Assembly: GCA_963977015.1 (NCBI GenBank)
Contig: CAXBMO010000023.1
Location: 34,205-98,204, forward strand
DNA length: 64,000 bases
Direction: 5' to 3'
DNA from: an uncultured bacterium
Lineage (GTDB): Bacteria > Verrucomicrobiota > Verrucomicrobiia > Verrucomicrobiales > DEV007
Below, one piece after another: positions 1-64,000 of the stretch. Position numbers and translations under genes: made by a program. The number at the start of each line of letters is the position of its first letter. The first letter of the stretch is position 1. The notes under the pieces were generated by a model, which searched no databases, was not told the DNA's origin, and was given only the letters and a program-made list of their open reading frames with translations.

Positions 1-8
1 GAACTATC

Positions 9-836
9 TTGAGTTCCTGGAAGAAACAGAACGAGCCTGATTCGGGCGGTCTTGAAGGTGAAGAGCATCTCGCTCTTCAGTCAGCGTTTTTTGCATCAAT
101 GAAAGAACCCCAGGCCATTCGACGATTGTTCGAATACCTCCCTGGTGTTTGTTTCTTTGTCAAAGATCGCGAGAGCCGGTTGATCGCCGGGAACCAATTG
201 CTGCTGGACCGGTTGGGGTTGAAGTCGGAAGCCGAACTCATCGGCACCTGTGATGCTGATCACTTTCCACCGGAAGTTTGCGCGGCTATCGTGAACGACG
301 ACCAACAGGTCTTCCAATCCGGACAACCAATTGTTGGCCGCGTAGAGTTGGGATACAACGCACGGCGGATTCTGGATTGGTACACAACGACCAAGTTACC
401 CATCCTTGGTCAGGACGACGAAGTGATTGGGCTATGTGGCTTTACCCGGCTTTATGAGAAGGCCAGCCTTCCCGGCCCGGCTTCAGGCTACGCTGGTCTG
501 GAAGAATCCGTTGACTTGATTCGGCGAAACCCGAACCGGCGGGTCAATTCCGAAGAAATGGCCAAAGCGGCGGGAATATCCGTCAGTCAACTGAGGCGCA
601 GATTCCGGCAGACTTTTGGAATGACGCCGCGGGAGTTTGAGCAAGTCTCGCGCATCCAAGGCGCGAGTCAGGCCTTGATTGAGAGCGATTCGACGATTGC
701 GGAGATCGCGGTCGACTTCGGGTTCTACGATCAGAGTGCCTTCTCCGTACAATTTCGCAAGCACACTGGCTATACCCCTGGAGAATACCGGCAGTTACGC
801 ACTCAAACGCACAACGCCATACTCCAAAACCACTAA
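9..836 (+). CDS. AraC-family transcriptional regulator with N-terminal PAS domain
   Basis: PAS-like segment (FFVKDRESRLIAGN...GTCDADHFP...DDQQVF) and C-terminal AraC double HTH (MAKAAGISVSQLRRRF...IAVDFGFYDQSAFSVQFRKHTGYTPGEYR). The TTG start sits at the window edge and is uncertain. Confidence 0.92.
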   Translation: MSSWKKQNEPDSGGLEGEEHLALQSAFFASMKEPQAIRRLFEYLPGVCFFVKDRESRLIAGNQLLLDRLGLKSEAELIGTCDADHFPPEVCAAIVNDDQQVFQSGQPIVGRVELGYNARRILDWYTTTKLPILGQDDEVIGLCGFTRLYEKASLPGPASGYAGLEESVDLIRRNPNRRVNSEEMAKAAGISVSQLRRRFRQTFGMTPREFEQVSRIQGASQALIESDSTIAEIAVDFGFYDQSAFSVQFRKHTGYTPGEYRQLRTQTHNAILQNH

Positions 837-848
837 GCTCAGCCAGAG

Positions 849-886
849 TGGTCGATTTTTAATAAACTTTGTTCGTACGCTCCAAG
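849..886 (+). promoter_or_regulatory. Possible tandem AraC-type half-sites upstream of the giant-protein leader
   Basis: TGGTCG at 849 and TGTTCG at 870 are 21 bp apart, the period typical of AraC/XylS direct-repeat sites, and lie just after the AraC gene. Confidence 0.25.
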
Positions 887-1487
887 ATTCCCGCTCCGGA
901 ACGTGGTGCAGTAGGAAAGATATTGGGAACCCTCACCCATTTTCTGAACGTGGATTTTAAACCCCTCATCATGATTTCTGAAGCTCCGGAGCCAGTGCGA
1001 ATTTTCGCGGAGGCACCCGAGAAGGGCTTGGTGATGGCCACGGAGGCTCCTGAGGGGGCTTACAATTCAACGGTAGACCAAATTTTCAAGGTTGCCATTC
1101 CTTCGCGGGAATTGGTAGCGCACCCAGCCGGAGTTAAGGGGTTTTCTTCGCGCTGGGTGTTATTTTCCTGGTTGGTTGACGGGAAGCGGTTGGCAGGTAA
1201 GCCAAGCCGCTCCTCCCTCAAACAAGAGGCACGGCAAACCCCGGAACGGTCATTGGAACCCGGCTTCCTCGCCGCCGTTTGCCAGCAACTCAGTTACGTG
1301 AATCTCTTTGGCGATCGTTCCCCCAGCCATGGCTGTTTCGAGTCCGACTCTTCTCTTTTCCTGGCACTCCCAAACCGGACGAACCGCGAACTTTGGAGCT
1401 GTATAGCAGCCGACCGAGTCGCGGCCTTTTTATGCCCGGTTTTCCCCATTCACTCATTTTAAGAATCCTTCCCACCCCAGACTGACG

Positions 1488-4400
1488 ATGACGAACCAAC
1501 CCGAATCCCCCAAGAAGAAACGTAGTCTTTTGACGCGTCTTTTTGGTCAGAACGAGATTGATGCAGCTTCCGGCAACGGCAAACGCAAGTTGATGTTCGA
1601 GACGCTGGAGGCACGTGTTTTGTATTCCGCTGCACCAGTGGACGGAGGCGTTGAAGCCGAAGCGCCGGAATCCTCTCCCGCAGCTGAGGCGGAACACGTT
1701 GCCACGGTAACCCCGACGGACCCAAATGCCGAGACGCAGCAATCTGCGGAGGGGACGTTGACACCGGAACCGGTGCGTGACGAAGAAGGTGTTGATCAGG
1801 TCTTCGCATCGCCGGACGAGATCCCCACGGATTCCTCTGCCGAGGTGGCCGATGCTCCGGCGGACGATTCCGTGCTGACCTCGGAGGACTTGAGCCCGCT
1901 GATTGAGGAGGCCATCGCGCGTTGGACCGAAACCGGGTTGACCGAGGAGCAGGCAGCCGCGCTGTTGAACGTGACCTACGAAGTCGTGGACTTGGAAAGC
2001 AATGCCCTTGGCGTCACCGACGGCTTCGTGATCCGGATTGACGACGATGCGGCGGGAAGCGGGTGGTTCCTCGATGAAACACCGACCTTGGATGAGGAGT
2101 TTCAGTTCGTCTCGGGCACGGAAACGCAGATGGTCGCGGAAATGGATTCGCTGGCGGAAGACCGGTTCGATTTGCTCACGGTGTTGATGCACGAACAGGG
2201 GCACATTCTGGGCCTGGCCGATGCAACGTCCGATCAGTTCGCCAATTTGATGTCGGGCATTCTTGAAGCTGGGGAACGTCTCACGCCGGCGGAAGCTCAG
2301 GCCGAAGGCGCCACGGCCGGCAGTTTGGAAGGCGAGCGCTTTGCCTTAACCACTTCCACCATCTCAGGTGGCACGCTTTCCATCGTCGGTGATGGGGCGG
2401 ACGATGCAGTGATCCTTCAGCTCAACGGGGCAAACTACGAAATCAGCACGGATGGAGGAGCGAATTTTACGACCGTGACGAGCGATGGCAGTCCTGTGGC
2501 GAATATCTCGATCGACTTGGGTGGCGGCAACGATAGCGTCATCATCGATAGCGACATCGATGTGACGGGAACGGTCACGATCACCTCCACGTTGATCACC
2601 CTCAATGGTGAGGTCGCCTCCGATGGGGATCAGGACTACAGCGGTCGGGTTAGGCTGGGGGCCAATGGAAGTATCGACGCGGGCGGCACGCTCACGACAT
2701 CATCAACTCCTTCCCGTGTTTTGGTCGGTTATGACTTCGATAATGGAGGTTCTACCCTTGATGAGCAACGGGCGGCAACAGTCACCGACGCAAACGTTTC
2801 AGCAAGTTTGTTTGATACGGGTGCAGGACTAATTACCCGTGTCGATTCATCCGCAAACAGTGCTTCAGGAGCCAATGATGCGGAGGGCTTTGCGTTCGGC
2901 ACCGCCAATGATTTTTCCTTCGGTGGTGCTCAGAGCAACTTTGGTTTCGCGGACCAAGGCAATGGAGATAACTTGGATAGTGGTACCAGGAATGCGGTGG
3001 CGCAAGATGACTACATGACCTTTAGTGTCACTCCTGCGCCCGGCAATCAGATGAACCTGACAAGCTTCTCCTTCCTGACGCGTGTCAATACCACTGGCAA
3101 TTCGGCGGAGAGATGGGCGCTCTTTGCGTCAACGGATGGATTTGCAACCGCTCCTGCCACCGGGAATGCCATCGCCATCGGACAAACGACCACCGTGACT
3201 ACCTTTGTTTCGAACGTGGTGGATTTGAGCGCTGCTGAATTTCAAGGGATTACCTCGGAGATTGAATTTCGTCTCTACATCTATGGGGGAAATAATAGCA
3301 GTAGTTCCGCAACGCAGTTTGATAAGGTAATCCTCAACGGGAATACCAGCTCCTTGAACAACGCCCCAGTCGCCACCAACGACACCGCAACGGTTACTGA
3401 GGCTGGTGGCTACCAAAACAACATCGCCGGGAGCGATGCGTCGGGCAATGTCATCACGGATGCGACCGCTGACAGCGATGCGGATGCTGGCGATACGCTT
3501 TCCATCACGGAGATCGATAGTAACCCGGTAGCAGCGAACACCACCAGCGTCGATGGAACCCTGGTAGCCGGAACTTATGGCAGCCTGCGAATTGGCGCGG
3601 ATGGATCGTGGACCTATACCGTCGATCAATCGGATGCCGATACCGAGGCGCTGGCGACGGGCGATTCTCCGACCGAAGTTTTCACCTATACCCTCAGCGA
3701 CGGAACCGACACGGCAACGGCAACCTTGACCGTAACCGTGAATGGTGCTGATGACGCCGTGAGCGGGATTCTCTACGTCGATGGCAGTTGGAGTGGATTG
3801 AACGCGGGTGACCGGATTGAGGATGCCGATGCGGGAACGACCGGGGACCAGTTGGCGTTTTTCAATGGCAATGCCTTCGCCACAATTGGAGACGCGATCG
3901 CAAATGCGGGGACCGGAGACACTATTGTGGTAAACGCTGGAACCTACGATGAGACGGTGGTTCTGAATGATGGCAAAACCCTCGAAATCACCGGCCCGAA
4001 TGTGGATCAGGCGGTCACGGTTACCGAGTTGTCCAGCGACGTCGGAACCACGATCACGATCGAAGGCGGGTCCACGTTGACCTTTGCCAATACCACAGAG
4101 CAAACGATTGCTGGAACCGTCGAAGGCTCCGGAAGTTTGGTGGCGAGCAATACCGCCAACCTCTTCTTGAGTGGCGCAAATACTTACGCTGGTGGAACGA
4201 CGCTGACGGACGGTTCCCAGTTAACGGCCTCCAACACGAGCGCACTTGGCTCAGGAACCGCCACCTTAACCGGCACTGGTGTCTCGCTGATTTTTGGCGT
4301 GGACGGTACGTTCGCCAATGCGATTGAAACCCTTGACAACGGCGATGACAAATCCATCACCGCAGCTTCTGGAACGAACGTGGTATTGACGGGTGACATC

Positions 4401-7400
4401 AATCTGAACGATGGATCTGCCCCTCATAATCGGTTCGCGGTGGAGGCCGACGCAACCCTGTTAGTCAATGGGCTCATCACTGCTGGTTCAGGGTTTAACC
4501 AAATCTCAGGCAATTCGGCTTCAGAACTGATCTTGACGAACGCATCGAACGCGATCGGCGGGACGATCAATATAGAAGCTGATGGCAGACTTGTGGTGAG
4601 AAATAGTGGTGCTGCAGGGACTGCCGAGATTCGCATTGATGCCTTGAATGCGACTTTGGTTTTGGGGGATGGGGTGGACCTTGCGAATACCGTTGAGTTT
4701 GGCCAAGATGAGACCACCAAATTTATCAGGCTCGAAGATGGGGCGACATCCGCGACGATTTCCGGCACCTTCCAGATCTTCGAAAGCAATGTGAATTCGA
4801 ACCGAATCGTCTTGGAAACAGGGCAAACCCTGGAGATTTCGGGTCCCGTCACACGAGTCAACAGCGGCCGCGTTTTGAATTTGTTCGGCGATGGGACTCT
4901 CATCCTTAGCAATTCATCGATTGCGATTAATGAGGAAATTGATGTGAGATCTGGGACGTTGATCCTGAATGGAACCCAATTGGACTTCGGGCTAACGGTT
5001 TATGTGCGAACAGGTGCAACCCTGGGTGGAACCGGCTCCATTCAAGGCACCGGATCGAACGGAAACGCGACGATTTTAGGGACATTACTGGGTGACACGA
5101 CCGCTCTGGACGGGACGGGAACCCTGACCATCAACACGGGAGCTACGCTCGATTTAACCAGCGCCGACGTTTCTTCGGATGCTGCCAGCTACAGCCTGGC
5201 GACATTCTCCAGTGTCGTCGGAACGTTTGATAACGTTGTCGGACTTCCCAGCGGTTATGAAGTGGAATACACCGCCACGGGCGTCAATCTTGTGAAGAGC
5301 AACCAGGCTCCAACCATTACCAGTTCCGACACCGTCAACTTTGCCGAGAACGGCGTGGGAACGGTTATTGATGTCCAGTCCACCGATACCGAAGGTTCCA
5401 CTGAGGGAGCGGGATTGACCTATACGATTTCCGGCGGCGCGGATTCGGCTCGTTTCGATATCGATGCCAACACCGGCGTGTTGACCTTCAAGAGCGCACC
5501 GGATTTTGAGGCTCCGTCCGATGCGAATACCGACAATGATTACCTGGTCCAGATCACGGTGACCGATGACGGTGGTTTGACCGATGTGCAGGATCTCACG
5601 GTTTCAGTGACCAATCTTGACGAGGCTCCAAGTATCACCAGTGGCGCCACCGCCAACTTTGCCGAGAATGGAACGGGCACGGTCATAGACGTCGAATCAA
5701 CCGATCCGGAAGGCTCAACCGAAGGATCTGGACTGACTTACTCGATTTCCGGCGGTGCCGATTCGGCTCTCTTCGGCATCGACGCCAACACTGGCGAGTT
5801 GACCTTCAACAGCGCACCGGATTTTGAGGTTCCGGCAGATTCCGGCTCCGACAATGTCTACAACGTTCAGGTTCAGGTTTCGGACGGCACGAACGACGTC
5901 ACTCAGGACATCGCGGTGACGGTTACGAATGTTGACGAAGCTCCGAGCATCACCAGTGGCGCCACCGCCAACTTTGCGGAGAATGGCACGGGCACGGTCA
6001 TTGATGTTCAGTCCACCGATCCGGAAGGCTCAACCGAAGGATCTGGATTGACTTACTCGATTTCCGGCGGTGCCGATTCGGCTCTCTTTGGCATCGACGC
6101 CAATACCGGCGAACTGACCTTCAACAGCGCACCGGATTTTGAGGTTCCGGCAGATTCCGGCTCCGACAATGTCTACAACGTTCAGGTTCAGGTTTCGGAC
6201 GGCACGAACGACGTCACTCAGGACATGGCGGTGACGGTCACGAATGTCAACGAAGCTCCGGTGAACACGGTGCCGGGCGCCCAAAGCGTCAATGAAGATA
6301 CCGCCTTGGCGATCGGCGGCGTGAGCGTGAATGATGTGGATGGCAATCTGGCTGCCATGCAGGTATCGGTGACCAATGGAACGTTGAGCGTGACCTTGAG
6401 CGGAGCTGCCACGATCAGCGCGGGAGCCAACAACAGTGCTACGGTTACGATCAGTGGTAGTGAAACGGACATCAACGCGACTCTGGCGAGCCTGAGCTAC
6501 CAAGGTAACTTGGACTTTGCGGGCAACGACACCCTCAGCCTAGTTTCTACCGACAGTGGCGGGACTCCGCTGAGCGACACCGACGCGGTGGCGATTACGG
6601 TGAACCCAGTCAATGATGCACCAGTGCTCACGGGGGACCTGGTAGCAAATATCCAGGGTGGTTCCACCTACACCATCTCGGCGTCCGATCTGGGCTATTC
6701 CGATCCGGACGATATCGATGCGGGGGTGACTTTCACCGCGGGCAGTGCGGTAAACGGCAAAATCCAGGTTGGTGGCGTCGATGCCAATAGCTTCACTGGC
6801 ACGCAACTGGCTGCGGGAGATGTCACCTTTGTTCACGACGGAACTCAGGCAAACAGCGCCTCGTTTACAGTCAATGTTGAAGACGGAAACGAAGACGGCA
6901 GCCCGCCAACCAACAGCACTTTCAACTTTGTGGTGACTCCGGCTTCGTCCGTTGTTTTGGCTGGCTATGATTTCACGACGGATAACACGGCGACGACGGC
7001 AGATGGAGTCAGCGCCTCCGCCGTTACCGGGGCTGGAGGATTCTCCAATGCCGGTGTTGTCGGATCAATTGGCGACACGACTCAGGAGGCTGCCAGTGGA
7101 ACACCCTTTGGCTCTTCCTCGACCGGAAGTTATGGCGACACCAATGATGGAATTGATGGCAACAATCTCGCTCAAGCCATTACTGGTCAGGACTACATCA
7201 CTGTCACCATCACTGCGGAGTCTGGAAACACCCTCACCGTGACGGGATTTTCCGTCGATACGGCTCGCGCTGGTGGCAGGTCTCCGGAAAGCTACAACAT
7301 TCTGGCGCAGGTGAATGGCGGCACGACATGGGATGCTTCAGGTGCCTTGACGACAAACCAGGAAACCTTGATCTCTCAAGCGACCACGGACTGGCATGAC

Positions 7401-8492
7401 ACCTTTATCGATCTATCCGGGGATCCTACGTTCCAGGAGATACAGTCGGTCGAGTTCCGGATCTATTTCTGGGGCGCTAGCGGATCTACCAACAGTTCGC
7501 GAATCAACATTGACCAGTTGGTGGTTGAAGGAACGGTCAATCCGATCAACACCGGCGGTGAAACGACAACTTCGCCGACTGTGGTGAAGACCGAGACCGA
7601 TGCAGGGACGGTTACCGGCTCTCAAAACGTGGCGAAGGCGTTGGACCCGCAAGGTGCCGTGGGTAACGCGTTGAGCGCGCTAGATTCATTGGTTTCGCTC
7701 TTCAACTCCTTCCAGTCCAACGCGGGTGATTTCTCGGGGCGCGCCAACCAGGTTTCGTCCGGAATTTTCATCTTCAGCATCACACCGCTCTTCGCTGACG
7801 ACGGAACCCTCCAGGACGGATTCGTGAGTCTCGGGTTTACGGGGACCTCTCAATCCGGCAACGAAATATCGATCACAGGGCAATTCAACCCGCTATCCAC
7901 GGTCAACAATGGCTTCAATTTCCAGGGACTCGACGGCACTCCGATGACGGTGGTGGAAGTTTATCAGGCATTGCTCCGTCCGGTGTATAATGAAGAATAT
8001 GCGTTTGGCGGACCGCTGGAAGGTGATGACGAAGAACGAGATCGCTACACCTACGTCCCGACCGCTTCGGAAACTGAAGAGGTTCTGGCTGCCACCGAAG
8101 CGAATCCGGAATCGCAAACAGACTTCAGCAATCTCCTCGACGCAGTTCAGTCGACAGAAGCATCCTCGATTTTTGCAGGAGTGCAGGTTGGCGAGACGTT
8201 CGAGGATTTGGTTCCCGTGTTGGCCGGCTCAGGCATCCCTGGAGAGGAGTTGATCCTTCGTGTGAACGGCAACCGGTATCACGTAATCGTGGATGAGCAT
8301 GGAAATTGGATGAATCTCTTTCCTGACGAGAAACTTCCTCCGGGTTCGCGGGTTGAAGTTGCGTCGGCCCACGCCTCCGAAGGCGCAAGGGTCTATGAAG
8401 TCGATTCCTTTGACACCGAAAACGTGTTGGAACAGGACGGCGATGTGAAATCCGGCGACATGCTGGGACAGATCGTTGACGCGGTATCCTGA
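1488..8492 (+). CDS. Giant surface/adhesin-like protein (LEPR-XLL-type N-terminus, HExxH motif, VCBS/Ig-like repeat, autotransporter-associated beta-strand repeat, cadherin repeats)
   Basis: 2334-aa acidic, T/G/S/D-rich ORF. Motifs: FETLEARVLYSA (LEPRxLL variant), DLLTVLMHEQGHILGL, NNAPVATNDT...GTYGSLRIGADGSWTY (VCBS-like), LSGANTYAGGTTL, and three APxITS...FxIDANTGxLTF...PDFE repeats. Confidence 0.88.
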   Translation: MTNQPESPKKKRSLLTRLFGQNEIDAASGNGKRKLMFETLEARVLYSAAPVDGGVEAEAPESSPAAEAEHVATVTPTDPNAETQQSAEGTLTPEPVRDEEGVDQVFASPDEIPTDSSAEVADAPADDSVLTSEDLSPLIEEAIARWTETGLTEEQAAALLNVTYEVVDLESNALGVTDGFVIRIDDDAAGSGWFLDETPTLDEEFQFVSGTETQMVAEMDSLAEDRFDLLTVLMHEQGHILGLADATSDQFANLMSGILEAGERLTPAEAQAEGATAGSLEGERFALTTSTISGGTLSIVGDGADDAVILQLNGANYEISTDGGANFTTVTSDGSPVANISIDLGGGNDSVIIDSDIDVTGTVTITSTLITLNGEVASDGDQDYSGRVRLGANGSIDAGGTLTTSSTPSRVLVGYDFDNGGSTLDEQRAATVTDANVSASLFDTGAGLITRVDSSANSASGANDAEGFAFGTANDFSFGGAQSNFGFADQGNGDNLDSGTRNAVAQDDYMTFSVTPAPGNQMNLTSFSFLTRVNTTGNSAERWALFASTDGFATAPATGNAIAIGQTTTVTTFVSNVVDLSAAEFQGITSEIEFRLYIYGGNNSSSSATQFDKVILNGNTSSLNNAPVATNDTATVTEAGGYQNNIAGSDASGNVITDATADSDADAGDTLSITEIDSNPVAANTTSVDGTLVAGTYGSLRIGADGSWTYTVDQSDADTEALATGDSPTEVFTYTLSDGTDTATATLTVTVNGADDAVSGILYVDGSWSGLNAGDRIEDADAGTTGDQLAFFNGNAFATIGDAIANAGTGDTIVVNAGTYDETVVLNDGKTLEITGPNVDQAVTVTELSSDVGTTITIEGGSTLTFANTTEQTIAGTVEGSGSLVASNTANLFLSGANTYAGGTTLTDGSQLTASNTSALGSGTATLTGTGVSLIFGVDGTFANAIETLDNGDDKSITAASGTNVVLTGDINLNDGSAPHNRFAVEADATLLVNGLITAGSGFNQISGNSASELILTNASNAIGGTINIEADGRLVVRNSGAAGTAEIRIDALNATLVLGDGVDLANTVEFGQDETTKFIRLEDGATSATISGTFQIFESNVNSNRIVLETGQTLEISGPVTRVNSGRVLNLFGDGTLILSNSSIAINEEIDVRSGTLILNGTQLDFGLTVYVRTGATLGGTGSIQGTGSNGNATILGTLLGDTTALDGTGTLTINTGATLDLTSADVSSDAASYSLATFSSVVGTFDNVVGLPSGYEVEYTATGVNLVKSNQAPTITSSDTVNFAENGVGTVIDVQSTDTEGSTEGAGLTYTISGGADSARFDIDANTGVLTFKSAPDFEAPSDANTDNDYLVQITVTDDGGLTDVQDLTVSVTNLDEAPSITSGATANFAENGTGTVIDVESTDPEGSTEGSGLTYSISGGADSALFGIDANTGELTFNSAPDFEVPADSGSDNVYNVQVQVSDGTNDVTQDIAVTVTNVDEAPSITSGATANFAENGTGTVIDVQSTDPEGSTEGSGLTYSISGGADSALFGIDANTGELTFNSAPDFEVPADSGSDNVYNVQVQVSDGTNDVTQDMAVTVTNVNEAPVNTVPGAQSVNEDTALAIGGVSVNDVDGNLAAMQVSVTNGTLSVTLSGAATISAGANNSATVTISGSETDINATLASLSYQGNLDFAGNDTLSLVSTDSGGTPLSDTDAVAITVNPVNDAPVLTGDLVANIQGGSTYTISASDLGYSDPDDIDAGVTFTAGSAVNGKIQVGGVDANSFTGTQLAAGDVTFVHDGTQANSASFTVNVEDGNEDGSPPTNSTFNFVVTPASSVVLAGYDFTTDNTATTADGVSASAVTGAGGFSNAGVVGSIGDTTQEAASGTPFGSSSTGSYGDTNDGIDGNNLAQAITGQDYITVTITAESGNTLTVTGFSVDTARAGGRSPESYNILAQVNGGTTWDASGALTTNQETLISQATTDWHDTFIDLSGDPTFQEIQSVEFRIYFWGASGSTNSSRINIDQLVVEGTVNPINTGGETTTSPTVVKTETDAGTVTGSQNVAKALDPQGAVGNALSALDSLVSLFNSFQSNAGDFSGRANQVSSGIFIFSITPLFADDGTLQDGFVSLGFTGTSQSGNEISITGQFNPLSTVNNGFNFQGLDGTPMTVVEVYQALLRPVYNEEYAFGGPLEGDDEERDRYTYVPTASETEEVLAATEANPESQTDFSNLLDAVQSTEASSIFAGVQVGETFEDLVPVLAGSGIPGEELILRVNGNRYHVIVDEHGNWMNLFPDEKLPPGSRVEVASAHASEGARVYEVDSFDTENVLEQDGDVKSGDMLGQIVDAVS
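5304..6251 (+). repeat. Three tandem cadherin-domain coding repeats (318, 315 and 315 bp)
   Basis: Units start at 5304, 5622 and 5937. Units 2 and 3 are nearly identical at the DNA level. Confidence 0.92.
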
Positions 8493-8961
8493 GTTACTGC
8501 CCGCCCATTTCCCGGCGCAACCTGATTGGCACCCAAGGGTTCCAGTTGTGGACCTCTGCATTGCGTGTGAATCGGCCAATGAACCATTTTGCCAAGATGA
8601 AAGATGAACCCGGCGTTTACCCGCAAAGTCGCAGTTGCGAACGTTTCGCCACGCTGAAATCCAGCGGTCAGCCGACGGATCGGGCTCTGTGGAAGAAGGT
8701 GACATCAAAGGCTGGAGTCTGTTCTCCACCAGTTGGGAAGAGAAAACGCTGGATTTTGGAAGATTGTATTTATTTTGTATTTACCGACATTGTGAATCCA
8801 GATGTGGATTTTGACTATGGAAGAACCCCGCTTGCGCCTGTTAGCATTCATGCATGAACGGAGGAATTTACGCCCTTTATCAAGAACGAAGCATCGAACT
8901 CCGTTGCTGTGAATCGATTGATTCAGTGGGGCCACAAAGTCAGGCTCGATCCTAATGCCAA

Positions 8962-9663
8962 ATGGAATTTAAGAATCAGCAACCAATCTCCAACCGGGAC
9001 TTTCGGAAAGCCGGCCGTGGCTTTTCGTTGGTCGAGATGTTGGTGGTCGTTGCGGTGATTGGCATGTTGCTGGCGTTGAGCGCGCCCTCGATTCTGACGC
9101 TGACGTCGACTTCGCTCACTACCGGCGCATGGCAGCTGAACGGGTATTTGAACCTGGCCCGGGCCGAGGCGATTCGCGATGGACGGGTGGTCCGGGTGGC
9201 CTTGGTTCGCAACTGGGACAACGAACAGCACTCCGCACTGCGAAAGTTGAGCACCTGGAAGTGGGATGACGAGGCGGAAGTGTTCGTGCAGAGTGGCGGA
9301 TGGGAGATCCTGCCGGAGGGAGTGGTGATCGAGCCGGAATTTCCGGACTACGTGCGAAGCGCGGACTATGCCAAAGATGACGCGACCACGGTGCAGGCGC
9401 AGTTTCCGGAGCGGGACGAAACCTTGAGTATCTCCGGCGACACCGTGGAGGTGACCACGCTGGACTTCCTGCCAAACGGGCGAGTCCGGGAGTCAGGGGA
9501 GATTCCCAAGCGGATGATCGGTTTTGTCATGACGCTGGGCTACGTTGACGAACAGGGAAACGTGGTCCGGACCGCGTCCCGGGATGACTCGGGCCAACCG
9601 GCCAACTGGGCGCAGGTGAACGTCGATACCCTAACCGGGAGGATTCAGGTTCACCGGCCATGA
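8962..9663 (+). CDS. Verru_Chthon cassette protein D-like (prepilin-type, FimT/GspH-like)
   Basis: Class III signal RG|FSLVEMLVVVAVI, then LNLARAEAI, and a C-terminal NWAQVNVDTLTGRI. Confidence 0.8.
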   Translation: MEFKNQQPISNRDFRKAGRGFSLVEMLVVVAVIGMLLALSAPSILTLTSTSLTTGAWQLNGYLNLARAEAIRDGRVVRVALVRNWDNEQHSALRKLSTWKWDDEAEVFVQSGGWEILPEGVVIEPEFPDYVRSADYAKDDATTVQAQFPERDETLSISGDTVEVTTLDFLPNGRVRESGEIPKRMIGFVMTLGYVDEQGNVVRTASRDDSGQPANWAQVNVDTLTGRIQVHRP

Positions 9664-10172
9664 AGCGGCGCGCCTTTTCCCTCATCGAAGTGACGGTCGC
9701 GATCGCGTTGGCGGCGGTCTTGATCACTGCGGTCCTCGCCATCCTGCCCCAGGGGATGCAGGCGGCGCGCAATGCCGAGATTCGCACGCTGGCCGGGATG
9801 ATTCTGGAAGACGTCCGCGATCGGCTGGAGGGGCAGAGCCTGGAGGAAGGGGTTCCGCCGATTTCGCCGCTGTTTTACGACGAGAGCGGCCGGATCGTGG
9901 AAAGCGATGCGGCCGAAGACCGCCACGCAGAACGATTTTACCGGGTCGACCTGCAGATCGTAAAACCGGCGGGCGAGCAACTGCCGACCAATGCCGGAGG
10001 GCTGATGGCAGCGATGGTGGAGTTGGGGTGGCCGGTCGATGAAGCATCGGCGGAAGGCGAATTGTTGGGGGAGCGCCCGTCAACGCTGACGCAGACCTTT
10101 CTCGTTACCACGCTGACGGGACCGGATTGGGAGGAAATCGACGCCAACTACGAACCCAAAATCGAGTTCTAA
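9660..10172 (+). CDS. Verru_Chthon cassette protein B-like (prepilin-type)
   Basis: RRA|FSLIEVTVAIAL...ILPQGMQAARNA, plus LFYDESG. ATGA overlap with the upstream gene. Confidence 0.8.
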   Translation: MKRRAFSLIEVTVAIALAAVLITAVLAILPQGMQAARNAEIRTLAGMILEDVRDRLEGQSLEEGVPPISPLFYDESGRIVESDAAEDRHAERFYRVDLQIVKPAGEQLPTNAGGLMAAMVELGWPVDEASAEGELLGERPSTLTQTFLVTTLTGPDWEEIDANYEPKIEF

Positions 10173-11269
10173 TGTTGAGGGCGAAGCGACAGATCACGAA
10201 CGCAAAACGGGTTTCCCGCCCGTTTGGCAAAGACTCCCGCCAGCCGGACGTGCGCATCGACTGCGGGAATGGAGCGGAGACCCATTTTACCAGGATTTCT
10301 CGAGCGGGTTTTTCGCTGTTGGAAGTGCTCATCTCCATGACCCTGCTTTCGGCCCTTGTCCTTGCCCTCGCCGGAATGCTGGACCCCGTTCTCAAAACCT
10401 GGAGCAATGGTGAAAAGCGGGTTGCCCGGTTTCAGGGCGCGCGGGCCGCGTTGGAGCTGATCACCCGGGAAGTGACTCCGGCGGTCGTCGACACCCGCAT
10501 GCAGTTCGTGGTCATGCCCGCGGAGTTGCTGGGGGACGTTGGAGCCCGGCATGTCGCGGCCAACTCGCCGGCGATGCTCTGGATGGCGCCGCTCGGCGAG
10601 CGGAATCGGCTGTATTGCGTTGGCTATTATTTGAGCCGGGATCCCGACGCGAAGCGCTATCGATTGAAGCGCTTGTTTGTTTCGCCGAATGATCCGAACG
10701 GATATCATCCCAAAACGGTGAACGAGTCCGAGATTCGCGGTGAGGATGTGCACACCAGTCCGGTCGATGCGAGCTGGTTCACGAACAACTGGGACGAGAC
10801 CGCCTTTGACGACGAAGACCCGCAGAATGAGGATGTGGTGGTGGCGACCGTGGCGGATGGGGTGATCGCCTTTTGGATTCAATGCTACGATTTGCTGGGC
10901 AACCCGATTCCCTGGATGTCGGCCTCCGACGTTCATCCGGAGTCGGAACTGATCTTCAACTCGGCCGGGTATTTCTCGATGGCCACCAGTGTGCCGTTCG
11001 AGGACGAGACGAGCTTTCGTTACATGACCGATCACGAGATGGTGATGAAGGCGCTCCGGGTGCCGGCTGAACTGGAAATCCGGATATATACGATCGATCG
11101 CACCCAACTGCTGCGGGACATCGAGATCCCGGAAATGCCGGTCATCATGGACGGTGACGTGCTGGATTTGGAGGCGTCTGCTCTCGAATTTGAGCGGCGG
11201 CTGGAGGAAAACGGGGTGGAACAACCGCAGGCGTTTTCAACCCGCGTGAAACTTCTGAATGGAAGCTAA
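10172..11269 (+). CDS. Verru_Chthon cassette protein C-like (prepilin-type, PulJ-like)
   Basis: AG|FSLLEVLISMTLL...W...RFQGARAALELI, and LYCVGYY. The TAATG overlap with the previous stop places the start at 10172. Confidence 0.8.
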   Translation: MLRAKRQITNAKRVSRPFGKDSRQPDVRIDCGNGAETHFTRISRAGFSLLEVLISMTLLSALVLALAGMLDPVLKTWSNGEKRVARFQGARAALELITREVTPAVVDTRMQFVVMPAELLGDVGARHVAANSPAMLWMAPLGERNRLYCVGYYLSRDPDAKRYRLKRLFVSPNDPNGYHPKTVNESEIRGEDVHTSPVDASWFTNNWDETAFDDEDPQNEDVVVATVADGVIAFWIQCYDLLGNPIPWMSASDVHPESELIFNSAGYFSMATSVPFEDETSFRYMTDHEMVMKALRVPAELEIRIYTIDRTQLLRDIEIPEMPVIMDGDVLDLEASALEFERRLEENGVEQPQAFSTRVKLLNGS

Positions 11270-11277
11270 GCCAACAG

Positions 11278-14200
11278 ATGAATGTCCTGAATCCAGAACC
11301 TATTCGCTCCAAACCACGCGGTGTGGCGCTGCTGACCACGCTGGTGCTCGCCAGCATGATGGCGATGATCGTCATCGCGTTTCTTGTGAGCATGAGGCTG
11401 GAACTGGGATCCGCAGCGGCGTATGAGCAAACCCAGAGCGCCAAAGTGCTTTCGCAAAGCGCGCTTTCCCACGGCATCGAATTGCTCCGGACGAACATTC
11501 CCGAACCAGCCCGGATCAGCGAAGCCACCAGCGAAGCGGATGCCGAACTTTGGGTGACGAATCCGGGCCGCCTGACCATCATCCAGGGAAACGGCGAACC
11601 TCGTTACGTCGATCTCCACACCGGTGCGGTCACGGAGGATCCGGGGAACGGAGCGGAAAGGGATCTGGATTCGGTCGATCTGAACCGGCCCTTGGCGGGA
11701 GAGGAATTCCCGCCGATCACGGTGGCGTTGGATGAGCGCGGGATGCCTGATCCGGACGCGGAACGACCGGAAATGCGGGTGCGCTGGCACAATGTGCTGC
11801 GCGACCCCTCGCAGGCGGCTGCGAAGGAGAATCCAATCGTGGGCCGTTACGCGTTCTGGATGGATGATGAAAGCGGGAAGCTGAACTTCAACGTCGCCGG
11901 CGGCAAGACCGCTCTCGGCGAGGAGGACAACGAGGGGTTTCACGAGCAGCTCGCCACCGGGATGATGCCGCCGCTCTTCAACCTGGGGAGCGACCGGATC
12001 TTGTATCAACAAGCTGGTCAGAGACGAGCCTGGGCGCTCGGACGACCCCGTTCGGTCAACCTCGACGTGTTGGCCGATGATCCCAGCGAACTGGATGTCG
12101 AGGGTTTGCTCGAACAGGCCTGGCTCAACGGATTCAGCCGTTACCCGGAGGCGATCATGGATTTCGTCCAGACCAGCGATCCCGTGGAGTGGTATCACCT
12201 CCGGAAATACAACCTGACGTTTTACAGCCGGAGCCCGGAGTTCAACGTGTTTGGAAGATCGCGTTTTTTTACGACGAAGATTCCGCTCTCGCTGGAAGGA
12301 GGACCGAACTATCAGCTTCCCTTTGTCTACGGCAGCAACCTGGAGCGACCGGAGGACGGCCCCTTGCATCTGCATGCGTTGATGAGCCTGGGGCTCGCAA
12401 AAGACGTCGAAGATGAAGACAAATCCGACGTCGAGCTTCGCGCCCACAACGTCGTCAACCAAGGCCAGGTGGAGATGCTGATGGGCTATATGCGGAGGAA
12501 ATGGCCGGGCTACAGCCAGAGTTTTGTGGATAAGTACGGGGAAAAGGAATGCTACCAAATGGCGCTCAGCATTGTGCTTTGGCCGCGGATCGCTCTGGAC
12601 GAAAGTATCCACAGTAACCAGAACGCCTACCTCCAGCGAACGACCAGCGCTGTTTATGCACCACCGATCGAAGAGAGACCGGGTGCCTATCCGGAACGGC
12701 ATTTCTGGCGGTTCAACGTGGGCGGGGAGGAAGTGCTCATGCTCCCGCAGCAGCCGGGGCCGCACATCACGGAGGTCAGGCTGAAATTCGAGCTGGAGGA
12801 TGCCGGAACTCCCGAAACGTATCGTGTGAAATTCAAGTACGAATCGGAGTACTACATGCATCCATTCGGAACGCAGACTCAGCTCAATAAATTCCCGATG
12901 AAGGTCGATTACCTGAAGATCGAACCCGAGGGAGAGAGTGCCTGGGAGGTCGGGACGACCGATCCGGATAGCACTGACCTGGACCGCAGTTGGTATCAGC
13001 AAAACAAAAATGAGCCCTATTCGGACTCCGATTGGAATACGAGGCTCAACCGGCTTGCGGCAAGTGGCGGGACGACCTGGCTCGGTCCCTCGAACACTGC
13101 CTCCAATAACCGAAGCAACCGTCGTGTGGTGGGTTCGACAGCCCGTTACGTGGGGAAGACCGACGCCGTTGTCCCCGCCAATGCCAGCGACGCTCGGGAG
13201 TTTAATCTCAGTGGTGGAGAGTTGAGTTTGGATTTCAAGATCCGTCTCGGGATGACGACTTCCAGCAACCCGCTGCGGCCCCGCCAGATGATCCCGATGG
13301 GGGACACGGACAGGGATGAGCACGTCCTGGACGGCACCGTCGAATTGAGCGAGTTCGAACGCGAGAAGTATGTGACGTTCTACATCCAGGATCCGCGGCT
13401 TAGCGCGTTGAAGGATGCTTGGGTCCGTCTGGACGACGACGAGGGAACCCTTGGACAGGCAAACCCGGGTGAACCGCTGGAACAGTCCTCGGAGAAGAGC
13501 AAATTCCGCTTCTACTCGTGCGGCCGGGGAAGCATCAAATCCGTGATAAGTGAGGATCGCAATTTTCCTCTGCACCTGGGGTCCTACGGGAATGAATTCG
13601 CCTCGAACAGCCCGGTTTCGTCGATCGGCTTCTGGTCGATGCTCCACACCGGCATTCAATCCAATGCGCCCTGGCGCACCCTCAACCTCGGTCCCACCTC
13701 GACCCAGATTTCCGACAATCCGCCGGACGCCGTGTTGCTCGACTTGTTCGGCTCGACCTATCCCATGCAGAATGAGCAGTGGGAGATCGACGCCACCTTG
13801 CCGGACGAATTCTCCACCGTGTCCTTCATGAACAGCACCGCCGGCCAGGTCAACCTGAACACACGGGTTTACCCCCAGAGTCCCTGGTTTCAGGCGCCGG
13901 AACGCAAGAAACCGCTCGAAGCCGTCTTCAAACACCTGCGGCCGGACGAGGACGTGGACGAGTTGGTCGACAACATCATCGAGAACCAGACCGACGAACG
14001 ATTCTTCCGCTACGTCGGGGAGTTGGCTGAGATCGATGGTTATGAGCGGAGCGATGCCTACCCGGGTTACCCGGGCGACGACGAGGAAGAGGAGAAAAGC
14101 GACGAACCGACCCGATTCGAAAAAGAGGAGCTCCTTCGAAACATGGCCGGATGCCTCACCACCAAATCGAACACCTTCAGCCTCTGGGGCGTGGCCCAAG

Positions 14201-14655
14201 TCGTTTCCAAACAACCCCATTCCGGGGATTCCCCGTCCTACGGGGAATTCGAGCTTGGCGACAGCGTTCGCTCGGAAAAGCGGTTCTTCGCCCTCATCGA
14301 GCGTTACATCTGGCCGGGCAAAGACGGCGTTCCCGGCAATGCGCATCTTGCGTCCGACGGCACCTGGGATCGGATTTCCACGCCAACGACACCGGCTGGC
14401 AACAGTGATGGCGACCGGCTCTACAACCTGCCGGGTTCGCCGCCGCAGACGGCCCCGAGCGGAGGGCGCCGAGGCCTGAATCGCGAGGGCACCCATCCGG
14501 AGTACGACGGTCCGGAGGAGGTCGGCATGGATCCCTACACTCAAAAGGCGCTCGGCACCGTGCCGTGGACGCATTCGGACCTGGCGGATGCCTACAATCC
14601 GCCGCAACCGGTGATCAAATACCGGGTGATTTACTTCAAATATCTCGATTCATGA
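11278..14655 (+). CDS. Verru_Chthon cassette protein A-like (large PilX-type protein)
   Basis: PRGVALLTTLVL N-terminus, VGRYAFWMDDESGKLNFNVA, STAGQVNLNT, LTTKSNTFSLWGVAQ, and IERYI near the C-terminus. Confidence 0.85.
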   Translation: MNVLNPEPIRSKPRGVALLTTLVLASMMAMIVIAFLVSMRLELGSAAAYEQTQSAKVLSQSALSHGIELLRTNIPEPARISEATSEADAELWVTNPGRLTIIQGNGEPRYVDLHTGAVTEDPGNGAERDLDSVDLNRPLAGEEFPPITVALDERGMPDPDAERPEMRVRWHNVLRDPSQAAAKENPIVGRYAFWMDDESGKLNFNVAGGKTALGEEDNEGFHEQLATGMMPPLFNLGSDRILYQQAGQRRAWALGRPRSVNLDVLADDPSELDVEGLLEQAWLNGFSRYPEAIMDFVQTSDPVEWYHLRKYNLTFYSRSPEFNVFGRSRFFTTKIPLSLEGGPNYQLPFVYGSNLERPEDGPLHLHALMSLGLAKDVEDEDKSDVELRAHNVVNQGQVEMLMGYMRRKWPGYSQSFVDKYGEKECYQMALSIVLWPRIALDESIHSNQNAYLQRTTSAVYAPPIEERPGAYPERHFWRFNVGGEEVLMLPQQPGPHITEVRLKFELEDAGTPETYRVKFKYESEYYMHPFGTQTQLNKFPMKVDYLKIEPEGESAWEVGTTDPDSTDLDRSWYQQNKNEPYSDSDWNTRLNRLAASGGTTWLGPSNTASNNRSNRRVVGSTARYVGKTDAVVPANASDAREFNLSGGELSLDFKIRLGMTTSSNPLRPRQMIPMGDTDRDEHVLDGTVELSEFEREKYVTFYIQDPRLSALKDAWVRLDDDEGTLGQANPGEPLEQSSEKSKFRFYSCGRGSIKSVISEDRNFPLHLGSYGNEFASNSPVSSIGFWSMLHTGIQSNAPWRTLNLGPTSTQISDNPPDAVLLDLFGSTYPMQNEQWEIDATLPDEFSTVSFMNSTAGQVNLNTRVYPQSPWFQAPERKKPLEAVFKHLRPDEDVDELVDNIIENQTDERFFRYVGELAEIDGYERSDAYPGYPGDDEEEEKSDEPTRFEKEELLRNMAGCLTTKSNTFSLWGVAQVVSKQPHSGDSPSYGEFELGDSVRSEKRFFALIERYIWPGKDGVPGNAHLASDGTWDRISTPTTPAGNSDGDRLYNLPGSPPQTAPSGGRRGLNREGTHPEYDGPEEVGMDPYTQKALGTVPWTHSDLADAYNPPQPVIKYRVIYFKYLDS

Positions 14656-15272
14656 AAACTACGGTCCTAACCATTCTAATTGGACTCTGTGCGGCCTTCC
14701 TGGCCCGGGAAGCAGTGGCTGCGGAGCGGGGATTACTCCCGCTTCAGCCCCAGCAACTGCTTGTCGCACTGCCCAAGACCCGGGAGGGATGGGTCCTTAA
14801 GAAATCCATCGCTTCAAATGACGCCGACGAGTGGCTGGTTTCCAAGGCCGAGCGGCTTTTTGAACTCCCGCCACGGAATCGGGGCGAGAAACCCGCCCTG
14901 GCCCGATTCAGTATCATCGACACCGCCAAACAGGGGGCCCTGCTTGAGAGGTTCGAGAACTTTGCGCCGGGTCAAGTCACGGAAGGGGTCGAGGCGTTAA
15001 CCGTCGACGGTATGCCGGCGTTTCGCTCGGTCTACGGCTCCAGGGTCAAGCTTCAAGTGTTGGTCTACGAGCGATTTGTGCTTGGAGTGCTGCTGAAAAA
15101 TCAGGAGCAGGACGCGCTGAAAGATTGGCTACGGCTCGTGGAAATTGGCCAGCTGCGCGGTCCCGCCTCGAATTCCAAATTTGTTCGCCGTCCCGAAGAA
15201 GTCACCATCGTGAAGATCGATGAACTCGACCCCGAAAAAGCCTACAGCTACAGCTTGTCCATGTCACGCTGA
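14652..15272 (+). CDS. Hypothetical exported protein coupled to the cassette
   Basis: ATGA overlap with the cassette A stop. Sec-type signal peptide MKTTVLTILIGLCAAFLAREAVA. Confidence 0.7.
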   Translation: MKTTVLTILIGLCAAFLAREAVAAERGLLPLQPQQLLVALPKTREGWVLKKSIASNDADEWLVSKAERLFELPPRNRGEKPALARFSIIDTAKQGALLERFENFAPGQVTEGVEALTVDGMPAFRSVYGSRVKLQVLVYERFVLGVLLKNQEQDALKDWLRLVEIGQLRGPASNSKFVRRPEEVTIVKIDELDPEKAYSYSLSMSR

Positions 15273-15321
15273 CACCGTTCAACGATGCCTGCTGATTGAG
15301 GGGGAATGGAAGTCCAAAACT

Positions 15322-15404
15322 CCGCATCTCAAGATTACGCGAAGCCAATCTTCAAAAAATGAGGAACAACTTGCCCGTTCGTCATCATTTTCAAGCGCGC
15401 CCTA
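15322..15404. mobile_element. MITE-like intergenic repeat, copy 1 (one terminus degenerate)
   Basis: About 68 of 77 columns identical to 28058-28133 by manual alignment. Ends in TTTTCAAGCGCGCCCTAG. Confidence 0.7.
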
Positions 15405-15492
15405 GGAGTTGCACCTTGAGCCAGAGTTGCTAGTCTGGCAGGGCCTGAGCAGAGAAGGCGAACCAGCCTCTGCCAATTTGAGCGTATTGAAG

Positions 15493-16506
15493 ATGAGCAA
15501 TTCCAAGCAATTTTTTGTGGGCCTCGATATCGGGGGAACGACGGTCAAGTCCATGTTGGTGGATGGTGACGGCGAGCAGGTGGGCCAGATGGTCGAGCTT
15601 CGCAGCCACGTCCAGGAAGGATACCGGAAGACGTTTGAGCAGCTCGAGCAATCGCTGAGTGTCCTGTCAGAACAGAATGGAATAGGTAGCGACAGCATTG
15701 CCGCGGTTGGATTGGATGTTCCCGCTCCTTGTTCGAAGGGGGTGATTTGGGGGAAGGCGAACTTGTCGGAGGATTGGGTGGGAACGGACATCTGCGCAGA
15801 ATTTGGGGAAGAAATCGGCAAGCCGGTCTTCATGACGAACGATGGAAATGCTGCGGCGTACGGGGAATGGCTTTACCGCAAGGAACGCACGGATGGCCTG
15901 GCATTTGTTGCTCCCGGGACGGGGCTGGGTGGTGGATTGGTGTTGCCAGGTGGAGCTCTTTACGAAGGCGCCAATGGTCTAGCCATGGAAGTCAGTGACT
16001 TAACCGTTCCGTTTGATGAGGATGGTCGCACTCCCACGGACGCGACCGGGCGGGAAGGTTGCCTCGAAGCCTGGGTGTCGCTTGTCGCGATCCGGAGACA
16101 ATTGCAAATTCGTCTCAGCAAGGACGAGAGTCAGGATCACCCCTTGGCCAAGGAGGATTCCCCGATTGAAGAAAAGGCTCTCAAATTGCGTGATTATGCC
16201 GAGAAAGGCGATTCGCTTGCCTTGGAGATTTTCCAGAAACAGGCCCATGTCCTCGGATACGGTCTGGCGGACCTGACCAGTATTTTGGACCCGGGTCTCA
16301 TCGTCCTGGGCGGCGGGCTGGCCGAGACGGGATTTCGCGATTGGTATCTCGAAGCCGTGAAAGGCGGCTTCTATGATCGTGCGGCTCCCTTTTATAAGCG
16401 GAGCCCGATTCACCCTCACCCGGAGACAACCACATTCGAGTGGGCGATTGGAGGGGATGCCAGCGCAGCCTTTGGCGTGGCACGTAAAGCGATGGACCTT
16501 TTGTGA
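15493..16506 (+). CDS. ROK-family sugar kinase
   Basis: VGLDIGGTTVK, MTNDGNAAAYGE, GTGLGGG, GCLEAWVS, LDPGLIVLGGGL. Confidence 0.88.
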   Translation: MSNSKQFFVGLDIGGTTVKSMLVDGDGEQVGQMVELRSHVQEGYRKTFEQLEQSLSVLSEQNGIGSDSIAAVGLDVPAPCSKGVIWGKANLSEDWVGTDICAEFGEEIGKPVFMTNDGNAAAYGEWLYRKERTDGLAFVAPGTGLGGGLVLPGGALYEGANGLAMEVSDLTVPFDEDGRTPTDATGREGCLEAWVSLVAIRRQLQIRLSKDESQDHPLAKEDSPIEEKALKLRDYAEKGDSLALEIFQKQAHVLGYGLADLTSILDPGLIVLGGGLAETGFRDWYLEAVKGGFYDRAAPFYKRSPIHPHPETTTFEWAIGGDASAAFGVARKAMDLL

Positions 16507-16533
16507 GATTGGGCTTTCCCAGGAATCTTGCGT

Positions 16534-17976
16534 TCAGGCGATGAGATCCTTGATCACATGGCCGTGAACGTCTGTCAGGCGATAGTCTCTTCCCTGAAAA
16601 CGGAAGGTGAGTTGTTCGTGGTCGAAACCCAGCAAGTGAAGAATCGTTGCCTGAAGATCGTGAACGTGCACCCCGTTCTCGGCGACTTGAAAGCCCAGTT
16701 CGTCGGATGCGCCATAGTCGAAACCTCCTTTAACGCCTCCTCCGGCCATCCACATGGTAAACACGTCCGGGTAGTGGTCTCGTCCAAGGATCTTGCTCTT
16801 CGCCGTTCTTCCTTCCCGAAACGGCGTGCGTCCAAATTCGCCGCCCCACACAATCAAGGTTTCTTCGAGAAGACCACGCTCGCGCAGATCATTGATGAGC
16901 GCAGCGACGGGCTTGTCCATGGTGGCGCATTTGTTGGTCAGCCCCTTTTCGAGTCCGGTTGCTTCTCCGGTGCCATGATAGTCCCAGCCCCAATCGAAAA
17001 GTTGGACGAACCGGACGCCGTTCTCGACCAAACGCCTGGCGAGTAGGCAATTGTTGGCCAAGCTGGCTCCTCCTGGCGTTGCTCCGTAGTTTTCAAGGGT
17101 CGCCTTGGATTCCTTGGAAATATCCATGACTTCCGGGACAGCCGTCTGCATTCGAAATGCCAGTTCATATTGGGCAATCCGGGTCAGCGTTTCAGGATGG
17201 CCCATTTTCTCGGCTTGAAGCTGATTCAAGTCAGACAGGGCCTCGAGACTCAGTTTGCGCATGTCCCGGTCCATCCCGGGCGGGTTGCTGGAATACAGCA
17301 CCGGTTCTCCCTTGGATCGGCATTGAACCCCCTGATAGACACTCGGCAGAAAGCCTGAGCCGAACGAATTCTTGCCGCCGTTCGGTTGGACGCCGCTGGA
17401 GATCAAAACGACATACCCGGGGAGGTTTTCATTCTCGCTTCCCAATCCGTAGGTTACCCACGAACCCATTGATGGCCTGCCGGAACGAGGTGAGCCGGTG
17501 TAGATCAGAAGTTCAGCCGGCGCATGGTTGAATTGGTCGGTATGCATGGAGTGGATCATGCACAGTTCGTCGGCAACCGGGTGCAGGTTGGGAATTGCGT
17601 CTGACATCCACGTTCCGTTCCTGCCAACCTGGGACCATTTCCGCGGCGAACCCATCAACTTCGGAACACCCGTGGTGAAGGCGAATTCCTTTCCGGCGAG
17701 GAAGGCATCAGGGCAGTCTTGATCCGTTCGTTTCGCGAGTTCCGGTTTCCGGTCGAACAGGTCCAGGTTGGGCGGCGATCCTGTCATATGGAGGTAAATG
17801 ACGCGCTTGGCCTTCGCGGGGAATACCGGTTTGCGGGGAGCGAGCGGGTTGACCACTCCAGCGGAAGCTTCGCTCGCCAGCATCGCATTCAGTGCGATCC
17901 CGCCAAGACCGGCGGTCGATTGACGGAGGAAATGCCTCCGGGTTTGCAGTTGGATGTTTTCCAGTCGTGGGTCCAT
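16534..17976 (-). CDS. DUF1501 domain protein (sulfatase-like, Tat signal)
   Basis: TRRHFL twin-arginine motif, AKAKRVIYLHMTGSP, NHAPA, WGGEFGRTP, GRDHYP, RLTDVHG. Start placed at MDPRLEN. Confidence 0.9.
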   Translation of the reverse strand: MDPRLENIQLQTRRHFLRQSTAGLGGIALNAMLASEASAGVVNPLAPRKPVFPAKAKRVIYLHMTGSPPNLDLFDRKPELAKRTDQDCPDAFLAGKEFAFTTGVPKLMGSPRKWSQVGRNGTWMSDAIPNLHPVADELCMIHSMHTDQFNHAPAELLIYTGSPRSGRPSMGSWVTYGLGSENENLPGYVVLISSGVQPNGGKNSFGSGFLPSVYQGVQCRSKGEPVLYSSNPPGMDRDMRKLSLEALSDLNQLQAEKMGHPETLTRIAQYELAFRMQTAVPEVMDISKESKATLENYGATPGGASLANNCLLARRLVENGVRFVQLFDWGWDYHGTGEATGLEKGLTNKCATMDKPVAALINDLRERGLLEETLIVWGGEFGRTPFREGRTAKSKILGRDHYPDVFTMWMAGGGVKGGFDYGASDELGFQVAENGVHVHDLQATILHLLGFDHEQLTFRFQGRDYRLTDVHGHVIKDLIA

Positions 17977-17987
17977 TTCAGCAGGGG

Positions 17988-20900
17988 TTATCGTTTCAGG
18001 AAGATTTCGTCCAGGTTCAGGATCACATTGGCGACTACTGTCCATGCCGCGAGGTCGGCGGGTGGATAGCCCTCGGGAAGCGGTCCGAGGGGATTGGTCG
18101 CCATCTCAAGAGCCATTTCCGGGGAGGAACGGAAGCGATCGCGTGAAGTGTTGAAGAGATCTGTTAGTCGTTGAATTTCGATCGCGGTTGGCTGGCGTAA
18201 CAGGCATTTCGTCAGACCGTGTTCCACTCGGGTCTCTGTCGTGTCCGATCCCGCATAGATCTGGCGAGCGAGAGCTTGCGCAGCTTCGATGTAGACCGGG
18301 TCGTTCATGGTCACGAGCGCCTGCAGTGGGGTGTTGGTGCGACCACGTCGGCTGGTGCAGACCTCCCGGTTTGGTGCATCGAATGCAGCCATGCTGGGGT
18401 AGGGGCTCGAACGCCGCCAGGTCGTGTAGATTCCGCGTCGATATCGGTCTTCACCCTGACTCGTTTTCCAATCCGTGGCCGAACCAAAGGCCGCTTTCAG
18501 ACCCAGTTCAGGTTGTGGCGGTTTGACGGGAGGGCCGAACATCTTGTCGCTCAAGAGGCCGCTGAGGAAGAGTGATTGGTCACGCACCATTTCGGCGGAA
18601 ATCCGAAAGCGAGGCCCGCGTGCATAGAGAATGTTGAACGGATCAGAATTCTCCAGTTCTGGGGTAACCACCGAGCTTTGCTGATAGGTTAAAGACAGCA
18701 CCATCAATTTGAGGAGATGCTTCAAGTCCCAGCTCTCTCCAAATTGGATTGCCAGCCAGTCGAGGAGCTCGGGGTGGGAGGGAAGTTCGCCTTGGGAACC
18801 AAATTCTTCGTTGGTGGCGACGATTCCCTGCCCAAAAATCTGAGCCCAAAACCGATTTACCATCACCCGGCTGGTCAGCGGATTCTCGGGATCAACCAGC
18901 CAATGCGCGAGCGCGAGCCGGTTGCGCGGAAGGTCCTCCCGCAAGGGGTGAAAGACCGCTGGCGTTGCCGCGGAAAGTTGATGAGCAGTATTTTTGTAAT
19001 TTCCGCGAATCTGCAACTTGGTCACTCTCGGTGTGCCACTCAGGTCGCGCATGACCGGAACCGTGGTGTTCGGCTTCAGGGAAGCCAGTTGTTGGGTCAA
19101 CTTGGCGAGTTCCTGGCGCTCCGGGTGAAGTGAGGTAGCAATACTTCGATGGAAGACTCGGATCGATTCCAATTGGGCTTCCGAGGGGGCGGTCGCCTTG
19201 ATGGCTTCGCGAACCGCTGTGGGAATCTGGGCCCATTGGGTGATGTCCGGGTCATTTGTGATCGAAAATCGAAAGTTGGTGAGGACGTGTTGGCCTTTCG
19301 AATACCGTTGGTTCAATCTCAGCGTGAGCGTTCCCTCCTCCAGGTTCATTGGCTTCCCGAGAATCAGTTTCAGGCGATGATCCTTTCCGGTTTGACCGCC
19401 TATCGCCCATCCCTTTTTGGGATCAAGTTTGGGTGAAATAACGCTCTGAGCTGGGAATCCTGTTTGGGAGAAATCGGCATGAGCCGACCGAAACTTCAGG
19501 GGCCGTGAACCGGAGAACGAGTAGGTGGAACTTGGGTTGGGTATCTCTGGAGAATCCTCCCAAACTGCGTTTCGAGACGCATCCAAAACTTGAATGCGGA
19601 ATCCTTTGAGGCGCTCCGGTAGCCCCTTTCCGGTTCGATTCCAGAGAAGCAGCCGGTCGATCGGCATGGGCTTGCCAAGATCAAGCTCGAACCACGGGTC
19701 GCTTTCTGCCGCAGTATGTGAGACCGACTTCTTGGCGTAATCGCCATCGGTATTTCCATCGATGGCCAGTTGAGCCGGGCCATCATAGTCGGTTGAGCTT
19801 TGCGTGGCCGTTCCGGTTGGAGCCACATTCTTCCCTCCGCTGAATACCTGGAGCTCCGCGAGATGAATCATCTTGGATTTCCCCGGAAGCTCGATTCGGA
19901 CATATTGGCCGACCGTTGGAGTGGGCACTTTTGGGGTCCATTCCGCAGAAAGCTGGGAAAGGACGAAGTTCGCGGTTTGTTCGGGAGAAACCTCCAACTC
20001 AAGTCCCGAGATCGTTTGTTGGGAAGTGGGGAAACTCAGAACGTGATCCGTGACCGTGGATTCCTTCTTGCCGAGCGAAAGCCATCCCGTGCCGTCAGAA
20101 GCTTGTTCGAGATTTGAACCTTCCAGCTTCGCGTTCGTGAGAGGTTTCCAAGCCGGTTCCTGGCGAAGGCCTGCCAGCCAGTTCTTCTTTTCCTCTTCCA
20201 GTACAGGAGTGTTGGTGTCTAGCACTTGTTTCAGTGTTGTGATTCGTTCTGTCCAACTGCGCTTTTGCTCCAATTGCTCATCACTCCAGATCTCCAAGAG
20301 CGGGCGTTCATCCCGTTGATCGGAATCCTCGCTCTGATTGAAGAAATCATACATCTGGAAATACTCGTCGTGGGTGATGGGATCGAACTTGTGAGTGTGG
20401 CATTGCGCACAGGCCATGGTGGTTCCCATCCAAACTTCCATGGTTGTATTGACACGATCGACAACGGCTACGGTGCGGAACTCTTCGTTGTTGGTTCCGC
20501 CTTCATTGTTGGTGAGGGTGTTGCGGTGGAAGGCTGTGGCGACAAGCTGGTCTTCGGTGGGTGACTCCAGTAGGTCGCCGGCAATCTGTTCGATTGTGAA
20601 TCGATCAAACGGCATATCATCGTTCAGAGCCCGGATTACCCAATCACGATAAGCCCAGATGGTTCGTGGAGGGTCGTCGGCGTAGCCCGCAGAATCCGCG
20701 TATCGAGCGAGATCCAGCCAGACGCGAGCCCAACGTTCTCCAAACGCTGGCTTGGCCAGTTGGGCATCAACATAGCGTTCGTAGGCGTCGTCTCCCGTGT
20801 CTTGCACAAAAGCGGACGCTTCTTCCCAAGTCGGAGGGAGCCCGGTCAAATCCAGCGCGACTCTCCGGGCCAACGTCCAGCGATCAGCTTGTGCGGAAGG

Positions 20901-21416
20901 GGTGAGGCCTTCCTCTTCAAGACGTTGGTAAACGAAGGCGTCAATGGGGTTCGAGACTGGCCAGGAAGGTGGGACCGCGGGAATCTTGGGAAGAATCGGT
21001 TTCTCGTAGGACCAGTGCTTGGCGTATTCTCCTCCTTGTTCGATCCAGCGTCGGATCAAAGCGATCTCGTCTGGATCGAGACGCCGCCCCTTTCCCTTGG
21101 GAGGCATCTTGTCGTCTTCGTCATCGGTGGTAATCCGGTAGAGCATTTCACTGGCCTCAGCGTCTCCCGGGACGATTGCCGCATAACCTCCCAGGTCGGC
21201 CCGGGAACCCTCAATGGTATCGAGACGAAGATCAGCAGCCCGTTCGTTTTCGTCCGGGCCATGGCACGCGATGCAGTTGCTGGAAATGAGCGGACGAATA
21301 TCCCGGTTAAAGTCAATCTTCTCTTCAGCTGCCGTCAGCATTGCTGAGCCGGCGAGCATGACCAGCGGGAGAGCGAAAATGGTGGGGTATTTCATCATTG
21401 GTCGAAATGGGTTCAA
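17988..21416 (-). CDS. Planctomycete-type cytochrome c / DUF1549 / DUF1553 (PSD1) protein with discoidin/fucolectin-like insert
   Basis: IDFNRDIRPLISSNCIACHG, WLDLARYADS, CAQCHTHKFDP, ATQSSTDY...AIDGNTDG...SHT...PWFELDLG, PSHPELLDWLA, TNTPLQAL. Confidence 0.9.
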   Translation of the reverse strand: MNPFRPMMKYPTIFALPLVMLAGSAMLTAAEEKIDFNRDIRPLISSNCIACHGPDENERAADLRLDTIEGSRADLGGYAAIVPGDAEASEMLYRITTDDEDDKMPPKGKGRRLDPDEIALIRRWIEQGGEYAKHWSYEKPILPKIPAVPPSWPVSNPIDAFVYQRLEEEGLTPSAQADRWTLARRVALDLTGLPPTWEEASAFVQDTGDDAYERYVDAQLAKPAFGERWARVWLDLARYADSAGYADDPPRTIWAYRDWVIRALNDDMPFDRFTIEQIAGDLLESPTEDQLVATAFHRNTLTNNEGGTNNEEFRTVAVVDRVNTTMEVWMGTTMACAQCHTHKFDPITHDEYFQMYDFFNQSEDSDQRDERPLLEIWSDEQLEQKRSWTERITTLKQVLDTNTPVLEEEKKNWLAGLRQEPAWKPLTNAKLEGSNLEQASDGTGWLSLGKKESTVTDHVLSFPTSQQTISGLELEVSPEQTANFVLSQLSAEWTPKVPTPTVGQYVRIELPGKSKMIHLAELQVFSGGKNVAPTGTATQSSTDYDGPAQLAIDGNTDGDYAKKSVSHTAAESDPWFELDLGKPMPIDRLLLWNRTGKGLPERLKGFRIQVLDASRNAVWEDSPEIPNPSSTYSFSGSRPLKFRSAHADFSQTGFPAQSVISPKLDPKKGWAIGGQTGKDHRLKLILGKPMNLEEGTLTLRLNQRYSKGQHVLTNFRFSITNDPDITQWAQIPTAVREAIKATAPSEAQLESIRVFHRSIATSLHPERQELAKLTQQLASLKPNTTVPVMRDLSGTPRVTKLQIRGNYKNTAHQLSAATPAVFHPLREDLPRNRLALAHWLVDPENPLTSRVMVNRFWAQIFGQGIVATNEEFGSQGELPSHPELLDWLAIQFGESWDLKHLLKLMVLSLTYQQSSVVTPELENSDPFNILYARGPRFRISAEMVRDQSLFLSGLLSDKMFGPPVKPPQPELGLKAAFGSATDWKTSQGEDRYRRGIYTTWRRSSPYPSMAAFDAPNREVCTSRRGRTNTPLQALVTMNDPVYIEAAQALARQIYAGSDTTETRVEHGLTKCLLRQPTAIEIQRLTDLFNTSRDRFRSSPEMALEMATNPLGPLPEGYPPADLAAWTVVANVILNLDEIFLKR

Positions 21417-22888
21417 GCAAGGATTCCGTTTACGATGTGTCCGTGAACGTCCGTGAGGCGGAATCGCCTTCCTTGGAAGCGGTAGGTCAGTTGTTCGTGG
21501 TCGATGCCGAGTAGGTGGAGAATGGTGGCTTGAAAATCGTGCACATGAACCGGATTCTTGATGGCGTTCATTCCGAGATCGTCGGACGCACCGTAGGTGA
21601 TTCCAGGCTTGATCCCTCCTCCCGCCATCCAGGAGGTGAACGCATAAGGATGGTGATCACGCCCCCATCGAGGGCGGTTGTTGATGTCGCCCTGGATAAA
21701 GGGAGTTCTTCCAAACTCACCACCCCAAATGACGAGGGTATCGTCCAAAAGACCACGCATCTTGAGATCCTTGACCAAGGCGGCACTGGCTTGATCGGTA
21801 TCACGGCACTGGTTGTAGAGCTCCGTGGTAAGACTGTTGTGCTGATCCCATCCCGCATGCATGCACTGGACAAAACGCACCCCGCGCTCGATCAGGCGTC
21901 GAGCCATCAGGCAGTTGTAGGCATAGGTTCCCTGCTCGGTGACTCCCGGCCCGTACAGGTCGAGAACATGTTGCGGCTCATCAGAAAGATCCGTGAGTTC
22001 CGGGACGCTGGTTTGCATCCGGTAGGCCATTTCATACTGCGCGATGCGAGTCTGGATCTCGGGATCTCCGCTCTGATCGAATTTCCTGGCGTTGAGTTCT
22101 GCCAAATCATCGAGCATTCCACGGCGCAGTTCGGGGCCCACCCCGGGGGGATTTTCCAAATACAGAACGGGATCACCGATGCCCCGAAACTTGACCCCCT
22201 GAAAACGGGAAGGGAGAAAGCCCGCCCCCCAATAGAAGTCATAGAAAATCTGACCACAACTCGTCCCCTTGCTGATTGAGGTCATTGCCACGAAACCGGG
22301 CAGGTCTTCTCCCTCAACTCCGAGTCCATACGTTAACCAGGCCCCCATGGTTGGGCGACCGGGGATTTGTCCTCCGCTTAGCATGAAGGAAATCGCCGGC
22401 GCATGGTTCACGGCATCGGTATGCATACTCTTCACGAAGCAGAGGTCGTCGACGATGCTCGCGGTGTGAGGGAAGAGCTTGCTCACCCAGGCACCACTTT
22501 CCCCATGTTGGGCAAACGGTTCGATGCTATCCAGCACCAGTTTGCTGGAGACGTTCTGGGTCATCGTACTGAACCGTTTTCCTTCCACATATCCGGCGGG
22601 GAGTTGCTTTCCGTGAAGCTTCTTGAGAAGCGGTTTGTGGTCGAAAGTATCGACATGCGTGGGCCCTCCGTTTTGGAAGAGATAGATGACGCGCTTTGCT
22701 TTGGCCTGATGATTGGGAAACGATGAGCGGGACTGAGCATAACCACTTTGGCCGAGCAAGGTGGCAAGTGCGGCGCTGCCGATGCCGGTTGATGCCTTGC
22801 CGAAAAAATGGCGCCGATTGATTCCCTTTTGGTGATCCGTTACCGGACCAGGATTGACCGAGTTGAGAATGGGAGAAAAACGAGGCAT
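21413..22888 (-). CDS. DUF1501 domain protein (second paralogue, Tat signal)
   Basis: NRRHFF, AKAKRVIYLFQNGGP, NHAPA, WGGEFGRTP, GRDHHP, RLTDVHG. Confidence 0.9.
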   Translation of the reverse strand: MPRFSPILNSVNPGPVTDHQKGINRRHFFGKASTGIGSAALATLLGQSGYAQSRSSFPNHQAKAKRVIYLFQNGGPTHVDTFDHKPLLKKLHGKQLPAGYVEGKRFSTMTQNVSSKLVLDSIEPFAQHGESGAWVSKLFPHTASIVDDLCFVKSMHTDAVNHAPAISFMLSGGQIPGRPTMGAWLTYGLGVEGEDLPGFVAMTSISKGTSCGQIFYDFYWGAGFLPSRFQGVKFRGIGDPVLYLENPPGVGPELRRGMLDDLAELNARKFDQSGDPEIQTRIAQYEMAYRMQTSVPELTDLSDEPQHVLDLYGPGVTEQGTYAYNCLMARRLIERGVRFVQCMHAGWDQHNSLTTELYNQCRDTDQASAALVKDLKMRGLLDDTLVIWGGEFGRTPFIQGDINNRPRWGRDHHPYAFTSWMAGGGIKPGITYGASDDLGMNAIKNPVHVHDFQATILHLLGIDHEQLTYRFQGRRFRLTDVHGHIVNGILA

Positions 22889-22912
22889 TGAGACAAGGGG
22901 CGAAAGTGGTGG

Positions 22913-25900
22913 CTACTCTTTGCTAAGGGTTTCATCGAGGTTGAGGAGCATGAGACTCACACAGGTCAACGCGGCGTGTTCGACCGTCGGCAGGCTCTGG
23001 TCGCGTGGCGAGTCCCCATAATTGAGGAGAAGTTCCGCTTCCGTCGGGTTCTTTTGATAGGCGTCTTGAGCGCGCTTGTAACTTCGTTTCCAGATCGCAA
23101 GTTCCTCGTCAGTCGGAATTCGGGTGAGGAGGGTTTCCCCGATCAATTGCAATTGAGCTGAGGTTTCGGATTCCCGCTTTAGTGCGCGCTTGGCCAGGTG
23201 GCGAGCGGCTTCCACGTAGGTCACGTCGTTCAGGGTGGTCAGCGCATGCATCGGTGTGTTGGTCCGGGCAACCTTGACGTCACAGATCTGGCGTTTGCTT
23301 ACGTCGAAGAACATGGTTGGGCCCACAATTCTTCTCCAAAAAACGTAGAGACTGCGCCGGTAGAGGTCGTCTCCCGTGGCCCGCGCGTATTTCTTTTTGC
23401 CGAAGGTGGCTTCCTCCCAAATTCCTGGAGGTTGGTAGCCATTAAAGGCAGGGCCGCCGAGTTTCGGGTTCAGGAGGCCGGATGCCGCAAGAGCTTGATC
23501 GCGGATCATCCAACTTGGCAGGCGATGACGAGTTCCCCGCGCGAGCAAGCGGTTCTCGGGATCGAGGTCCCGCCATTTTGGATCCGGAGTGACAGAGCTA
23601 CGTTGGTAAGTTTCGCTGGTGACAATGGTCTTCAGGAGACGCTTCACATCCCAGCCGGAGTCCATGAAATCCGCAGCCAACCAGTTCAACAATTCCAAAT
23701 GCGCCGGATACTCGGCCTGAACTCCAAAGTCCTCGGCGGTCTTCACGAGGCCCACACCGAACAGCATTTGCCAGATTCGATTGACGGTTACACGTGCCGT
23801 CAGGGGATGGTCGCGAGACACGAGCCAACTGGCCAGGGCCAACCGGTTGGGAGGAGAGTTTTCATCCAGTGGTGGGAAGATTTCAGGTACCGAAGGAAAG
23901 ACTTCCGGCCCCGGGTGATTGTACATCCCGCGGTCCAGGATGAACGTCTTCCGTGGCTTCTCGAGATCAGCCATCACCATCACCTTCGGGATCGCTTTCC
24001 GATGCGCTTCAAGGGCCGATTTTGCTTTCTCGGCTTTGGCGGCAAGGCTGCGATAGAGTGAATCGGAAGCACGGTGAGTTTTGGTGATCAGTTCGTTCTG
24101 TCCTTTGCTGCGTTTCTCGGTGGGTGTCCTCAGCGCCGCGATCAATTTGGCGTCATCCTTCTCATTGCCGGGAGATGGTGATTCGGTGGCGGAAAGCCTT
24201 ACCCGTCCAATGAAGTGGTGTTGATGGACCGAATCATGCCGCAATGTGAACTCAAGCGGGCCGCTAACGGGAGCCCTGAGAATGAACGTCGCGTAATGCG
24301 ACTGCGAAACCGGTTTGCCGCTGAACACAGCCCATCCTGTGTTGGGATTTCCATCAAACGAACGGCTAACCGCGAGACCGCCTTGTTCGTAGGTCGCGGT
24401 AGCCGATGAAATGGGAATGAGCTTTCCTTCGGAACGAATTTCGAACTCTGTCAGGACGAAGTTGCCACTATCCGAACGTGCGAGCCCTTTGCCTGCGTTG
24501 CTGAAGGAAGGGTGTTGCAAGGCCTCAAGGCGAATGGCGGTAATGTTTTTCAGACCAGCCTCGGTCGAAATGACGAACGTCTCGCGGTCCGGGTTGGGGC
24601 CGGATGCGAGCACCGTTCGATCATCTTGAATCGTTAACTGGGTGGTTGTGGCCGAAGCGGAAATGGGGTTCAGGATCTTCCATTCGGTGATCGCGGAGAA
24701 TTCGTTTTCCCATTTGTGCTGCTGAGGCGCTATGGCACGAGCGCGTTCGTCTACGGCCTGTCTCGCCTGAGAATAACGGGCCACCAACATCGCTTCCTTT
24801 TGCTTTTGAAGATCCGTTGCGATTCCAAGATTTGGTTTGGTTTGGGGATCACCACCGCCGCCAGAAACCGGTGTCTGGTTAAAGAACGCCGTGAATTGGT
24901 AGTAGTCTTTCTGAGTGAGGGGATCGAACTTGTGATCGTGGCAGCGACAGCAGTTGAGGGTTAACCCGAGCCAGGCCGTTCCCATCGTTTCCGCCATATC
25001 GAAGACATAGTCGACGCGGTTCTCCTCGGCAATGCGCCCGCCTTCTCCATTGATCATGTGGTTTCGATTGAAGCCGGTTGCGAGGATCTGCTCTTCGCTC
25101 GCATTTGGAAGGAGATCGCCAGCCAACTGCCAGATTGTGAATTGATCGTAGGGGAGGTTCTTGTTGAAGGCTTCGACCACCCAATCGCGCCACGGCCACA
25201 TGGTCCGTTCGCGGTCGCCCTGATAACCGTTGGAATCCGCATAGCGAGCGACTTCAAGCCAATCCCAGGCCATTCGGACACCGAAGGCCTCCGTGCTCAA
25301 CAGCTCATCGATCAAGAATTCCCAGTTCTTGGCATTCGGTTCCGCGGCGAAACGGGAGACCTGTTCTGGAGTTGGTGGGAGGCCTGTTAGATCAAGCGCT
25401 GCTCTTCGAACCAGGGTGTGCGGAGGTGCTTTGGCGCTGGGCGGAATTCCAACTTGATTCAGTTTCGTCTGGATGAATTGGTCAATCGGATTGGTGGGGA
25501 GTTGGGGATCCTTTGGAAGTTCTGGGACGCGCTCAAAGGCCCAATGCCCGCCCCAGGTTGCACCTTGGTCGATCCAATCGGCAACGAGGCGGATCTGAGA
25601 CTCCGTGAGGGTTCGATGGGACTTCGGCGGAGGCATCAAATCTTCTGGATCGTCCGAGGTAAGTCGGTCCATGAGTTCGCTATTCCCGCTATCACCCGCC
25701 GTGATGAACTGCTTCGCGTTTGCTTCATCGTCCATGCGGAGACCGGCCTTCCGGGCCTTGGCATCAAACCCATGACAGTGGAAACAATTCTCGGAGAAAA
25801 TCGGCCGAACATCGCGGGTGAAGTCAATGTCATTCGCGAGCCCCGAATCGACCGCATTGAACAGGACGATCAGTAGAAGGAAGGAATATCCTGGTGCTGG

Positions 25901-25915
25901 GAACAGGGAATCCAT
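22913..25915 (-). CDS. Planctomycete-type cytochrome c / DUF1549 / DUF1553 (PSD1) protein (second paralogue)
   Basis: IDFTRDVRPIFSENCFHCHG, WLEVARYADSNG, CCRCHDHKFDP, TARVTVNRIWQ, TNTPMHAL. Start placed at MDSLFP. Confidence 0.9.
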   Translation of the reverse strand: MDSLFPAPGYSFLLLIVLFNAVDSGLANDIDFTRDVRPIFSENCFHCHGFDAKARKAGLRMDDEANAKQFITAGDSGNSELMDRLTSDDPEDLMPPPKSHRTLTESQIRLVADWIDQGATWGGHWAFERVPELPKDPQLPTNPIDQFIQTKLNQVGIPPSAKAPPHTLVRRAALDLTGLPPTPEQVSRFAAEPNAKNWEFLIDELLSTEAFGVRMAWDWLEVARYADSNGYQGDRERTMWPWRDWVVEAFNKNLPYDQFTIWQLAGDLLPNASEEQILATGFNRNHMINGEGGRIAEENRVDYVFDMAETMGTAWLGLTLNCCRCHDHKFDPLTQKDYYQFTAFFNQTPVSGGGGDPQTKPNLGIATDLQKQKEAMLVARYSQARQAVDERARAIAPQQHKWENEFSAITEWKILNPISASATTTQLTIQDDRTVLASGPNPDRETFVISTEAGLKNITAIRLEALQHPSFSNAGKGLARSDSGNFVLTEFEIRSEGKLIPISSATATYEQGGLAVSRSFDGNPNTGWAVFSGKPVSQSHYATFILRAPVSGPLEFTLRHDSVHQHHFIGRVRLSATESPSPGNEKDDAKLIAALRTPTEKRSKGQNELITKTHRASDSLYRSLAAKAEKAKSALEAHRKAIPKVMVMADLEKPRKTFILDRGMYNHPGPEVFPSVPEIFPPLDENSPPNRLALASWLVSRDHPLTARVTVNRIWQMLFGVGLVKTAEDFGVQAEYPAHLELLNWLAADFMDSGWDVKRLLKTIVTSETYQRSSVTPDPKWRDLDPENRLLARGTRHRLPSWMIRDQALAASGLLNPKLGGPAFNGYQPPGIWEEATFGKKKYARATGDDLYRRSLYVFWRRIVGPTMFFDVSKRQICDVKVARTNTPMHALTTLNDVTYVEAARHLAKRALKRESETSAQLQLIGETLLTRIPTDEELAIWKRSYKRAQDAYQKNPTEAELLLNYGDSPRDQSLPTVEHAALTCVSLMLLNLDETLSKE

Positions 25916-25919
25916 TGGG

Positions 25920-27443
25920 CTATTCGGGGTTGATCGTCCAGAGTTCAGCGGGTTTACCCCGTGCCACAAGATCCTTCACTTCGTCGATGTCGAGCTCTCG
26001 GTTCCATATCGCAAACTCGTCCATGCGGCCGCGAAATGCCCGGATTGGGACGTAAGGCCATTCCTCGTCCCACAGCCAGTTGCCGATGCGGGCTAAGCCG
26101 GGGGCGATGTTGCTGTCGGGGGAAAGCTGGTTCGCGCCTGCCAACTCACCATTGAGGAAGACCTTACTCTTGCCGCTGATTCGGGAAATGGTTCCGGCGA
26201 CGTGCACCCATTGCCCGGTGGGAACCACCTTTCGGGCCGGTGGCAAGGGGTGCCCGGTCTCGAAAGCCGCGACCCACATCGTTCCAGATCGGTTGAACTG
26301 CCAATGGATGTCTCCGGAGTTCCAACCATTGGAATCCAGAATCGAGGTGTGACTGAAATCGAAGCGATCGACCTTCATCCACGCGGCGAAGGTCAGTTCC
26401 TCAAACTCACCTGGAATATTGATCTCGACATAGTCGGTATCGCGGTCAAAGAGGAGGCCATCCTTCCCGGGCCACCGACCGGAAACCCAACGCGCCCCCT
26501 GAATCCGACCGTCACTGACGCCTGCATTCTCCGCAAGATTTACCAGGAGATCCGGATTCTCCGTTGGACGAAAATCGTAATAGGCAATCAGATCCCGGTC
26601 ACGGGCGAAGTCTTTCGCCGTATTTCTCCAGCGAAGGTAGCCAATCGATCCAGGAGTTGGGAACAAATCCTTGGTCGGAGCGGATGTCCGTCTCAGTTCG
26701 CCATTCGAGAACTGCACGGACTCTCCGTCCAAAACCGAGGAGAGGAGTTCCGTGGTCCCCGGCTTCTTGGCATCTACCTGACCGTTGAACACGTGAAGTT
26801 CACTCGCGCCGGTATCCTGATGAACCTGAACTCCAAATTCAGTTCCAAGGTCCTCGTAGTCAATTCCAGGGGTTGCAATGGTGAAGCCCTGAGCGCTTGG
26901 CGGAACGATGGCGCGAACGGCTCCGTCTTTGAGGCGAACATGAAACGCGTCATCAATCAAAAAGGAAGCCGGACCTTCCATCACGAGGTCCGCCCCATTG
27001 GAAAATCGCAGGTGAATCGCGCCGGATACCAACTGGTAGTCACCCGGTTCAAAGCGGACGGCATCGGGATCGTGTCCTTCGCGGAATTTTGCGCCAGCTT
27101 CATCAACCAAAAGAGCAACGACCGGGCTGGGGGGCGTAGTAGACGGAGGCGGCGTGGGGATCTCTCGAAGGACCGCGATGAGTGCGATAAGGCAGGCGGC
27201 GGCTGTGATGATCCATGGAGCGGCTGCCTTCCATGCCGGGAAATTGAGACTGGTCGAGGGATGTGACGCGGGACGAGACTTCCTTGCAAACTCGGGCAAG
27301 CTTTCGGTGATCGTCGCCAGGAGCCTGAGCCGGGTTCGTGCCTCTTTGCTCTCCCGAAGCAACTCCCTCAACTGATCGTGCTCTTCAGGGGGAAGATCTT
27401 CATCCAGGTAACGTCCCAGAAGCTCGTCGTTTTGCCTGCTCAT
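25920..27443 (-). CDS. Putative anti-sigma factor: TM helix, FecR-like domain, LamG/ConA-like domain
   Basis: N-terminal LLGRYLD helix, TM segment (WIITAAACLIALIAV), LVMEGPA...GFTIATP...DLGTEFGV...LHVFNGQV, and C-terminal WVHVAGT...FRGRMDEFAIWNREL. Confidence 0.85.
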   Translation of the reverse strand: MSRQNDELLGRYLDEDLPPEEHDQLRELLRESKEARTRLRLLATITESLPEFARKSRPASHPSTSLNFPAWKAAAPWIITAAACLIALIAVLREIPTPPPSTTPPSPVVALLVDEAGAKFREGHDPDAVRFEPGDYQLVSGAIHLRFSNGADLVMEGPASFLIDDAFHVRLKDGAVRAIVPPSAQGFTIATPGIDYEDLGTEFGVQVHQDTGASELHVFNGQVDAKKPGTTELLSSVLDGESVQFSNGELRRTSAPTKDLFPTPGSIGYLRWRNTAKDFARDRDLIAYYDFRPTENPDLLVNLAENAGVSDGRIQGARWVSGRWPGKDGLLFDRDTDYVEINIPGEFEELTFAAWMKVDRFDFSHTSILDSNGWNSGDIHWQFNRSGTMWVAAFETGHPLPPARKVVPTGQWVHVAGTISRISGKSKVFLNGELAGANQLSPDSNIAPGLARIGNWLWDEEWPYVPIRAFRGRMDEFAIWNRELDIDEVKDLVARGKPAELWTINPE

Positions 27444-27976
27444 GAGGTTTCCGCCATTTTCCTTTCGATGCAGTCCGCAAGCTCCAGCCGAATGCGCCTG
27501 AGGAGCTGGTAAAGCGCATCGGGCTTTTTGTGATGTTGAGCCGCCAACTCCTTGATCGAGACCTGCGGGTCGTAGGCTTCCGTGATCAATTCGCGTCGTG
27601 CGTCCGGAAGTAGCGTCAGGCAGTTCTCAAGCGCTTCGATCCATGCGTTGCGTTTCGAGGACTGTTCGATCCCTTCTTGCGCGATTCTCTCAACCAGATC
27701 GTCATCGAGAACGAGGCGATCCCGGGCCTTGGTGCGCCGGAATTTGAGGATTTCAAATCGCGCGATCACGCAAATCCACTTCCCAAAGTTCCGGTTTGGG
27801 TCGTCCAATTCGGCGAACTTTCGCAAAGCGACCAAACTGACGTCCTGCATGATCTCGGCGACGTCGTTTCCCGACGGGATCGACGCCCGGATGAAGGCGC
27901 GCACCTCCGGTTCATGCTTGGTGAGAAGAAGAACGAACTGCTCGTGAGAGTCTGACAGGTGTGCTGAATCCGGCAT
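27440..27976 (-). CDS. ECF sigma-70 factor (Rhodopirellula/Verrucomicrobium type)
   Basis: FVLLLTKHEPEVRAFI...EIMQDV...FGKWICVIARF...ALENCL...YQLLRRIRLELADCI. Overlaps the anti-sigma start. Confidence 0.9.
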   Translation of the reverse strand: MPDSAHLSDSHEQFVLLLTKHEPEVRAFIRASIPSGNDVAEIMQDVSLVALRKFAELDDPNRNFGKWICVIARFEILKFRRTKARDRLVLDDDLVERIAQEGIEQSSKRNAWIEALENCLTLLPDARRELITEAYDPQVSIKELAAQHHKKPDALYQLLRRIRLELADCIERKMAETS

Positions 27977-28038
27977 GGGGTTTCAGCCTATCACTCCCGA
28001 AGAGGGGCGGATCTGATGAAAAAACGGAAAAAAGTCCC

Positions 28039-28138
28039 AGGGAGCGCGTGAAAAGCGCCGCATCTCAACATCATGCGAAGCCAATCTTCAAAGAAGAGGA
28101 ACAACTTGCGCGTCGGTCATCATTTTCAAACGCTGCCT
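28039..28138. mobile_element. MITE-like element, copy 2 (100 bp, imperfect 16-bp terminal inverted repeats)
   Basis: Left end AGGGAGCGCGTGAAAA versus reverse complement of the right end AGGCAGCGTTTGAAAA (13/16 match). The core is shared with 15322-15398. The end overlaps the TAG stop of the neighbouring gene. Confidence 0.7.
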
Positions 28139-29066
28139 AATCTGCCAGTTCTTCGCTCATGAACTGGCGGAGAAAGCGTGCGCTCTGGCGAAGTGCGCCA
28201 TGACGACCCTTGAGCGTTTTCTCGTAGGGACGATCTTCCACCTCGATACAAACCGGGCCGGTATAGTCGGCCTGGCTGAGTGCGCTGAAAAAGTGCCCCC
28301 AATGGACGTCTCCAAGGCCCGGGAGTTTCGGCGTATGAAACTCAAGCGGAGTTGAGAGGATGCCCACGTCATCCAACGCCGCTTGATCAACGATGGCGTC
28401 TTTGGCGTGAACGTGAAACAGCTTGCTCGCGAATTCCTGAATCGGCTTCACGTAATCCATCTGCTGCCAGAGCAGATGGGACGGGTCGTAGTTGAGTCCA
28501 AAAGAATCGCTCTCGATGTCAGAGAACATCCGGCGCCATATCGCCGGGCTGATGGCGAGATTTTTGCCGCTGGGCCATTCATCGTTGCTGAAGTACATCG
28601 GGCAATTCTCGATGCCGATACGAACTCCGTTGTCTTCAGCCAGCCGGACCAGTGGTCTCCACACTTCGAGGAAACGCGGCCAATTTTGATCGATGGTTTT
28701 GGCGGGATCACGACCAATGAAGCTGGTGATTTGATGCACGCCCAGTTTCGGGGCGGATTGGATCAGTTTGACCAAATGGTCAATAGAGACCTGGGCTTCC
28801 GCAGGGACTGGCGTGAGCGGATTCGGGTAGTAGCCCAACGAGCTGATCGCCAGACCTTGGTCCGTGATCCTTCCCCGGATCTCGTCTGCCTGGCTGTCCG
28901 TCAGGTTGGCGACGTCAATATGGGTAATCCCGGCGTAACGCCGATCGGCTTCGCCCTTTGGCCAACACATCAGTTCCACGCAACGGAACCCTTCGTGGCT
29001 CGCAAAGTTGAGCACTTCGCTGAGTGATTGATCTGCCAGGATGGCACTAACGAATCCGAGTTGCAT
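28137..29066 (-). CDS. Sugar-phosphate isomerase/epimerase (xylose-isomerase-like TIM barrel)
   Basis: [48 protein letters not shown]. Confidence 0.88.
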
Positions 29067-29083
29067 GGTGAGAGGGGAACAAT

Positions 29084-30223
29084 CTAGAGTTGGACCCAGC
29101 GTTGGGTCTGGTGGCTTTCGAGAATGGCGTCGCAAAGCTGGATCTCGCGATGCCCGTCTTCGAATGTGGCGAAATGCTGGTCGGGTCCGAAGTTCTTCTT
29201 CGCGATGGATTCATAAAATGCCCGGAACCCCATCTTGAAGGTGTCGGGAAATCCTTCGGCATGACCGCCCGGAAAATCGGCAAATCTTCTGGCGATATCC
29301 TGATTGAGTCCCGGATCTTTGAGAACAATCTCGTTGGGACGGTCCCGCGCACCTCGCCAAATCTCATTGGGTTGTTCGCTATTCCATTGAATCGCTCCTT
29401 TCGAACCGGAGATTTCGTAGCGGAGACAGTTCTTCCGGCCGGAAGTCACTTGAGAAACAAACATGGCTCCGCGGGCGCCATTCTCGAACCGCAAGAGGAC
29501 CGTGCCCAGGTCGTCGGTTGTCACCTCGATCGGCTCTGTTGCGTTGTTGTTCTGAGCCGTTCCTGAAAATGTTTCCACTTCGCCGGCAGGTCGCATTCGG
29601 ATGGGATGGACAGTGTGGACGTCGGCAAAAACGGAACTCACTTTTTTGCCGGTAATGTTCTGAACCAGGTCGATCCAATGAGTGCCGATGTCCGCAACCG
29701 CCCTCAACTTGCCTTGTTCTTCCGCGAGAACCCGCCAGTTGTAGTCGCTGTCGTAAAGAAGCCAGTCCTGTTGATAGCTTCCGAAGACGGAGTGAATCTC
29801 GCCAAGATCTCCAGATTGAACCCGCGCTTTTGCTTCCTGATTAATGGGGTAAAAGCGCATGTTGTAATTGACGCCCGCCGCCACCGCTTTTTCCTGAGCC
29901 AAGCGTACCAGTTCGCGCGACTCAGCAGAAGTCATGGCCAGAGGTTTCTCACACATGACGTGTTTTCCGGCGTTGAGTGCGGCCGATGCCTGTTCGAAAT
30001 GAAGACGGTTTGGAGTCGTGATGTGAATCGCTTCGACTTCTGGATCCGCGATGAGGTCTCCGAAGGTTGGATAGGCCTTTGGGAGCTCCAGCAAATCTGC
30101 GGCCGCCTTCGATTTCTCCATCGTGGAACCCTGAATTCCCAACACTTCCACACCGCGCACGCGCTTCAATGCTTCGGCGTGGACCGTGCCCATGAACCCG
30201 GTTCCTGTGATTGCGACTTTCAT
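29084..30223 (-). CDS. Gfo/Idh/MocA-family oxidoreductase
   Basis: [28 protein letters not shown]. Confidence 0.92.
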
Positions 30224-30224
30224 G

Positions 30225-31187
30225 CTAAGTTAGGGTTGAGAGGAACGGTTTGCCAAAATCAGCCCCGTTCAAGGTTCGAATGCGTTCCACGACGCGCATC
30301 TGATAACCAGAGGCGATGTAGGTTTGGAGGCCGTTATCCATCGCGGTCGGTTTGAAGTCGGGATGTTCTTTGGTCAGTCTTTCGCCGTAGTGGCGGTAAT
30401 AATCCGCCGCCGCTTGCGAACGGATGAGGAGTGATTCACTGGACCAGTTGACCTTGGCGACTCCGCTTTCCACCGCATCGGCCAGTTGTGAGTTGGAAAG
30501 ACCGGAAGAGCCGTGGAGCGCGATTCCAATCGGGCGACCTGCGAGATCGCTGGCGAGTTGCTGATGCTCTTGAATCGCGGTGGTGCTGAAACCATTGACC
30601 TCTCCAAGGCCGTGTTGGGTGCCAACGCCGGGCGCCCACAGTGCGAGGAAGCCCGGGTGCCGCGTTTCGACTTCTCCAAACAGGGCCTTGGTTTCCGCCA
30701 ACGCAGTGACGCCGTCATCCACTCCGGCTTCCATTTCCAACGTCGCCGAAAGCGCGTGAGAACCGGCGAAATCGCAAAGCTCGCACAGATGGTCGATGTT
30801 CTCCGCAGGTGTCAGGTCGGACGAATCGAGGGAAATGCTCGAAGCTCGGGACTTCATCGCATGCTTCAAAATCGGCAGCGTGCCAGCACCCTTGATGTGA
30901 TCGGTATGGTAGATGACCGGGACCTCGGCAAAACGGGGATGATTGGCCAGGACCCGGAGATCGGCCAGATAACGGTCCATCCCCAGGATTGGATCGCCGG
31001 CCCCAAAACTGTGACCTTGCAACTGCCAGAGGCTGGTTTCGATGATGATGGGAGCATCGCATTCCTTAGCGGCGTGAAGACAGTCGACGATTGCTGCAGG
31101 ACTGTCCGCGTTGACCGCGAGAATCGCGTAGTGGTTCTGGACGGCATGCTCATACAGGGAGCGCGTTTGATCAGGAGATAGCAGCAT
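30225..31187 (-). CDS. Class II (metal-dependent) ketose-bisphosphate aldolase-like protein
   Basis: [51 protein letters not shown]. Confidence 0.8.
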
Positions 31188-31190
31188 CGC

Positions 31191-32234
31191 TCAAAGCTTG
31201 GGATTGATGCAGACCTTTAACGCTTCGCCGGATTCCATCAGGGGAAACGCCTCGTTCAACCGGTTCAGCGGAAGCGTGTGCGTGATAATCCGATCGGCAG
31301 GAAACCGGCCGCTTTGAATCAAGGCTTGCGAGGCCTGAAAGTCGCTCATCTTCTCCGAGTAGGAACCCGTCACGATAATTTCTTTGTAGTGAAGATGGTT
31401 GGTGTTGAGCACTGCTGTCGGAGCTGATTTGGGAAGGCCGCCAAAAAATTCAACCCGTGCCCCTTTTCCGGCAATCTCCAGGGCATCTGCCTGGGCATGG
31501 GCGTTGCTGCAGGCCACGATGACGACGCTTGGCCCCAATCCATCGGTAAGCTCTTCCATCCGCTGGAGGTGGGAACCGTCTTTCGTCACCGGGATGGTGC
31601 CGTCAATGTCAAAGGCCCTGGCTTGCTCCAACCGGTTCTCCGACACATCGAGCATCCAGACTTTTTGAGCGCCCTGAAGTCGCGATACGACCGCGTGCAT
31701 CACTCCAATCGGCCCGGCCCCGATCACCGCAACGGTATCGTAGAGCCCGATGTTGAGGCGGCCGTGGGCGTTGATGACACAGCCCAACGGTTCCGCCAGT
31801 CCCATCTGGTCGGATGGCATGTCACTTTCGACTTTGAACAAGTGACCGTTCCGGACTCCCTTTGCCGGGACTTTCAGATAAGGGGCGAACGCACCATCGT
31901 GATGATAGGCCATTGTGGTGCGCGACAGGCACAGATTCTGCCGGCCCATTTTGCAGAAGCGACAGTCGCCGCAAGGCAAGACGATGTACATCACGACGCG
32001 ATCGCCGACCGAGACGTTTCCGTTGGCTCTGGATTCCACAATTGAGCCGCAGAATTCGTGACCAAGAATTCGCGGTGGCTCGATTTTTTGGTCGCCATGG
32101 CGAAAGGTGCGGAGATCAGTTCCACATACGGCGCAGGCATCGACCTCGATGAGGACTTCGCCATCTTCGAGGCTCGGATCCGCGACGTTCTCGATATCGA
32201 TCTGCTCTCTCCCTTTGTAGACGGCGGCTATCAT
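31191..32234 (-). CDS. Zinc-dependent polyol/sugar dehydrogenase (MDR family)
   Basis: CAVCGTD, LGHEFCG, CGDCRFC...C, GAGPIG. The ATGA overlap places the start at 32234. Confidence 0.9.
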   Translation of the reverse strand: MIAAVYKGREQIDIENVADPSLEDGEVLIEVDACAVCGTDLRTFRHGDQKIEPPRILGHEFCGSIVESRANGNVSVGDRVVMYIVLPCGDCRFCKMGRQNLCLSRTTMAYHHDGAFAPYLKVPAKGVRNGHLFKVESDMPSDQMGLAEPLGCVINAHGRLNIGLYDTVAVIGAGPIGVMHAVVSRLQGAQKVWMLDVSENRLEQARAFDIDGTIPVTKDGSHLQRMEELTDGLGPSVVIVACSNAHAQADALEIAGKGARVEFFGGLPKSAPTAVLNTNHLHYKEIIVTGSYSEKMSDFQASQALIQSGRFPADRIITHTLPLNRLNEAFPLMESGEALKVCINPKL

Positions 32235-33637
32235 GACATCCAGTTTTGAGCGGCGTTTGCCGACCACTTTTGAGTGATCTTTTTGGTCTTGGTCCAGAAC
32301 CTGGCTCCATCCTCACCGGTGATATCTCCAACTCCGAAACAGGAGTCGTTCCAGCCCCCGAAGGAAAAGGGTTCGCGTGGGACGGGGACGCCAATGTTGA
32401 CGCCAATCATCCCGGCGCTGGCATGTTCCTCAAAGTAGCGGGCCGTTGCGCCGCTGGTGGTATAGATTGAGGCCGCGTTTCCGTAAGGATTCGCGTTCTC
32501 GATTTCAAGAGCCTCTTCAAGGGTATCGACATGAAGAATGGTGAGGACCGGCCCGAAAATTTCCTCACAGGCTGATTCGTGCCCAACATCAACTCCGTCA
32601 ATCAACGTCGGCCCAACGTAGTAGCCGCCTTCAGCCCCGGCGACCGACACCCCGCGTCCATCAAGACGGATTTTGGCCCCGGCTTTCTCGGCGCGATCAA
32701 TAAATCCTTCAATCCGCTCCTTGGCGGTTGAGCTGATAATGGCGCCGAGATTCTTGCCAGGAACAACGTTTCGCATCTCGCTCTCGATCGCTTTCATCAC
32801 GGCCGAGCAATCACCCACCGTAATGAGGACACTGGCAGCCATGCAACGTTGGCCGGCACAACCCGTCGCTGAGGAAACCACATTTCGAGCGGTCAGTTCA
32901 GGATCCGCGTCAGGAACGACGACCAAATGGTTCTTGGCTCCCCCCAACGCCAACACCCGCTTTCCGTTGGCAATGCCACGATCGTAGACAAGCTTCGCGA
33001 TTTTCGTCGACCCGACGAAGGCGCAGGCTGCGATGCCTGAATGATCCAGAATTGCTTCGACGGTTTCGCGGGAACCCTGAACAACCTGGAACACGTTTTC
33101 GGGCAGGCCGGAATCGAGCAGCAACTCGGCGAGCCGGACGGGGGTGAGCGGCGTTTGCTCGCTGGGTTTCAGCAGAAAGGTGTTTCCGGTCGCAATAGCT
33201 AGGGGAAACATCCAAAGGGGGACCATCGCCGGAAAATTGAAGGGAGTGATGCCGGCACAGACGCCAAGTGGGTAGCGGCGGGAAAAGCAATCAACGCCGC
33301 GGCTGACTTCGAGCTTGGAGCCCTGGCCAATTGAAGGCAGCGCGGTGGCATATTCGACGACTTCGAGCCCTTTCTGAATTCCGGCCTCGGCCTCGGCAGG
33401 AATCTTCCCGTTCTCCGAGCTGACCAACTCAGCCAACTCGGCGAGGTTGGCTTCGACGAGGTTCTTGAACCGGTAAAGAGGTTGAACCCGCTCTTTGATC
33501 GGGGTTTGGCCCCACGAAGCAAACGCCGTCGAAGAACGATGAACGGCGTCATCGATGCCTTTGGTGTCGAGAGGTTGGATCTTCCCAAGCAATCGCCCAT
33601 CGAGAGGGGAGGTGACTTCAATTGGTTTCATGATCAT
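32231..33637 (-). CDS. mmsA: CoA-acylating (methyl)malonate-semialdehyde dehydrogenase (MmsA/IolA)
   Basis: GITPFNFPAMVPLWMFP, LKPSEQTP, ALGGAKNH, GCAGQRCMA, EEIFGPVL, GMIGVNIGVPVP. Confidence 0.88.
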   Translation of the reverse strand: MIMKPIEVTSPLDGRLLGKIQPLDTKGIDDAVHRSSTAFASWGQTPIKERVQPLYRFKNLVEANLAELAELVSSENGKIPAEAEAGIQKGLEVVEYATALPSIGQGSKLEVSRGVDCFSRRYPLGVCAGITPFNFPAMVPLWMFPLAIATGNTFLLKPSEQTPLTPVRLAELLLDSGLPENVFQVVQGSRETVEAILDHSGIAACAFVGSTKIAKLVYDRGIANGKRVLALGGAKNHLVVVPDADPELTARNVVSSATGCAGQRCMAASVLITVGDCSAVMKAIESEMRNVVPGKNLGAIISSTAKERIEGFIDRAEKAGAKIRLDGRGVSVAGAEGGYYVGPTLIDGVDVGHESACEEIFGPVLTILHVDTLEEALEIENANPYGNAASIYTTSGATARYFEEHASAGMIGVNIGVPVPREPFSFGGWNDSCFGVGDITGEDGARFWTKTKKITQKWSANAAQNWMS

Positions 33638-34434
33638 GCATTCAGGCGCAATTCGACTCCTGACGAGGCGATGCCCATTGTTTGGTTGTGTAACTTGTAG
33701 TGATCTCCACGATAAAACAGGCGTTGATACCAGATGGGACAACGCTTTTTGACATAGCCAATTCCTTCGACCAACAGGGCCGGAGTCGGGGGCTCAATGT
33801 TGAAGATGGCGCTTTGTTGAGAATCGAGGACAACTGCGGAAATGGAGTGCTGCTCCCCGGTCATGGGAAGCTCATAGCGATCCTCCAAGGCCCGGTAAAA
33901 CGAATGGGAGACATCCTCAGGCCGAAGTCCCGGCGCGAGCGCTTCCCGAATCCATCGATATTCCAGAATCATGGGAAGCTCATCGGCCAGGCGCAATCGC
34001 TCCAGATAGATCACGCTTTCGTCTTCCTGGTCCGGGATCTCGAGGCCGACTCGAACCGATGCCGGCACCTCTCCGCTTCGTAGTCTTCTGAAGTTCCGGA
34101 CGGAAGTAGACGGTTCCCGGCCTTGGGCCCTGGCGTGGGCGGTAAAGCTTTCCATTCCGCTCAGCGAAGCGAAAAGCGTCTTTTGTTTTCGAACTCTAGC
34201 GCCAATCCCTTTCCGGAGTTCAAGAAGTCCCTCGGCAACCAAACTTGAGATCACCTTGTTTGCGGTGGCGCGACTGACTTCGTAGCGTTCTGCAATCTCT
34301 CGTTCAGAGGGGAAGCGATCACCCGCTTCATAAGCTCCGCTTTGAATGGCGTCTCGGCAGAGGGAGGCCAGTTGAAGATGGATGGGCTCCTGGGCAAAGG
34401 ATATTCCGGGAAGTCTGGCTAAATCGGCGGGCAT
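33634..34434 (-). CDS. GntR-family regulator, HutC subfamily (UTRA domain)
   Basis: FPSEREIAERYEVSRATA...GIGARV wHTH, and a UTRA-like C-terminus (LERLRLADELPMILE...SFYRALE). Confidence 0.9.
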   Translation of the reverse strand: MPADLARLPGISFAQEPIHLQLASLCRDAIQSGAYEAGDRFPSEREIAERYEVSRATANKVISSLVAEGLLELRKGIGARVRKQKTLFASLSGMESFTAHARAQGREPSTSVRNFRRLRSGEVPASVRVGLEIPDQEDESVIYLERLRLADELPMILEYRWIREALAPGLRPEDVSHSFYRALEDRYELPMTGEQHSISAVVLDSQQSAIFNIEPPTPALLVEGIGYVKKRCPIWYQRLFYRGDHYKLHNQTMGIASSGVELRLNA

Positions 34435-34446
34435 CAAAAAAAGGAC

Positions 34447-34496
34447 TTGCTGGCTAGTGGACTAGCCACCTATATGAAACCCGAAACGATTGTCAA
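34447..34496. promoter_or_regulatory. Divergent promoters with palindromic operator TGGCTAGT-GG-ACTAGCCA (34451-34468)
   Basis: Perfect 8-2-8 inverted repeat. Minus strand TTGACA-16-TATAGG points toward the GntR gene. Plus strand TTGCTG-18-TATATG points toward the SDR gene. Confidence 0.65.
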
Positions 34497-34516
34497 ATGG
34501 CTCGAATCAGAAATTC

Positions 34517-35350
34517 ATGAAACGCATTCTCCTCACTGGGGCAGCAGGCATTGTTGGTCGATCCATTCGTCCACTGCTGAGAGAACGGTATGAGCACGTG
34601 GTCCTTGCTGACCTGCAACCAATCCTCGATTTGGCTCCCAACGAGGTCAGTCGCGTTGGCGATTGCGCGGATCAGGCATTTGCGGATGGTCTTGTGGCCA
34701 ATGTCGACGGAGTCATTCATCTGGCGGGATTGGTCGGTGCGAAGTTCTCGTTTGAGGACGTGCTGAGGCCAAATATTCTGGGAACGGAGGTGATTTTCGA
34801 AGCGGTTCGGAAAGCCGGGATTCGCAATATCGTGTTCGCCAGTAGTCATCATGTCGTCGGCTTTCTCCGTAGGGGCGAGTTGGTGGATCATGAAACAGCG
34901 CCGCGTCCGAATAGCCAATACGCCTTGTCCAAAGCCTACGGGGAAAGCGCGGCTTCGCTCTATGCGGACAAATACGGCCTCAATATCCTCGTCGTACGGA
35001 TCGGCTATGTGGGGGACGACTTGAGTAAGGAGCGTCGTCTCAGAACGTGGATCAGCCCGCGCGATCTGGTGCAACTCATCGAGATCGGACTGGGGACACC
35101 CGATTTGGGATGCGAAATTGTCTATGGCGTCTCCGACAATCCTGAACCGCTCTTTGATAATTCCAACGCGTTCCAGTTGGGATATCAGCCACAGGACCGG
35201 TCTGTCGACTTTGTGACTGATGATTCGGTCTTGAAGATTCGCCCCGATCCAACTTCGCTTGAGGAAAGCCTGATTGGTGGCGGATTTGCCGCAGAGGGAT
35301 TCGAAGGGGATCAAGAACGTGTTCTTGGCAACCAACAGAACGAAACTTGA
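34517..35350 (+). CDS. NAD-dependent epimerase/dehydrogenase (uronate dehydrogenase-like extended SDR)
   Basis: ILLTGAAGIVG, IVFASSHHVVGF, YALSKAYGE, VRIG, WISPRD, YGVSDN, LGYQPQD. Confidence 0.8.
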   Translation: MKRILLTGAAGIVGRSIRPLLRERYEHVVLADLQPILDLAPNEVSRVGDCADQAFADGLVANVDGVIHLAGLVGAKFSFEDVLRPNILGTEVIFEAVRKAGIRNIVFASSHHVVGFLRRGELVDHETAPRPNSQYALSKAYGESAASLYADKYGLNILVVRIGYVGDDLSKERRLRTWISPRDLVQLIEIGLGTPDLGCEIVYGVSDNPEPLFDNSNAFQLGYQPQDRSVDFVTDDSVLKIRPDPTSLEESLIGGGFAAEGFEGDQERVLGNQQNET

Positions 35351-36625
35351 TCAGCTGGAGAGAAATTCGGGGATTGTCTCGCTGAGAATGAGACCGATTC
35401 TGGCCCGTTCTTCGTCGCTGAGATAGTCGAAACCGCGAATCGGCTCAGGAGAGGTGAGGATTTCGCGAATGCGCTGGTAGACGGCCTGTTTCATCGCTCC
35501 TGGCAACTTCGTGAATGCCTCGGAGTAGATCATGTAGGAACAGCGGTTCTCGAACATGTGCCCATTCAATTTCAGATCCTTGAGAGAAAGTCCGCTGCTG
35601 GTTTGGCGTCGATCCTTCAAAAAAACTTCCTGGTAGGCCGAATTGCCCTGCAGCTGGTTCGGACCGAGCGACGCTTCGGATTTGAAAAGCAAGTAATCGG
35701 TCAGCTTACGGGCTACCCGATGGTAATAACGTTGAGCGTCCTCGGGCATCCGGTCCAATTGGGACGCATCCTCAACCTGGTAGTCGAAAATGGCCTGTCG
35801 GGCCTTGTAATGGGCCTCCATCAGTTGGTTGTGAATCCCAATCTGGTGGTCAAGAATCAGGAGGGCGAGGATGTCGCTTTTCGCTCCGAAGGGAAATGCC
35901 TCAGGTTGGATAAACGCGCTGAGCGAAGCGAGATTCGCGTGTTCGTCCATATCCAGCCGCACCTGGCCGTTTTCCCGAGTTGCGATCGCATTGCCGAGGT
36001 GGCGCATCTCCCCGTGCTGACCGGTGACATACCATCCGCCCCAGCGTTGATCCATGGGCACCTCGTGACCTGCCAACTCATGGGGAAGGCTTCGGAGACT
36101 TCGGCCGTCCGCAGCGGGATAAATCGATCGCCCGAGCGGACCGGGCATGTAGTTGGTCGCACTTCCGGCGTGACATCCCATGCATCGCCCGGATTCGGCA
36201 ATCACCGGGCTCGTGGTATCGTCCAGCTCTCGTTGGAAGAAAAAGACGGATCCCATCCATGGGTCGATGCTTCCGATTTCAATCCGTCCGCCCGGCATCC
36301 AGCCCAGGTAAACGTCTTCATTGAAGTAAATCGCGCGGGGATTGCCCGGATTGACGACCGCGCGCTGGAGGCTTGTTTTGGTGAACACCATCACCTGCGA
36401 CTCGACCGGAATATCGAGCTCTTTCAGCAAACGACTGACCAGTGGCTTGCCATTTGCTTCGTTGAGTGGCGCAGTCTCGCCTGCTTGAATGCGATCAAGC
36501 AGCCTTGTGACCGGGTCCCGCTTCGCAACCGATCGATAGTTGTGGGGCTCCTCCTGGAAATCGTTATAAAATTCGGCATAAACCACCGACGTTGTAATGA
36601 GTAGGGAGATTGCGAGGTGCTTCAT
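35351..36625 (-). CDS. Conserved hypothetical exported protein with one CxxCH motif
   Basis: Signal peptide MKHLAISLLITTSVVYA, SQVMVFTKTSLQ, NPRAIYFNEDVYLGW, CMGCH, RWGGWYVTG, CSYMIYS. Confidence 0.75.
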   Translation of the reverse strand: MKHLAISLLITTSVVYAEFYNDFQEEPHNYRSVAKRDPVTRLLDRIQAGETAPLNEANGKPLVSRLLKELDIPVESQVMVFTKTSLQRAVVNPGNPRAIYFNEDVYLGWMPGGRIEIGSIDPWMGSVFFFQRELDDTTSPVIAESGRCMGCHAGSATNYMPGPLGRSIYPAADGRSLRSLPHELAGHEVPMDQRWGGWYVTGQHGEMRHLGNAIATRENGQVRLDMDEHANLASLSAFIQPEAFPFGAKSDILALLILDHQIGIHNQLMEAHYKARQAIFDYQVEDASQLDRMPEDAQRYYHRVARKLTDYLLFKSEASLGPNQLQGNSAYQEVFLKDRRQTSSGLSLKDLKLNGHMFENRCSYMIYSEAFTKLPGAMKQAVYQRIREILTSPEPIRGFDYLSDEERARIGLILSETIPEFLSS

Positions 36626-36723
36626 GGGGCGGAGGTGAATGAGCAATGACCAAACCCACGTCGATTGTAACCGCAACCTTGCAATCGTTTAGGAAAGGAA
36701 CGAAAAGTGAGTGCGCCGCCCCT

Positions 36724-38211
36724 ATGAAGTTGAAGCAAACGATTCTGATCGTCGATAACGAGGATGACTATTTGGCCTGGGCGAAAGGCCATCTGTCAGC
36801 CCCAACCGTCTCTATTTCCGTTGCGAATGATGCCGAGCTCGCCCTGAAGAAGTTTCAGGAGGAGCGTCCCAGTATTGTGATCGCGGAGCTCCGAATTGCA
36901 CCGTTTAACGGATTGGAGCTTCTGCGGAAAATGCGCCATATCGACCCGAATGCGATGGTCCTGTTGACGACCGGATTCCCGCCAACCAGCGCCGTGATCG
37001 AGGCGATGAAGCTTGGCGCCTACGATTTCCTTCGCAAGGAAGCCTTAACCTATGAATTGCGCCCGGTCGTTGAAACCGTGCTTCAGGCGCACGAGGAAAT
37101 TCGGGTTGAATCGAACAAGGAAACTCCGCGCAAAGAGGAAACGAATCAGGAAGACCACCAAGACAGCATCATCGGGAAATCGTCGGCGATGCAGGAGGTT
37201 TTCAAGATGATTGGCCGGGTTTCGCGGGCCGACGCGCCGGTCCTGATTACCGGCGAGAGTGGTTGTGGCAAAGAGGTGGTCGCCAATGCCATTCATCGTT
37301 TCAGTCCCCGGGCGAAGAACGAATATGTCGCGATCAACTGTGCTGCGATTCCGGCCGATTTGCTGGAAAGCGAGTTGTTTGGTCACGAAAAAGGAGCCTT
37401 TACGGGAGCCAGTCAGCAGCGGATTGGCCGATTTGAACAATGCGACGGCGGCACGCTCTTTCTTGATGAAATCGGTGACATGCCGATGGCGGTGCAGAGC
37501 AAGATCCTCCGCGTCCTCCAGCAGGGCGAATATTCGCGCGTTGGCGGAAATCAGACGTTGAACAGCGATGTTCGGATTCTGGCGGCGACAAACAAGGATC
37601 TTGAGGGGGATGTCGAACGCGGAAAATTCCGTGAGGATTTGTTTTATCGACTCAATGTGGTCCGGATCCATCTCCCGCCCTTGCGTGACCGGCGGGAAGA
37701 CATTCCGCTTTTGGTCGATTTCTTCCTGATCCGGATTTCGAAATCTCGTCACAGCGATCCCATTCGGGTGAGTGACGAAGCCATGCAGCTCTTGCAGAGT
37801 TACGACTGGCCGGGCAACGTTCGGGAATTGGAGAATACGATGCAAAGGGCCTGCGTTCTCGCGACCAGCAACGTGCTGCTCTCCAAGGATATTCCCCTGG
37901 GGCGTGTTCCGCGCCGGCCTGACATGCCGGAAGATTCTCAATCAGCGTTGCCGAATGCAAATCCCGGGCATTCACCTGCGCCAGCCGCCGCGGCGGTTTC
38001 AGATGGCGACATTTCCCTTGAACAAGCCGTCCAAGCCCTGTTCAAGGCTGCGGAAGCTGATGAGGATCTTCAACTCCTACCTTGGCTGGAGCGGGAAATG
38101 ACCCTTTACGCCATGGACAAGGTGAACGGAAACCAAGTTCACGCGGCTCGCCTGCTCGGAATCACTCGCGGCACGTTGCGCAAGCGCCTGGAGCGATACG
38201 AAATCACCTGA
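36724..38211 (+). CDS. Sigma-54-dependent activator (receiver, AAA+, Fis HTH; NtrC-like)
   Basis: ILIVDNE receiver, GESGCGKE, ELFGHEKGAFTGA, LFLDEIGDM, FREDLFYRLNV, WPGNVRELEN, GNQVHAARLLGITRGTL. Confidence 0.93.
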   Translation: MKLKQTILIVDNEDDYLAWAKGHLSAPTVSISVANDAELALKKFQEERPSIVIAELRIAPFNGLELLRKMRHIDPNAMVLLTTGFPPTSAVIEAMKLGAYDFLRKEALTYELRPVVETVLQAHEEIRVESNKETPRKEETNQEDHQDSIIGKSSAMQEVFKMIGRVSRADAPVLITGESGCGKEVVANAIHRFSPRAKNEYVAINCAAIPADLLESELFGHEKGAFTGASQQRIGRFEQCDGGTLFLDEIGDMPMAVQSKILRVLQQGEYSRVGGNQTLNSDVRILAATNKDLEGDVERGKFREDLFYRLNVVRIHLPPLRDRREDIPLLVDFFLIRISKSRHSDPIRVSDEAMQLLQSYDWPGNVRELENTMQRACVLATSNVLLSKDIPLGRVPRRPDMPEDSQSALPNANPGHSPAPAAAAVSDGDISLEQAVQALFKAAEADEDLQLLPWLEREMTLYAMDKVNGNQVHAARLLGITRGTLRKRLERYEIT

Positions 38212-39337
38212 CCAGAAATCGGACGTTCACGGGGGAATCGACCGCGATTTCGCTGCCGGTAGGTTCCAGCGCACCGGTCTCCTGGTTAATTTTGAGAACG
38301 ACCACATTGTGGGAGCGTTGGTTTCCGACGACCAAAAATTGACCGCTCGGATCAATCCCAAACCCGCGAGGAATCTCTCCCTGCGTTGATTCGCGTTCGA
38401 CCGGGGTCAATGATCCCGTCGATTCGTCAATCTCAAACACGGCAATCGAGTTTGGGCCGCGATTGGAAACGTAGAGAAATCTCCCGCTGGGATGGACCAG
38501 CGTTTCTGCGGTGCTGTTTCCTTTCTGCGGGGTGCCTTCGGGGACCGTGGGATAGGTATCGAGGAGTTCCATTGTCCCCGAACTCGCGTCGTAGGCAATC
38601 GCGGCGACCTCGAGCGTCATTTCCAGATTGGCGAAAGCAAATTTGCCACTTGGATGAAATGACAGATGGCGTGGCCCTCCTCCTGGAGGCGTCTGCAGAA
38701 ACGGTTGCTTGGATGGCGTTAGTTTGCCCGAAGTCGGATCCAAATCGTAAATCAGGATCTTGTCCAAGCCCAGATCTGCGGCAAAGGCGCGCCGATCTGC
38801 GGGATCCACGTTGATGGAGTGAGCGTGCGGGCCTTCCTGTCGGCGAGGATCCACGCTGCTTCCTTCATGCTGCATGGTTGATCCGGCTTCGCCGATTGAG
38901 CCGTCATCCGCAATGGGGTAGGACGTGCAATTTCCGCCGCTGTAGTTGGCGACCAGCAACGATTTTCCGAGGGAATCCATCGAAACATGGCAAGGATGCG
39001 CCCCGCCGGTTGGTTGTTGGTTGAGAAGCGTCAAATCCCCGACCGTGTCGATGGAAAATGCGCTGACGGAACCCGTTTTCTTGCCATTGCCCGTCGCGAT
39101 TTCGGAGACCGAATACAAATATTGGCCATTGGGATGGATCACGACAAACGACGGGTCCTTGGTTTCGGCGGCAAGTTGGGGCGCTGAGAGTTGCCCGGTC
39201 GTCAAGTCGAGCGTTGATCGATAGATGCCTTCGCTGTCTCCCTTCGTGTAGGTTCCAATGTAGGCCCAGGTTTCGGCGTGCATTGTGCCGACGAGAGACC
39301 AAAGCAGGAAAAGAAGGAAGGGGGCTTTTCGAATCAT
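38204..39337 (-). CDS. pgl: 6-phosphogluconolactonase / cycloisomerase-2 family beta-propeller with signal peptide
   Basis: AYIGTYT, HPCHV, LLVANYSGG, RQEGPHAH, ADLGLD, GGPRH, YVSNRG, PRGF. Confidence 0.85.
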   Translation of the reverse strand: MIRKAPFLLFLLWSLVGTMHAETWAYIGTYTKGDSEGIYRSTLDLTTGQLSAPQLAAETKDPSFVVIHPNGQYLYSVSEIATGNGKKTGSVSAFSIDTVGDLTLLNQQPTGGAHPCHVSMDSLGKSLLVANYSGGNCTSYPIADDGSIGEAGSTMQHEGSSVDPRRQEGPHAHSINVDPADRRAFAADLGLDKILIYDLDPTSGKLTPSKQPFLQTPPGGGPRHLSFHPSGKFAFANLEMTLEVAAIAYDASSGTMELLDTYPTVPEGTPQKGNSTAETLVHPSGRFLYVSNRGPNSIAVFEIDESTGSLTPVERESTQGEIPRGFGIDPSGQFLVVGNQRSHNVVVLKINQETGALEPTGSEIAVDSPVNVRFLVR

Positions 39338-39431
39338 GAGGCCACGCTAGGCAAGCAAAGACATCGCGCAAATCTCAAATTTGAATTCCGGCCGTTTGCA
39401 ACAATGTTAGGGCATCGATCTCTTTACCAAT

Positions 39432-40742
39432 ATTCCTCCCAAGTCTTCAGGCGCCTACCGGGTTCTCCACACTGCCGATTGGCATCTGGGGAAACCGCTC
39501 GGTGACCTTTCCCGCGCCGAAGAACACCAGTCGTTCCTGGCGTTTCTCCTGAAAACGATCCAAGAATTCGGCATCGATGCGCTGATCGTTGCCGGGGATA
39601 TCTTTGATTCGGCTCATCCTCCCCAGTCCGCCATTCGGCAGTATTTCGACTTTATTTCGGCACTCTATCGTGAGACCGGATGCACGATGGTTGTGACGGG
39701 AGGAAATCACGATTCTCCTTCGCATCTCGAGTCCCCGCGTGAATTGCTGTCCGCTCTCCGCGTTCACGTGATTGGGAATCTGCCCGGAAAGATGGAAGAG
39801 GCACTCATTCCGTTGCCGTGTGCGGACCATCCACAGGTCATTGTCGCAGCGATTCCCTTCCTTCGGGATCGCGATCTTCGTTCAGGAAAGTCGGGTGAAT
39901 CCGCTACGTCCATCCAGGCGCAATTGGCGTCGGGCATTGGCAAAGTCTATGCCAAAGCCCATGCTGCGGCGAAACCGTGGATCGCAAAGGGAGCCGCCTT
40001 TCTCGCGACCGGACATTTGACGATGAACGGCAGCCAGGTGTGCCCGTTGGCAAAAGGAGGGAGTGAACGCGAGATCCACATTGGAGGACTTGGTTCGATC
40101 GATGCGTCGCGGTTGCCTTCGGAGATTGATTACCTCGCTTTGGGGCATTTGCATCGACCGCAATTGGTGGGGGAGTTGGAACATTTTCGCTATTCGGGGT
40201 CACCGCTTCCGCTGAGTTTTGCCGAGGCCGGTGATGAAAAGGAGGTTCGGGTTCTCGATTTTGAAGGCGGGAAGTTGACCGGAAATTTTGGCGTGAGGTT
40301 GCCGCTTCCTCGTCGATTGATTCAATGGCGACTTCAGCGTGAACAACTGAGTTTTTACCTTCGTGAAAAGCGCCCTCCCAAGTCCAAACTGACGCCGTGG
40401 GTCGAGGTCATTGTGACGGATCCGCGCCCCGGAGAGAACCTGTTCGAGACGGTTCGTGAGTTGGCGAAAGACCGACCCTATGAAGTAGTTCGTGTGGTCA
40501 GTAGCCGGGTTACGCCAATCTCGCAGTTCCAGTTGGGAACGTTTCGGGATGAAAGTGAGGCGGATGATCTGATGGCGAATCCCGAACGGATCTTTGACTG
40601 TCGATTGGAGGAATCTGAAGACTACTCGGAGGCTGAGAAGGAGGAACTTCGCATCGCGTTTGCGGAGTTGTTGGAAATGAATCGCGAGGAAGAGGCCAAC
40701 GCCGGTGTCTTGCCGAATTTGACCACGGTTCCATCGGTATGA
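39432..40742 (+). CDS. sbcD: Exonuclease SbcD (Mre11-like); start codon non-canonical or uncertain
   Basis: In frame upstream of the tracked ORF: RVLHTADWHLG (His codon at 39468), IVAGDIFD, then GGNHDS, LATGH, LALGHLHRPQ, YSGSPLPLSF. There is an in-frame stop at 39408 and no ATG/GTG/TTG before motif I; ATT at 39432 is the best-placed start. Confidence 0.85.
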   Translation: MPPKSSGAYRVLHTADWHLGKPLGDLSRAEEHQSFLAFLLKTIQEFGIDALIVAGDIFDSAHPPQSAIRQYFDFISALYRETGCTMVVTGGNHDSPSHLESPRELLSALRVHVIGNLPGKMEEALIPLPCADHPQVIVAAIPFLRDRDLRSGKSGESATSIQAQLASGIGKVYAKAHAAAKPWIAKGAAFLATGHLTMNGSQVCPLAKGGSEREIHIGGLGSIDASRLPSEIDYLALGHLHRPQLVGELEHFRYSGSPLPLSFAEAGDEKEVRVLDFEGGKLTGNFGVRLPLPRRLIQWRLQREQLSFYLREKRPPKSKLTPWVEVIVTDPRPGENLFETVRELAKDRPYEVVRVVSSRVTPISQFQLGTFRDESEADDLMANPERIFDCRLEESEDYSEAEKEELRIAFAELLEMNREEEANAGVLPNLTTVPSV

Positions 40743-43669
40743 AGATCCTTCGCATTGGGCTGAGCAACCTGAACTCACTTCGTGGTGAACATGAAGTCAA
40801 CCTGGAGGAAGAGCCGCTGGGAAGCGCTGGGATTTTTGCCATTACCGGGCATACCGGGGCCGGGAAATCCACCTTGCTGGACGCGGTCACTCTTGCGCTT
40901 TATGGTCGGGCCGCCAGGTATGGTGAGAGTCCAAATCCGGAAGACATGATGAGTCGCCATACCGGCGAATGTCATGCGGAGGTCGATTTCGAGGTGCCCA
41001 CCGGACGTTTTCGTGCGGTCTGGCAACTCCGCAGGGCGCGTGGGCTTCCCGACGGCAAGCTGCAGCCCGGCAAGCGCTACCTCTACGATGCGGACGGACA
41101 GGTGCTCGCCGAAAAAATTGGGGATGTGAATCGCCTGGTGGAACAACTGTCGGGACTCGATTACAACCGGTTCACGCGATCGGTTCTCCTTGCCCAAGGT
41201 GAGTTCGCAAAATTCCTCAAGGCCAAACCGGATGAACGGGCGGAGTTGTTGGAGAGCCTCACGCGGACAAGCATCTATTCAGATTTGGGGGTTTTGCTGC
41301 ATGAGGAACTCGTGCGGCGGGAAGGTGATCTCAAGGAAGCGGAGCGAGTCCTGGGAGAAATTGTGGTTCTCGGAGAGAAGGAACGCGCCACCAAACAAAC
41401 TGAACTGAGCAATGGCGAGGAAGAGTGGAAGCTTCTCAAGACAAAGCGGGCGGAACTGAATGAGCAACTGTCGGCGGCAAGGCAGCTTCAGGAGAATCTG
41501 GTTAAGCAAGGCCAACTGCAAAAGGATCAGCGCGAACTCAAAAAGAAGCTTGCTGATTCAGAAGGCGATCTGGTGCGGTTAAAGATTCATCGCGAGGCGC
41601 AACCCTTCCTGCCCAAGCTGGCGCAACTTGAACAGGCGGACGAGCATGGTAAGCAGAAGGCCAAACGTTTGGCGGAGGCGAAGGGACTTGCGGAAGAAAA
41701 GGGGGTGGTGTGGAAATCGATCTTGAACGGTTCCACCGGGGCCAACGATGAAAAGCTGGCGGACGAGCTACCCGAGCTGAGGGTGCAATTGTCCGATTTG
41801 GCGCGCATGCGAGAGCGATTGGTGGAACTTGAATCCGAGGTTGGCTCGATTCAGTTGCCGAGCAGTTTTGAGAAGGCAAAAAGCGCCTATGACAAACTGC
41901 TTGAGCAGGGAGATGAAACGAAGCGGCAAGACCAACTGGAGGTGTTGAGGGAACGATTGGGCTTTCTGGCCAATCTCCAGATGCAGGCGAAATCTCGCGA
42001 TCAACAAGCAACGAGGCTTCGCCAAACCAACGATCGAATCAAGGTTCTCAAGGCAGAGGAAGCCAGCCTGAAGGAGAAGCAGGCAGCTCAGCTTGAAACG
42101 GTAAAAGACATCGAGGAATTGCTGGAGAGTCACCGGGGACATTTCAAAGCTGCGCAAAAGGTTGCGAGTTTTGAGGAGCATCGAGCCCAGTTGAAGGAAG
42201 GCGAAGAGTGCCCTCTTTGTGGGGCGCTGGAACATCCATTCTGTGAGGAGTCGAACTCCCAGTCCGAGATTTCAGACCTGGAGGTGAAGATTGAGGAAAC
42301 GGAACGAAAACTGAATGTGGCGAAATCGCAGAATCAAGGATTTCAGCTTCAATCGGCGAAACTCAATATCGAGTTGGAACAACTGTTGAAGACGCTGGCG
42401 GAGGTCGAGTCGAGTCACGAAGAGGTGGTGAAGCTGATGGAGGGACTCGCACGCTCGGCGAAGTTGGAAAGTATCGAACGAAGCGCGATCACCGATGGAT
42501 TCATTGCCTGTGAATCTCAGTTCGAGGAGGCCAGCAAAGGGATGATCGCCTTTAAGAAGGCTCAGCATGTCATGTTGTGGATGGAAGGGGAGCAATCGGT
42601 TTCGAGGGTCACGGAGTTGCTGGCTCCAATACTCGGACAGTTCGAGGGCGAGTTGCCAACGGCAGGCGATGAATTGGAAACCTGGGAACAGCTCAGGACG
42701 CGACAGCAGGCCTTCGCTGCCTTCGACGAATGCCGACGACGCGTCTCCGAATGTGAGAACGAAGCCAAGACTTCTCAAGAGGCACTGTCGCAACATCTCC
42801 AGGAATTGACCCACGATTTGGAAGGATCGGAATTCCAGGATTTGGAAGCGTTGCGCAGGGCGCGACTGGCTGCGGACGAGGAGAAGAAGTTGTCGGCATT
42901 GAAGCTTCAACTCGATGAAGCAAACGATCGATTGATTGGAAGCATTGAAGTGGTGAATGCAGAAGTCTTGCGCCTTCGCGAGAGTAAGACCGCCGAGGGT
43001 GACGAGTTTGATAAGCTCAAGGTCGAGGCTGAAAAGACCGAGAGCCGTTACGACACCTTAAGTGAAGCACTTGCGAATTTGCGGGACTTGCTCAAGCGCA
43101 ATGAGGAGAATCAGAAGAAAGCCGCCCTCAAGTCCGGGAACATTGAAAAGCAGAGGAAGAAGCTTCGAACCTGGCGAATGCTTCACGGTCTCATTGGCGA
43201 TTCTCGGGGCAAGAAATTCCGATTGTTCGCTCAGGGAATCTCGCTGGACCTTTTGATTCGCCATGCCAACAAGCACTTGGCGAACCTCACGGAACGGTAT
43301 CAGCTTTCGCGCTGCGACGAGGAGGAACTGGAGCTTGAAATCGTCGATCGCTTTCAAGCGGGAGTGAAGCGCCCGATGTCGAGTCTTTCCGGTGGCGAGA
43401 GTTTTCTTGCCAGCTTGGCTCTTGCGTTAGGACTTTCCGATCTGGCGGGGCGTAACGTGAGGATTGATTCCCTCTTTATTGATGAAGGCTTTGGCTCGCT
43501 GGACTCAGACTCACTTGAGGTTGCCTTGTCCGCGCTGGAAGGACTGCGTCAAAAGAACAAAGCCGTTGGCGTGATCTCGCATGTCGAGCTTCTCAAGGAA
43601 CGGGTCTCCACGCAAATCAACGTCGAGAAGCAGCCTGACGGGACCAGTTTGCTGGTCTTGCGATCTTGA
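40739..43669 (+). CDS. sbcC: SMC-like ATPase SbcC (Rad50-like)
   Basis: NLNSLRG, GHTGAGKST, LLAQGEF, coiled coil with CPLCG zinc hook, LSGGE, LFIDEGFG, VISHV. Confidence 0.93.
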   Translation: MKILRIGLSNLNSLRGEHEVNLEEEPLGSAGIFAITGHTGAGKSTLLDAVTLALYGRAARYGESPNPEDMMSRHTGECHAEVDFEVPTGRFRAVWQLRRARGLPDGKLQPGKRYLYDADGQVLAEKIGDVNRLVEQLSGLDYNRFTRSVLLAQGEFAKFLKAKPDERAELLESLTRTSIYSDLGVLLHEELVRREGDLKEAERVLGEIVVLGEKERATKQTELSNGEEEWKLLKTKRAELNEQLSAARQLQENLVKQGQLQKDQRELKKKLADSEGDLVRLKIHREAQPFLPKLAQLEQADEHGKQKAKRLAEAKGLAEEKGVVWKSILNGSTGANDEKLADELPELRVQLSDLARMRERLVELESEVGSIQLPSSFEKAKSAYDKLLEQGDETKRQDQLEVLRERLGFLANLQMQAKSRDQQATRLRQTNDRIKVLKAEEASLKEKQAAQLETVKDIEELLESHRGHFKAAQKVASFEEHRAQLKEGEECPLCGALEHPFCEESNSQSEISDLEVKIEETERKLNVAKSQNQGFQLQSAKLNIELEQLLKTLAEVESSHEEVVKLMEGLARSAKLESIERSAITDGFIACESQFEEASKGMIAFKKAQHVMLWMEGEQSVSRVTELLAPILGQFEGELPTAGDELETWEQLRTRQQAFAAFDECRRRVSECENEAKTSQEALSQHLQELTHDLEGSEFQDLEALRRARLAADEEKKLSALKLQLDEANDRLIGSIEVVNAEVLRLRESKTAEGDEFDKLKVEAEKTESRYDTLSEALANLRDLLKRNEENQKKAALKSGNIEKQRKKLRTWRMLHGLIGDSRGKKFRLFAQGISLDLLIRHANKHLANLTERYQLSRCDEEELELEIVDRFQAGVKRPMSSLSGGESFLASLALALGLSDLAGRNVRIDSLFIDEGFGSLDSDSLEVALSALEGLRQKNKAVGVISHVELLKERVSTQINVEKQPDGTSLLVLRS

Positions 43670-43670
43670 T

Positions 43671-44753
43671 TCAGGCCAATTCGAATTCAGGGATCTCCAA
43701 TCGCTTCGCCATCCGGAGGGGGCGCTGTAATGCCTCCCTCATCCGGGATTGCTCGTCGCCCCATCGCTTGTCGATGCAATCGGGATGAATCTCTGTGGAA
43801 TCGATCAGACCCAGCAGTTTGAGACAGAATGCGGTGCTATGTTTATAGGCTGCCGCACTCCCGTTCTCGTCGAGCCGAAAAACGCTGTCCTCAAGCGATT
43901 GAAAGGCTTCGAACAGTTTGTAGACCCGCGTATCGAAGGAGTCCTCCAGCCAAAGCTTCCGAGCGGCGCAAATCAACGGGCAGGCCGAAACACCGGCGCC
44001 GATCAACAGCGGCAGGCCAAGTTTGATGGCCGAGGCGATCCCGAAGTCATCGCCACTATGGGGGAGGAAGGGGAGGTTCAGATCGCGGCACATCGATGCC
44101 CAATACAGAAAGTGAGGCTCGTCGAGTGTCGAAATCTTGCCGCCAATGAACTTCTCATGATGGGCGAGTTCGTGGAGCAACCACGGCCCGTAGGGGGTGG
44201 CCCAAGGCACGAACGCGGGCTCCAGCGCGTGAACAATTCCGGGAACCGTAAGGTGTTCGGCGATCTCGAAGTAGGCATCCCGTCTCGGTTCAGGCGACAG
44301 GGCGTTGAGCTGCCGTGACGTCATCAACATCGCTTCGACATTGTCGAAACTCTGGCAAATGTCCAGATGCGGGTGATACCAGGACGGATCAAACGTTTCC
44401 CCCTCAGCACCAACTGCGGTGACGCCACAAATAATCTTGGGATCGGGAAACAGGGCTCGAAAGCGCTCAATGACCTCGCGATAGAGGTCGATCGAAAGAT
44501 TGAAGATGTAACCGGTATCCGCATTCAGGACAAAGGCCATCTCGACACCGAAATGCTCCCCGGAGCGGATCATCCACCGGATGCTTTTCTCGAATCCGGC
44601 CCAATCGGGCTTTCCATCCACAAAGGGAAGGAGAGTCGCCACACAGAGTCGGGCCTTCGTCGTATGGTCGGCCAGCTCCTCTTCAGGAGTATGTGCCCAT
44701 ACGGTTTCGCTCCATTCCGTGTCGGGCTTGAGATCCTGAGCAGAAGTAATCAT
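43671..44753 (-). CDS. DapA/NanA-like class I aldolase family protein
   Basis: ATLLPF...[22 protein letters not shown] (candidate Schiff-base Lys), HSGDD, LLIG. Confidence 0.6.
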
Positions 44754-47700
44754 GAGGATTGATGATAGTCTTGGATCGGCGTAACCGAAATCTCTTCATC
44801 CTGCATCGCTCGAACTGCCGAGGCACTCGAGCGGGCACCGCGGAGCGTTGTGATGATCGGGATGCGTTCCGTGGACGCGGCGCTCCGGATCTTGACCTCG
44901 TCCTGACGCGGTTTGCGCCCGGCCGGGGTGTTGATGACCAGGGCGATCTCGCCATTGGTGATCATATCGAGCACATTGGGACGACCTTCGCCAAGCTTGA
45001 AGAGCTTGTTGACGGGAACGTTTCCAGCTTCAAGAGCCTTGGCGGTTCCGCTAGTCGCAAAGAGTTGGAACCCCAGGTCGGAAAACTGTTTGGCGATATC
45101 CACGATCGCCTTTTTGTCGCTGTCTTTGACACTCACAAAGATGTTTCCAGACACGGGGAGCGGTGATCCCGCGGCGTCCTGGGCTTTCGCAAAAGCGATT
45201 CCCTGGTTGGTATCCAGTCCCATCACTTCGCCGGTCGATTTCATCTCTGGTCCCAGGCTGATGTCAATTCCAGGGAACTTTACAAACGGGAAGACCGCTT
45301 CCTTCACCGAGAAATGTGTGGGGATGACTTCCTCGGTAAAACCAATTTCTTCAAGCGTGGACTCACCGGTCATGATTTTGGCGGCATATTTCGCCAATGG
45401 AACCCCAATGGATTTGCTGACGAACGGCACGGTTCGGCTGGCTCGCGGATTGACTTCAATGACGTAGAGTTGCTCGTCCTTGACGGCGAACTGAATGTTC
45501 ATCAACCCGAGAACCTCCAGTTCGATCGCCAGATTCTTTGCCGCTTTCCGAATCTCGTCCTTCATCTTGTCGCTGAGCGAGAAGGGAGGAATCGAGCAGG
45601 CGCTGTCTCCACTGTGAATGCCCGCCTCTTCAATGTGCTCCATGATCGCACCGAGAACGGTCGTTTTTCCATCGGAAATGACATCGACGTCAACTTCGAC
45701 GGCATCTTCGAGAAACCGGTCAATCAACACAGGACGGTCAGGGCTGACCTCGGTCGCGTTCCGCATGTATTGGCGCAGATCGTTATCGTTGTAGACGATC
45801 ATCATGGCCCGGCCACCCAGCACAAAGCTTGGTCGAACCAATACGGGGTAACCAATTTCGGTCGCAATCGTGACGGCCTCGTCCGTGGAAACGGCTGTTC
45901 CAGCTGGTGCCTGCTGCAAGCCCAACCGATCGAGTAAAGCGCTAAAGAATTTGCGGTCTTCCGCTTTTTCGATGCTTTCGGGAGAGGTGCCGATAATGTT
46001 GACTCCGTTTTTCTTGAGGTCTGCAGCGAGATTCAGGGGCGTTTGCCCGCCGAATTGCACAATCGCTCCCCAGCACTCCTCCTTCTGGTAAATATTGAGG
46101 ACGTCTTCCAGCGTAAGAGGTTCGAAGTAAAGCTTGTCGCTCGTATCGTAATCGGTCGAAACCGTTTCGGGATTCGAATTCACCATGATGGTTTCAAACC
46201 CCATTTCTTTCAGCGCGAACGCCGCGTGGACGCAGCAATAATCGAATTCAATCCCCTGACCGATGCGGTTCGGGCCTCCTCCCAGAATCATCACTTTACG
46301 CTTCTCGTTGCTCCGGGTTTCGTCCTCGATCCCGTAGGTGCTGTAGAAGTAGGGCGTGGCCGCCTCAAACTCTGCCGAGCAGGTATCCACCAAACGGTAG
46401 GTGGGAAGAACTCCCGCCTTGATCCGGGCCTCACGGACCGCTTCCTCGGACTGATGGGTGCATTCAGCAATTTGGCGATCGCTGAATCCGAGTTTCTTGA
46501 TCTTGCGATAATCGAGCGAATCAGCGGAGCCGAGTTCTGCGGCTGCTTTCGAGATTTCTTCCAGTTGCCGCAGGAACCAAAGATCAATCTTTGTGAGTTC
46601 AAAAACTTCATCCGCCGTCATGCCCTTCTTGAAGGCATAGTGGAGATAGAAAATTCTCTCCGCATTGGGTGTCCCGAGCTTGGTTTTGATCTCGTCTGCT
46701 GTGACTTCGAGATCTTTCCCATCACTGCCAAAGCCAAAACGTCCGGTTTCCAAACTCCGGAGAGCTTTTTGAAGGGATTCCTTGAACGTCCGACCGATCG
46801 CCATGGCCTCGCCGACGCTCTTCATCTGCGTGGTGAGGGTTTCGTCGGCGTCAGGGAACTTCTCGAACGTGAATCGTGGAAGCTTCGTGACGATGTAATC
46901 GATCGTCGGTTCAAAGCTGGCGGGTGTTTCGCGCGTGATGTCGTTCGGCAATTCGTCGAGCGTGTATCCGACGGCGAGCTTCGCCGCGATTTTGGCGATC
47001 GGAAATCCGGTCGCCTTTGACGCCAAGGCCGAGCTTCGAGAGACCCGCGGGTTCATCTCAATCACGATCATCCGCCCGGTCTCAGGATTCACGGAAAACT
47101 GGATGTTCGAACCGCCAGTCTCGACTCCGATCTCACGGATGATGGCGAAAGATGCGTCTCGCATCAGTTGGTATTCCCGATCGGTCAACGTTTGTGCCGG
47201 AGCCACCGTAATCGAATCGCCGGTGTGAACGCCCATGGGATCAAAGTTCTCGATCGCACAAATAACGACGCAATTGTCATTACAATCGCGCATGACCTCC
47301 ATTTCGAACTCTTTCCAGCCCAGAAGCGACTCCTCGACCAACACCTCAGTCACGGGGCTAAGGTCCAAACCCGATGTCACAATCTGCTCAAACTCGTGCT
47401 TGTTGTAGGCGATTCCTCCACCACTGCCGCCCAATGTGTAGGCTGGGCGAATGATCAACGGATACCCGCCAATCTCGGAGGCGATGTTCCAGGCCTCTTC
47501 CATCGTGTGGGCCACACCACTGTGGGGAAGATCGAGACCAATCTTCAGCATGGCTTCCTTGAAGAGGAGGCGATCCTCTCCCTTTTCAATTGCCTCGGCA
47601 TTGGCTCCAATGAGCTTCACTCCGTGCTTTTCCAACGCGCCGTTCCGAACCAGAGCCATGCTGGTATTCAACCCGGTTTGTCCGCCCAAGGTTGGCAGAA

Positions 47701-47956
47701 GTGCGTCAGGCTTCTCCTTCTCAATAATTTTCTCGACGATCGCGGGCGTGACCGGTTCGATGTAAGTGCGGTGGGCAAATTCCGGATCCGTCATGATGGT
47801 GGCGGGATTGGAATTGACCAGAACGACCTGATAGCCTTCCTCCTTCAGTGCCTTACAGGCTTGGACGCCCGAATAGTCAAACTCACAGCCTTGACCAATC
47901 ACAATGGGGCCTGAGCCGATAACGAGAATCTTCTTGATCGATGTATCTTTGGGCAT
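44750..47956 (-). CDS. carB: Carbamoyl-phosphate synthase large subunit
   Basis: [30 protein letters not shown], two ATP-grasp halves, and an MGS-like C-terminus. Confidence 0.98.
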
Positions 47957-48098
47957 CTAAAGGTTAGCGTTGGGTTAGGAAATCTAGTAGTGGCGCAGCT
48001 TTGGAGCGGAGAAGACACATTTCCACCGGAAATTCGGCGAGATTGAGGTGATTCCGCCTTTTGGTGGTGGAGAAGGCTGTTGGTATCCCGAGCTCTCC

Positions 48099-48476
48099 TC
48101 AGATATTCTGGTGAGCCAGCCTTCTTGAGCTTAGCTGCCTGCAGGCGCAAAACAGCCCGATACCCAACGCAATGCCGATACCGTTTGCCAGCATATCGGC
48201 ATACTCAAAGGATCTGCCTGGAGCGAAACGCTGTCCAATTTCCATCAGAACTCCCCAGATAAAAAGGAGGATCAGGATGGTACTTCTGCGTTCCACGAAA
48301 CCATTCATCGCGATTAGAGCTCCGACACCATACGCCGTCGCGTGGAGAATTTTGTCGTGGAAGCCGACCGGAACCGTCTCTTCTTTGGGATGCAGACAAA
48401 GGACTGCGATCAACAGCAGATAGCAGGGAAAGCCAATCTGCAGGCTACGGCGCAGCCAGTGAGCAAGTGAATTCAC
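48099..48476 (-). CDS. VanZ-family membrane protein
   Basis: HDKILHATAY...EIGQRFAPGRSFEYADMLANGIG. Confidence 0.8.
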   Translation of the reverse strand: MNSLAHWLRRSLQIGFPCYLLLIAVLCLHPKEETVPVGFHDKILHATAYGVGALIAMNGFVERRSTILILLFIWGVLMEIGQRFAPGRSFEYADMLANGIGIALGIGLFCACRQLSSRRLAHQNI

Positions 48477-48506
48477 GAACTACAGGAACCCCGCGGGGCC
48501 GCTGGA

Positions 48507-50768
48507 TCAGTTGGCCGCGGGAACTTTGGTGCTGTCCTGGATCGCCGTGATCGCCTTCGCTCCGCGCTTTTCAATGGAGATAAAATCCATCAACACGTCG
48601 ATTGCTTCGCGTTTGACCGGGCCGAACCCATGAGGTGGCTCCAAAGCCTTCGCTTCTTCGTCTTTCTCGGCAATATCAGTCATCATTCCGCTTAATTCCT
48701 GAGCGGAAACCTCCGAGAGCAACTTCAACTCAGGCTCATCGACTCGATCAAGGGTGAGACTGTAGCTTTTGAAGAGCCCCTTTTCAGTCGCCTTGATTTT
48801 CGCGAACCGCTCTTTGATGTCCTCTCTGCGTTTTTCATCTCTGGCGTCTTCTTCCTTGATCTCCCTTTTTCGGACTTCGCGATTGAGAGAAATTTGATTC
48901 TCTTCCTTCCGTTTTTCGAACCGATTGGTCTCGGAGACAATCCATTGGAAATCGACATTCTTTTCTCGACGAGCCGCTGAGCTGGCCTTGAGAACTTCAA
49001 TTGGCAAGGGCTGCTTTCGAAAGAGCGCAAACTTCTGCTTTTGAACCTCGTCGTAAGGAAGCGAATCTTTGAGGGATGCTTCACCCAATTCCATTGCGTC
49101 CGTGATGGAGGGAAGAATGATATCTGGAACCACCCCTTTGAGCTGAGTTGATCCACCGGCGATCCGGTAGAACTTCTGGATCGTCAGTTTCAGTGCGCCG
49201 GCCTGATTGGAATTTCCGGGCAACAAGAGGGAGAATCCGCTGGTTGTTACGGGCAGCAGTTGCTGAACCGTTCCCTTGCCAAACGTTGAACGATCACCCA
49301 CGACCACGGCGCGTTGGTAATCCTGTAGTGCGGCGGCAAGAATCTCACTGGCAGACGCACTGGCCTTGCTGGTCAGGACAACCATGGGGCCATCATAAAC
49401 AGGAACACGGGCTGGAGAAATCTTTACGTCAGTTTGCTCCCGGCTGTCTTTGGATTGAACGACGGGGCCTCGGGGAATGAAAAGGCCGGTCAAATTGATC
49501 GCTTCCTCCAGCGAACCGCCTCCGTTCTGCCGGAGATCAACGATCAGTCCTTCGATTCCCTCTTTCTTCAGGCGCAAGAGCAAACGCTTGGTATCGCGCG
49601 TGACACTGGTCTGACCGGACTGCATATCGCTGTAGAAGGATGGGAGATCAATCCAGCCCAGCTTAATGGTGCGGCCATCTGGAGCCTTGGTTTCGATCAA
49701 CTCAGCGCGGGCGAGGCTTTCCTTGAGGTCGACCTGATCCCGCTTGATCATAATCACGGCGGTCGCGGAGGGATCCTGGCCGTTGGGAATGAGTTTCAGG
49801 CGAACGTGAGAGCCTTTCTTGCCGCGAATCAAATCAACGACCTTCTGGAGATTCATATGCTTGATGTCGGTCAAAGCGCCTTTGGTGCCCTGGCCCACGC
49901 CAATGATCTTGTCTCCGACTTGGAGTTCGCCGGCCTGATGAGCCGGGCCACCGACGACCAGTCCCCGGATTTCGGCGTAGCCTTCATCGGTCATGCTCAA
50001 CAAGGCGCCGATACCTTGGAGATTCTTCGACATCTGAATCTGAAAATTCTCATATTCTGACTGAGTGAAGTAATCAGAATGGGGGTCGTAAGTATGGGAC
50101 AGGCTCTTCAGGTAAAACCCGGCGATATCCTCGGTGGTATTGTCCTTGAGGGAATCCAGAATTCGCTCGTAGCGCTTTCGAACGAGGACGGATGGCTCGT
50201 CCATCTGTTCGAGCTCCGCGGCGACCTTGTCATCCGCCGGCATCTCGCGTCGCATCACTTCCTGGAGCATTTCTCCCTCGATGATATTTGACCAGATTCG
50301 ATCGGCGTCCGCTGCGTTCTTGGCCCAATCGGCTTTCTTACGGCTCAGTTGCATCTTCCGATTGGAATCGAAAGTGAACTCCGTCGATTCCAGATGCTTC
50401 TTAATCCAGTTTACGCGGTTAATGACCCGATCCGTGTAGATGTAGTAGATATCGAGAGCCGGGGAGATGTCTTGAAGCAGGAGTTTTTCGTCCAGTCTCG
50501 TCTCGTAGCGTGCCTTGAAAGCATCAATGTCAGACTGGAGAAAATAGAGCCGCCCACCGTCCAGAAACTCGAGGTAGTTTTCGAGCAATTTCTTCGAGAC
50601 CTCGTCGTTGATGGTCTGGTCGTTGTAATGCTCGTGTTGGAGAAGGGTCGCGACCTTGGCTGCAACTTGACCATATTCAACCGCTCGAGCTTGGGGAGCT
50701 ACTGTGAAGGCTAAGGTGACGAATAACAACGTGAGCGACGTGAATCGCGATCCGGGAAGATTTGCCAT
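48507..50768 (-). CDS. prc: Carboxy-terminal processing (tail-specific) protease, S41
   Basis: YDPHSDY, PDZ GIGA, DLRQNGGGSL, SASASEI, GKGTVQ, QKFYRIAGGSTQLKGVVPDI. Confidence 0.92.
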   Translation of the reverse strand: MANLPGSRFTSLTLLFVTLAFTVAPQARAVEYGQVAAKVATLLQHEHYNDQTINDEVSKKLLENYLEFLDGGRLYFLQSDIDAFKARYETRLDEKLLLQDISPALDIYYIYTDRVINRVNWIKKHLESTEFTFDSNRKMQLSRKKADWAKNAADADRIWSNIIEGEMLQEVMRREMPADDKVAAELEQMDEPSVLVRKRYERILDSLKDNTTEDIAGFYLKSLSHTYDPHSDYFTQSEYENFQIQMSKNLQGIGALLSMTDEGYAEIRGLVVGGPAHQAGELQVGDKIIGVGQGTKGALTDIKHMNLQKVVDLIRGKKGSHVRLKLIPNGQDPSATAVIMIKRDQVDLKESLARAELIETKAPDGRTIKLGWIDLPSFYSDMQSGQTSVTRDTKRLLLRLKKEGIEGLIVDLRQNGGGSLEEAINLTGLFIPRGPVVQSKDSREQTDVKISPARVPVYDGPMVVLTSKASASASEILAAALQDYQRAVVVGDRSTFGKGTVQQLLPVTTSGFSLLLPGNSNQAGALKLTIQKFYRIAGGSTQLKGVVPDIILPSITDAMELGEASLKDSLPYDEVQKQKFALFRKQPLPIEVLKASSAARREKNVDFQWIVSETNRFEKRKEENQISLNREVRKREIKEEDARDEKRREDIKERFAKIKATEKGLFKSYSLTLDRVDEPELKLLSEVSAQELSGMMTDIAEKDEEAKALEPPHGFGPVKREAIDVLMDFISIEKRGAKAITAIQDSTKVPAAN

Positions 50769-51001
50769 AGAACTCAAGGTAAAGGGGGATTGGGTTTCCT
50801 TTAGATCGAAGGAGTCACCAAGTGATTCGATCACTGTACACAAATCGTTGGCGTTGACACGAATTTTCCGCCGAAATCAGCGTTGAGGAAACTCAAAACC
50901 TATTCCTTTCCCCACTGGAAACGGCGACCCGGGAAAAATGCGGGAATCCTTCCGGACAGAGGGAGTTCCGTGCCAAGAAACAGACTGTGGAAAGCCAAAT
51001 T

Positions 51002-51541
51002 TCAGGCAGAAGTGACAGAAAGTTTTCTGTGCTCTTCAATTTGCTGAAAAATTTGAGGCAATCTCTGGGAGGCTTCAGCGGGATCTTCGAAATCCCATTT
51101 CTCTCCAGCAGGTGCAGCGGGAGCTGGAACCGCGGTTTCAAGACTCGCCTCCTCATTCGTCATTTCCTCAAAAATTTCGTGCGGAAGATGAAGGAATTCT
51201 TCGAATTCATAGCCGTCGACTTCGGGATCCGTAACCTCGGCCAAAGTGTCAGGATTCGAAAGTGCGCCATTAAAAATCTCAGAGCCATGGGCAACCAGCC
51301 AACCTCGAAATGCTTCAAAGGCTTCTTCACTGCCTCCTGAATTCAGCAAACTGGAGGCTCCCCACAGATCCCACGTGTAGGCAAGGTTCAGGCAGGTGTC
51401 GAGTTGTTGCTGGAAGCCGATAATTTCATCGACCGGAAGTTGGCGAAGAGATTCTCCGAGCACATCGAGCTGGGTGTCGGGATCGCCGTTCGACTCCGCA
51501 ATCGAGCCGTCAATGAGTTGCCAAAAGCGTGATTGATCCAT
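51002..51541 (-). CDS. DUF4240-like protein
   Basis: MDQSRFWQLID...LWGASSLLNSGGSEEAFEAFRGWLVAHG. Confidence 0.75.
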   Translation of the reverse strand: MDQSRFWQLIDGSIAESNGDPDTQLDVLGESLRQLPVDEIIGFQQQLDTCLNLAYTWDLWGASSLLNSGGSEEAFEAFRGWLVAHGSEIFNGALSNPDTLAEVTDPEVDGYEFEEFLHLPHEIFEEMTNEEASLETAVPAPAAPAGEKWDFEDPAEASQRLPQIFQQIEEHRKLSVTSA

Positions 51542-51567
51542 TTGGGAAACGAAGGTTCGGTCGGGAA

Positions 51568-52104
51568 TTAAAAGGGGATTTCGTCGTCTTCCTCGCCCAC
51601 ATCGAGAGGGCCTCCTCCTCCACCACCTCCACCTGAGGGCGGTTGTGGTGATTCAGGTTTCGAAGAGTAATCGTTGCCGCCATCACCGTAGCTCTTTTCC
51701 TGAGGTGGGGCGTAATTGCCTCCTCCTCCGCCTTGTTGATAGTTGCCGCCTCCTCCGCCGCCGCCGTCACTCTTGCCGCCAATCAGTTGCATTGATTCTC
51801 CAACGACTTTCAGCCGGCTGCGATTCTGGCCCGTGGCCTTGTCCTGCCAAGTGTCCATCTGCAATCTGCCTTCAATGAAGACGGGACGTCCCTTTTGCAA
51901 ATATTGTCCGGCAACTTCCGCCGTCCTTCCCCAGAGCGTGACATCGACAAACGTCGTCTCTTCTTGTCTTTCGCCACCGTCGCCCGAAAAATAGCGGTTC
52001 ACCGCGAGACCGATATCGGTAACGGCGGTTCCCTTCGGGGTATAACGAACTTCGGGATCACGGGTCAAATTCCCCATGATCATCACTCTGTTAAAAGAGG
52101 CCAT
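51568..52104 (-). CDS. ssb: Single-stranded DNA-binding protein
   Basis: NRVMIMGNLTRDPEVRYTP, Gly-rich linker, DDEIPF tail. Confidence 0.97.
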   Translation of the reverse strand: MASFNRVMIMGNLTRDPEVRYTPKGTAVTDIGLAVNRYFSGDGGERQEETTFVDVTLWGRTAEVAGQYLQKGRPVFIEGRLQMDTWQDKATGQNRSRLKVVGESMQLIGGKSDGGGGGGGNYQQGGGGGNYAPPQEKSYGDGGNDYSSKPESPQPPSGGGGGGGGPLDVGEEDDEIPF

Positions 52105-52186
52105 GACCAATACTTACGGCGTTTTTTGATCTTGGCTAGTGATTTTGGTACTTTGTGAGGGTCGGATTGGTGAGGTTCCCCACGTC

Positions 52187-53128
52187 TCAGTCCCCCAAAA
52201 GCGCGCCGAGATGGGAGTTGGTTGCCGAAATCAACCCGGCGACCCTGTAGCCGCCCTCCAAGACCGAAACAACGCGACCGTCGGCCGAAGCGGTCGCCGC
52301 TTCCAATACCAGTTTCGTCAACTCCGCAAAATCATCGTCCTCCAGGCGAAACTTTCCCAGAGGGTCGCCAATTCGTGAGTCAAACCCGGCTGAGATCAAA
52401 ATCAATTCCGGTTCAAATTTTCGCATCGCCGGCAGAAAGCCCTTCGTGAATGCCAACGAGAGATCTTTCATGCCGGTTCCGGCAGGGAAGGGGGCATTCA
52501 GGATCGTCCCTTGTCCCAGCCCGTCACCATCTTCCTGCCTTGTCCCGGTCCCCGGATACCAAGGGTATTGATGGGTGCTGAAGTAAAAGACAGAAGGGTC
52601 CGTCCAGAAGATATCCTGGGTTCCATTTCCGTGATGGACATCCCAATCCACGATCGCAACCCGTTCAATACCGTATTTCTTCTGGGCATAGCGAGCGCCA
52701 ATCGCAATGTGGTTGAAGACGCAAAAACCCATCCCGCGATCGTGTGTGGCATGGTGTCCCGGCGGACGCATCGCACAAAATGCGTTGTCGACTTCGCATT
52801 GAAAAACCGCATCGATCGCGTTCATGACGCCACCGGCGGCATTTTGAGCAACTTCAAACGACTTCCTGCTTACGATGGTATCGCCCGTGCTCAACTGCCT
52901 GGCGCCGGCTTCGATTTCTTTTCGGGCGAGCGCGACGTAACCCGGATCGTGGGCCAGCGCCAATTCCTCGAGGCTGGCTTTGCGAAGCGAAAGCGGAGTC
53001 GTTCGATCATGAAACCCAGCTTCGTGAAGGGCACTGCGGACGGACTTCAGGCGCAGGGCGGATTCTGGGTGTCCAGGGCCGGTATCGTGTTCCTGAAAGA
53101 TGGGGTCTGTGAGAAGTCCCGTGGGCAT
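52187..53128 (-). CDS. Histone-deacetylase-family (AcuC/AphA-like) amidohydrolase
   Basis: GHPES, RPPGHHA, GFCVFN, DWDVHHGNGTQ, SAGFD, VLEGGY. Confidence 0.93.
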   Translation of the reverse strand: MPTGLLTDPIFQEHDTGPGHPESALRLKSVRSALHEAGFHDRTTPLSLRKASLEELALAHDPGYVALARKEIEAGARQLSTGDTIVSRKSFEVAQNAAGGVMNAIDAVFQCEVDNAFCAMRPPGHHATHDRGMGFCVFNHIAIGARYAQKKYGIERVAIVDWDVHHGNGTQDIFWTDPSVFYFSTHQYPWYPGTGTRQEDGDGLGQGTILNAPFPAGTGMKDLSLAFTKGFLPAMRKFEPELILISAGFDSRIGDPLGKFRLEDDDFAELTKLVLEAATASADGRVVSVLEGGYRVAGLISATNSHLGALLGD

Positions 53129-53271
53129 CGGGCGGGAAACTAGCACCGAACTTGAAGGGTCCACAAACGACAAATCCGATTTCGCGGATTCGGCTTTGCC
53201 AGGGGGGGCATGCCCCGGATGGAAATTTTCTGGCACTTGGAAATCCCGGAGCCCGAGGTAGATTCGCCAGG

Positions 53272-54675
53272 ATGTTACGCAAAACCAAAATTATCGCGAC
53301 ACTCGGCCCCGCAACCGATTCACCCGAAATGATTGGCAAGCTGGTTAAGGCGGGCGTCAATATTTTCCGGCTCAACATGAGTCACGCCAACCACGACTGG
53401 GTGAGGAGCGTGACCGGTGCGATTCGCGCCGAGTCGGAGAAGCACAAACTCGGCGTCGCAATTTTGATGGACCTCCAAGGGCCGTCGATACGGACTGGAG
53501 ACGTCGACTCTCCGATCCAGCTCAACCCGGGAGATGTCCTCGAGATTCGGATGGAGGGAGCGGAAGCGGAAATGGCGCGATCAACGACCGTAAACTATCC
53601 AGGGCTGTTGGGGGATGTGAAAGAGGGGGAGACCATGTTGATCGACAACGGCGTGATTCATGTAAAGGTCGAGGAGCGGCGGTCAGATCGATTGATCTGT
53701 CAGGCACTGACGGAAGGCGAGATGGGCAGCCGGCGTCACGTGAACCTTCCCGGCATCCAGGTCAGTCTTCCCGCGATGACGGAAAAGGATCAGGGAGATG
53801 TCGCCCTGGCTGCCGAGCTGGGGCTGGATTTTATCGCGCTGAGTTTTGTTCGGGATGCCGAAAGTGTGAACCTGCTTCGCCGAACGATGGATGAAATGGG
53901 ATTTCACGCCAAGATCGTTGCCAAGATCGAGGATCAGGAAGCGGTGCGGAAAATTGACGGAATCATCCTGGCTGCCGATGCCGTTATGGTGGCGCGTGGC
54001 GACCTGGGAATCGAAGTTCACGCGGAGGAACTCCCCATCGTCCAGCGAAACATTCTCAGAAGATGTGCCGAACTGGGCCGAAAGGTCATTGTCGCCACTC
54101 ACATGCTGGAGTCGATGATCGAAAATCCGGTTCCGACACGCGCGGAAGTGACCGACATCGCCAACGCAGTTTTTGAGCAGGCAGACGCGATCATGCTGAG
54201 TGGAGAAACCAGCGTTGGGGCCTATCCGGTCAAGTGTATCGAGATGTTCGACCGGATCGCTAAGCGAATGGAGCGTGAACCCGGTGCCAATTACTGTGAA
54301 AACGCCGAACTCAAAAACGAGAAACAGAAATCGGTGATGTCCGCCGTTGCGCTCGCCAATTCGATTGAGGATTCGTCGATCGTTGTTTTCACCGCAAGAG
54401 GCGTGATGGCGAACTACGTTGCGCATCAACGCCCGAAAAAGGCATCCATCTTCGCCTTCACCGGAGACCCCTCGGTTTGTCAGGCCTTACACCTCAATCG
54501 CGCGGTCTTTCCTTTCCAGACCAATCTGGAGAGAGATGCGAGAGAGCTGATCGAAGATGCCGTTGGGATGCTTCGACGGGAGGGCCTGATCGCCGAAGGC
54601 AGTTCGGTGGTGATCCTCAGTGACGTTTTGGTCGGAGAATTCGTGATCGATTCGATTCTTCTTCAGAAAGCCTGA
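53272..54675 (+). CDS. pyk: Pyruvate kinase
   Basis: RKTKIIATLGPA, RLNMSH, DLQGP, AKIE, MVARGDLG, ATHMLESM, MLSGET. Confidence 0.97.
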   Translation: MLRKTKIIATLGPATDSPEMIGKLVKAGVNIFRLNMSHANHDWVRSVTGAIRAESEKHKLGVAILMDLQGPSIRTGDVDSPIQLNPGDVLEIRMEGAEAEMARSTTVNYPGLLGDVKEGETMLIDNGVIHVKVEERRSDRLICQALTEGEMGSRRHVNLPGIQVSLPAMTEKDQGDVALAAELGLDFIALSFVRDAESVNLLRRTMDEMGFHAKIVAKIEDQEAVRKIDGIILAADAVMVARGDLGIEVHAEELPIVQRNILRRCAELGRKVIVATHMLESMIENPVPTRAEVTDIANAVFEQADAIMLSGETSVGAYPVKCIEMFDRIAKRMEREPGANYCENAELKNEKQKSVMSAVALANSIEDSSIVVFTARGVMANYVAHQRPKKASIFAFTGDPSVCQALHLNRAVFPFQTNLERDARELIEDAVGMLRREGLIAEGSSVVILSDVLVGEFVIDSILLQKA

Positions 54676-54680
54676 TTGAC

Positions 54681-55970
54681 CTAGGTCGCCTGGTTGCGCC
54701 GTGCTTCCTGCTTCAGGCGCAATCCGTTCAATCGGATAAATCCGGTCGCATCGTCCTGATTGTAGGCCTCTTCGCCTTCGTTTTTCTCCATGGAGGCGGT
54801 GTCATCATCGTAGAGGCTGAATTGCGAGCGTCGTCCGGCGGTCATCACGTTACCTTTGTAAAGCTTCAGGCGGACTTCGCCGGAAACCGTTTTCTGAGTT
54901 TCCGTAACCATCGCCTGCAAGGCTTCCCGTTCAGGTGCAAACCAGAATCCGTTGTAAACCAACTGCGCATACTTGGGAATCAGCGAGTCACGGAGCAGTG
55001 CGACCTCACGATCCATCGTCAGGCTTTCGATCTGACGATGCGCCGCCAAAAGAACGGTTCCTCCGGGCGTTTCATAAACTCCGCGGGATTTCATCCCGAC
55101 AAAGCGGTTCTCAACCATGTCGATCCGGCCAATCCCGTGTTTGCCGGCAAGAAAGTTGAGCACTTTCATCACGGTGTAGGGATTCAACAGTGTGTAATCG
55201 CCGGAACTGCCTCTCCCGCTCAAACCCAGCTTTCCAAGAATGTCGTCAAGAGCGGCGGTTTTCAGCCCGACACAGTCGCCCTTCTCGAAGAGCAACTCGA
55301 CATATTCAGGGGTATCTGGCGCATCCTCCGGCGAGACGCTCAGCACATACATGTCGCGGCTTTCCGCCGTGGTCGCATCAAACCAGGGATCTTCCAAAAC
55401 GCCGCTTTCAAAGCTGATATGAAGCAGATTGCGATCCATACTGTAGGGCTTGGAGGCAGACGCCTGGACGTCGATTCCGTGTTCGCGGGCGTAGTCGATC
55501 ATCTCGGTCCGGCCCGGAAAGGTCTCCCGGAATTTGGCGTCTCTCCAAGGCGCAATGACCTCGACATCAGGCGCCAGAGCCGCTGAGGTCAGCTCAAACC
55601 GAACCTGATCGTTCCCTTTGCCGGTCGCTCCGTGCGCGATCGCGTCTGCTCCTTCCTGTTTGGCGATGTCCAGCATTCCCTTCGTGATGCACGGTCGGGC
55701 AATACTCGTACCCAGCAGATACTGGCCCTCATACAGAGCGTTGGCCTGGAACATCGGGAAGATGTAGTTTTCCGCGAAATCCTCGCGCAGATCCCCCAGA
55801 AAGTAGCGACTGGCACCGGTCGCGAGCGCCTTTTCTTCCAGTCCATCCAGTTCCTCTTCCTGACCGACATCCGCACAATAGGCGATCACTTCGGCGTCGT
55901 AAGTCTTGCCGAGCCACTTCAGGAGAACGGACGTGTCGAGGCCGCCCGAATATGCGAGAACAATTTTCAT
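54681..55970 (-). CDS. argG: Argininosuccinate synthase
   Basis: [32 protein letters not shown]. Confidence 0.97.
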
Positions 55971-56022
55971 GTGGCCGCGATCGTAAGCCGACCCGATCGG
56001 GAATGCAAATGCCGGTGAAAAG

Positions 56023-56050
56023 TTGCAATCATGCGGGATTCCGGTATGTT
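56023..56050 (+). promoter_or_regulatory. Candidate sigma-70 promoter for ssrA
   Basis: TTGCAA-16-TATGTT. An alternative TTGTCA-19-TATGAT lies at 56049-56079. Confidence 0.35.
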
Positions 56051-56091
56051 GTCAGTCGGATTTAGAAACCATCTATGATCCATTTTTAAAT

Positions 56092-56443
56092 GGGGGCGTT
56101 CTGGTTTCGACTTATGGTTTAATACGCAGATAGCATGTCGAGGATGATTCGTTGGCCTCGTAAAAAATCGGATCAAAACAACTTAAATGCAGACCAAAAT
56201 CTAGCATTGGCAGCCTAAAGTCGCTGCCCGTCGTCCTCCCAATGCCTGTTAGGGAGTGCCGGCGCCGATAACAGGCTAGTCAGGAATTCGGGTGCCCGGG
56301 AATTCTGGCGAAAACAAACAGGACAATCGGAAGCGAATCGCCCGTCGGCTGACAGTCCGCTTCTTAAATTCAAGGCCGAATAAGCATGTAGAGGTTTGTG
56401 TAGACGGTCATGAGGACAGGGGTTCGACTCCCCTCGCCTCCAC
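56092..56443 (+). ncRNA. ssrA: tmRNA; tag peptide ADQNLALAA encoded at 56189-56218
   Basis: 5' end GGGGGCGTTCTGGTTTCGAC. 3' T-arm AGGGGTTCGACTCCCCT followed by CGCCTCCA, which pairs with GGGGGCG and includes the G-U alanine determinant. Resume context TTAAAT|GCA and tag ending LAA-TAA. Confidence 0.95.
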
Positions 56444-56638
56444 TTTTCTCATTATCAGGCAGTTGGGTTGATTCTTAGGGCTCGGTAAGACTCACACTAG
56501 GGTTGTCTGCCGATATCGTCTTCGGGTCGAAGGGGGGGGATTTGCTGATTTTCGCGCTTGCGCGGTCTCTTTGGTAGGCTGTTTCCTGGGCGTCCCTCTC
56601 AAAACACGGGCAGCGTTGTCTTGGGGTAGCGCAAAAGG

Positions 56639-56890
56639 TGGGCGGCAGGTTACCGAGCGATTGGTGAGGACGCTCTTCGTTGTAAATGATCATCCATTCG
56701 TGAACGAGATCACGAACCTGGGTAAGTGATTCGAAGAGGTGGGCATCAAGGACTTCGCGACGGAAAGTGCGATTGAATCGCTCGATGTAGGCGTTTTGTG
56801 TTGGCTTGCTGACTGAATGTGGTGGAGGCGAACCTGGTTACTCTCACACCAAGCCGGCAGTTTGGAGGAGATGAGTTCCGGGCCATTATT
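56639..56890 (-). pseudogene. IS3-family transposase (integrase core) remnant, truncated and frameshifted
   Basis: NGPELISSKLPAWCESNQVRLHHIQ, a 1-nt shift near 56811, then KPTQNAYIERFNRTFRREVLDAHLF...WMIIYNEERPHQSLGNLPP. Confidence 0.88.
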
Positions 56891-56900
56891 GGGAAAAGTT

Positions 56901-58529
56901 CTATTTTTTGAGACCCATGGTTAAAGCGAGAGTGTCGAGGTGATGTTCTGTAAATTGGGCCCCACGAATATCAATGTTCTGAATAGAATCTAGAAATGGC
57001 GGAAGGGTGAGAGGGCGTGGCGCTTCTGGAAGTAACACAGCTATGAGTTGAAGGCCTCGTTCCACCTTCTGGATGATCAGTGATTCAATCTCTTCCTCAT
57101 GCCATTTACCCAAACCACTGCCACCGTAGAAGATGATGGCACCACGGCATCTTGCGATAGTTTTCTGGAGTTCCCTCACCCAGCGAACACACGGTTTTAA
57201 GTTCCGTTCGTCCATCCACGCATCCAAACCTTTGTCGATTAGGCGTTGGTAAAATATCCTGACAATCGGCTTGTCATTGCTGTTGTGGCTAAGAAAAATC
57301 TTGGAAGATACCGACGATGACTCTTTGTCGGTTGAGGGGTGATATTGGGAATCCGTTGGGGAGTGGCGGGAACGAGTCACCATCAAATCTTCGACAAACG
57401 CGTTCCAACTTTCGGTGCCTTCTTCTCCCATTGAGCTGTGGACCAATTGAAAAATTCCGTCGGTCTTAAAAAAGGACACTCTACCCTGGCGGGCGTTGGC
57501 CGTTCTTTCGGCGAAGTGTCGCAATTCCTCCAGAGCATCATCCCGATCTGCCCCTCTAGTTGCAAACGCAATTCCAGCCCAGGAATTGGCAATCCATTCG
57601 AGGCGCTTATGTCCGTCTATCTCCTGTTTCGCCCGCTTGCCTGTGCATTGCTCGAGAATCGTTTCAAATCGTTCTCGCAAAACCGAGCGGTCGATTGACT
57701 TCTCATCCAGATTATAGAGAAAGCATTTCTGAGCGGCATCACAAATGTCGATGTTAATTTCAAGGAAGAGAGAATCGAGCCCCTGGTCCCGCCGCATTGT
57801 AATGGCGAATTCAGTTTCAGCCATCGCCTCCTTGAAACCATCAATATCACGGTCGACTTGGGCGGATTGAGCCATGGCGAGAGATCGAGTCGCGAGGTAG
57901 CGGTAAGGCGGGAAAATCATATTGACCGAGGGATCCCCAAAGTCGACAAAGCCGGTGAACTTTTCGGGAGGCGCTTCACTTCTTATGCCGGGAAGAAGGA
58001 TTTCGATGTCCGATGACAACGCAACCGGAGCTTTCAGATTGTTCGATAGTCGGCGATAGTGTCTCAGGCTTCTGAGGTTATAATCGTTTCGTTGAATTGG
58101 ATCCCTGGTTCTTGAAGATTCCATTTCATAGTATTTCCCAAGAATATAGGAAGCTGCGGCAGCCCACGAAATGGATGATTTTCTCGAGATCCTGTCCAGT
58201 TGTCCCCAGATGGCTTCATCATTTCGCTGGAGCCCACCTTTCAGATACATGAATGCTTTAAGCAGTAGGCAGGCGTAGCTGGGATCCGAATCAAGTGGCA
58301 GTTTCCTGCTAACGGTGTCGAGCTTTCCAGGGTCGAGGTAATCGTGCTCGCGCTCGCCTCCGCGGGGTTCGGGAACAAAAACCGTTCCGTCGAAACCTGC
58401 CTTCTTCAGTTGTTTGATCATTTCCGGCCGCCATGAGTCAACCGCATCGGTTCTCGGAGTTGGCCCAGCCAGGAAAATCGACTGACGAAGCGATTCGGGC
58501 GTGTCCTCTGGCGCGTAGACGAGTTCCAT
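56901..58529 (-). CDS. Chimeric protein: partial nucleoside 2-deoxyribosyltransferase-like N-terminus, helical region, C-terminal TIR domain
   Basis: Residues 1-66 contain SIFLAGPTPR...SWR...GTVFVPEPR...DYLD. The C-terminus is KIFLSHNSNDK...AWMDERNL...GLGKWHEEEI...LIAVLLP...LPPFL (TIR_2-like). Confidence 0.75.
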   Translation of the reverse strand: MELVYAPEDTPESLRQSIFLAGPTPRTDAVDSWRPEMIKQLKKAGFDGTVFVPEPRGGEREHDYLDPGKLDTVSRKLPLDSDPSYACLLLKAFMYLKGGLQRNDEAIWGQLDRISRKSSISWAAAASYILGKYYEMESSRTRDPIQRNDYNLRSLRHYRRLSNNLKAPVALSSDIEILLPGIRSEAPPEKFTGFVDFGDPSVNMIFPPYRYLATRSLAMAQSAQVDRDIDGFKEAMAETEFAITMRRDQGLDSLFLEINIDICDAAQKCFLYNLDEKSIDRSVLRERFETILEQCTGKRAKQEIDGHKRLEWIANSWAGIAFATRGADRDDALEELRHFAERTANARQGRVSFFKTDGIFQLVHSSMGEEGTESWNAFVEDLMVTRSRHSPTDSQYHPSTDKESSSVSSKIFLSHNSNDKPIVRIFYQRLIDKGLDAWMDERNLKPCVRWVRELQKTIARCRGAIIFYGGSGLGKWHEEEIESLIIQKVERGLQLIAVLLPEAPRPLTLPPFLDSIQNIDIRGAQFTEHHLDTLALTMGLKK

Positions 58530-58657
58530 CCCACGAATTAGATCATGGCAACGCTTTGCTCACAAACTAATCATGCCGTTCCTTGCCTCCCCCTGACTCA
58601 ATTCTTGTCTCGACGTCGCCAATTTGTTACCTAACATACCTTGGAATTTGTGAACTG

Positions 58658-59977
58658 ATGGCGGATGAAACGGGCAGTCGAAACGCATACGAGGTTTTTC
58701 TGAGCTTTAGCCGGAAAGACTACGAATCCGTCGTCCGTTTCAAGCAGCTGCTTGCCGAGGTTGGCATTCCTGTCTGGTTCGATGAAGAACGCATCGAAGG
58801 TGGCGAGGAATGGCGCGAAACCATTCCCAATGCCATCGAAAGGTCGAAAGTTGTGATCCTGGCGGCAACCCAGAACAGTGTCGAATCGGCCGTCGTTCAG
58901 CGCGAGATCCTTTACGCCCGGCGCAATAACACCGCCGTCGTCTTCGTTTACCTGGATGCCCCCAAATCCGTCACCCTCCCCAAAAAAGTCGACTTCGAGT
59001 TCGGTAATGACCATTACCTGACTCAGGACCCGCAGGCAGACGCCGTTGCTTTCGCCATCCTTCGGGCGCTGGCCAAAAACCACGGCGTCAGCTCCACGGT
59101 CTACGAAGACCACATCGCCCGGCTCAATGCCCGCAATGCCGAAACGCTGCAACAGATCGACTTGCTGCCCGATCTGCTCGACCGCACCGGACAGACGCGG
59201 GCCTACCAGATATTCGTATCCAAGGGCAAAGCCAAGCTGACGGGTAGCCGCCCCTGGTTGTTTCTCATCCATGGGCCCAAACCGCAGCTCCTTCCCGATT
59301 TCCGCCGGGCTTTGGTTCGCTATCACCTCAAAACCGTTCTCGAAGAAGAAAACTTCGACTGTTGCGCCCCGAAACGGGAGAAACCGATCGAAATCACCCG
59401 TGGCGAGGTTCGCAGCCGCGATCGCGAAGCTCTAACATTTGCCTTGGCCGAGCGGTTCAAGCTCCCGCGCTCGGCGAGTGAAACTCAAATTGCGCAGTTC
59501 TTTTCGAATCATGCGCAGAGCTGCCACGTAGCCGTCTTCCACGTGAATCTGGCAGAAGAGGACTACGGCGCCTTCAAGAAGTTCATCCGGTTTTACCACA
59601 AGTATTGGGAGGATTTTCCTCCGGTTGGCAATGCCGCCGTGCTTGTCAAGTTGGCGGTCAGTTATTCGCAACCCCGCCGGGGCAGATCCTCGCGAATCGG
59701 ACGTCATTGCGAGGCGCTTAAGAAAAGCAAGCTCTTTGCCAACGGCGGCAGCTGCGCATTGGAGGGGCTGACGGACGTCCCGGACGACCAGGCGTTTCTC
59801 TGGAGCGGTCAGGCACCGGTGCGCCAGTTGCTCGATAAACTGCGCCTCAGCGAGGCAGATGCCGATGCCGCGATTCGTAAAATTTACCGGGAACACGGCA
59901 AAGAAGAACTCCCCATGAGTCACCTCGCCCCGGCGCTGCGTGAGTGGCTTATCGAACAACTCTACAAACAATCCTGA
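58658..59977 (+). CDS. TIR domain fused to an inactive-STAND (iSTAND)-like domain
   Basis: VFLSFSRKD...VWFDEERIEGGEEWRETI...SVESAVVQREI (TIR), then LPDLLDRTGQ...PWLFLIHG...F (recalled iSTAND pattern, no intact Walker A). Lies directly upstream of MoxR. Confidence 0.75.
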   Translation: MADETGSRNAYEVFLSFSRKDYESVVRFKQLLAEVGIPVWFDEERIEGGEEWRETIPNAIERSKVVILAATQNSVESAVVQREILYARRNNTAVVFVYLDAPKSVTLPKKVDFEFGNDHYLTQDPQADAVAFAILRALAKNHGVSSTVYEDHIARLNARNAETLQQIDLLPDLLDRTGQTRAYQIFVSKGKAKLTGSRPWLFLIHGPKPQLLPDFRRALVRYHLKTVLEEENFDCCAPKREKPIEITRGEVRSRDREALTFALAERFKLPRSASETQIAQFFSNHAQSCHVAVFHVNLAEEDYGAFKKFIRFYHKYWEDFPPVGNAAVLVKLAVSYSQPRRGRSSRIGRHCEALKKSKLFANGGSCALEGLTDVPDDQAFLWSGQAPVRQLLDKLRLSEADADAAIRKIYREHGKEELPMSHLAPALREWLIEQLYKQS

Positions 59978-59995
59978 TTCCCCAAACTTTTCCCC

Positions 59996-60979
59996 ATGAA
60001 ATACGCCGAAACCGGAACTCCCAAACCCGCCGTCTATCCCGACGGAACCCAGGAAAGCTACGATCCCGATTCCCGGCTCATCGCCGCGGTCAATGTCGCC
60101 ATCCTTCTCCGTAAGCCGCTTCTCCTCACCGGCGAGCCCGGCACCGGCAAAACCTCCCTCGCCAGAAGCGTTGCCGCCGATCTCGGAAAACGCCTCGTCG
60201 AGTTCTACACCAAATCGGTCCACGAATCCCGCGACCTACTCTACCACTACGACGCCATCGCCCATTTCCGCGATGCTCAGATCAAGGGGCTGGACGTTTC
60301 CGCCAAAGCGTTGCCTCACCTCCGCGCCCAGGGGCTTGGCGAAGCGATTCTTCGGGCCAATCCGCTCACCGATACCACCAAGGCACTCCTCAAAGGGAAG
60401 GAACTCGGCACCGCTCCCGACGCCTCCGTTGTCCTCATCGACGAAATCGACAAAGCCCCGCGCGATTTCCCGAACGACCTGCTTCGCGAAATGGAACAGT
60501 TCGAGTTCGACATCCCGGAACTGGGCGACGAGGCCAGGTTCACTATTTCCGCCGAATCCCTCAAACCGGTCGTCATTGTCACCAGTAATTCGGAGAAAAA
60601 CCTCCCCGAAGCCTTCCTTCGCCGCTGTGTCTATCACGATATCCAATTTCCCAGTGGCGAAGCCGCCAAAACCCGGATGCAGAACATTGTCATGAAACGG
60701 GTCAAAGGTCTTGAGGACGGTGCGCCGTGGTTACCCCTCGCGGTCGATCTCTTCCTTCACGTACGGTCCAGTTTTGGCAATCGGCTTGCCAAGCCACCGG
60801 CTACCGGGGAGTTGCTCGACTTGGCACGGGTTCTCCAGGGCACGCCAGGGGTGAACGGTAACCTCAAATCCCAGGCGTCCATACCGATGCTCAGTGATGT
60901 TTCGGGAGCGGTCTTTAAAACGAGTGGTGATCTCGCTCTGACCGACGAAATCCTAAAATCCTGGGTTAGCGGCTCCTGA
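59996..60979 (+). CDS. MoxR-family AAA+ ATPase (ternary conflict-system type)
   Basis: AVNVAILLRKPLLLTGEPGTGKT, DLLYHYDAIAHFRDAQ, VLIDEIDKAPRDFPNDLL, TSNSEKNLPEAFLRRC. Confidence 0.92.
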   Translation: MKYAETGTPKPAVYPDGTQESYDPDSRLIAAVNVAILLRKPLLLTGEPGTGKTSLARSVAADLGKRLVEFYTKSVHESRDLLYHYDAIAHFRDAQIKGLDVSAKALPHLRAQGLGEAILRANPLTDTTKALLKGKELGTAPDASVVLIDEIDKAPRDFPNDLLREMEQFEFDIPELGDEARFTISAESLKPVVIVTSNSEKNLPEAFLRRCVYHDIQFPSGEAAKTRMQNIVMKRVKGLEDGAPWLPLAVDLFLHVRSSFGNRLAKPPATGELLDLARVLQGTPGVNGNLKSQASIPMLSDVSGAVFKTSGDLALTDEILKSWVSGS

Positions 60980-60997
60980 TCCCAGCATCCTGAGATT

Positions 60998-63523
60998 GTG
61001 CCTGCCGAACCTCCAAAGCCGCCGCCGTCCGACCTGCTCCGCGAACGCCTCCCGCGTTTCTTCGATGCGTGGCGCGAGCAAACGCGTCTTGCCGACCCGC
61101 GGCCGCTGACCGAGGCTCACGAAGTCGCCCTCGCGCTGGTGGCGAGAGGGGATCTGGAATCAGATGACGGAACGCCGGAATCCATCTTGGCCGATCACCT
61201 CCACCCGGTCCTGGTCAAAACGCCGGAAGATGACGCGCTGTTTCGGGATCTTTGGAAACGTTACGTGGGGGAAACCGAAACCCGACCCAAAGAAATCCTC
61301 ACGGATACCTCTATGGAGCAATCCGGCAACGTTTCCGGGGCGAGGCGTCTCGGCTCGTTTCGCTCGCGCTGGCTCGTTGTCTTTCCGATCGTGGCGCTGT
61401 TGGTTGGTGGCGGCTTTTGGCTTTGGCCGATCTTCTTCGCCAAACCACCGGTGGAGCCGGTTGTGGAGACGTCTCCACCGCCCGCGCCCGACCCAGGCAA
61501 AGCCCCCGAACTCCCTCCCGCGCCAAAGCCAGTCGAACCAGTTGGGGACCCCAACGATCCCTTCATCCTCCCGGACAACTTCGTCGACTGGTCGGTCAAA
61601 CCCGAAGTCGTCCCTTTCCTCCGCGAGGTCCCCTGGTGGGAAACCCTCCTTACTTCACCGTGGACGTTTTACCCGCTCGTCGCGGCTCTGATCGCTTTAG
61701 TCGTCTTCATCCTCGTCGTCTGGCAACGGGCCTGGTTCAGCGATCAGGTCAACTACCTCACCCGTAACCTTGGCAAATCCGGGCAACGTGGCAAAAGCGA
61801 GCAGTTCTTTCTCGGTCTCAAACGCGAAGGCTGGGACGCTTCCGGATTGCTCACGGGCGTGGTCTCCCGTCTTCGCCGTCACCAGGAAGAGGAAACTGGG
61901 CGGATCGACTCGCGTCGCACGATTCGCGTCAGCATCCGCAAAGGCGGCTACTTCACCCCAGTCCACGCCAAACGCCCCGAAACTCCGCAATACCTCTTCC
62001 TCGTCGAAGAACGTCACCGGCACGATCACCTGGGCCGAATGCTCACCCAGTGGATCGCCGCGCTGCGCAATCATGGTGTCAGTGTCGATGAGTTTCGTTT
62101 CCAGGACAGCCCGGAACAGGCCTACCAAGCTCCCGAACAAGAGGATATTACCCTCGCGCCCGATTTCGTTCCTCAACTCGTGCCGCTGCGCGATCTCAGT
62201 GTGCGTTATGCCCGTCACCGTCTCGTCCTCTTTGGTCAGGACCTGGAACCATCCGATCCTTACACCGGCGAAGCCGAGCCGTGGGCCGAGTTGCTCGACC
62301 AATGGGAAACCCACCGCGCCATCCTCACCCCGCCTGGCAGCCATGGCGATCTCGGTCTGGGCCAATTGCGCGAACGCGGCTGGACCATCTTCGATTTCTC
62401 CGAAACCGGCGTTCGAGCCCTCGGCCTCTGGGTCGCGGGCGAGGGAATTCCCGGTTCCGCCCAGAACGGTTCCAAACCGCCGGGCACCTTCGCCGACGAC
62501 GTTGACCTCTGGCTCGGAAGCGTCCCGCCCTCGCCGGGCCGGCTCGATTCCGCCGTCGCCGAATTGGAAACGTGGCTCGAGCCTGAAGGCATGCGCTGGC
62601 TCCGCTCCTGCGCCGTCTTCCCGCTCGTGGACTGGCACCTCACCGCCTACTTGGGCGATGGATTGCGCAAGCTCCGTAGCCCGGGGCACCCGGCCTGTGC
62701 CACGAAGTCTCCCGCCACTCCATCCGCGCCTCTCACTCAGGGCACGGGCCGGGAGACCCATGCTACCCCTGAGGACACCCTCTGGAAAATGTCCCAACTC
62801 CCCTGGCTCCGCGAGGCCCGTATGCCCGAGTGGTTCCGCCAGCGTCTCCTCGCCGACCTTCATCCCGACGACCGCGACGCCACCGGCGCCCTAATTTATC
62901 TGGCTCTCCGTCAGGACAAACTCGGCGGCGAAGAACACGCCGTCGAAGTTATCGCCCAAAAACCCAAACTCATTCGTCGATTAAGCCAACGCCTCTGGCG
63001 GCGTCTCATCAAGAAATACCCCGAACTGCGCGATGAACTCGCCCTTACCTCGGTAGGTGGTGCCAGCAAATTCCGCCTTCCTCCCTGGATTTCGGCCAGC
63101 CTTAATTGGGCTTGGCCGATTGGACTAGCAATCCTGACTGCTGGCGGAATCTGGATGGGGTGGCAGGGATTTGGGAACGGGGATTTGGACGGTCGGGAGC
63201 CGGTCAAAGCTAGGCCGATGGGGGAGATCGTCTCCTCGCGCACCGCTGAAAAAGACGAATTTGTTTTTGTGCCTCCGGGCCGTGTCGATGGGGAAGAGAT
63301 TGAATTCCCCTTCTGGATCGCCCGAAAGGCCGTTGATTTGGAGGGCGCTGCACCGCAAGCCTATGTCAAAGAACGCTTGGAGCGGGAATGGGGCAACGGA
63401 AGCTTGTCACCGGGGTGGATCTACGCAGAACCAAGTGCCAGTGAGAAAGCGCATGCCACCCGCCGAGATAGCGTAAAAGTACAGTCTGTCACAAAACCTG
63501 AACCCGATTTGCTTCATGAGTAA
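60998..63523 (+). CDS. Membrane-anchored vWA-like partner of MoxR with a short, possibly degenerate C-terminal effector
   Basis: Helical N-terminus (LHPVLVKTPEDDALF), two TM helices around a Pro-rich linker, IDSRRTIR...GGYFTP...PQYLFLVEE...DH, WLRSCAVFP..W.LT.YLG, LPWLREARMPEWFR, a third TM helix, then FVFVPPG...FWIARKAV. Confidence 0.72.
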   Translation: MPAEPPKPPPSDLLRERLPRFFDAWREQTRLADPRPLTEAHEVALALVARGDLESDDGTPESILADHLHPVLVKTPEDDALFRDLWKRYVGETETRPKEILTDTSMEQSGNVSGARRLGSFRSRWLVVFPIVALLVGGGFWLWPIFFAKPPVEPVVETSPPPAPDPGKAPELPPAPKPVEPVGDPNDPFILPDNFVDWSVKPEVVPFLREVPWWETLLTSPWTFYPLVAALIALVVFILVVWQRAWFSDQVNYLTRNLGKSGQRGKSEQFFLGLKREGWDASGLLTGVVSRLRRHQEEETGRIDSRRTIRVSIRKGGYFTPVHAKRPETPQYLFLVEERHRHDHLGRMLTQWIAALRNHGVSVDEFRFQDSPEQAYQAPEQEDITLAPDFVPQLVPLRDLSVRYARHRLVLFGQDLEPSDPYTGEAEPWAELLDQWETHRAILTPPGSHGDLGLGQLRERGWTIFDFSETGVRALGLWVAGEGIPGSAQNGSKPPGTFADDVDLWLGSVPPSPGRLDSAVAELETWLEPEGMRWLRSCAVFPLVDWHLTAYLGDGLRKLRSPGHPACATKSPATPSAPLTQGTGRETHATPEDTLWKMSQLPWLREARMPEWFRQRLLADLHPDDRDATGALIYLALRQDKLGGEEHAVEVIAQKPKLIRRLSQRLWRRLIKKYPELRDELALTSVGGASKFRLPPWISASLNWAWPIGLAILTAGGIWMGWQGFGNGDLDGREPVKARPMGEIVSSRTAEKDEFVFVPPGRVDGEEIEFPFWIARKAVDLEGAAPQAYVKERLEREWGNGSLSPGWIYAEPSASEKAHATRRDSVKVQSVTKPEPDLLHE

Positions 63524-63945
63524 AATTATCGGTTTCGCGTTAGCCTCATCGATAGTCGCAGTCATTTGTTTACTTGGGATTGCAATTGTCGGCTCAATGG
63601 TCGGGTTTTATGGGGACGCTTATTCCTTTAGTCCGTTTCTTCGTGTGATCGGTGATGAAACAGTCCTAAACGAGTGGGTTCAACGCAAGAGCAACCACAG
63701 TAACCTTGAGCTACCCGTTGTGGCGTTATTACTGTTGGTGGACACAGTATTGGTAGTCGCCTCTTCGATTGTTATTGCGGGGTTATTCGATCTCACAGCT
63801 GTCTATACTTTTAGAGCTGTAAGTGTTGTGAGGGTTGGATGGTTTAGTGCGTTGGCTACAGCGTGCTGTGGAGTCGCTCAAAACGGACTAACTGTGTGGA
63901 TGGTATTCCGAGGCGTGACACTCGATTTAAGTGCGACTCAAACTT
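63516..63945 (+). CDS. Hypothetical membrane protein, apparently interrupted (frame stays open to the window end)
   Basis: ATG at 63516 overlaps the upstream gene end. MSKIIGFALASSIVAVICLLGIAIVG... with several hydrophobic stretches. Visibly lower GC than the upstream genes. Confidence 0.55.
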
Positions 63946-64000
63946 TGAACTTCCCCCGAAACGGTAGACATGCGGGGCTTGGCCTGAGACCATCAAAAAT
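63946..64000 (+). mobile_element. Probable IS3-family terminal inverted repeat / start of an IS
   Basis: TGAACTTCCCCCGAAACGGTAGACA resembles the 5'-TG...CCCC...GACA layout of IS3-family ends. The hydrophobic coding character of the upstream ORF stops near here. Confidence 0.5.

Follow-up and report, generated by a model that had tools for sequence, protein, structure and literature searches.

A chimeric TIR gene faces a predicted iSTAND-type MoxR-vWA operon beside ssrA in an uncultured verrucomicrobial bacterium

Known ternary systems and the plus-strand operon

MoxR-vWA ternary conflict systems of the iSTAND type have been described by comparative genomics (Kaur, Burroughs, Iyer and Aravind, eLife 2020, PMC7159879). 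According to the available part of that paper, their iSTAND proteins carry a TIR or a DRHyd domain at the N-terminus, the MoxR protein is devoid of extensions, and the vWA protein combines a CoxE-type N-terminal domain with transmembrane segments. The same text gives FGS (FGE-sulfatase) as the commonest vWA-linked domain, and lists TIR, DRHyd and Nudix among the nucleotide-related domains found in such systems. The accessible part of a second paper (PNAS 2024, PMC10907252) reports vWA-CLec/FGS targets of ternary systems that are diversified by DGRs. No bench test of an iSTAND system was met in the portions available of this ternary-system literature, which was not searched for that question.

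The window (the whole stretch analysed, 64,000 nucleotides) comes from the genome of an uncultured bacterium of the Verrucomicrobiales, called G000 below. The features found from the tmRNA gene to the window end are as follows.

56092..56443, plus strand: tmRNA gene (ssrA), found with ARAGORN, tag peptide ADQNLALAA; Rfam RF00023, 170.3 bits, full length
56475..56897, minus strand: IS3-type transposase relic (OrfB, rve C-terminus); rve_3 24.5 bits, cut-off 26.5
56901-58529, minus strand: TIR ORF, 542 aa
56907..57305, minus strand: C-terminal TIR domain of this ORF, residues about 409-541; TIR_2 at residues 411-532, E 6.3e-16
57360..58330, minus strand: TPR-like helical solenoid of this ORF, residues about 67-390, from tblastn to L021 and the AF2 model
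58331..58529, minus strand: 5' segment of this ORF, derived from a Nuc_deoxyri_tr2 (DRHyd)-NUDIX gene (its start codon and codons 1-66); identity to protein P0003, residues 1-67, 75-76%
58530-58657, no strand: divergent intergenic region, 128 bp between the two TIR gene starts
58658..59977, plus strand: TIR-iSTAND gene, 439 aa, starting at ATG 58658
59996..60979, plus strand: MoxR-like AAA+ ATPase gene, 327 aa
60998..63523, plus strand: gene for the membrane protein in vWA position, 841 aa
63516..63945, plus strand: fourth ORF, multi-pass membrane protein, running into the IS end
63946..64000, plus strand: end of an IS3-family element, its first 55 nt; multi-copy element

The order given by the original prediction (ssrA, IS3 relic, minus-strand TIR gene, plus-strand operon) was recovered at or near the positions it had assigned, and its head-to-head spacing of 128 bp at 58530-58657 was confirmed. 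Its naming of the operon as TIR-iSTAND, MoxR-like AAA+ and vWA-like is also supported. The first plus-strand protein carries TIR_2 at residues 13-104 (66.7 bits, E 3e-18) and an inactive STAND domain at residues about 173-320. A scan limited to residues 121-439 places the iSTAND family PF19995 above its cut-off (30.5 bits against 24; profile positions 3-144 of 163, E 5.8e-7), whereas a scan of the whole protein does not report it. LFLIHGPKPQ, without GK[ST], stands at the expected place of the P-loop, as placed by reading and not by alignment. The start at ATG 58658 is common to two relatives, P0054 (55% identity) and P0055 (70% over 47%). Sequence comparison matches this TIR to AbTIR (E 1.3e-4).

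The MoxR clade is defined by a helix-2 insert. The second protein matches AAA (51.4 bits) and AAA_5 (46.7 bits), both over cut-off, and its Walker motifs A (GEPGTGKT) and B (LIDEID) are intact; the sole MoxR-specific model matching, bpMoxR, reaches 25.1 bits, below its cut-off of 27. The 841-aa protein has a CoxE-type lead-in, three hydrophobic segments and a short extracytoplasmic C-terminal domain. Its match to VWA_CoxE (19.8 bits) is below the cut-off of 26.4 and covers residues 284-336, i.e. profile positions 8-63 of 222. After the first strand (LFLVEERHRHD) no canonical DxSxS metal site was seen, while Asp343 is invariant in 9 sequences. The AF2 model of this protein is poor (mean pLDDT 56) and found no Foldseek match at E <= 0.001. 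By position and gene order it would fit as the vWA protein, as a weak candidate. The fourth ORF overlaps the stop of the vWA-position gene by 8 nt and has a G+C of 0.47; it matches no Pfam, PADLOC or NCBIfam family and has no counterpart in the related loci scanned (L017-L021, L045-L047, L057-L061).

The plus-strand operon is thus a predicted iSTAND-type MoxR-vWA ternary system. The original prediction did not recognise the combination as a described system; TIR-iSTAND, MoxR and vWA together are already present in the available part of PMC7159879. Compared with the systems as set out there, the window shares three co-directional genes, an iSTAND protein with N-terminal TIR, a MoxR-like AAA+ protein lacking terminal extensions and, in the vWA position, a membrane-associated protein with a CoxE-type lead-in, and its relatives share the C-terminal FGS domains. 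It differs from them in the vWA match below the Pfam cut-off with no DxSxS seen, and in the length of the vWA-position protein. The latter is collinear up to residue 841 with a 1608-aa protein of genome G373 and ends where the FGS domains of this relative, present as 3 FGE-sulfatase stretches, begin. The short form is not confined to the window's strain, since a vWA protein of 831 aa (P0084), 86% identical to that of the window, occurs in a second organism.

Two other known arrangements were compared. In genomes G027 and G079 an RVT_1 reverse transcriptase lies beside FGE-sulfatase proteins and a MoxR gene, with an HRDC protein as well in G027. This fits the DGR-linked layout as given in the accessible text of PMC10907252. 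The window departs from that layout in that its visible 7.5 kb contain no FGS domain and no reverse transcriptase; more may lie past the IS in which the contig ends. The plus-strand TIR resembles Thoeris ThsB, matching several PADLOC ThsB models as well as ThsB_TIR (26.1 bits, cut-off 21.2), but it is fused to iSTAND rather than free-standing; no ThsA model (SIR2 or Macro with SLOG) matched any of the five region proteins in the PADLOC scan at E <= 0.1.

Edges and genomic setting of the region

The 7.5 kb after ssrA form a short accessory stretch with insertion-sequence remains at its edges. On the left, where ssrA is the landmark of the variable region, accessory DNA begins within ~30 nt of the tmRNA 3' end. 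The minus-strand TIR gene ends, at its stop codon, directly against the transposase relic; a scripted three-frame reading of the relic gives ~110 residues of the C-terminus of an IS3-type OrfB, 5'-truncated and with 1 frameshift, of which no second copy was found in G000. On the right, the window stops with the contig, and its final 55 bases belong to the terminus of an IS3-family element present in several copies. These 55 nt recur terminally in contigs C39, C17 and C42 and internally in contig C11, where they lie beside an HTH_Tnp_1 OrfA. In sequencing runs X1 and X2 word depth rises up to 17-20 at this element, and several unlike loose ends precede 63944-63946. The contig therefore breaks at 63946..64000 because of the multi-copy element, and the far edge of the "island" is outside view.

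The original prediction had held the region to be accessory rather than core, and comparison with a congener (G002) bears this out: argG and tmRNA are followed there by a glycosyltransferase gene, with its 3' end 53 nt past the tmRNA, and G002 gives no match to the TIR-iSTAND or MoxR protein of the window. In another genome of the genus (G001) the tmRNA sits in another context. Since the glycosyltransferase gene is found mid-contig on another contig of G000, rearrangement fits as well as simple insertion. As in tmRNA-targeted islands, accessory DNA starts at the tmRNA 3' end and a different gene is found there in a congener. The window differs from such islands by its edges, which are IS remains, and by the following two points. 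No integrase family is present among the ORFs of 56444-64000, the transposase relic being the only mobility gene there. No second tmRNA 3'-end repeat was found either: the last 60 nt of the tmRNA and the next 10 nt, searched with blastn-short, gave only chance 13-15-mers elsewhere in G000 (95% complete; far edge beyond the contig).

The chimeric minus-strand gene and the intergenic region

The minus-strand gene is a chimera, in which the promoter side and codons 1-66 of a DRHyd-NUDIX gene are fused in frame with codons 67-542 from a rare gene of the TPR-like-plus-TIR type. Its 5' segment resembles P0003, a DRHyd-NUDIX protein carrying PF15891 and PF00293, and DNA homology to the full-length DRHyd genes of G001, G207 and G340 is restricted to about 58361-58533. 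For the rest of the gene, residues 67-524 are 55% identical (tblastn) to a 618-aa ORF of locus L021, with DNA homology from 58292 down to 57901, the query end. The alternative form of the gene was also found. An X1 contig is identical to the window over 58331-58708 and diverges at 58331, from where the DRHyd gene runs past codon 67; the 30 printed letters of its continuation, hand-read on the minus strand, keep the DRHyd frame (YLDQVAWEKRHLD) and agree with P0003 at 12 of 13 positions. The chimera arose by replacement of most of a DRHyd-NUDIX gene in a recent recombination.

The intergenic region 58530..58657 is inherited from the DRHyd-NUDIX / TIR-iSTAND arrangement: it is letter-for-letter the same in the X1 form with the intact DRHyd gene. 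It contains a 12-nt direct repeat at 58621 and 58645, and no consensus sigma-70 site was found in it.

An assembly artefact, in which the two TIR genes were never neighbours in a cell, is extremely improbable and is largely refuted. The source genome is metagenome-assembled (a bin of 51 contigs, contamination 2%), and composition shifts along the region (G+C 0.50 in the minus-strand gene, 0.57-0.66 in the operon, 0.47 at the region end); but metagenome scaffold L039 is 100% identical to the window over 48658-61578, and public metagenome contigs of runs X2 (58256-58495) and X3 (58063-58535), from one study different from that of X1, bridge the chimeric joint with no difference. Further contig pieces cross the start of the minus-strand gene, and the X1 contig spans the intergenic region into the plus-strand gene.

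As the original prediction had it, both facing genes encode TIR proteins, each above the TIR_2 cut-off, and the motifs it named are present in the translations (GKWHEEE on the minus strand, VVQRE on the plus strand). Glu478 and Glu480 of KWHEEE are kept in 2 of 2 sequences and Glu83 of VVQRE is invariant in 3 of 3. From the motif pattern we take these glutamates as the putative catalytic positions in the helix that follows the third strand; the PDB sequence alignment stops before that helix, and the fold searches yield no map of residues. The model of the chimera TIR matches PdTIR, BtTir, AbTir and BtpA with a Foldseek probability of 1.0. The helical domain matches no Pfam or PADLOC family; compared with RapI it gives a Z of 15.8 over 265 aligned residues (rmsd 3.4, VIA-align). 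It has 27 remote relatives, and its partners among the 28 proteins are TIR in 2 cases and protein kinase, hydrolase and Mrr in 1 case each.

In its layout of a helical-repeat domain followed by TIR, the protein is similar to SARM1 and other solenoid-plus-TIR NADases, and full-length SARM1 chains are its top Foldseek match (E 1.3e-4). Nevertheless the whole-chain TM-score against SARM1 amounts to only about 0.2, SAM domains are lacking and the solenoid is TPR-like (best matches Rap/NprR and LGN). The likeness to SARM1 is one of layout, not of descent.

We also considered that rearrangement left the minus-strand gene dead, with no working protein made from it, in which case the plus-strand operon alone would matter and may itself be decaying; this is very unlikely. 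The ORF is uninterrupted over 542 codons and the AF2 model gives a pLDDT of about 90 for the helical domain and 55-80 for the TIR part, although the N-terminal 64 residues, a stub of another fold, are predicted not to fold (pLDDT 37-57). Since the recombination is recent, that the frame is open says little for or against a working gene. A part of ~150 residues at the N-terminus of the L021 relative is missing from the chimera, but the helical domain is near the N-terminus in some relatives (at residue 11 in P0058), so that the lost part is not always needed. Decay would also agree with the truncated IS abutting the gene, with the fourth ORF running into an IS, with the state of the same-genus operon copy in G001 (no TIR, frameshifted iSTAND, split vWA) and with the vWA-position protein devoid of FGS domains, against which stands the short P0084 of the second organism.

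Relatives of the two units and their possible functions

The two genes probably belong to two separate TIR conflict units that became neighbours through recent recombination, and nothing that we found points to a conserved two-TIR module. Among the 134 genomes searched in the same family, 8 have MoxR relatives: G000 and seven further ones, which hold relatives of the operon. By tblastn, iSTAND, MoxR and vWA relatives follow each other in that order in G001, G373, G032 and G090 (the G373 contig holding the iSTAND gene end only), and MoxR and vWA relatives are found in G026. In G032, G090, G026 and G079 the gene upstream of MoxR encodes TIR_2 at its N-terminus; the iSTAND part of this gene has tblastn support in G032 and G090 and not in G079. 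MoxR is followed by a vWA-position protein in G032, G090 and G026, and by an FGE-sulfatase protein in G079. In none of the five operons readable on their upstream side (these last four and the decayed G001 copy) is there a divergent TIR gene, nor a DRHyd gene, upstream.

Conversely, the minus-strand helical domain is present in only 2 of the 134 family genomes, and two peptide patterns searched in GTDB species genomes gave one relative of the gene body, L021. Its 10.8-kb contig, which shows only 0.8 kb on one side, contains no MoxR, vWA or iSTAND. From this relative without operon and the five operons without divergent TIR, i.e. one gene body and five operons, we conclude that the two TIR units are probably independent. 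The single two-TIR module of the original prediction is not supported by these distributions.

A modified form of that module was weighed, in which the two units are one and the slot facing TIR-iSTAND holds an exchangeable enzyme acting on the same nucleotide pool or signal, with the 128-bp control region in common. The divergent starts, the exact conservation of the region between them in the intact-DRHyd form and the open in-frame fusion are consistent with it, as is the counting of TIR, DRHyd and Nudix among nucleotide-related domains in the available part of PMC7159879. P0003 and P0055, the TIR-iSTAND relative, are moreover both recorded on one 4447-base contig from one source, which hints that the pairing predates the strain. 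We nevertheless consider this reading unlikely, given the upstream genes of the five related operons, the L021 relative without operon, and the full-length DRHyd-NUDIX genes of the GTDB relatives G001, G207 and G340, none of which (0/3) is within about 9 kb of an operon.

For two independent units, function may be pictured as follows, the operon being modelled on the scheme in the available part of PMC7159879. The membrane protein would sense an invader-related cue, and the ATPase, acting as a threshold switch, would remodel the complex. Through the iSTAND scaffold the TIR domains could then assemble and cleave NAD+; this would deplete NAD+ or make a nucleotide signal, and arrest the infected cell. 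The minus-strand chimera, by analogy with other sensor-plus-TIR proteins, would act alone, ligand binding by its solenoid releasing the TIR NADase, and would now be driven from the start signals of the DRHyd gene. We infer NADase activity, sensing and defence for both units.

Both occupants of the position facing TIR-iSTAND are nucleotide-acting enzymes, DRHyd-NUDIX before and TIR now. A functional link and chance would explain these occupants and the in-frame fusion equally well; the DRHyd-NUDIX genes away from operons in G001, G207 and G340 weaken that link, with no bearing on the TIR gene. It is conceivable, if quite unlikely, that the position is a swap slot, in which an accessory nucleotide enzyme would tune the NAD+-derived output of the ternary system and of which a natural population would hold a DRHyd-NUDIX and a TPR-like-TIR form, exchanged in frame at codon 67. 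If true, effector exchange in a conflict system would be seen here while under way, and the case would point to an undescribed sensor family in which a TPR-like domain is combined with TIR, kinase, hydrolase or Mrr domains.

Organization of the region downstream of ssrA

The window covers the final 64 kb of a contig of 98 kb, from a genome bin (G000) of 51 contigs that is 95% complete with 2% contamination. The genes around ssrA are distributed as follows; the coordinates and motifs that the original prediction gave for the TIR region proved correct when re-read from the translations.

Upstream of the tmRNA gene: SSB, a deacetylase-like gene, pyruvate kinase and argG, ordinary genes read from translations
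56092-56443: tmRNA gene (ssrA)
56475-56897, minus strand: 3' remnant of an IS3-type transposase gene, frameshifted, single copy in the genome
56901-58529, minus strand: chimeric ORF of 542 codons with a C-terminal TIR domain
Between this ORF and the first plus-strand ORF: intergenic gap of 128 bp
58658-59977, plus strand: TIR protein (TIR-iSTAND), 439 aa
59996-60979, plus strand: AAA+ ATPase, 327 aa
60998-63523, plus strand: membrane protein, 841 aa
63516 onward, plus strand: membrane ORF, the fourth ORF on this strand, overlapping the preceding stop by 8 nt and running into an IS3-family element

The proposal of an island at ssrA holds for the accessory character of the region. In the congener G002, the end of a glycosyltransferase gene lies 53 nt beyond argG and the tmRNA gene; in G000 the orthologue of that gene (87% identical) sits well inside contig C8, at its middle. 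In the congener G001 the neighbours of the tmRNA gene are different on both sides. No integrase gene was found in the region downstream of ssrA, and no copy of the tmRNA 3' end elsewhere in G000. At 63946-64000 a multi-copy IS3-family element begins, with its first 55 nt, and the far edge of the region lies beyond the contig end. The same 55 nt occur at the ends of contigs C39, C17 and C42, where the assembly is broken, and at C11:148027-148081 (L065 3528-3582), where they are followed by an HTH_Tnp_1 OrfA without OrfB. Along the region G+C passes from 0.50 through 0.57-0.66 to 0.47. Given the differing ssrA flanks, the lack of an integrase, the IS edge and the G+C shifts, the region is accessory and mosaic; it is shaped by IS-linked rearrangement and does not resemble an integrase-borne island of the classic kind. 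Promoter and terminator scans scored no higher than shuffles, and no inverted repeat was found in the 128-bp intergenic region. A 12-nt direct repeat (AATTTGTTACCT / AATTTGTGAACT, 24 nt apart, 58621-58656) lies immediately 5' of the TIR-iSTAND start; it may be a regulator site, chance being also conceivable.

Class and relatives of the plus-strand operon

Scanned without its TIR part, the C-terminal two-thirds of the 439-aa protein matched the Pfam family iSTAND (PF19995) at 30.5 bits (cut-off 24). The ATPase (59996-60979) scores above cut-off with both AAA and AAA_5, and its Walker A and B motifs are intact; its match to the MoxR-specific model is slightly below the cut-off of that model. In the 841-aa protein, which stands at the vWA position, Pfam matched only a VWA_CoxE lead-in, below threshold, and manual reading of the sequence gave three hydrophobic segments. 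iSTAND ternary systems, known from comparative genomics, were described by Kaur et al. (eLife 2020, PMC7159879); according to that paper, they comprise an iSTAND protein with TIR or DRHyd at its N-terminus, a MoxR ATPase without extensions, and a vWA protein that has TM segments and an N-terminal domain of CoxE type, FGE-sulfatase (FGS) being the commonest attached domain. The operon has this same layout and is therefore a member of the described class, its vWA and MoxR-clade features being partly confirmed only. The reading of a new combined system is for the most part unsupported; the plus-strand operon is a new member of a class already described (PMC7159879).

No DxSxS metal site was seen after the first strand of the 841-aa protein. 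At the corresponding place, residues 331-343 (61988-62026) hold a stretch conserved in this clade, LFLVxxRHRHDH, possibly a modified site for a metal or a peptide; Asp343 is invariant (9/9 sequences). The predicted fold of residues 244-700 is poor (pLDDT 56), and a Foldseek search with this poor model returned weak matches only, all at E >= 0.1, with nothing clear.

MoxR relatives at E <= 1e-25 are present in 8 of the 134 genomes of the family, G000 counted. At E <= 1e-30 none was found, G000 aside, in 400 sampled genomes of the phylum; this sample is drawn from the other families of that one phylum, with none tallied as the window's own. The whole TIR-iSTAND protein, as query of a word-based search, had at least two relatives among the matches listed, which is no measure of rarity. 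A metagenome scan returned one scaffold 100% identical, one unrelated TIR and no other match. The gene order of fetched loci was established by tblastn and Pfam. G090 and G032 have TIR-iSTAND, MoxR and vWA in this order; G026 has a gene fronted by TIR, then MoxR and vWA; G079 has a TIR protein, MoxR and an FGE-sulfatase protein; G373 has an iSTAND end, MoxR and a 1608-aa protein. The latter is collinear with the 841-aa protein as far as residue 841 and carries three FGE-sulfatase stretches beyond, so the window protein stops where the FGS domains of G373 begin. This short, FGS-less form is not unique to the window, since a protein from another source (P0084, 831 aa) is 86% identical to it. In G032, a 154-aa ORF with no counterpart in the window lies between the MoxR and vWA genes (L018, G032:C165 1519-1983); it weakly matches a 23S rRNA-intervening-sequence four-helix protein family (17.5 bits, cut-off 33.8).

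A reverse transcriptase (RVT_1) lies beside large FGE-sulfatase proteins at the MoxR loci of G027 (C233, L060 227-6335), where an HRDC protein is also present, and of G079 (C142, L061 4977-9304). Both loci fit the DGR-linked layout outlined in the relevant part of PMC10907252, and look like diversity-generating retroelements aimed at a sensor domain.

The congener G001 holds a decayed copy of the operon at a locus unrelated to ssrA (L017, G001:C11 9874-14677). This copy is without TIR, has a frameshifted iSTAND spread over three frames and a vWA in two pieces; downstream of it come a trypsin-FGE-sulfatase gene and a transposase-like ORF. TIR-iSTAND is 55-58% identical to its relatives, against 82% for MoxR and 77-86% for the vWA-position protein (P0054/P0084, G001), which hints that the first gene changes, or is swapped, faster than its partners.

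The chimeric minus-strand gene

In a word-based search, 50 proteins match only the first ~65 residues of the minus-strand protein (36-76% identity, mostly ~48-66%). All carry Nuc_deoxyri_tr2, which is the DRHyd domain of the Aravind papers, and some carry NUDIX too. One protein, P0002, matches the remainder. By scanning GTDB species genomes with two peptide patterns we found the full relative of this remainder, a 618-aa ORF in locus L021 (genome G340) with 55% identity over residues 67-524. On the DNA, the part homologous to full-length DRHyd-NUDIX genes is 58361-58533, and the part homologous to L021 begins at 58292. No full-length DRHyd-NUDIX gene was found in G000; G340 has both parent genes, at separate loci. 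The minus-strand TIR gene is a recent chimera. Further large proteins of conflict type lie near the parent genes of G340: a GYF-caspase-FGE-sulfatase protein divergent from the TPR-like-TIR gene (L021 4851-7112), and a 1678-aa Lipase_3-SLOG-CHAT protein near the DRHyd-NUDIX gene (L047, G340:C289, 12141-17177).

Public contigs from four metagenome runs of two studies were aligned to 56000-64000. The chimeric joint is bridged without difference in runs X2 (58256-58495) and X3 (58063-58535). A contig of 514 bases from run X1, which belongs to the other study, matches the window letter for letter at 58331-58708, through DRHyd codons 1-66 and the complete intergenic gap into the beginning of the TIR-iSTAND gene, and then continues with 136 letters unlike the window. 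Manual translation of 30 of the letters beyond 58331, taken on the minus strand and in frame with the gene, gives YLDQVAWEKRHLD, where the DRHyd-NUDIX protein P0003 has YLDQVAWEKRLLD. The X1 contig continues the DRHyd frame like P0003 and thus represents an unbroken DRHyd gene at the same locus, in a co-occurring or closely related strain. Both forms of the gene being public, the breakpoint is fixed to one codon, codon 67 (58331/58330), and the exchange, judged from these contigs, is real, in frame and recent, because the flank common to the chimeric and unbroken forms is identical. A metagenome scaffold identical to the window over 48658-61578, possibly not independent of the bin, agrees with this exchange. 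One X2 contig agrees with the window only from 58659 on, the second base of the start codon of TIR-iSTAND; before it stand 255 unlike letters, the last 30 of which keep the frame open. In another strain the same gene may have an extended N-terminus, or this may be a third kind of upstream context. The loose ends of other contigs (56413, 56443-56448, 60120, 60156, 60294, 62050 and 63026) are probably those of other organisms or of related systems.

In an AlphaFold model of the minus-strand protein, built on an alignment of 28 sequences, pLDDT is 37-57 for residues 1-64, ~90 for the helical domain (67-390) and 55-80 for TIR. VIA-align of the helical domain ranked Rap/NprR-type and LGN TPR solenoids first; the match to RapI (Z 15.8, 265 residues aligned, rmsd 3.4) is little above chance level for helical repeats. 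Foldseek matched the TIR part to bacterial TIR structures at prob 1.0, and the match to full-length SARM1 (E 1.3e-4 but TM 0.2) is a likeness of layout only. No PDB sequence match to the minus-strand protein was obtained at E <= 0.01. The helical domain matched no family in Pfam or PADLOC, and a search of 1.84 billion representatives gave 27 remote relatives; a protein atlas gave clusters without names and one weak TPR lead (score 0.89). Among the 28 proteins its companions are TIR (2), protein kinase (1), alpha/beta-hydrolase (1) and Mrr_cat (1), a pattern typical of sensor modules with variable effectors.

Relation between the two TIR genes

The two divergent TIR genes had been proposed to form one module. 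They do have a control region in common, both occupants of the minus-strand slot (DRHyd-NUDIX, TIR) are nucleotide-acting enzymes of kinds that the sections of PMC7159879 on these systems list, and P0003 and the TIR-iSTAND relative P0055 are each recorded on a 4447-base contig. Against this, a divergent TIR or DRHyd gene occurs in 0 of the 5 related operons with readable upstream DNA; found there instead were an EamA transporter with a YhgA-type transposase, unnamed ORFs, a Uma2-like ORF (manual reading), or nothing recognisable. At L021, neither the 8.2 kb upstream nor the 0.8 kb downstream shows MoxR, vWA or iSTAND. Full-length DRHyd-NUDIX genes of G001, G207 and G340 have no such operon within ~9 kb, and their neighbours vary among these genomes. 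A functional link between the minus-strand gene and the operon is therefore unlikely, and recombination at an IS-edged hot spot best explains why the second TIR gene stands where it does.

Glutamates are found at the expected places of both TIR domains (Glu83 on the plus strand, Glu478 and Glu480 on the minus strand) and are kept in the few relatives compared; by motif pattern rather than by structural alignment, they are the putative catalytic residues. In the operon the membrane protein would sense a cue, the ATPase would be the switch, and the iSTAND protein would let the TIR domains assemble, upon which NAD+ would be cleaved (a model that follows PMC7159879 and the NADase activity known for TIR domains). 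The chimeric protein would act alone, as a putative ligand-released TIR NADase expressed from the signals of the DRHyd gene.

These results call for caution, in that neighbouring TIR genes should not be read as one system. The TPR-like domain, outside Pfam and PADLOC families and with varied effectors, could merit study as a stand-alone defence family. The operon adds to the iSTAND ternary class a member from a Verrucomicrobiales family, with an FGS-less vWA-position protein, and the exchange, as read here, shows the shuffling of defence-type genes at IS-edged hot spots.
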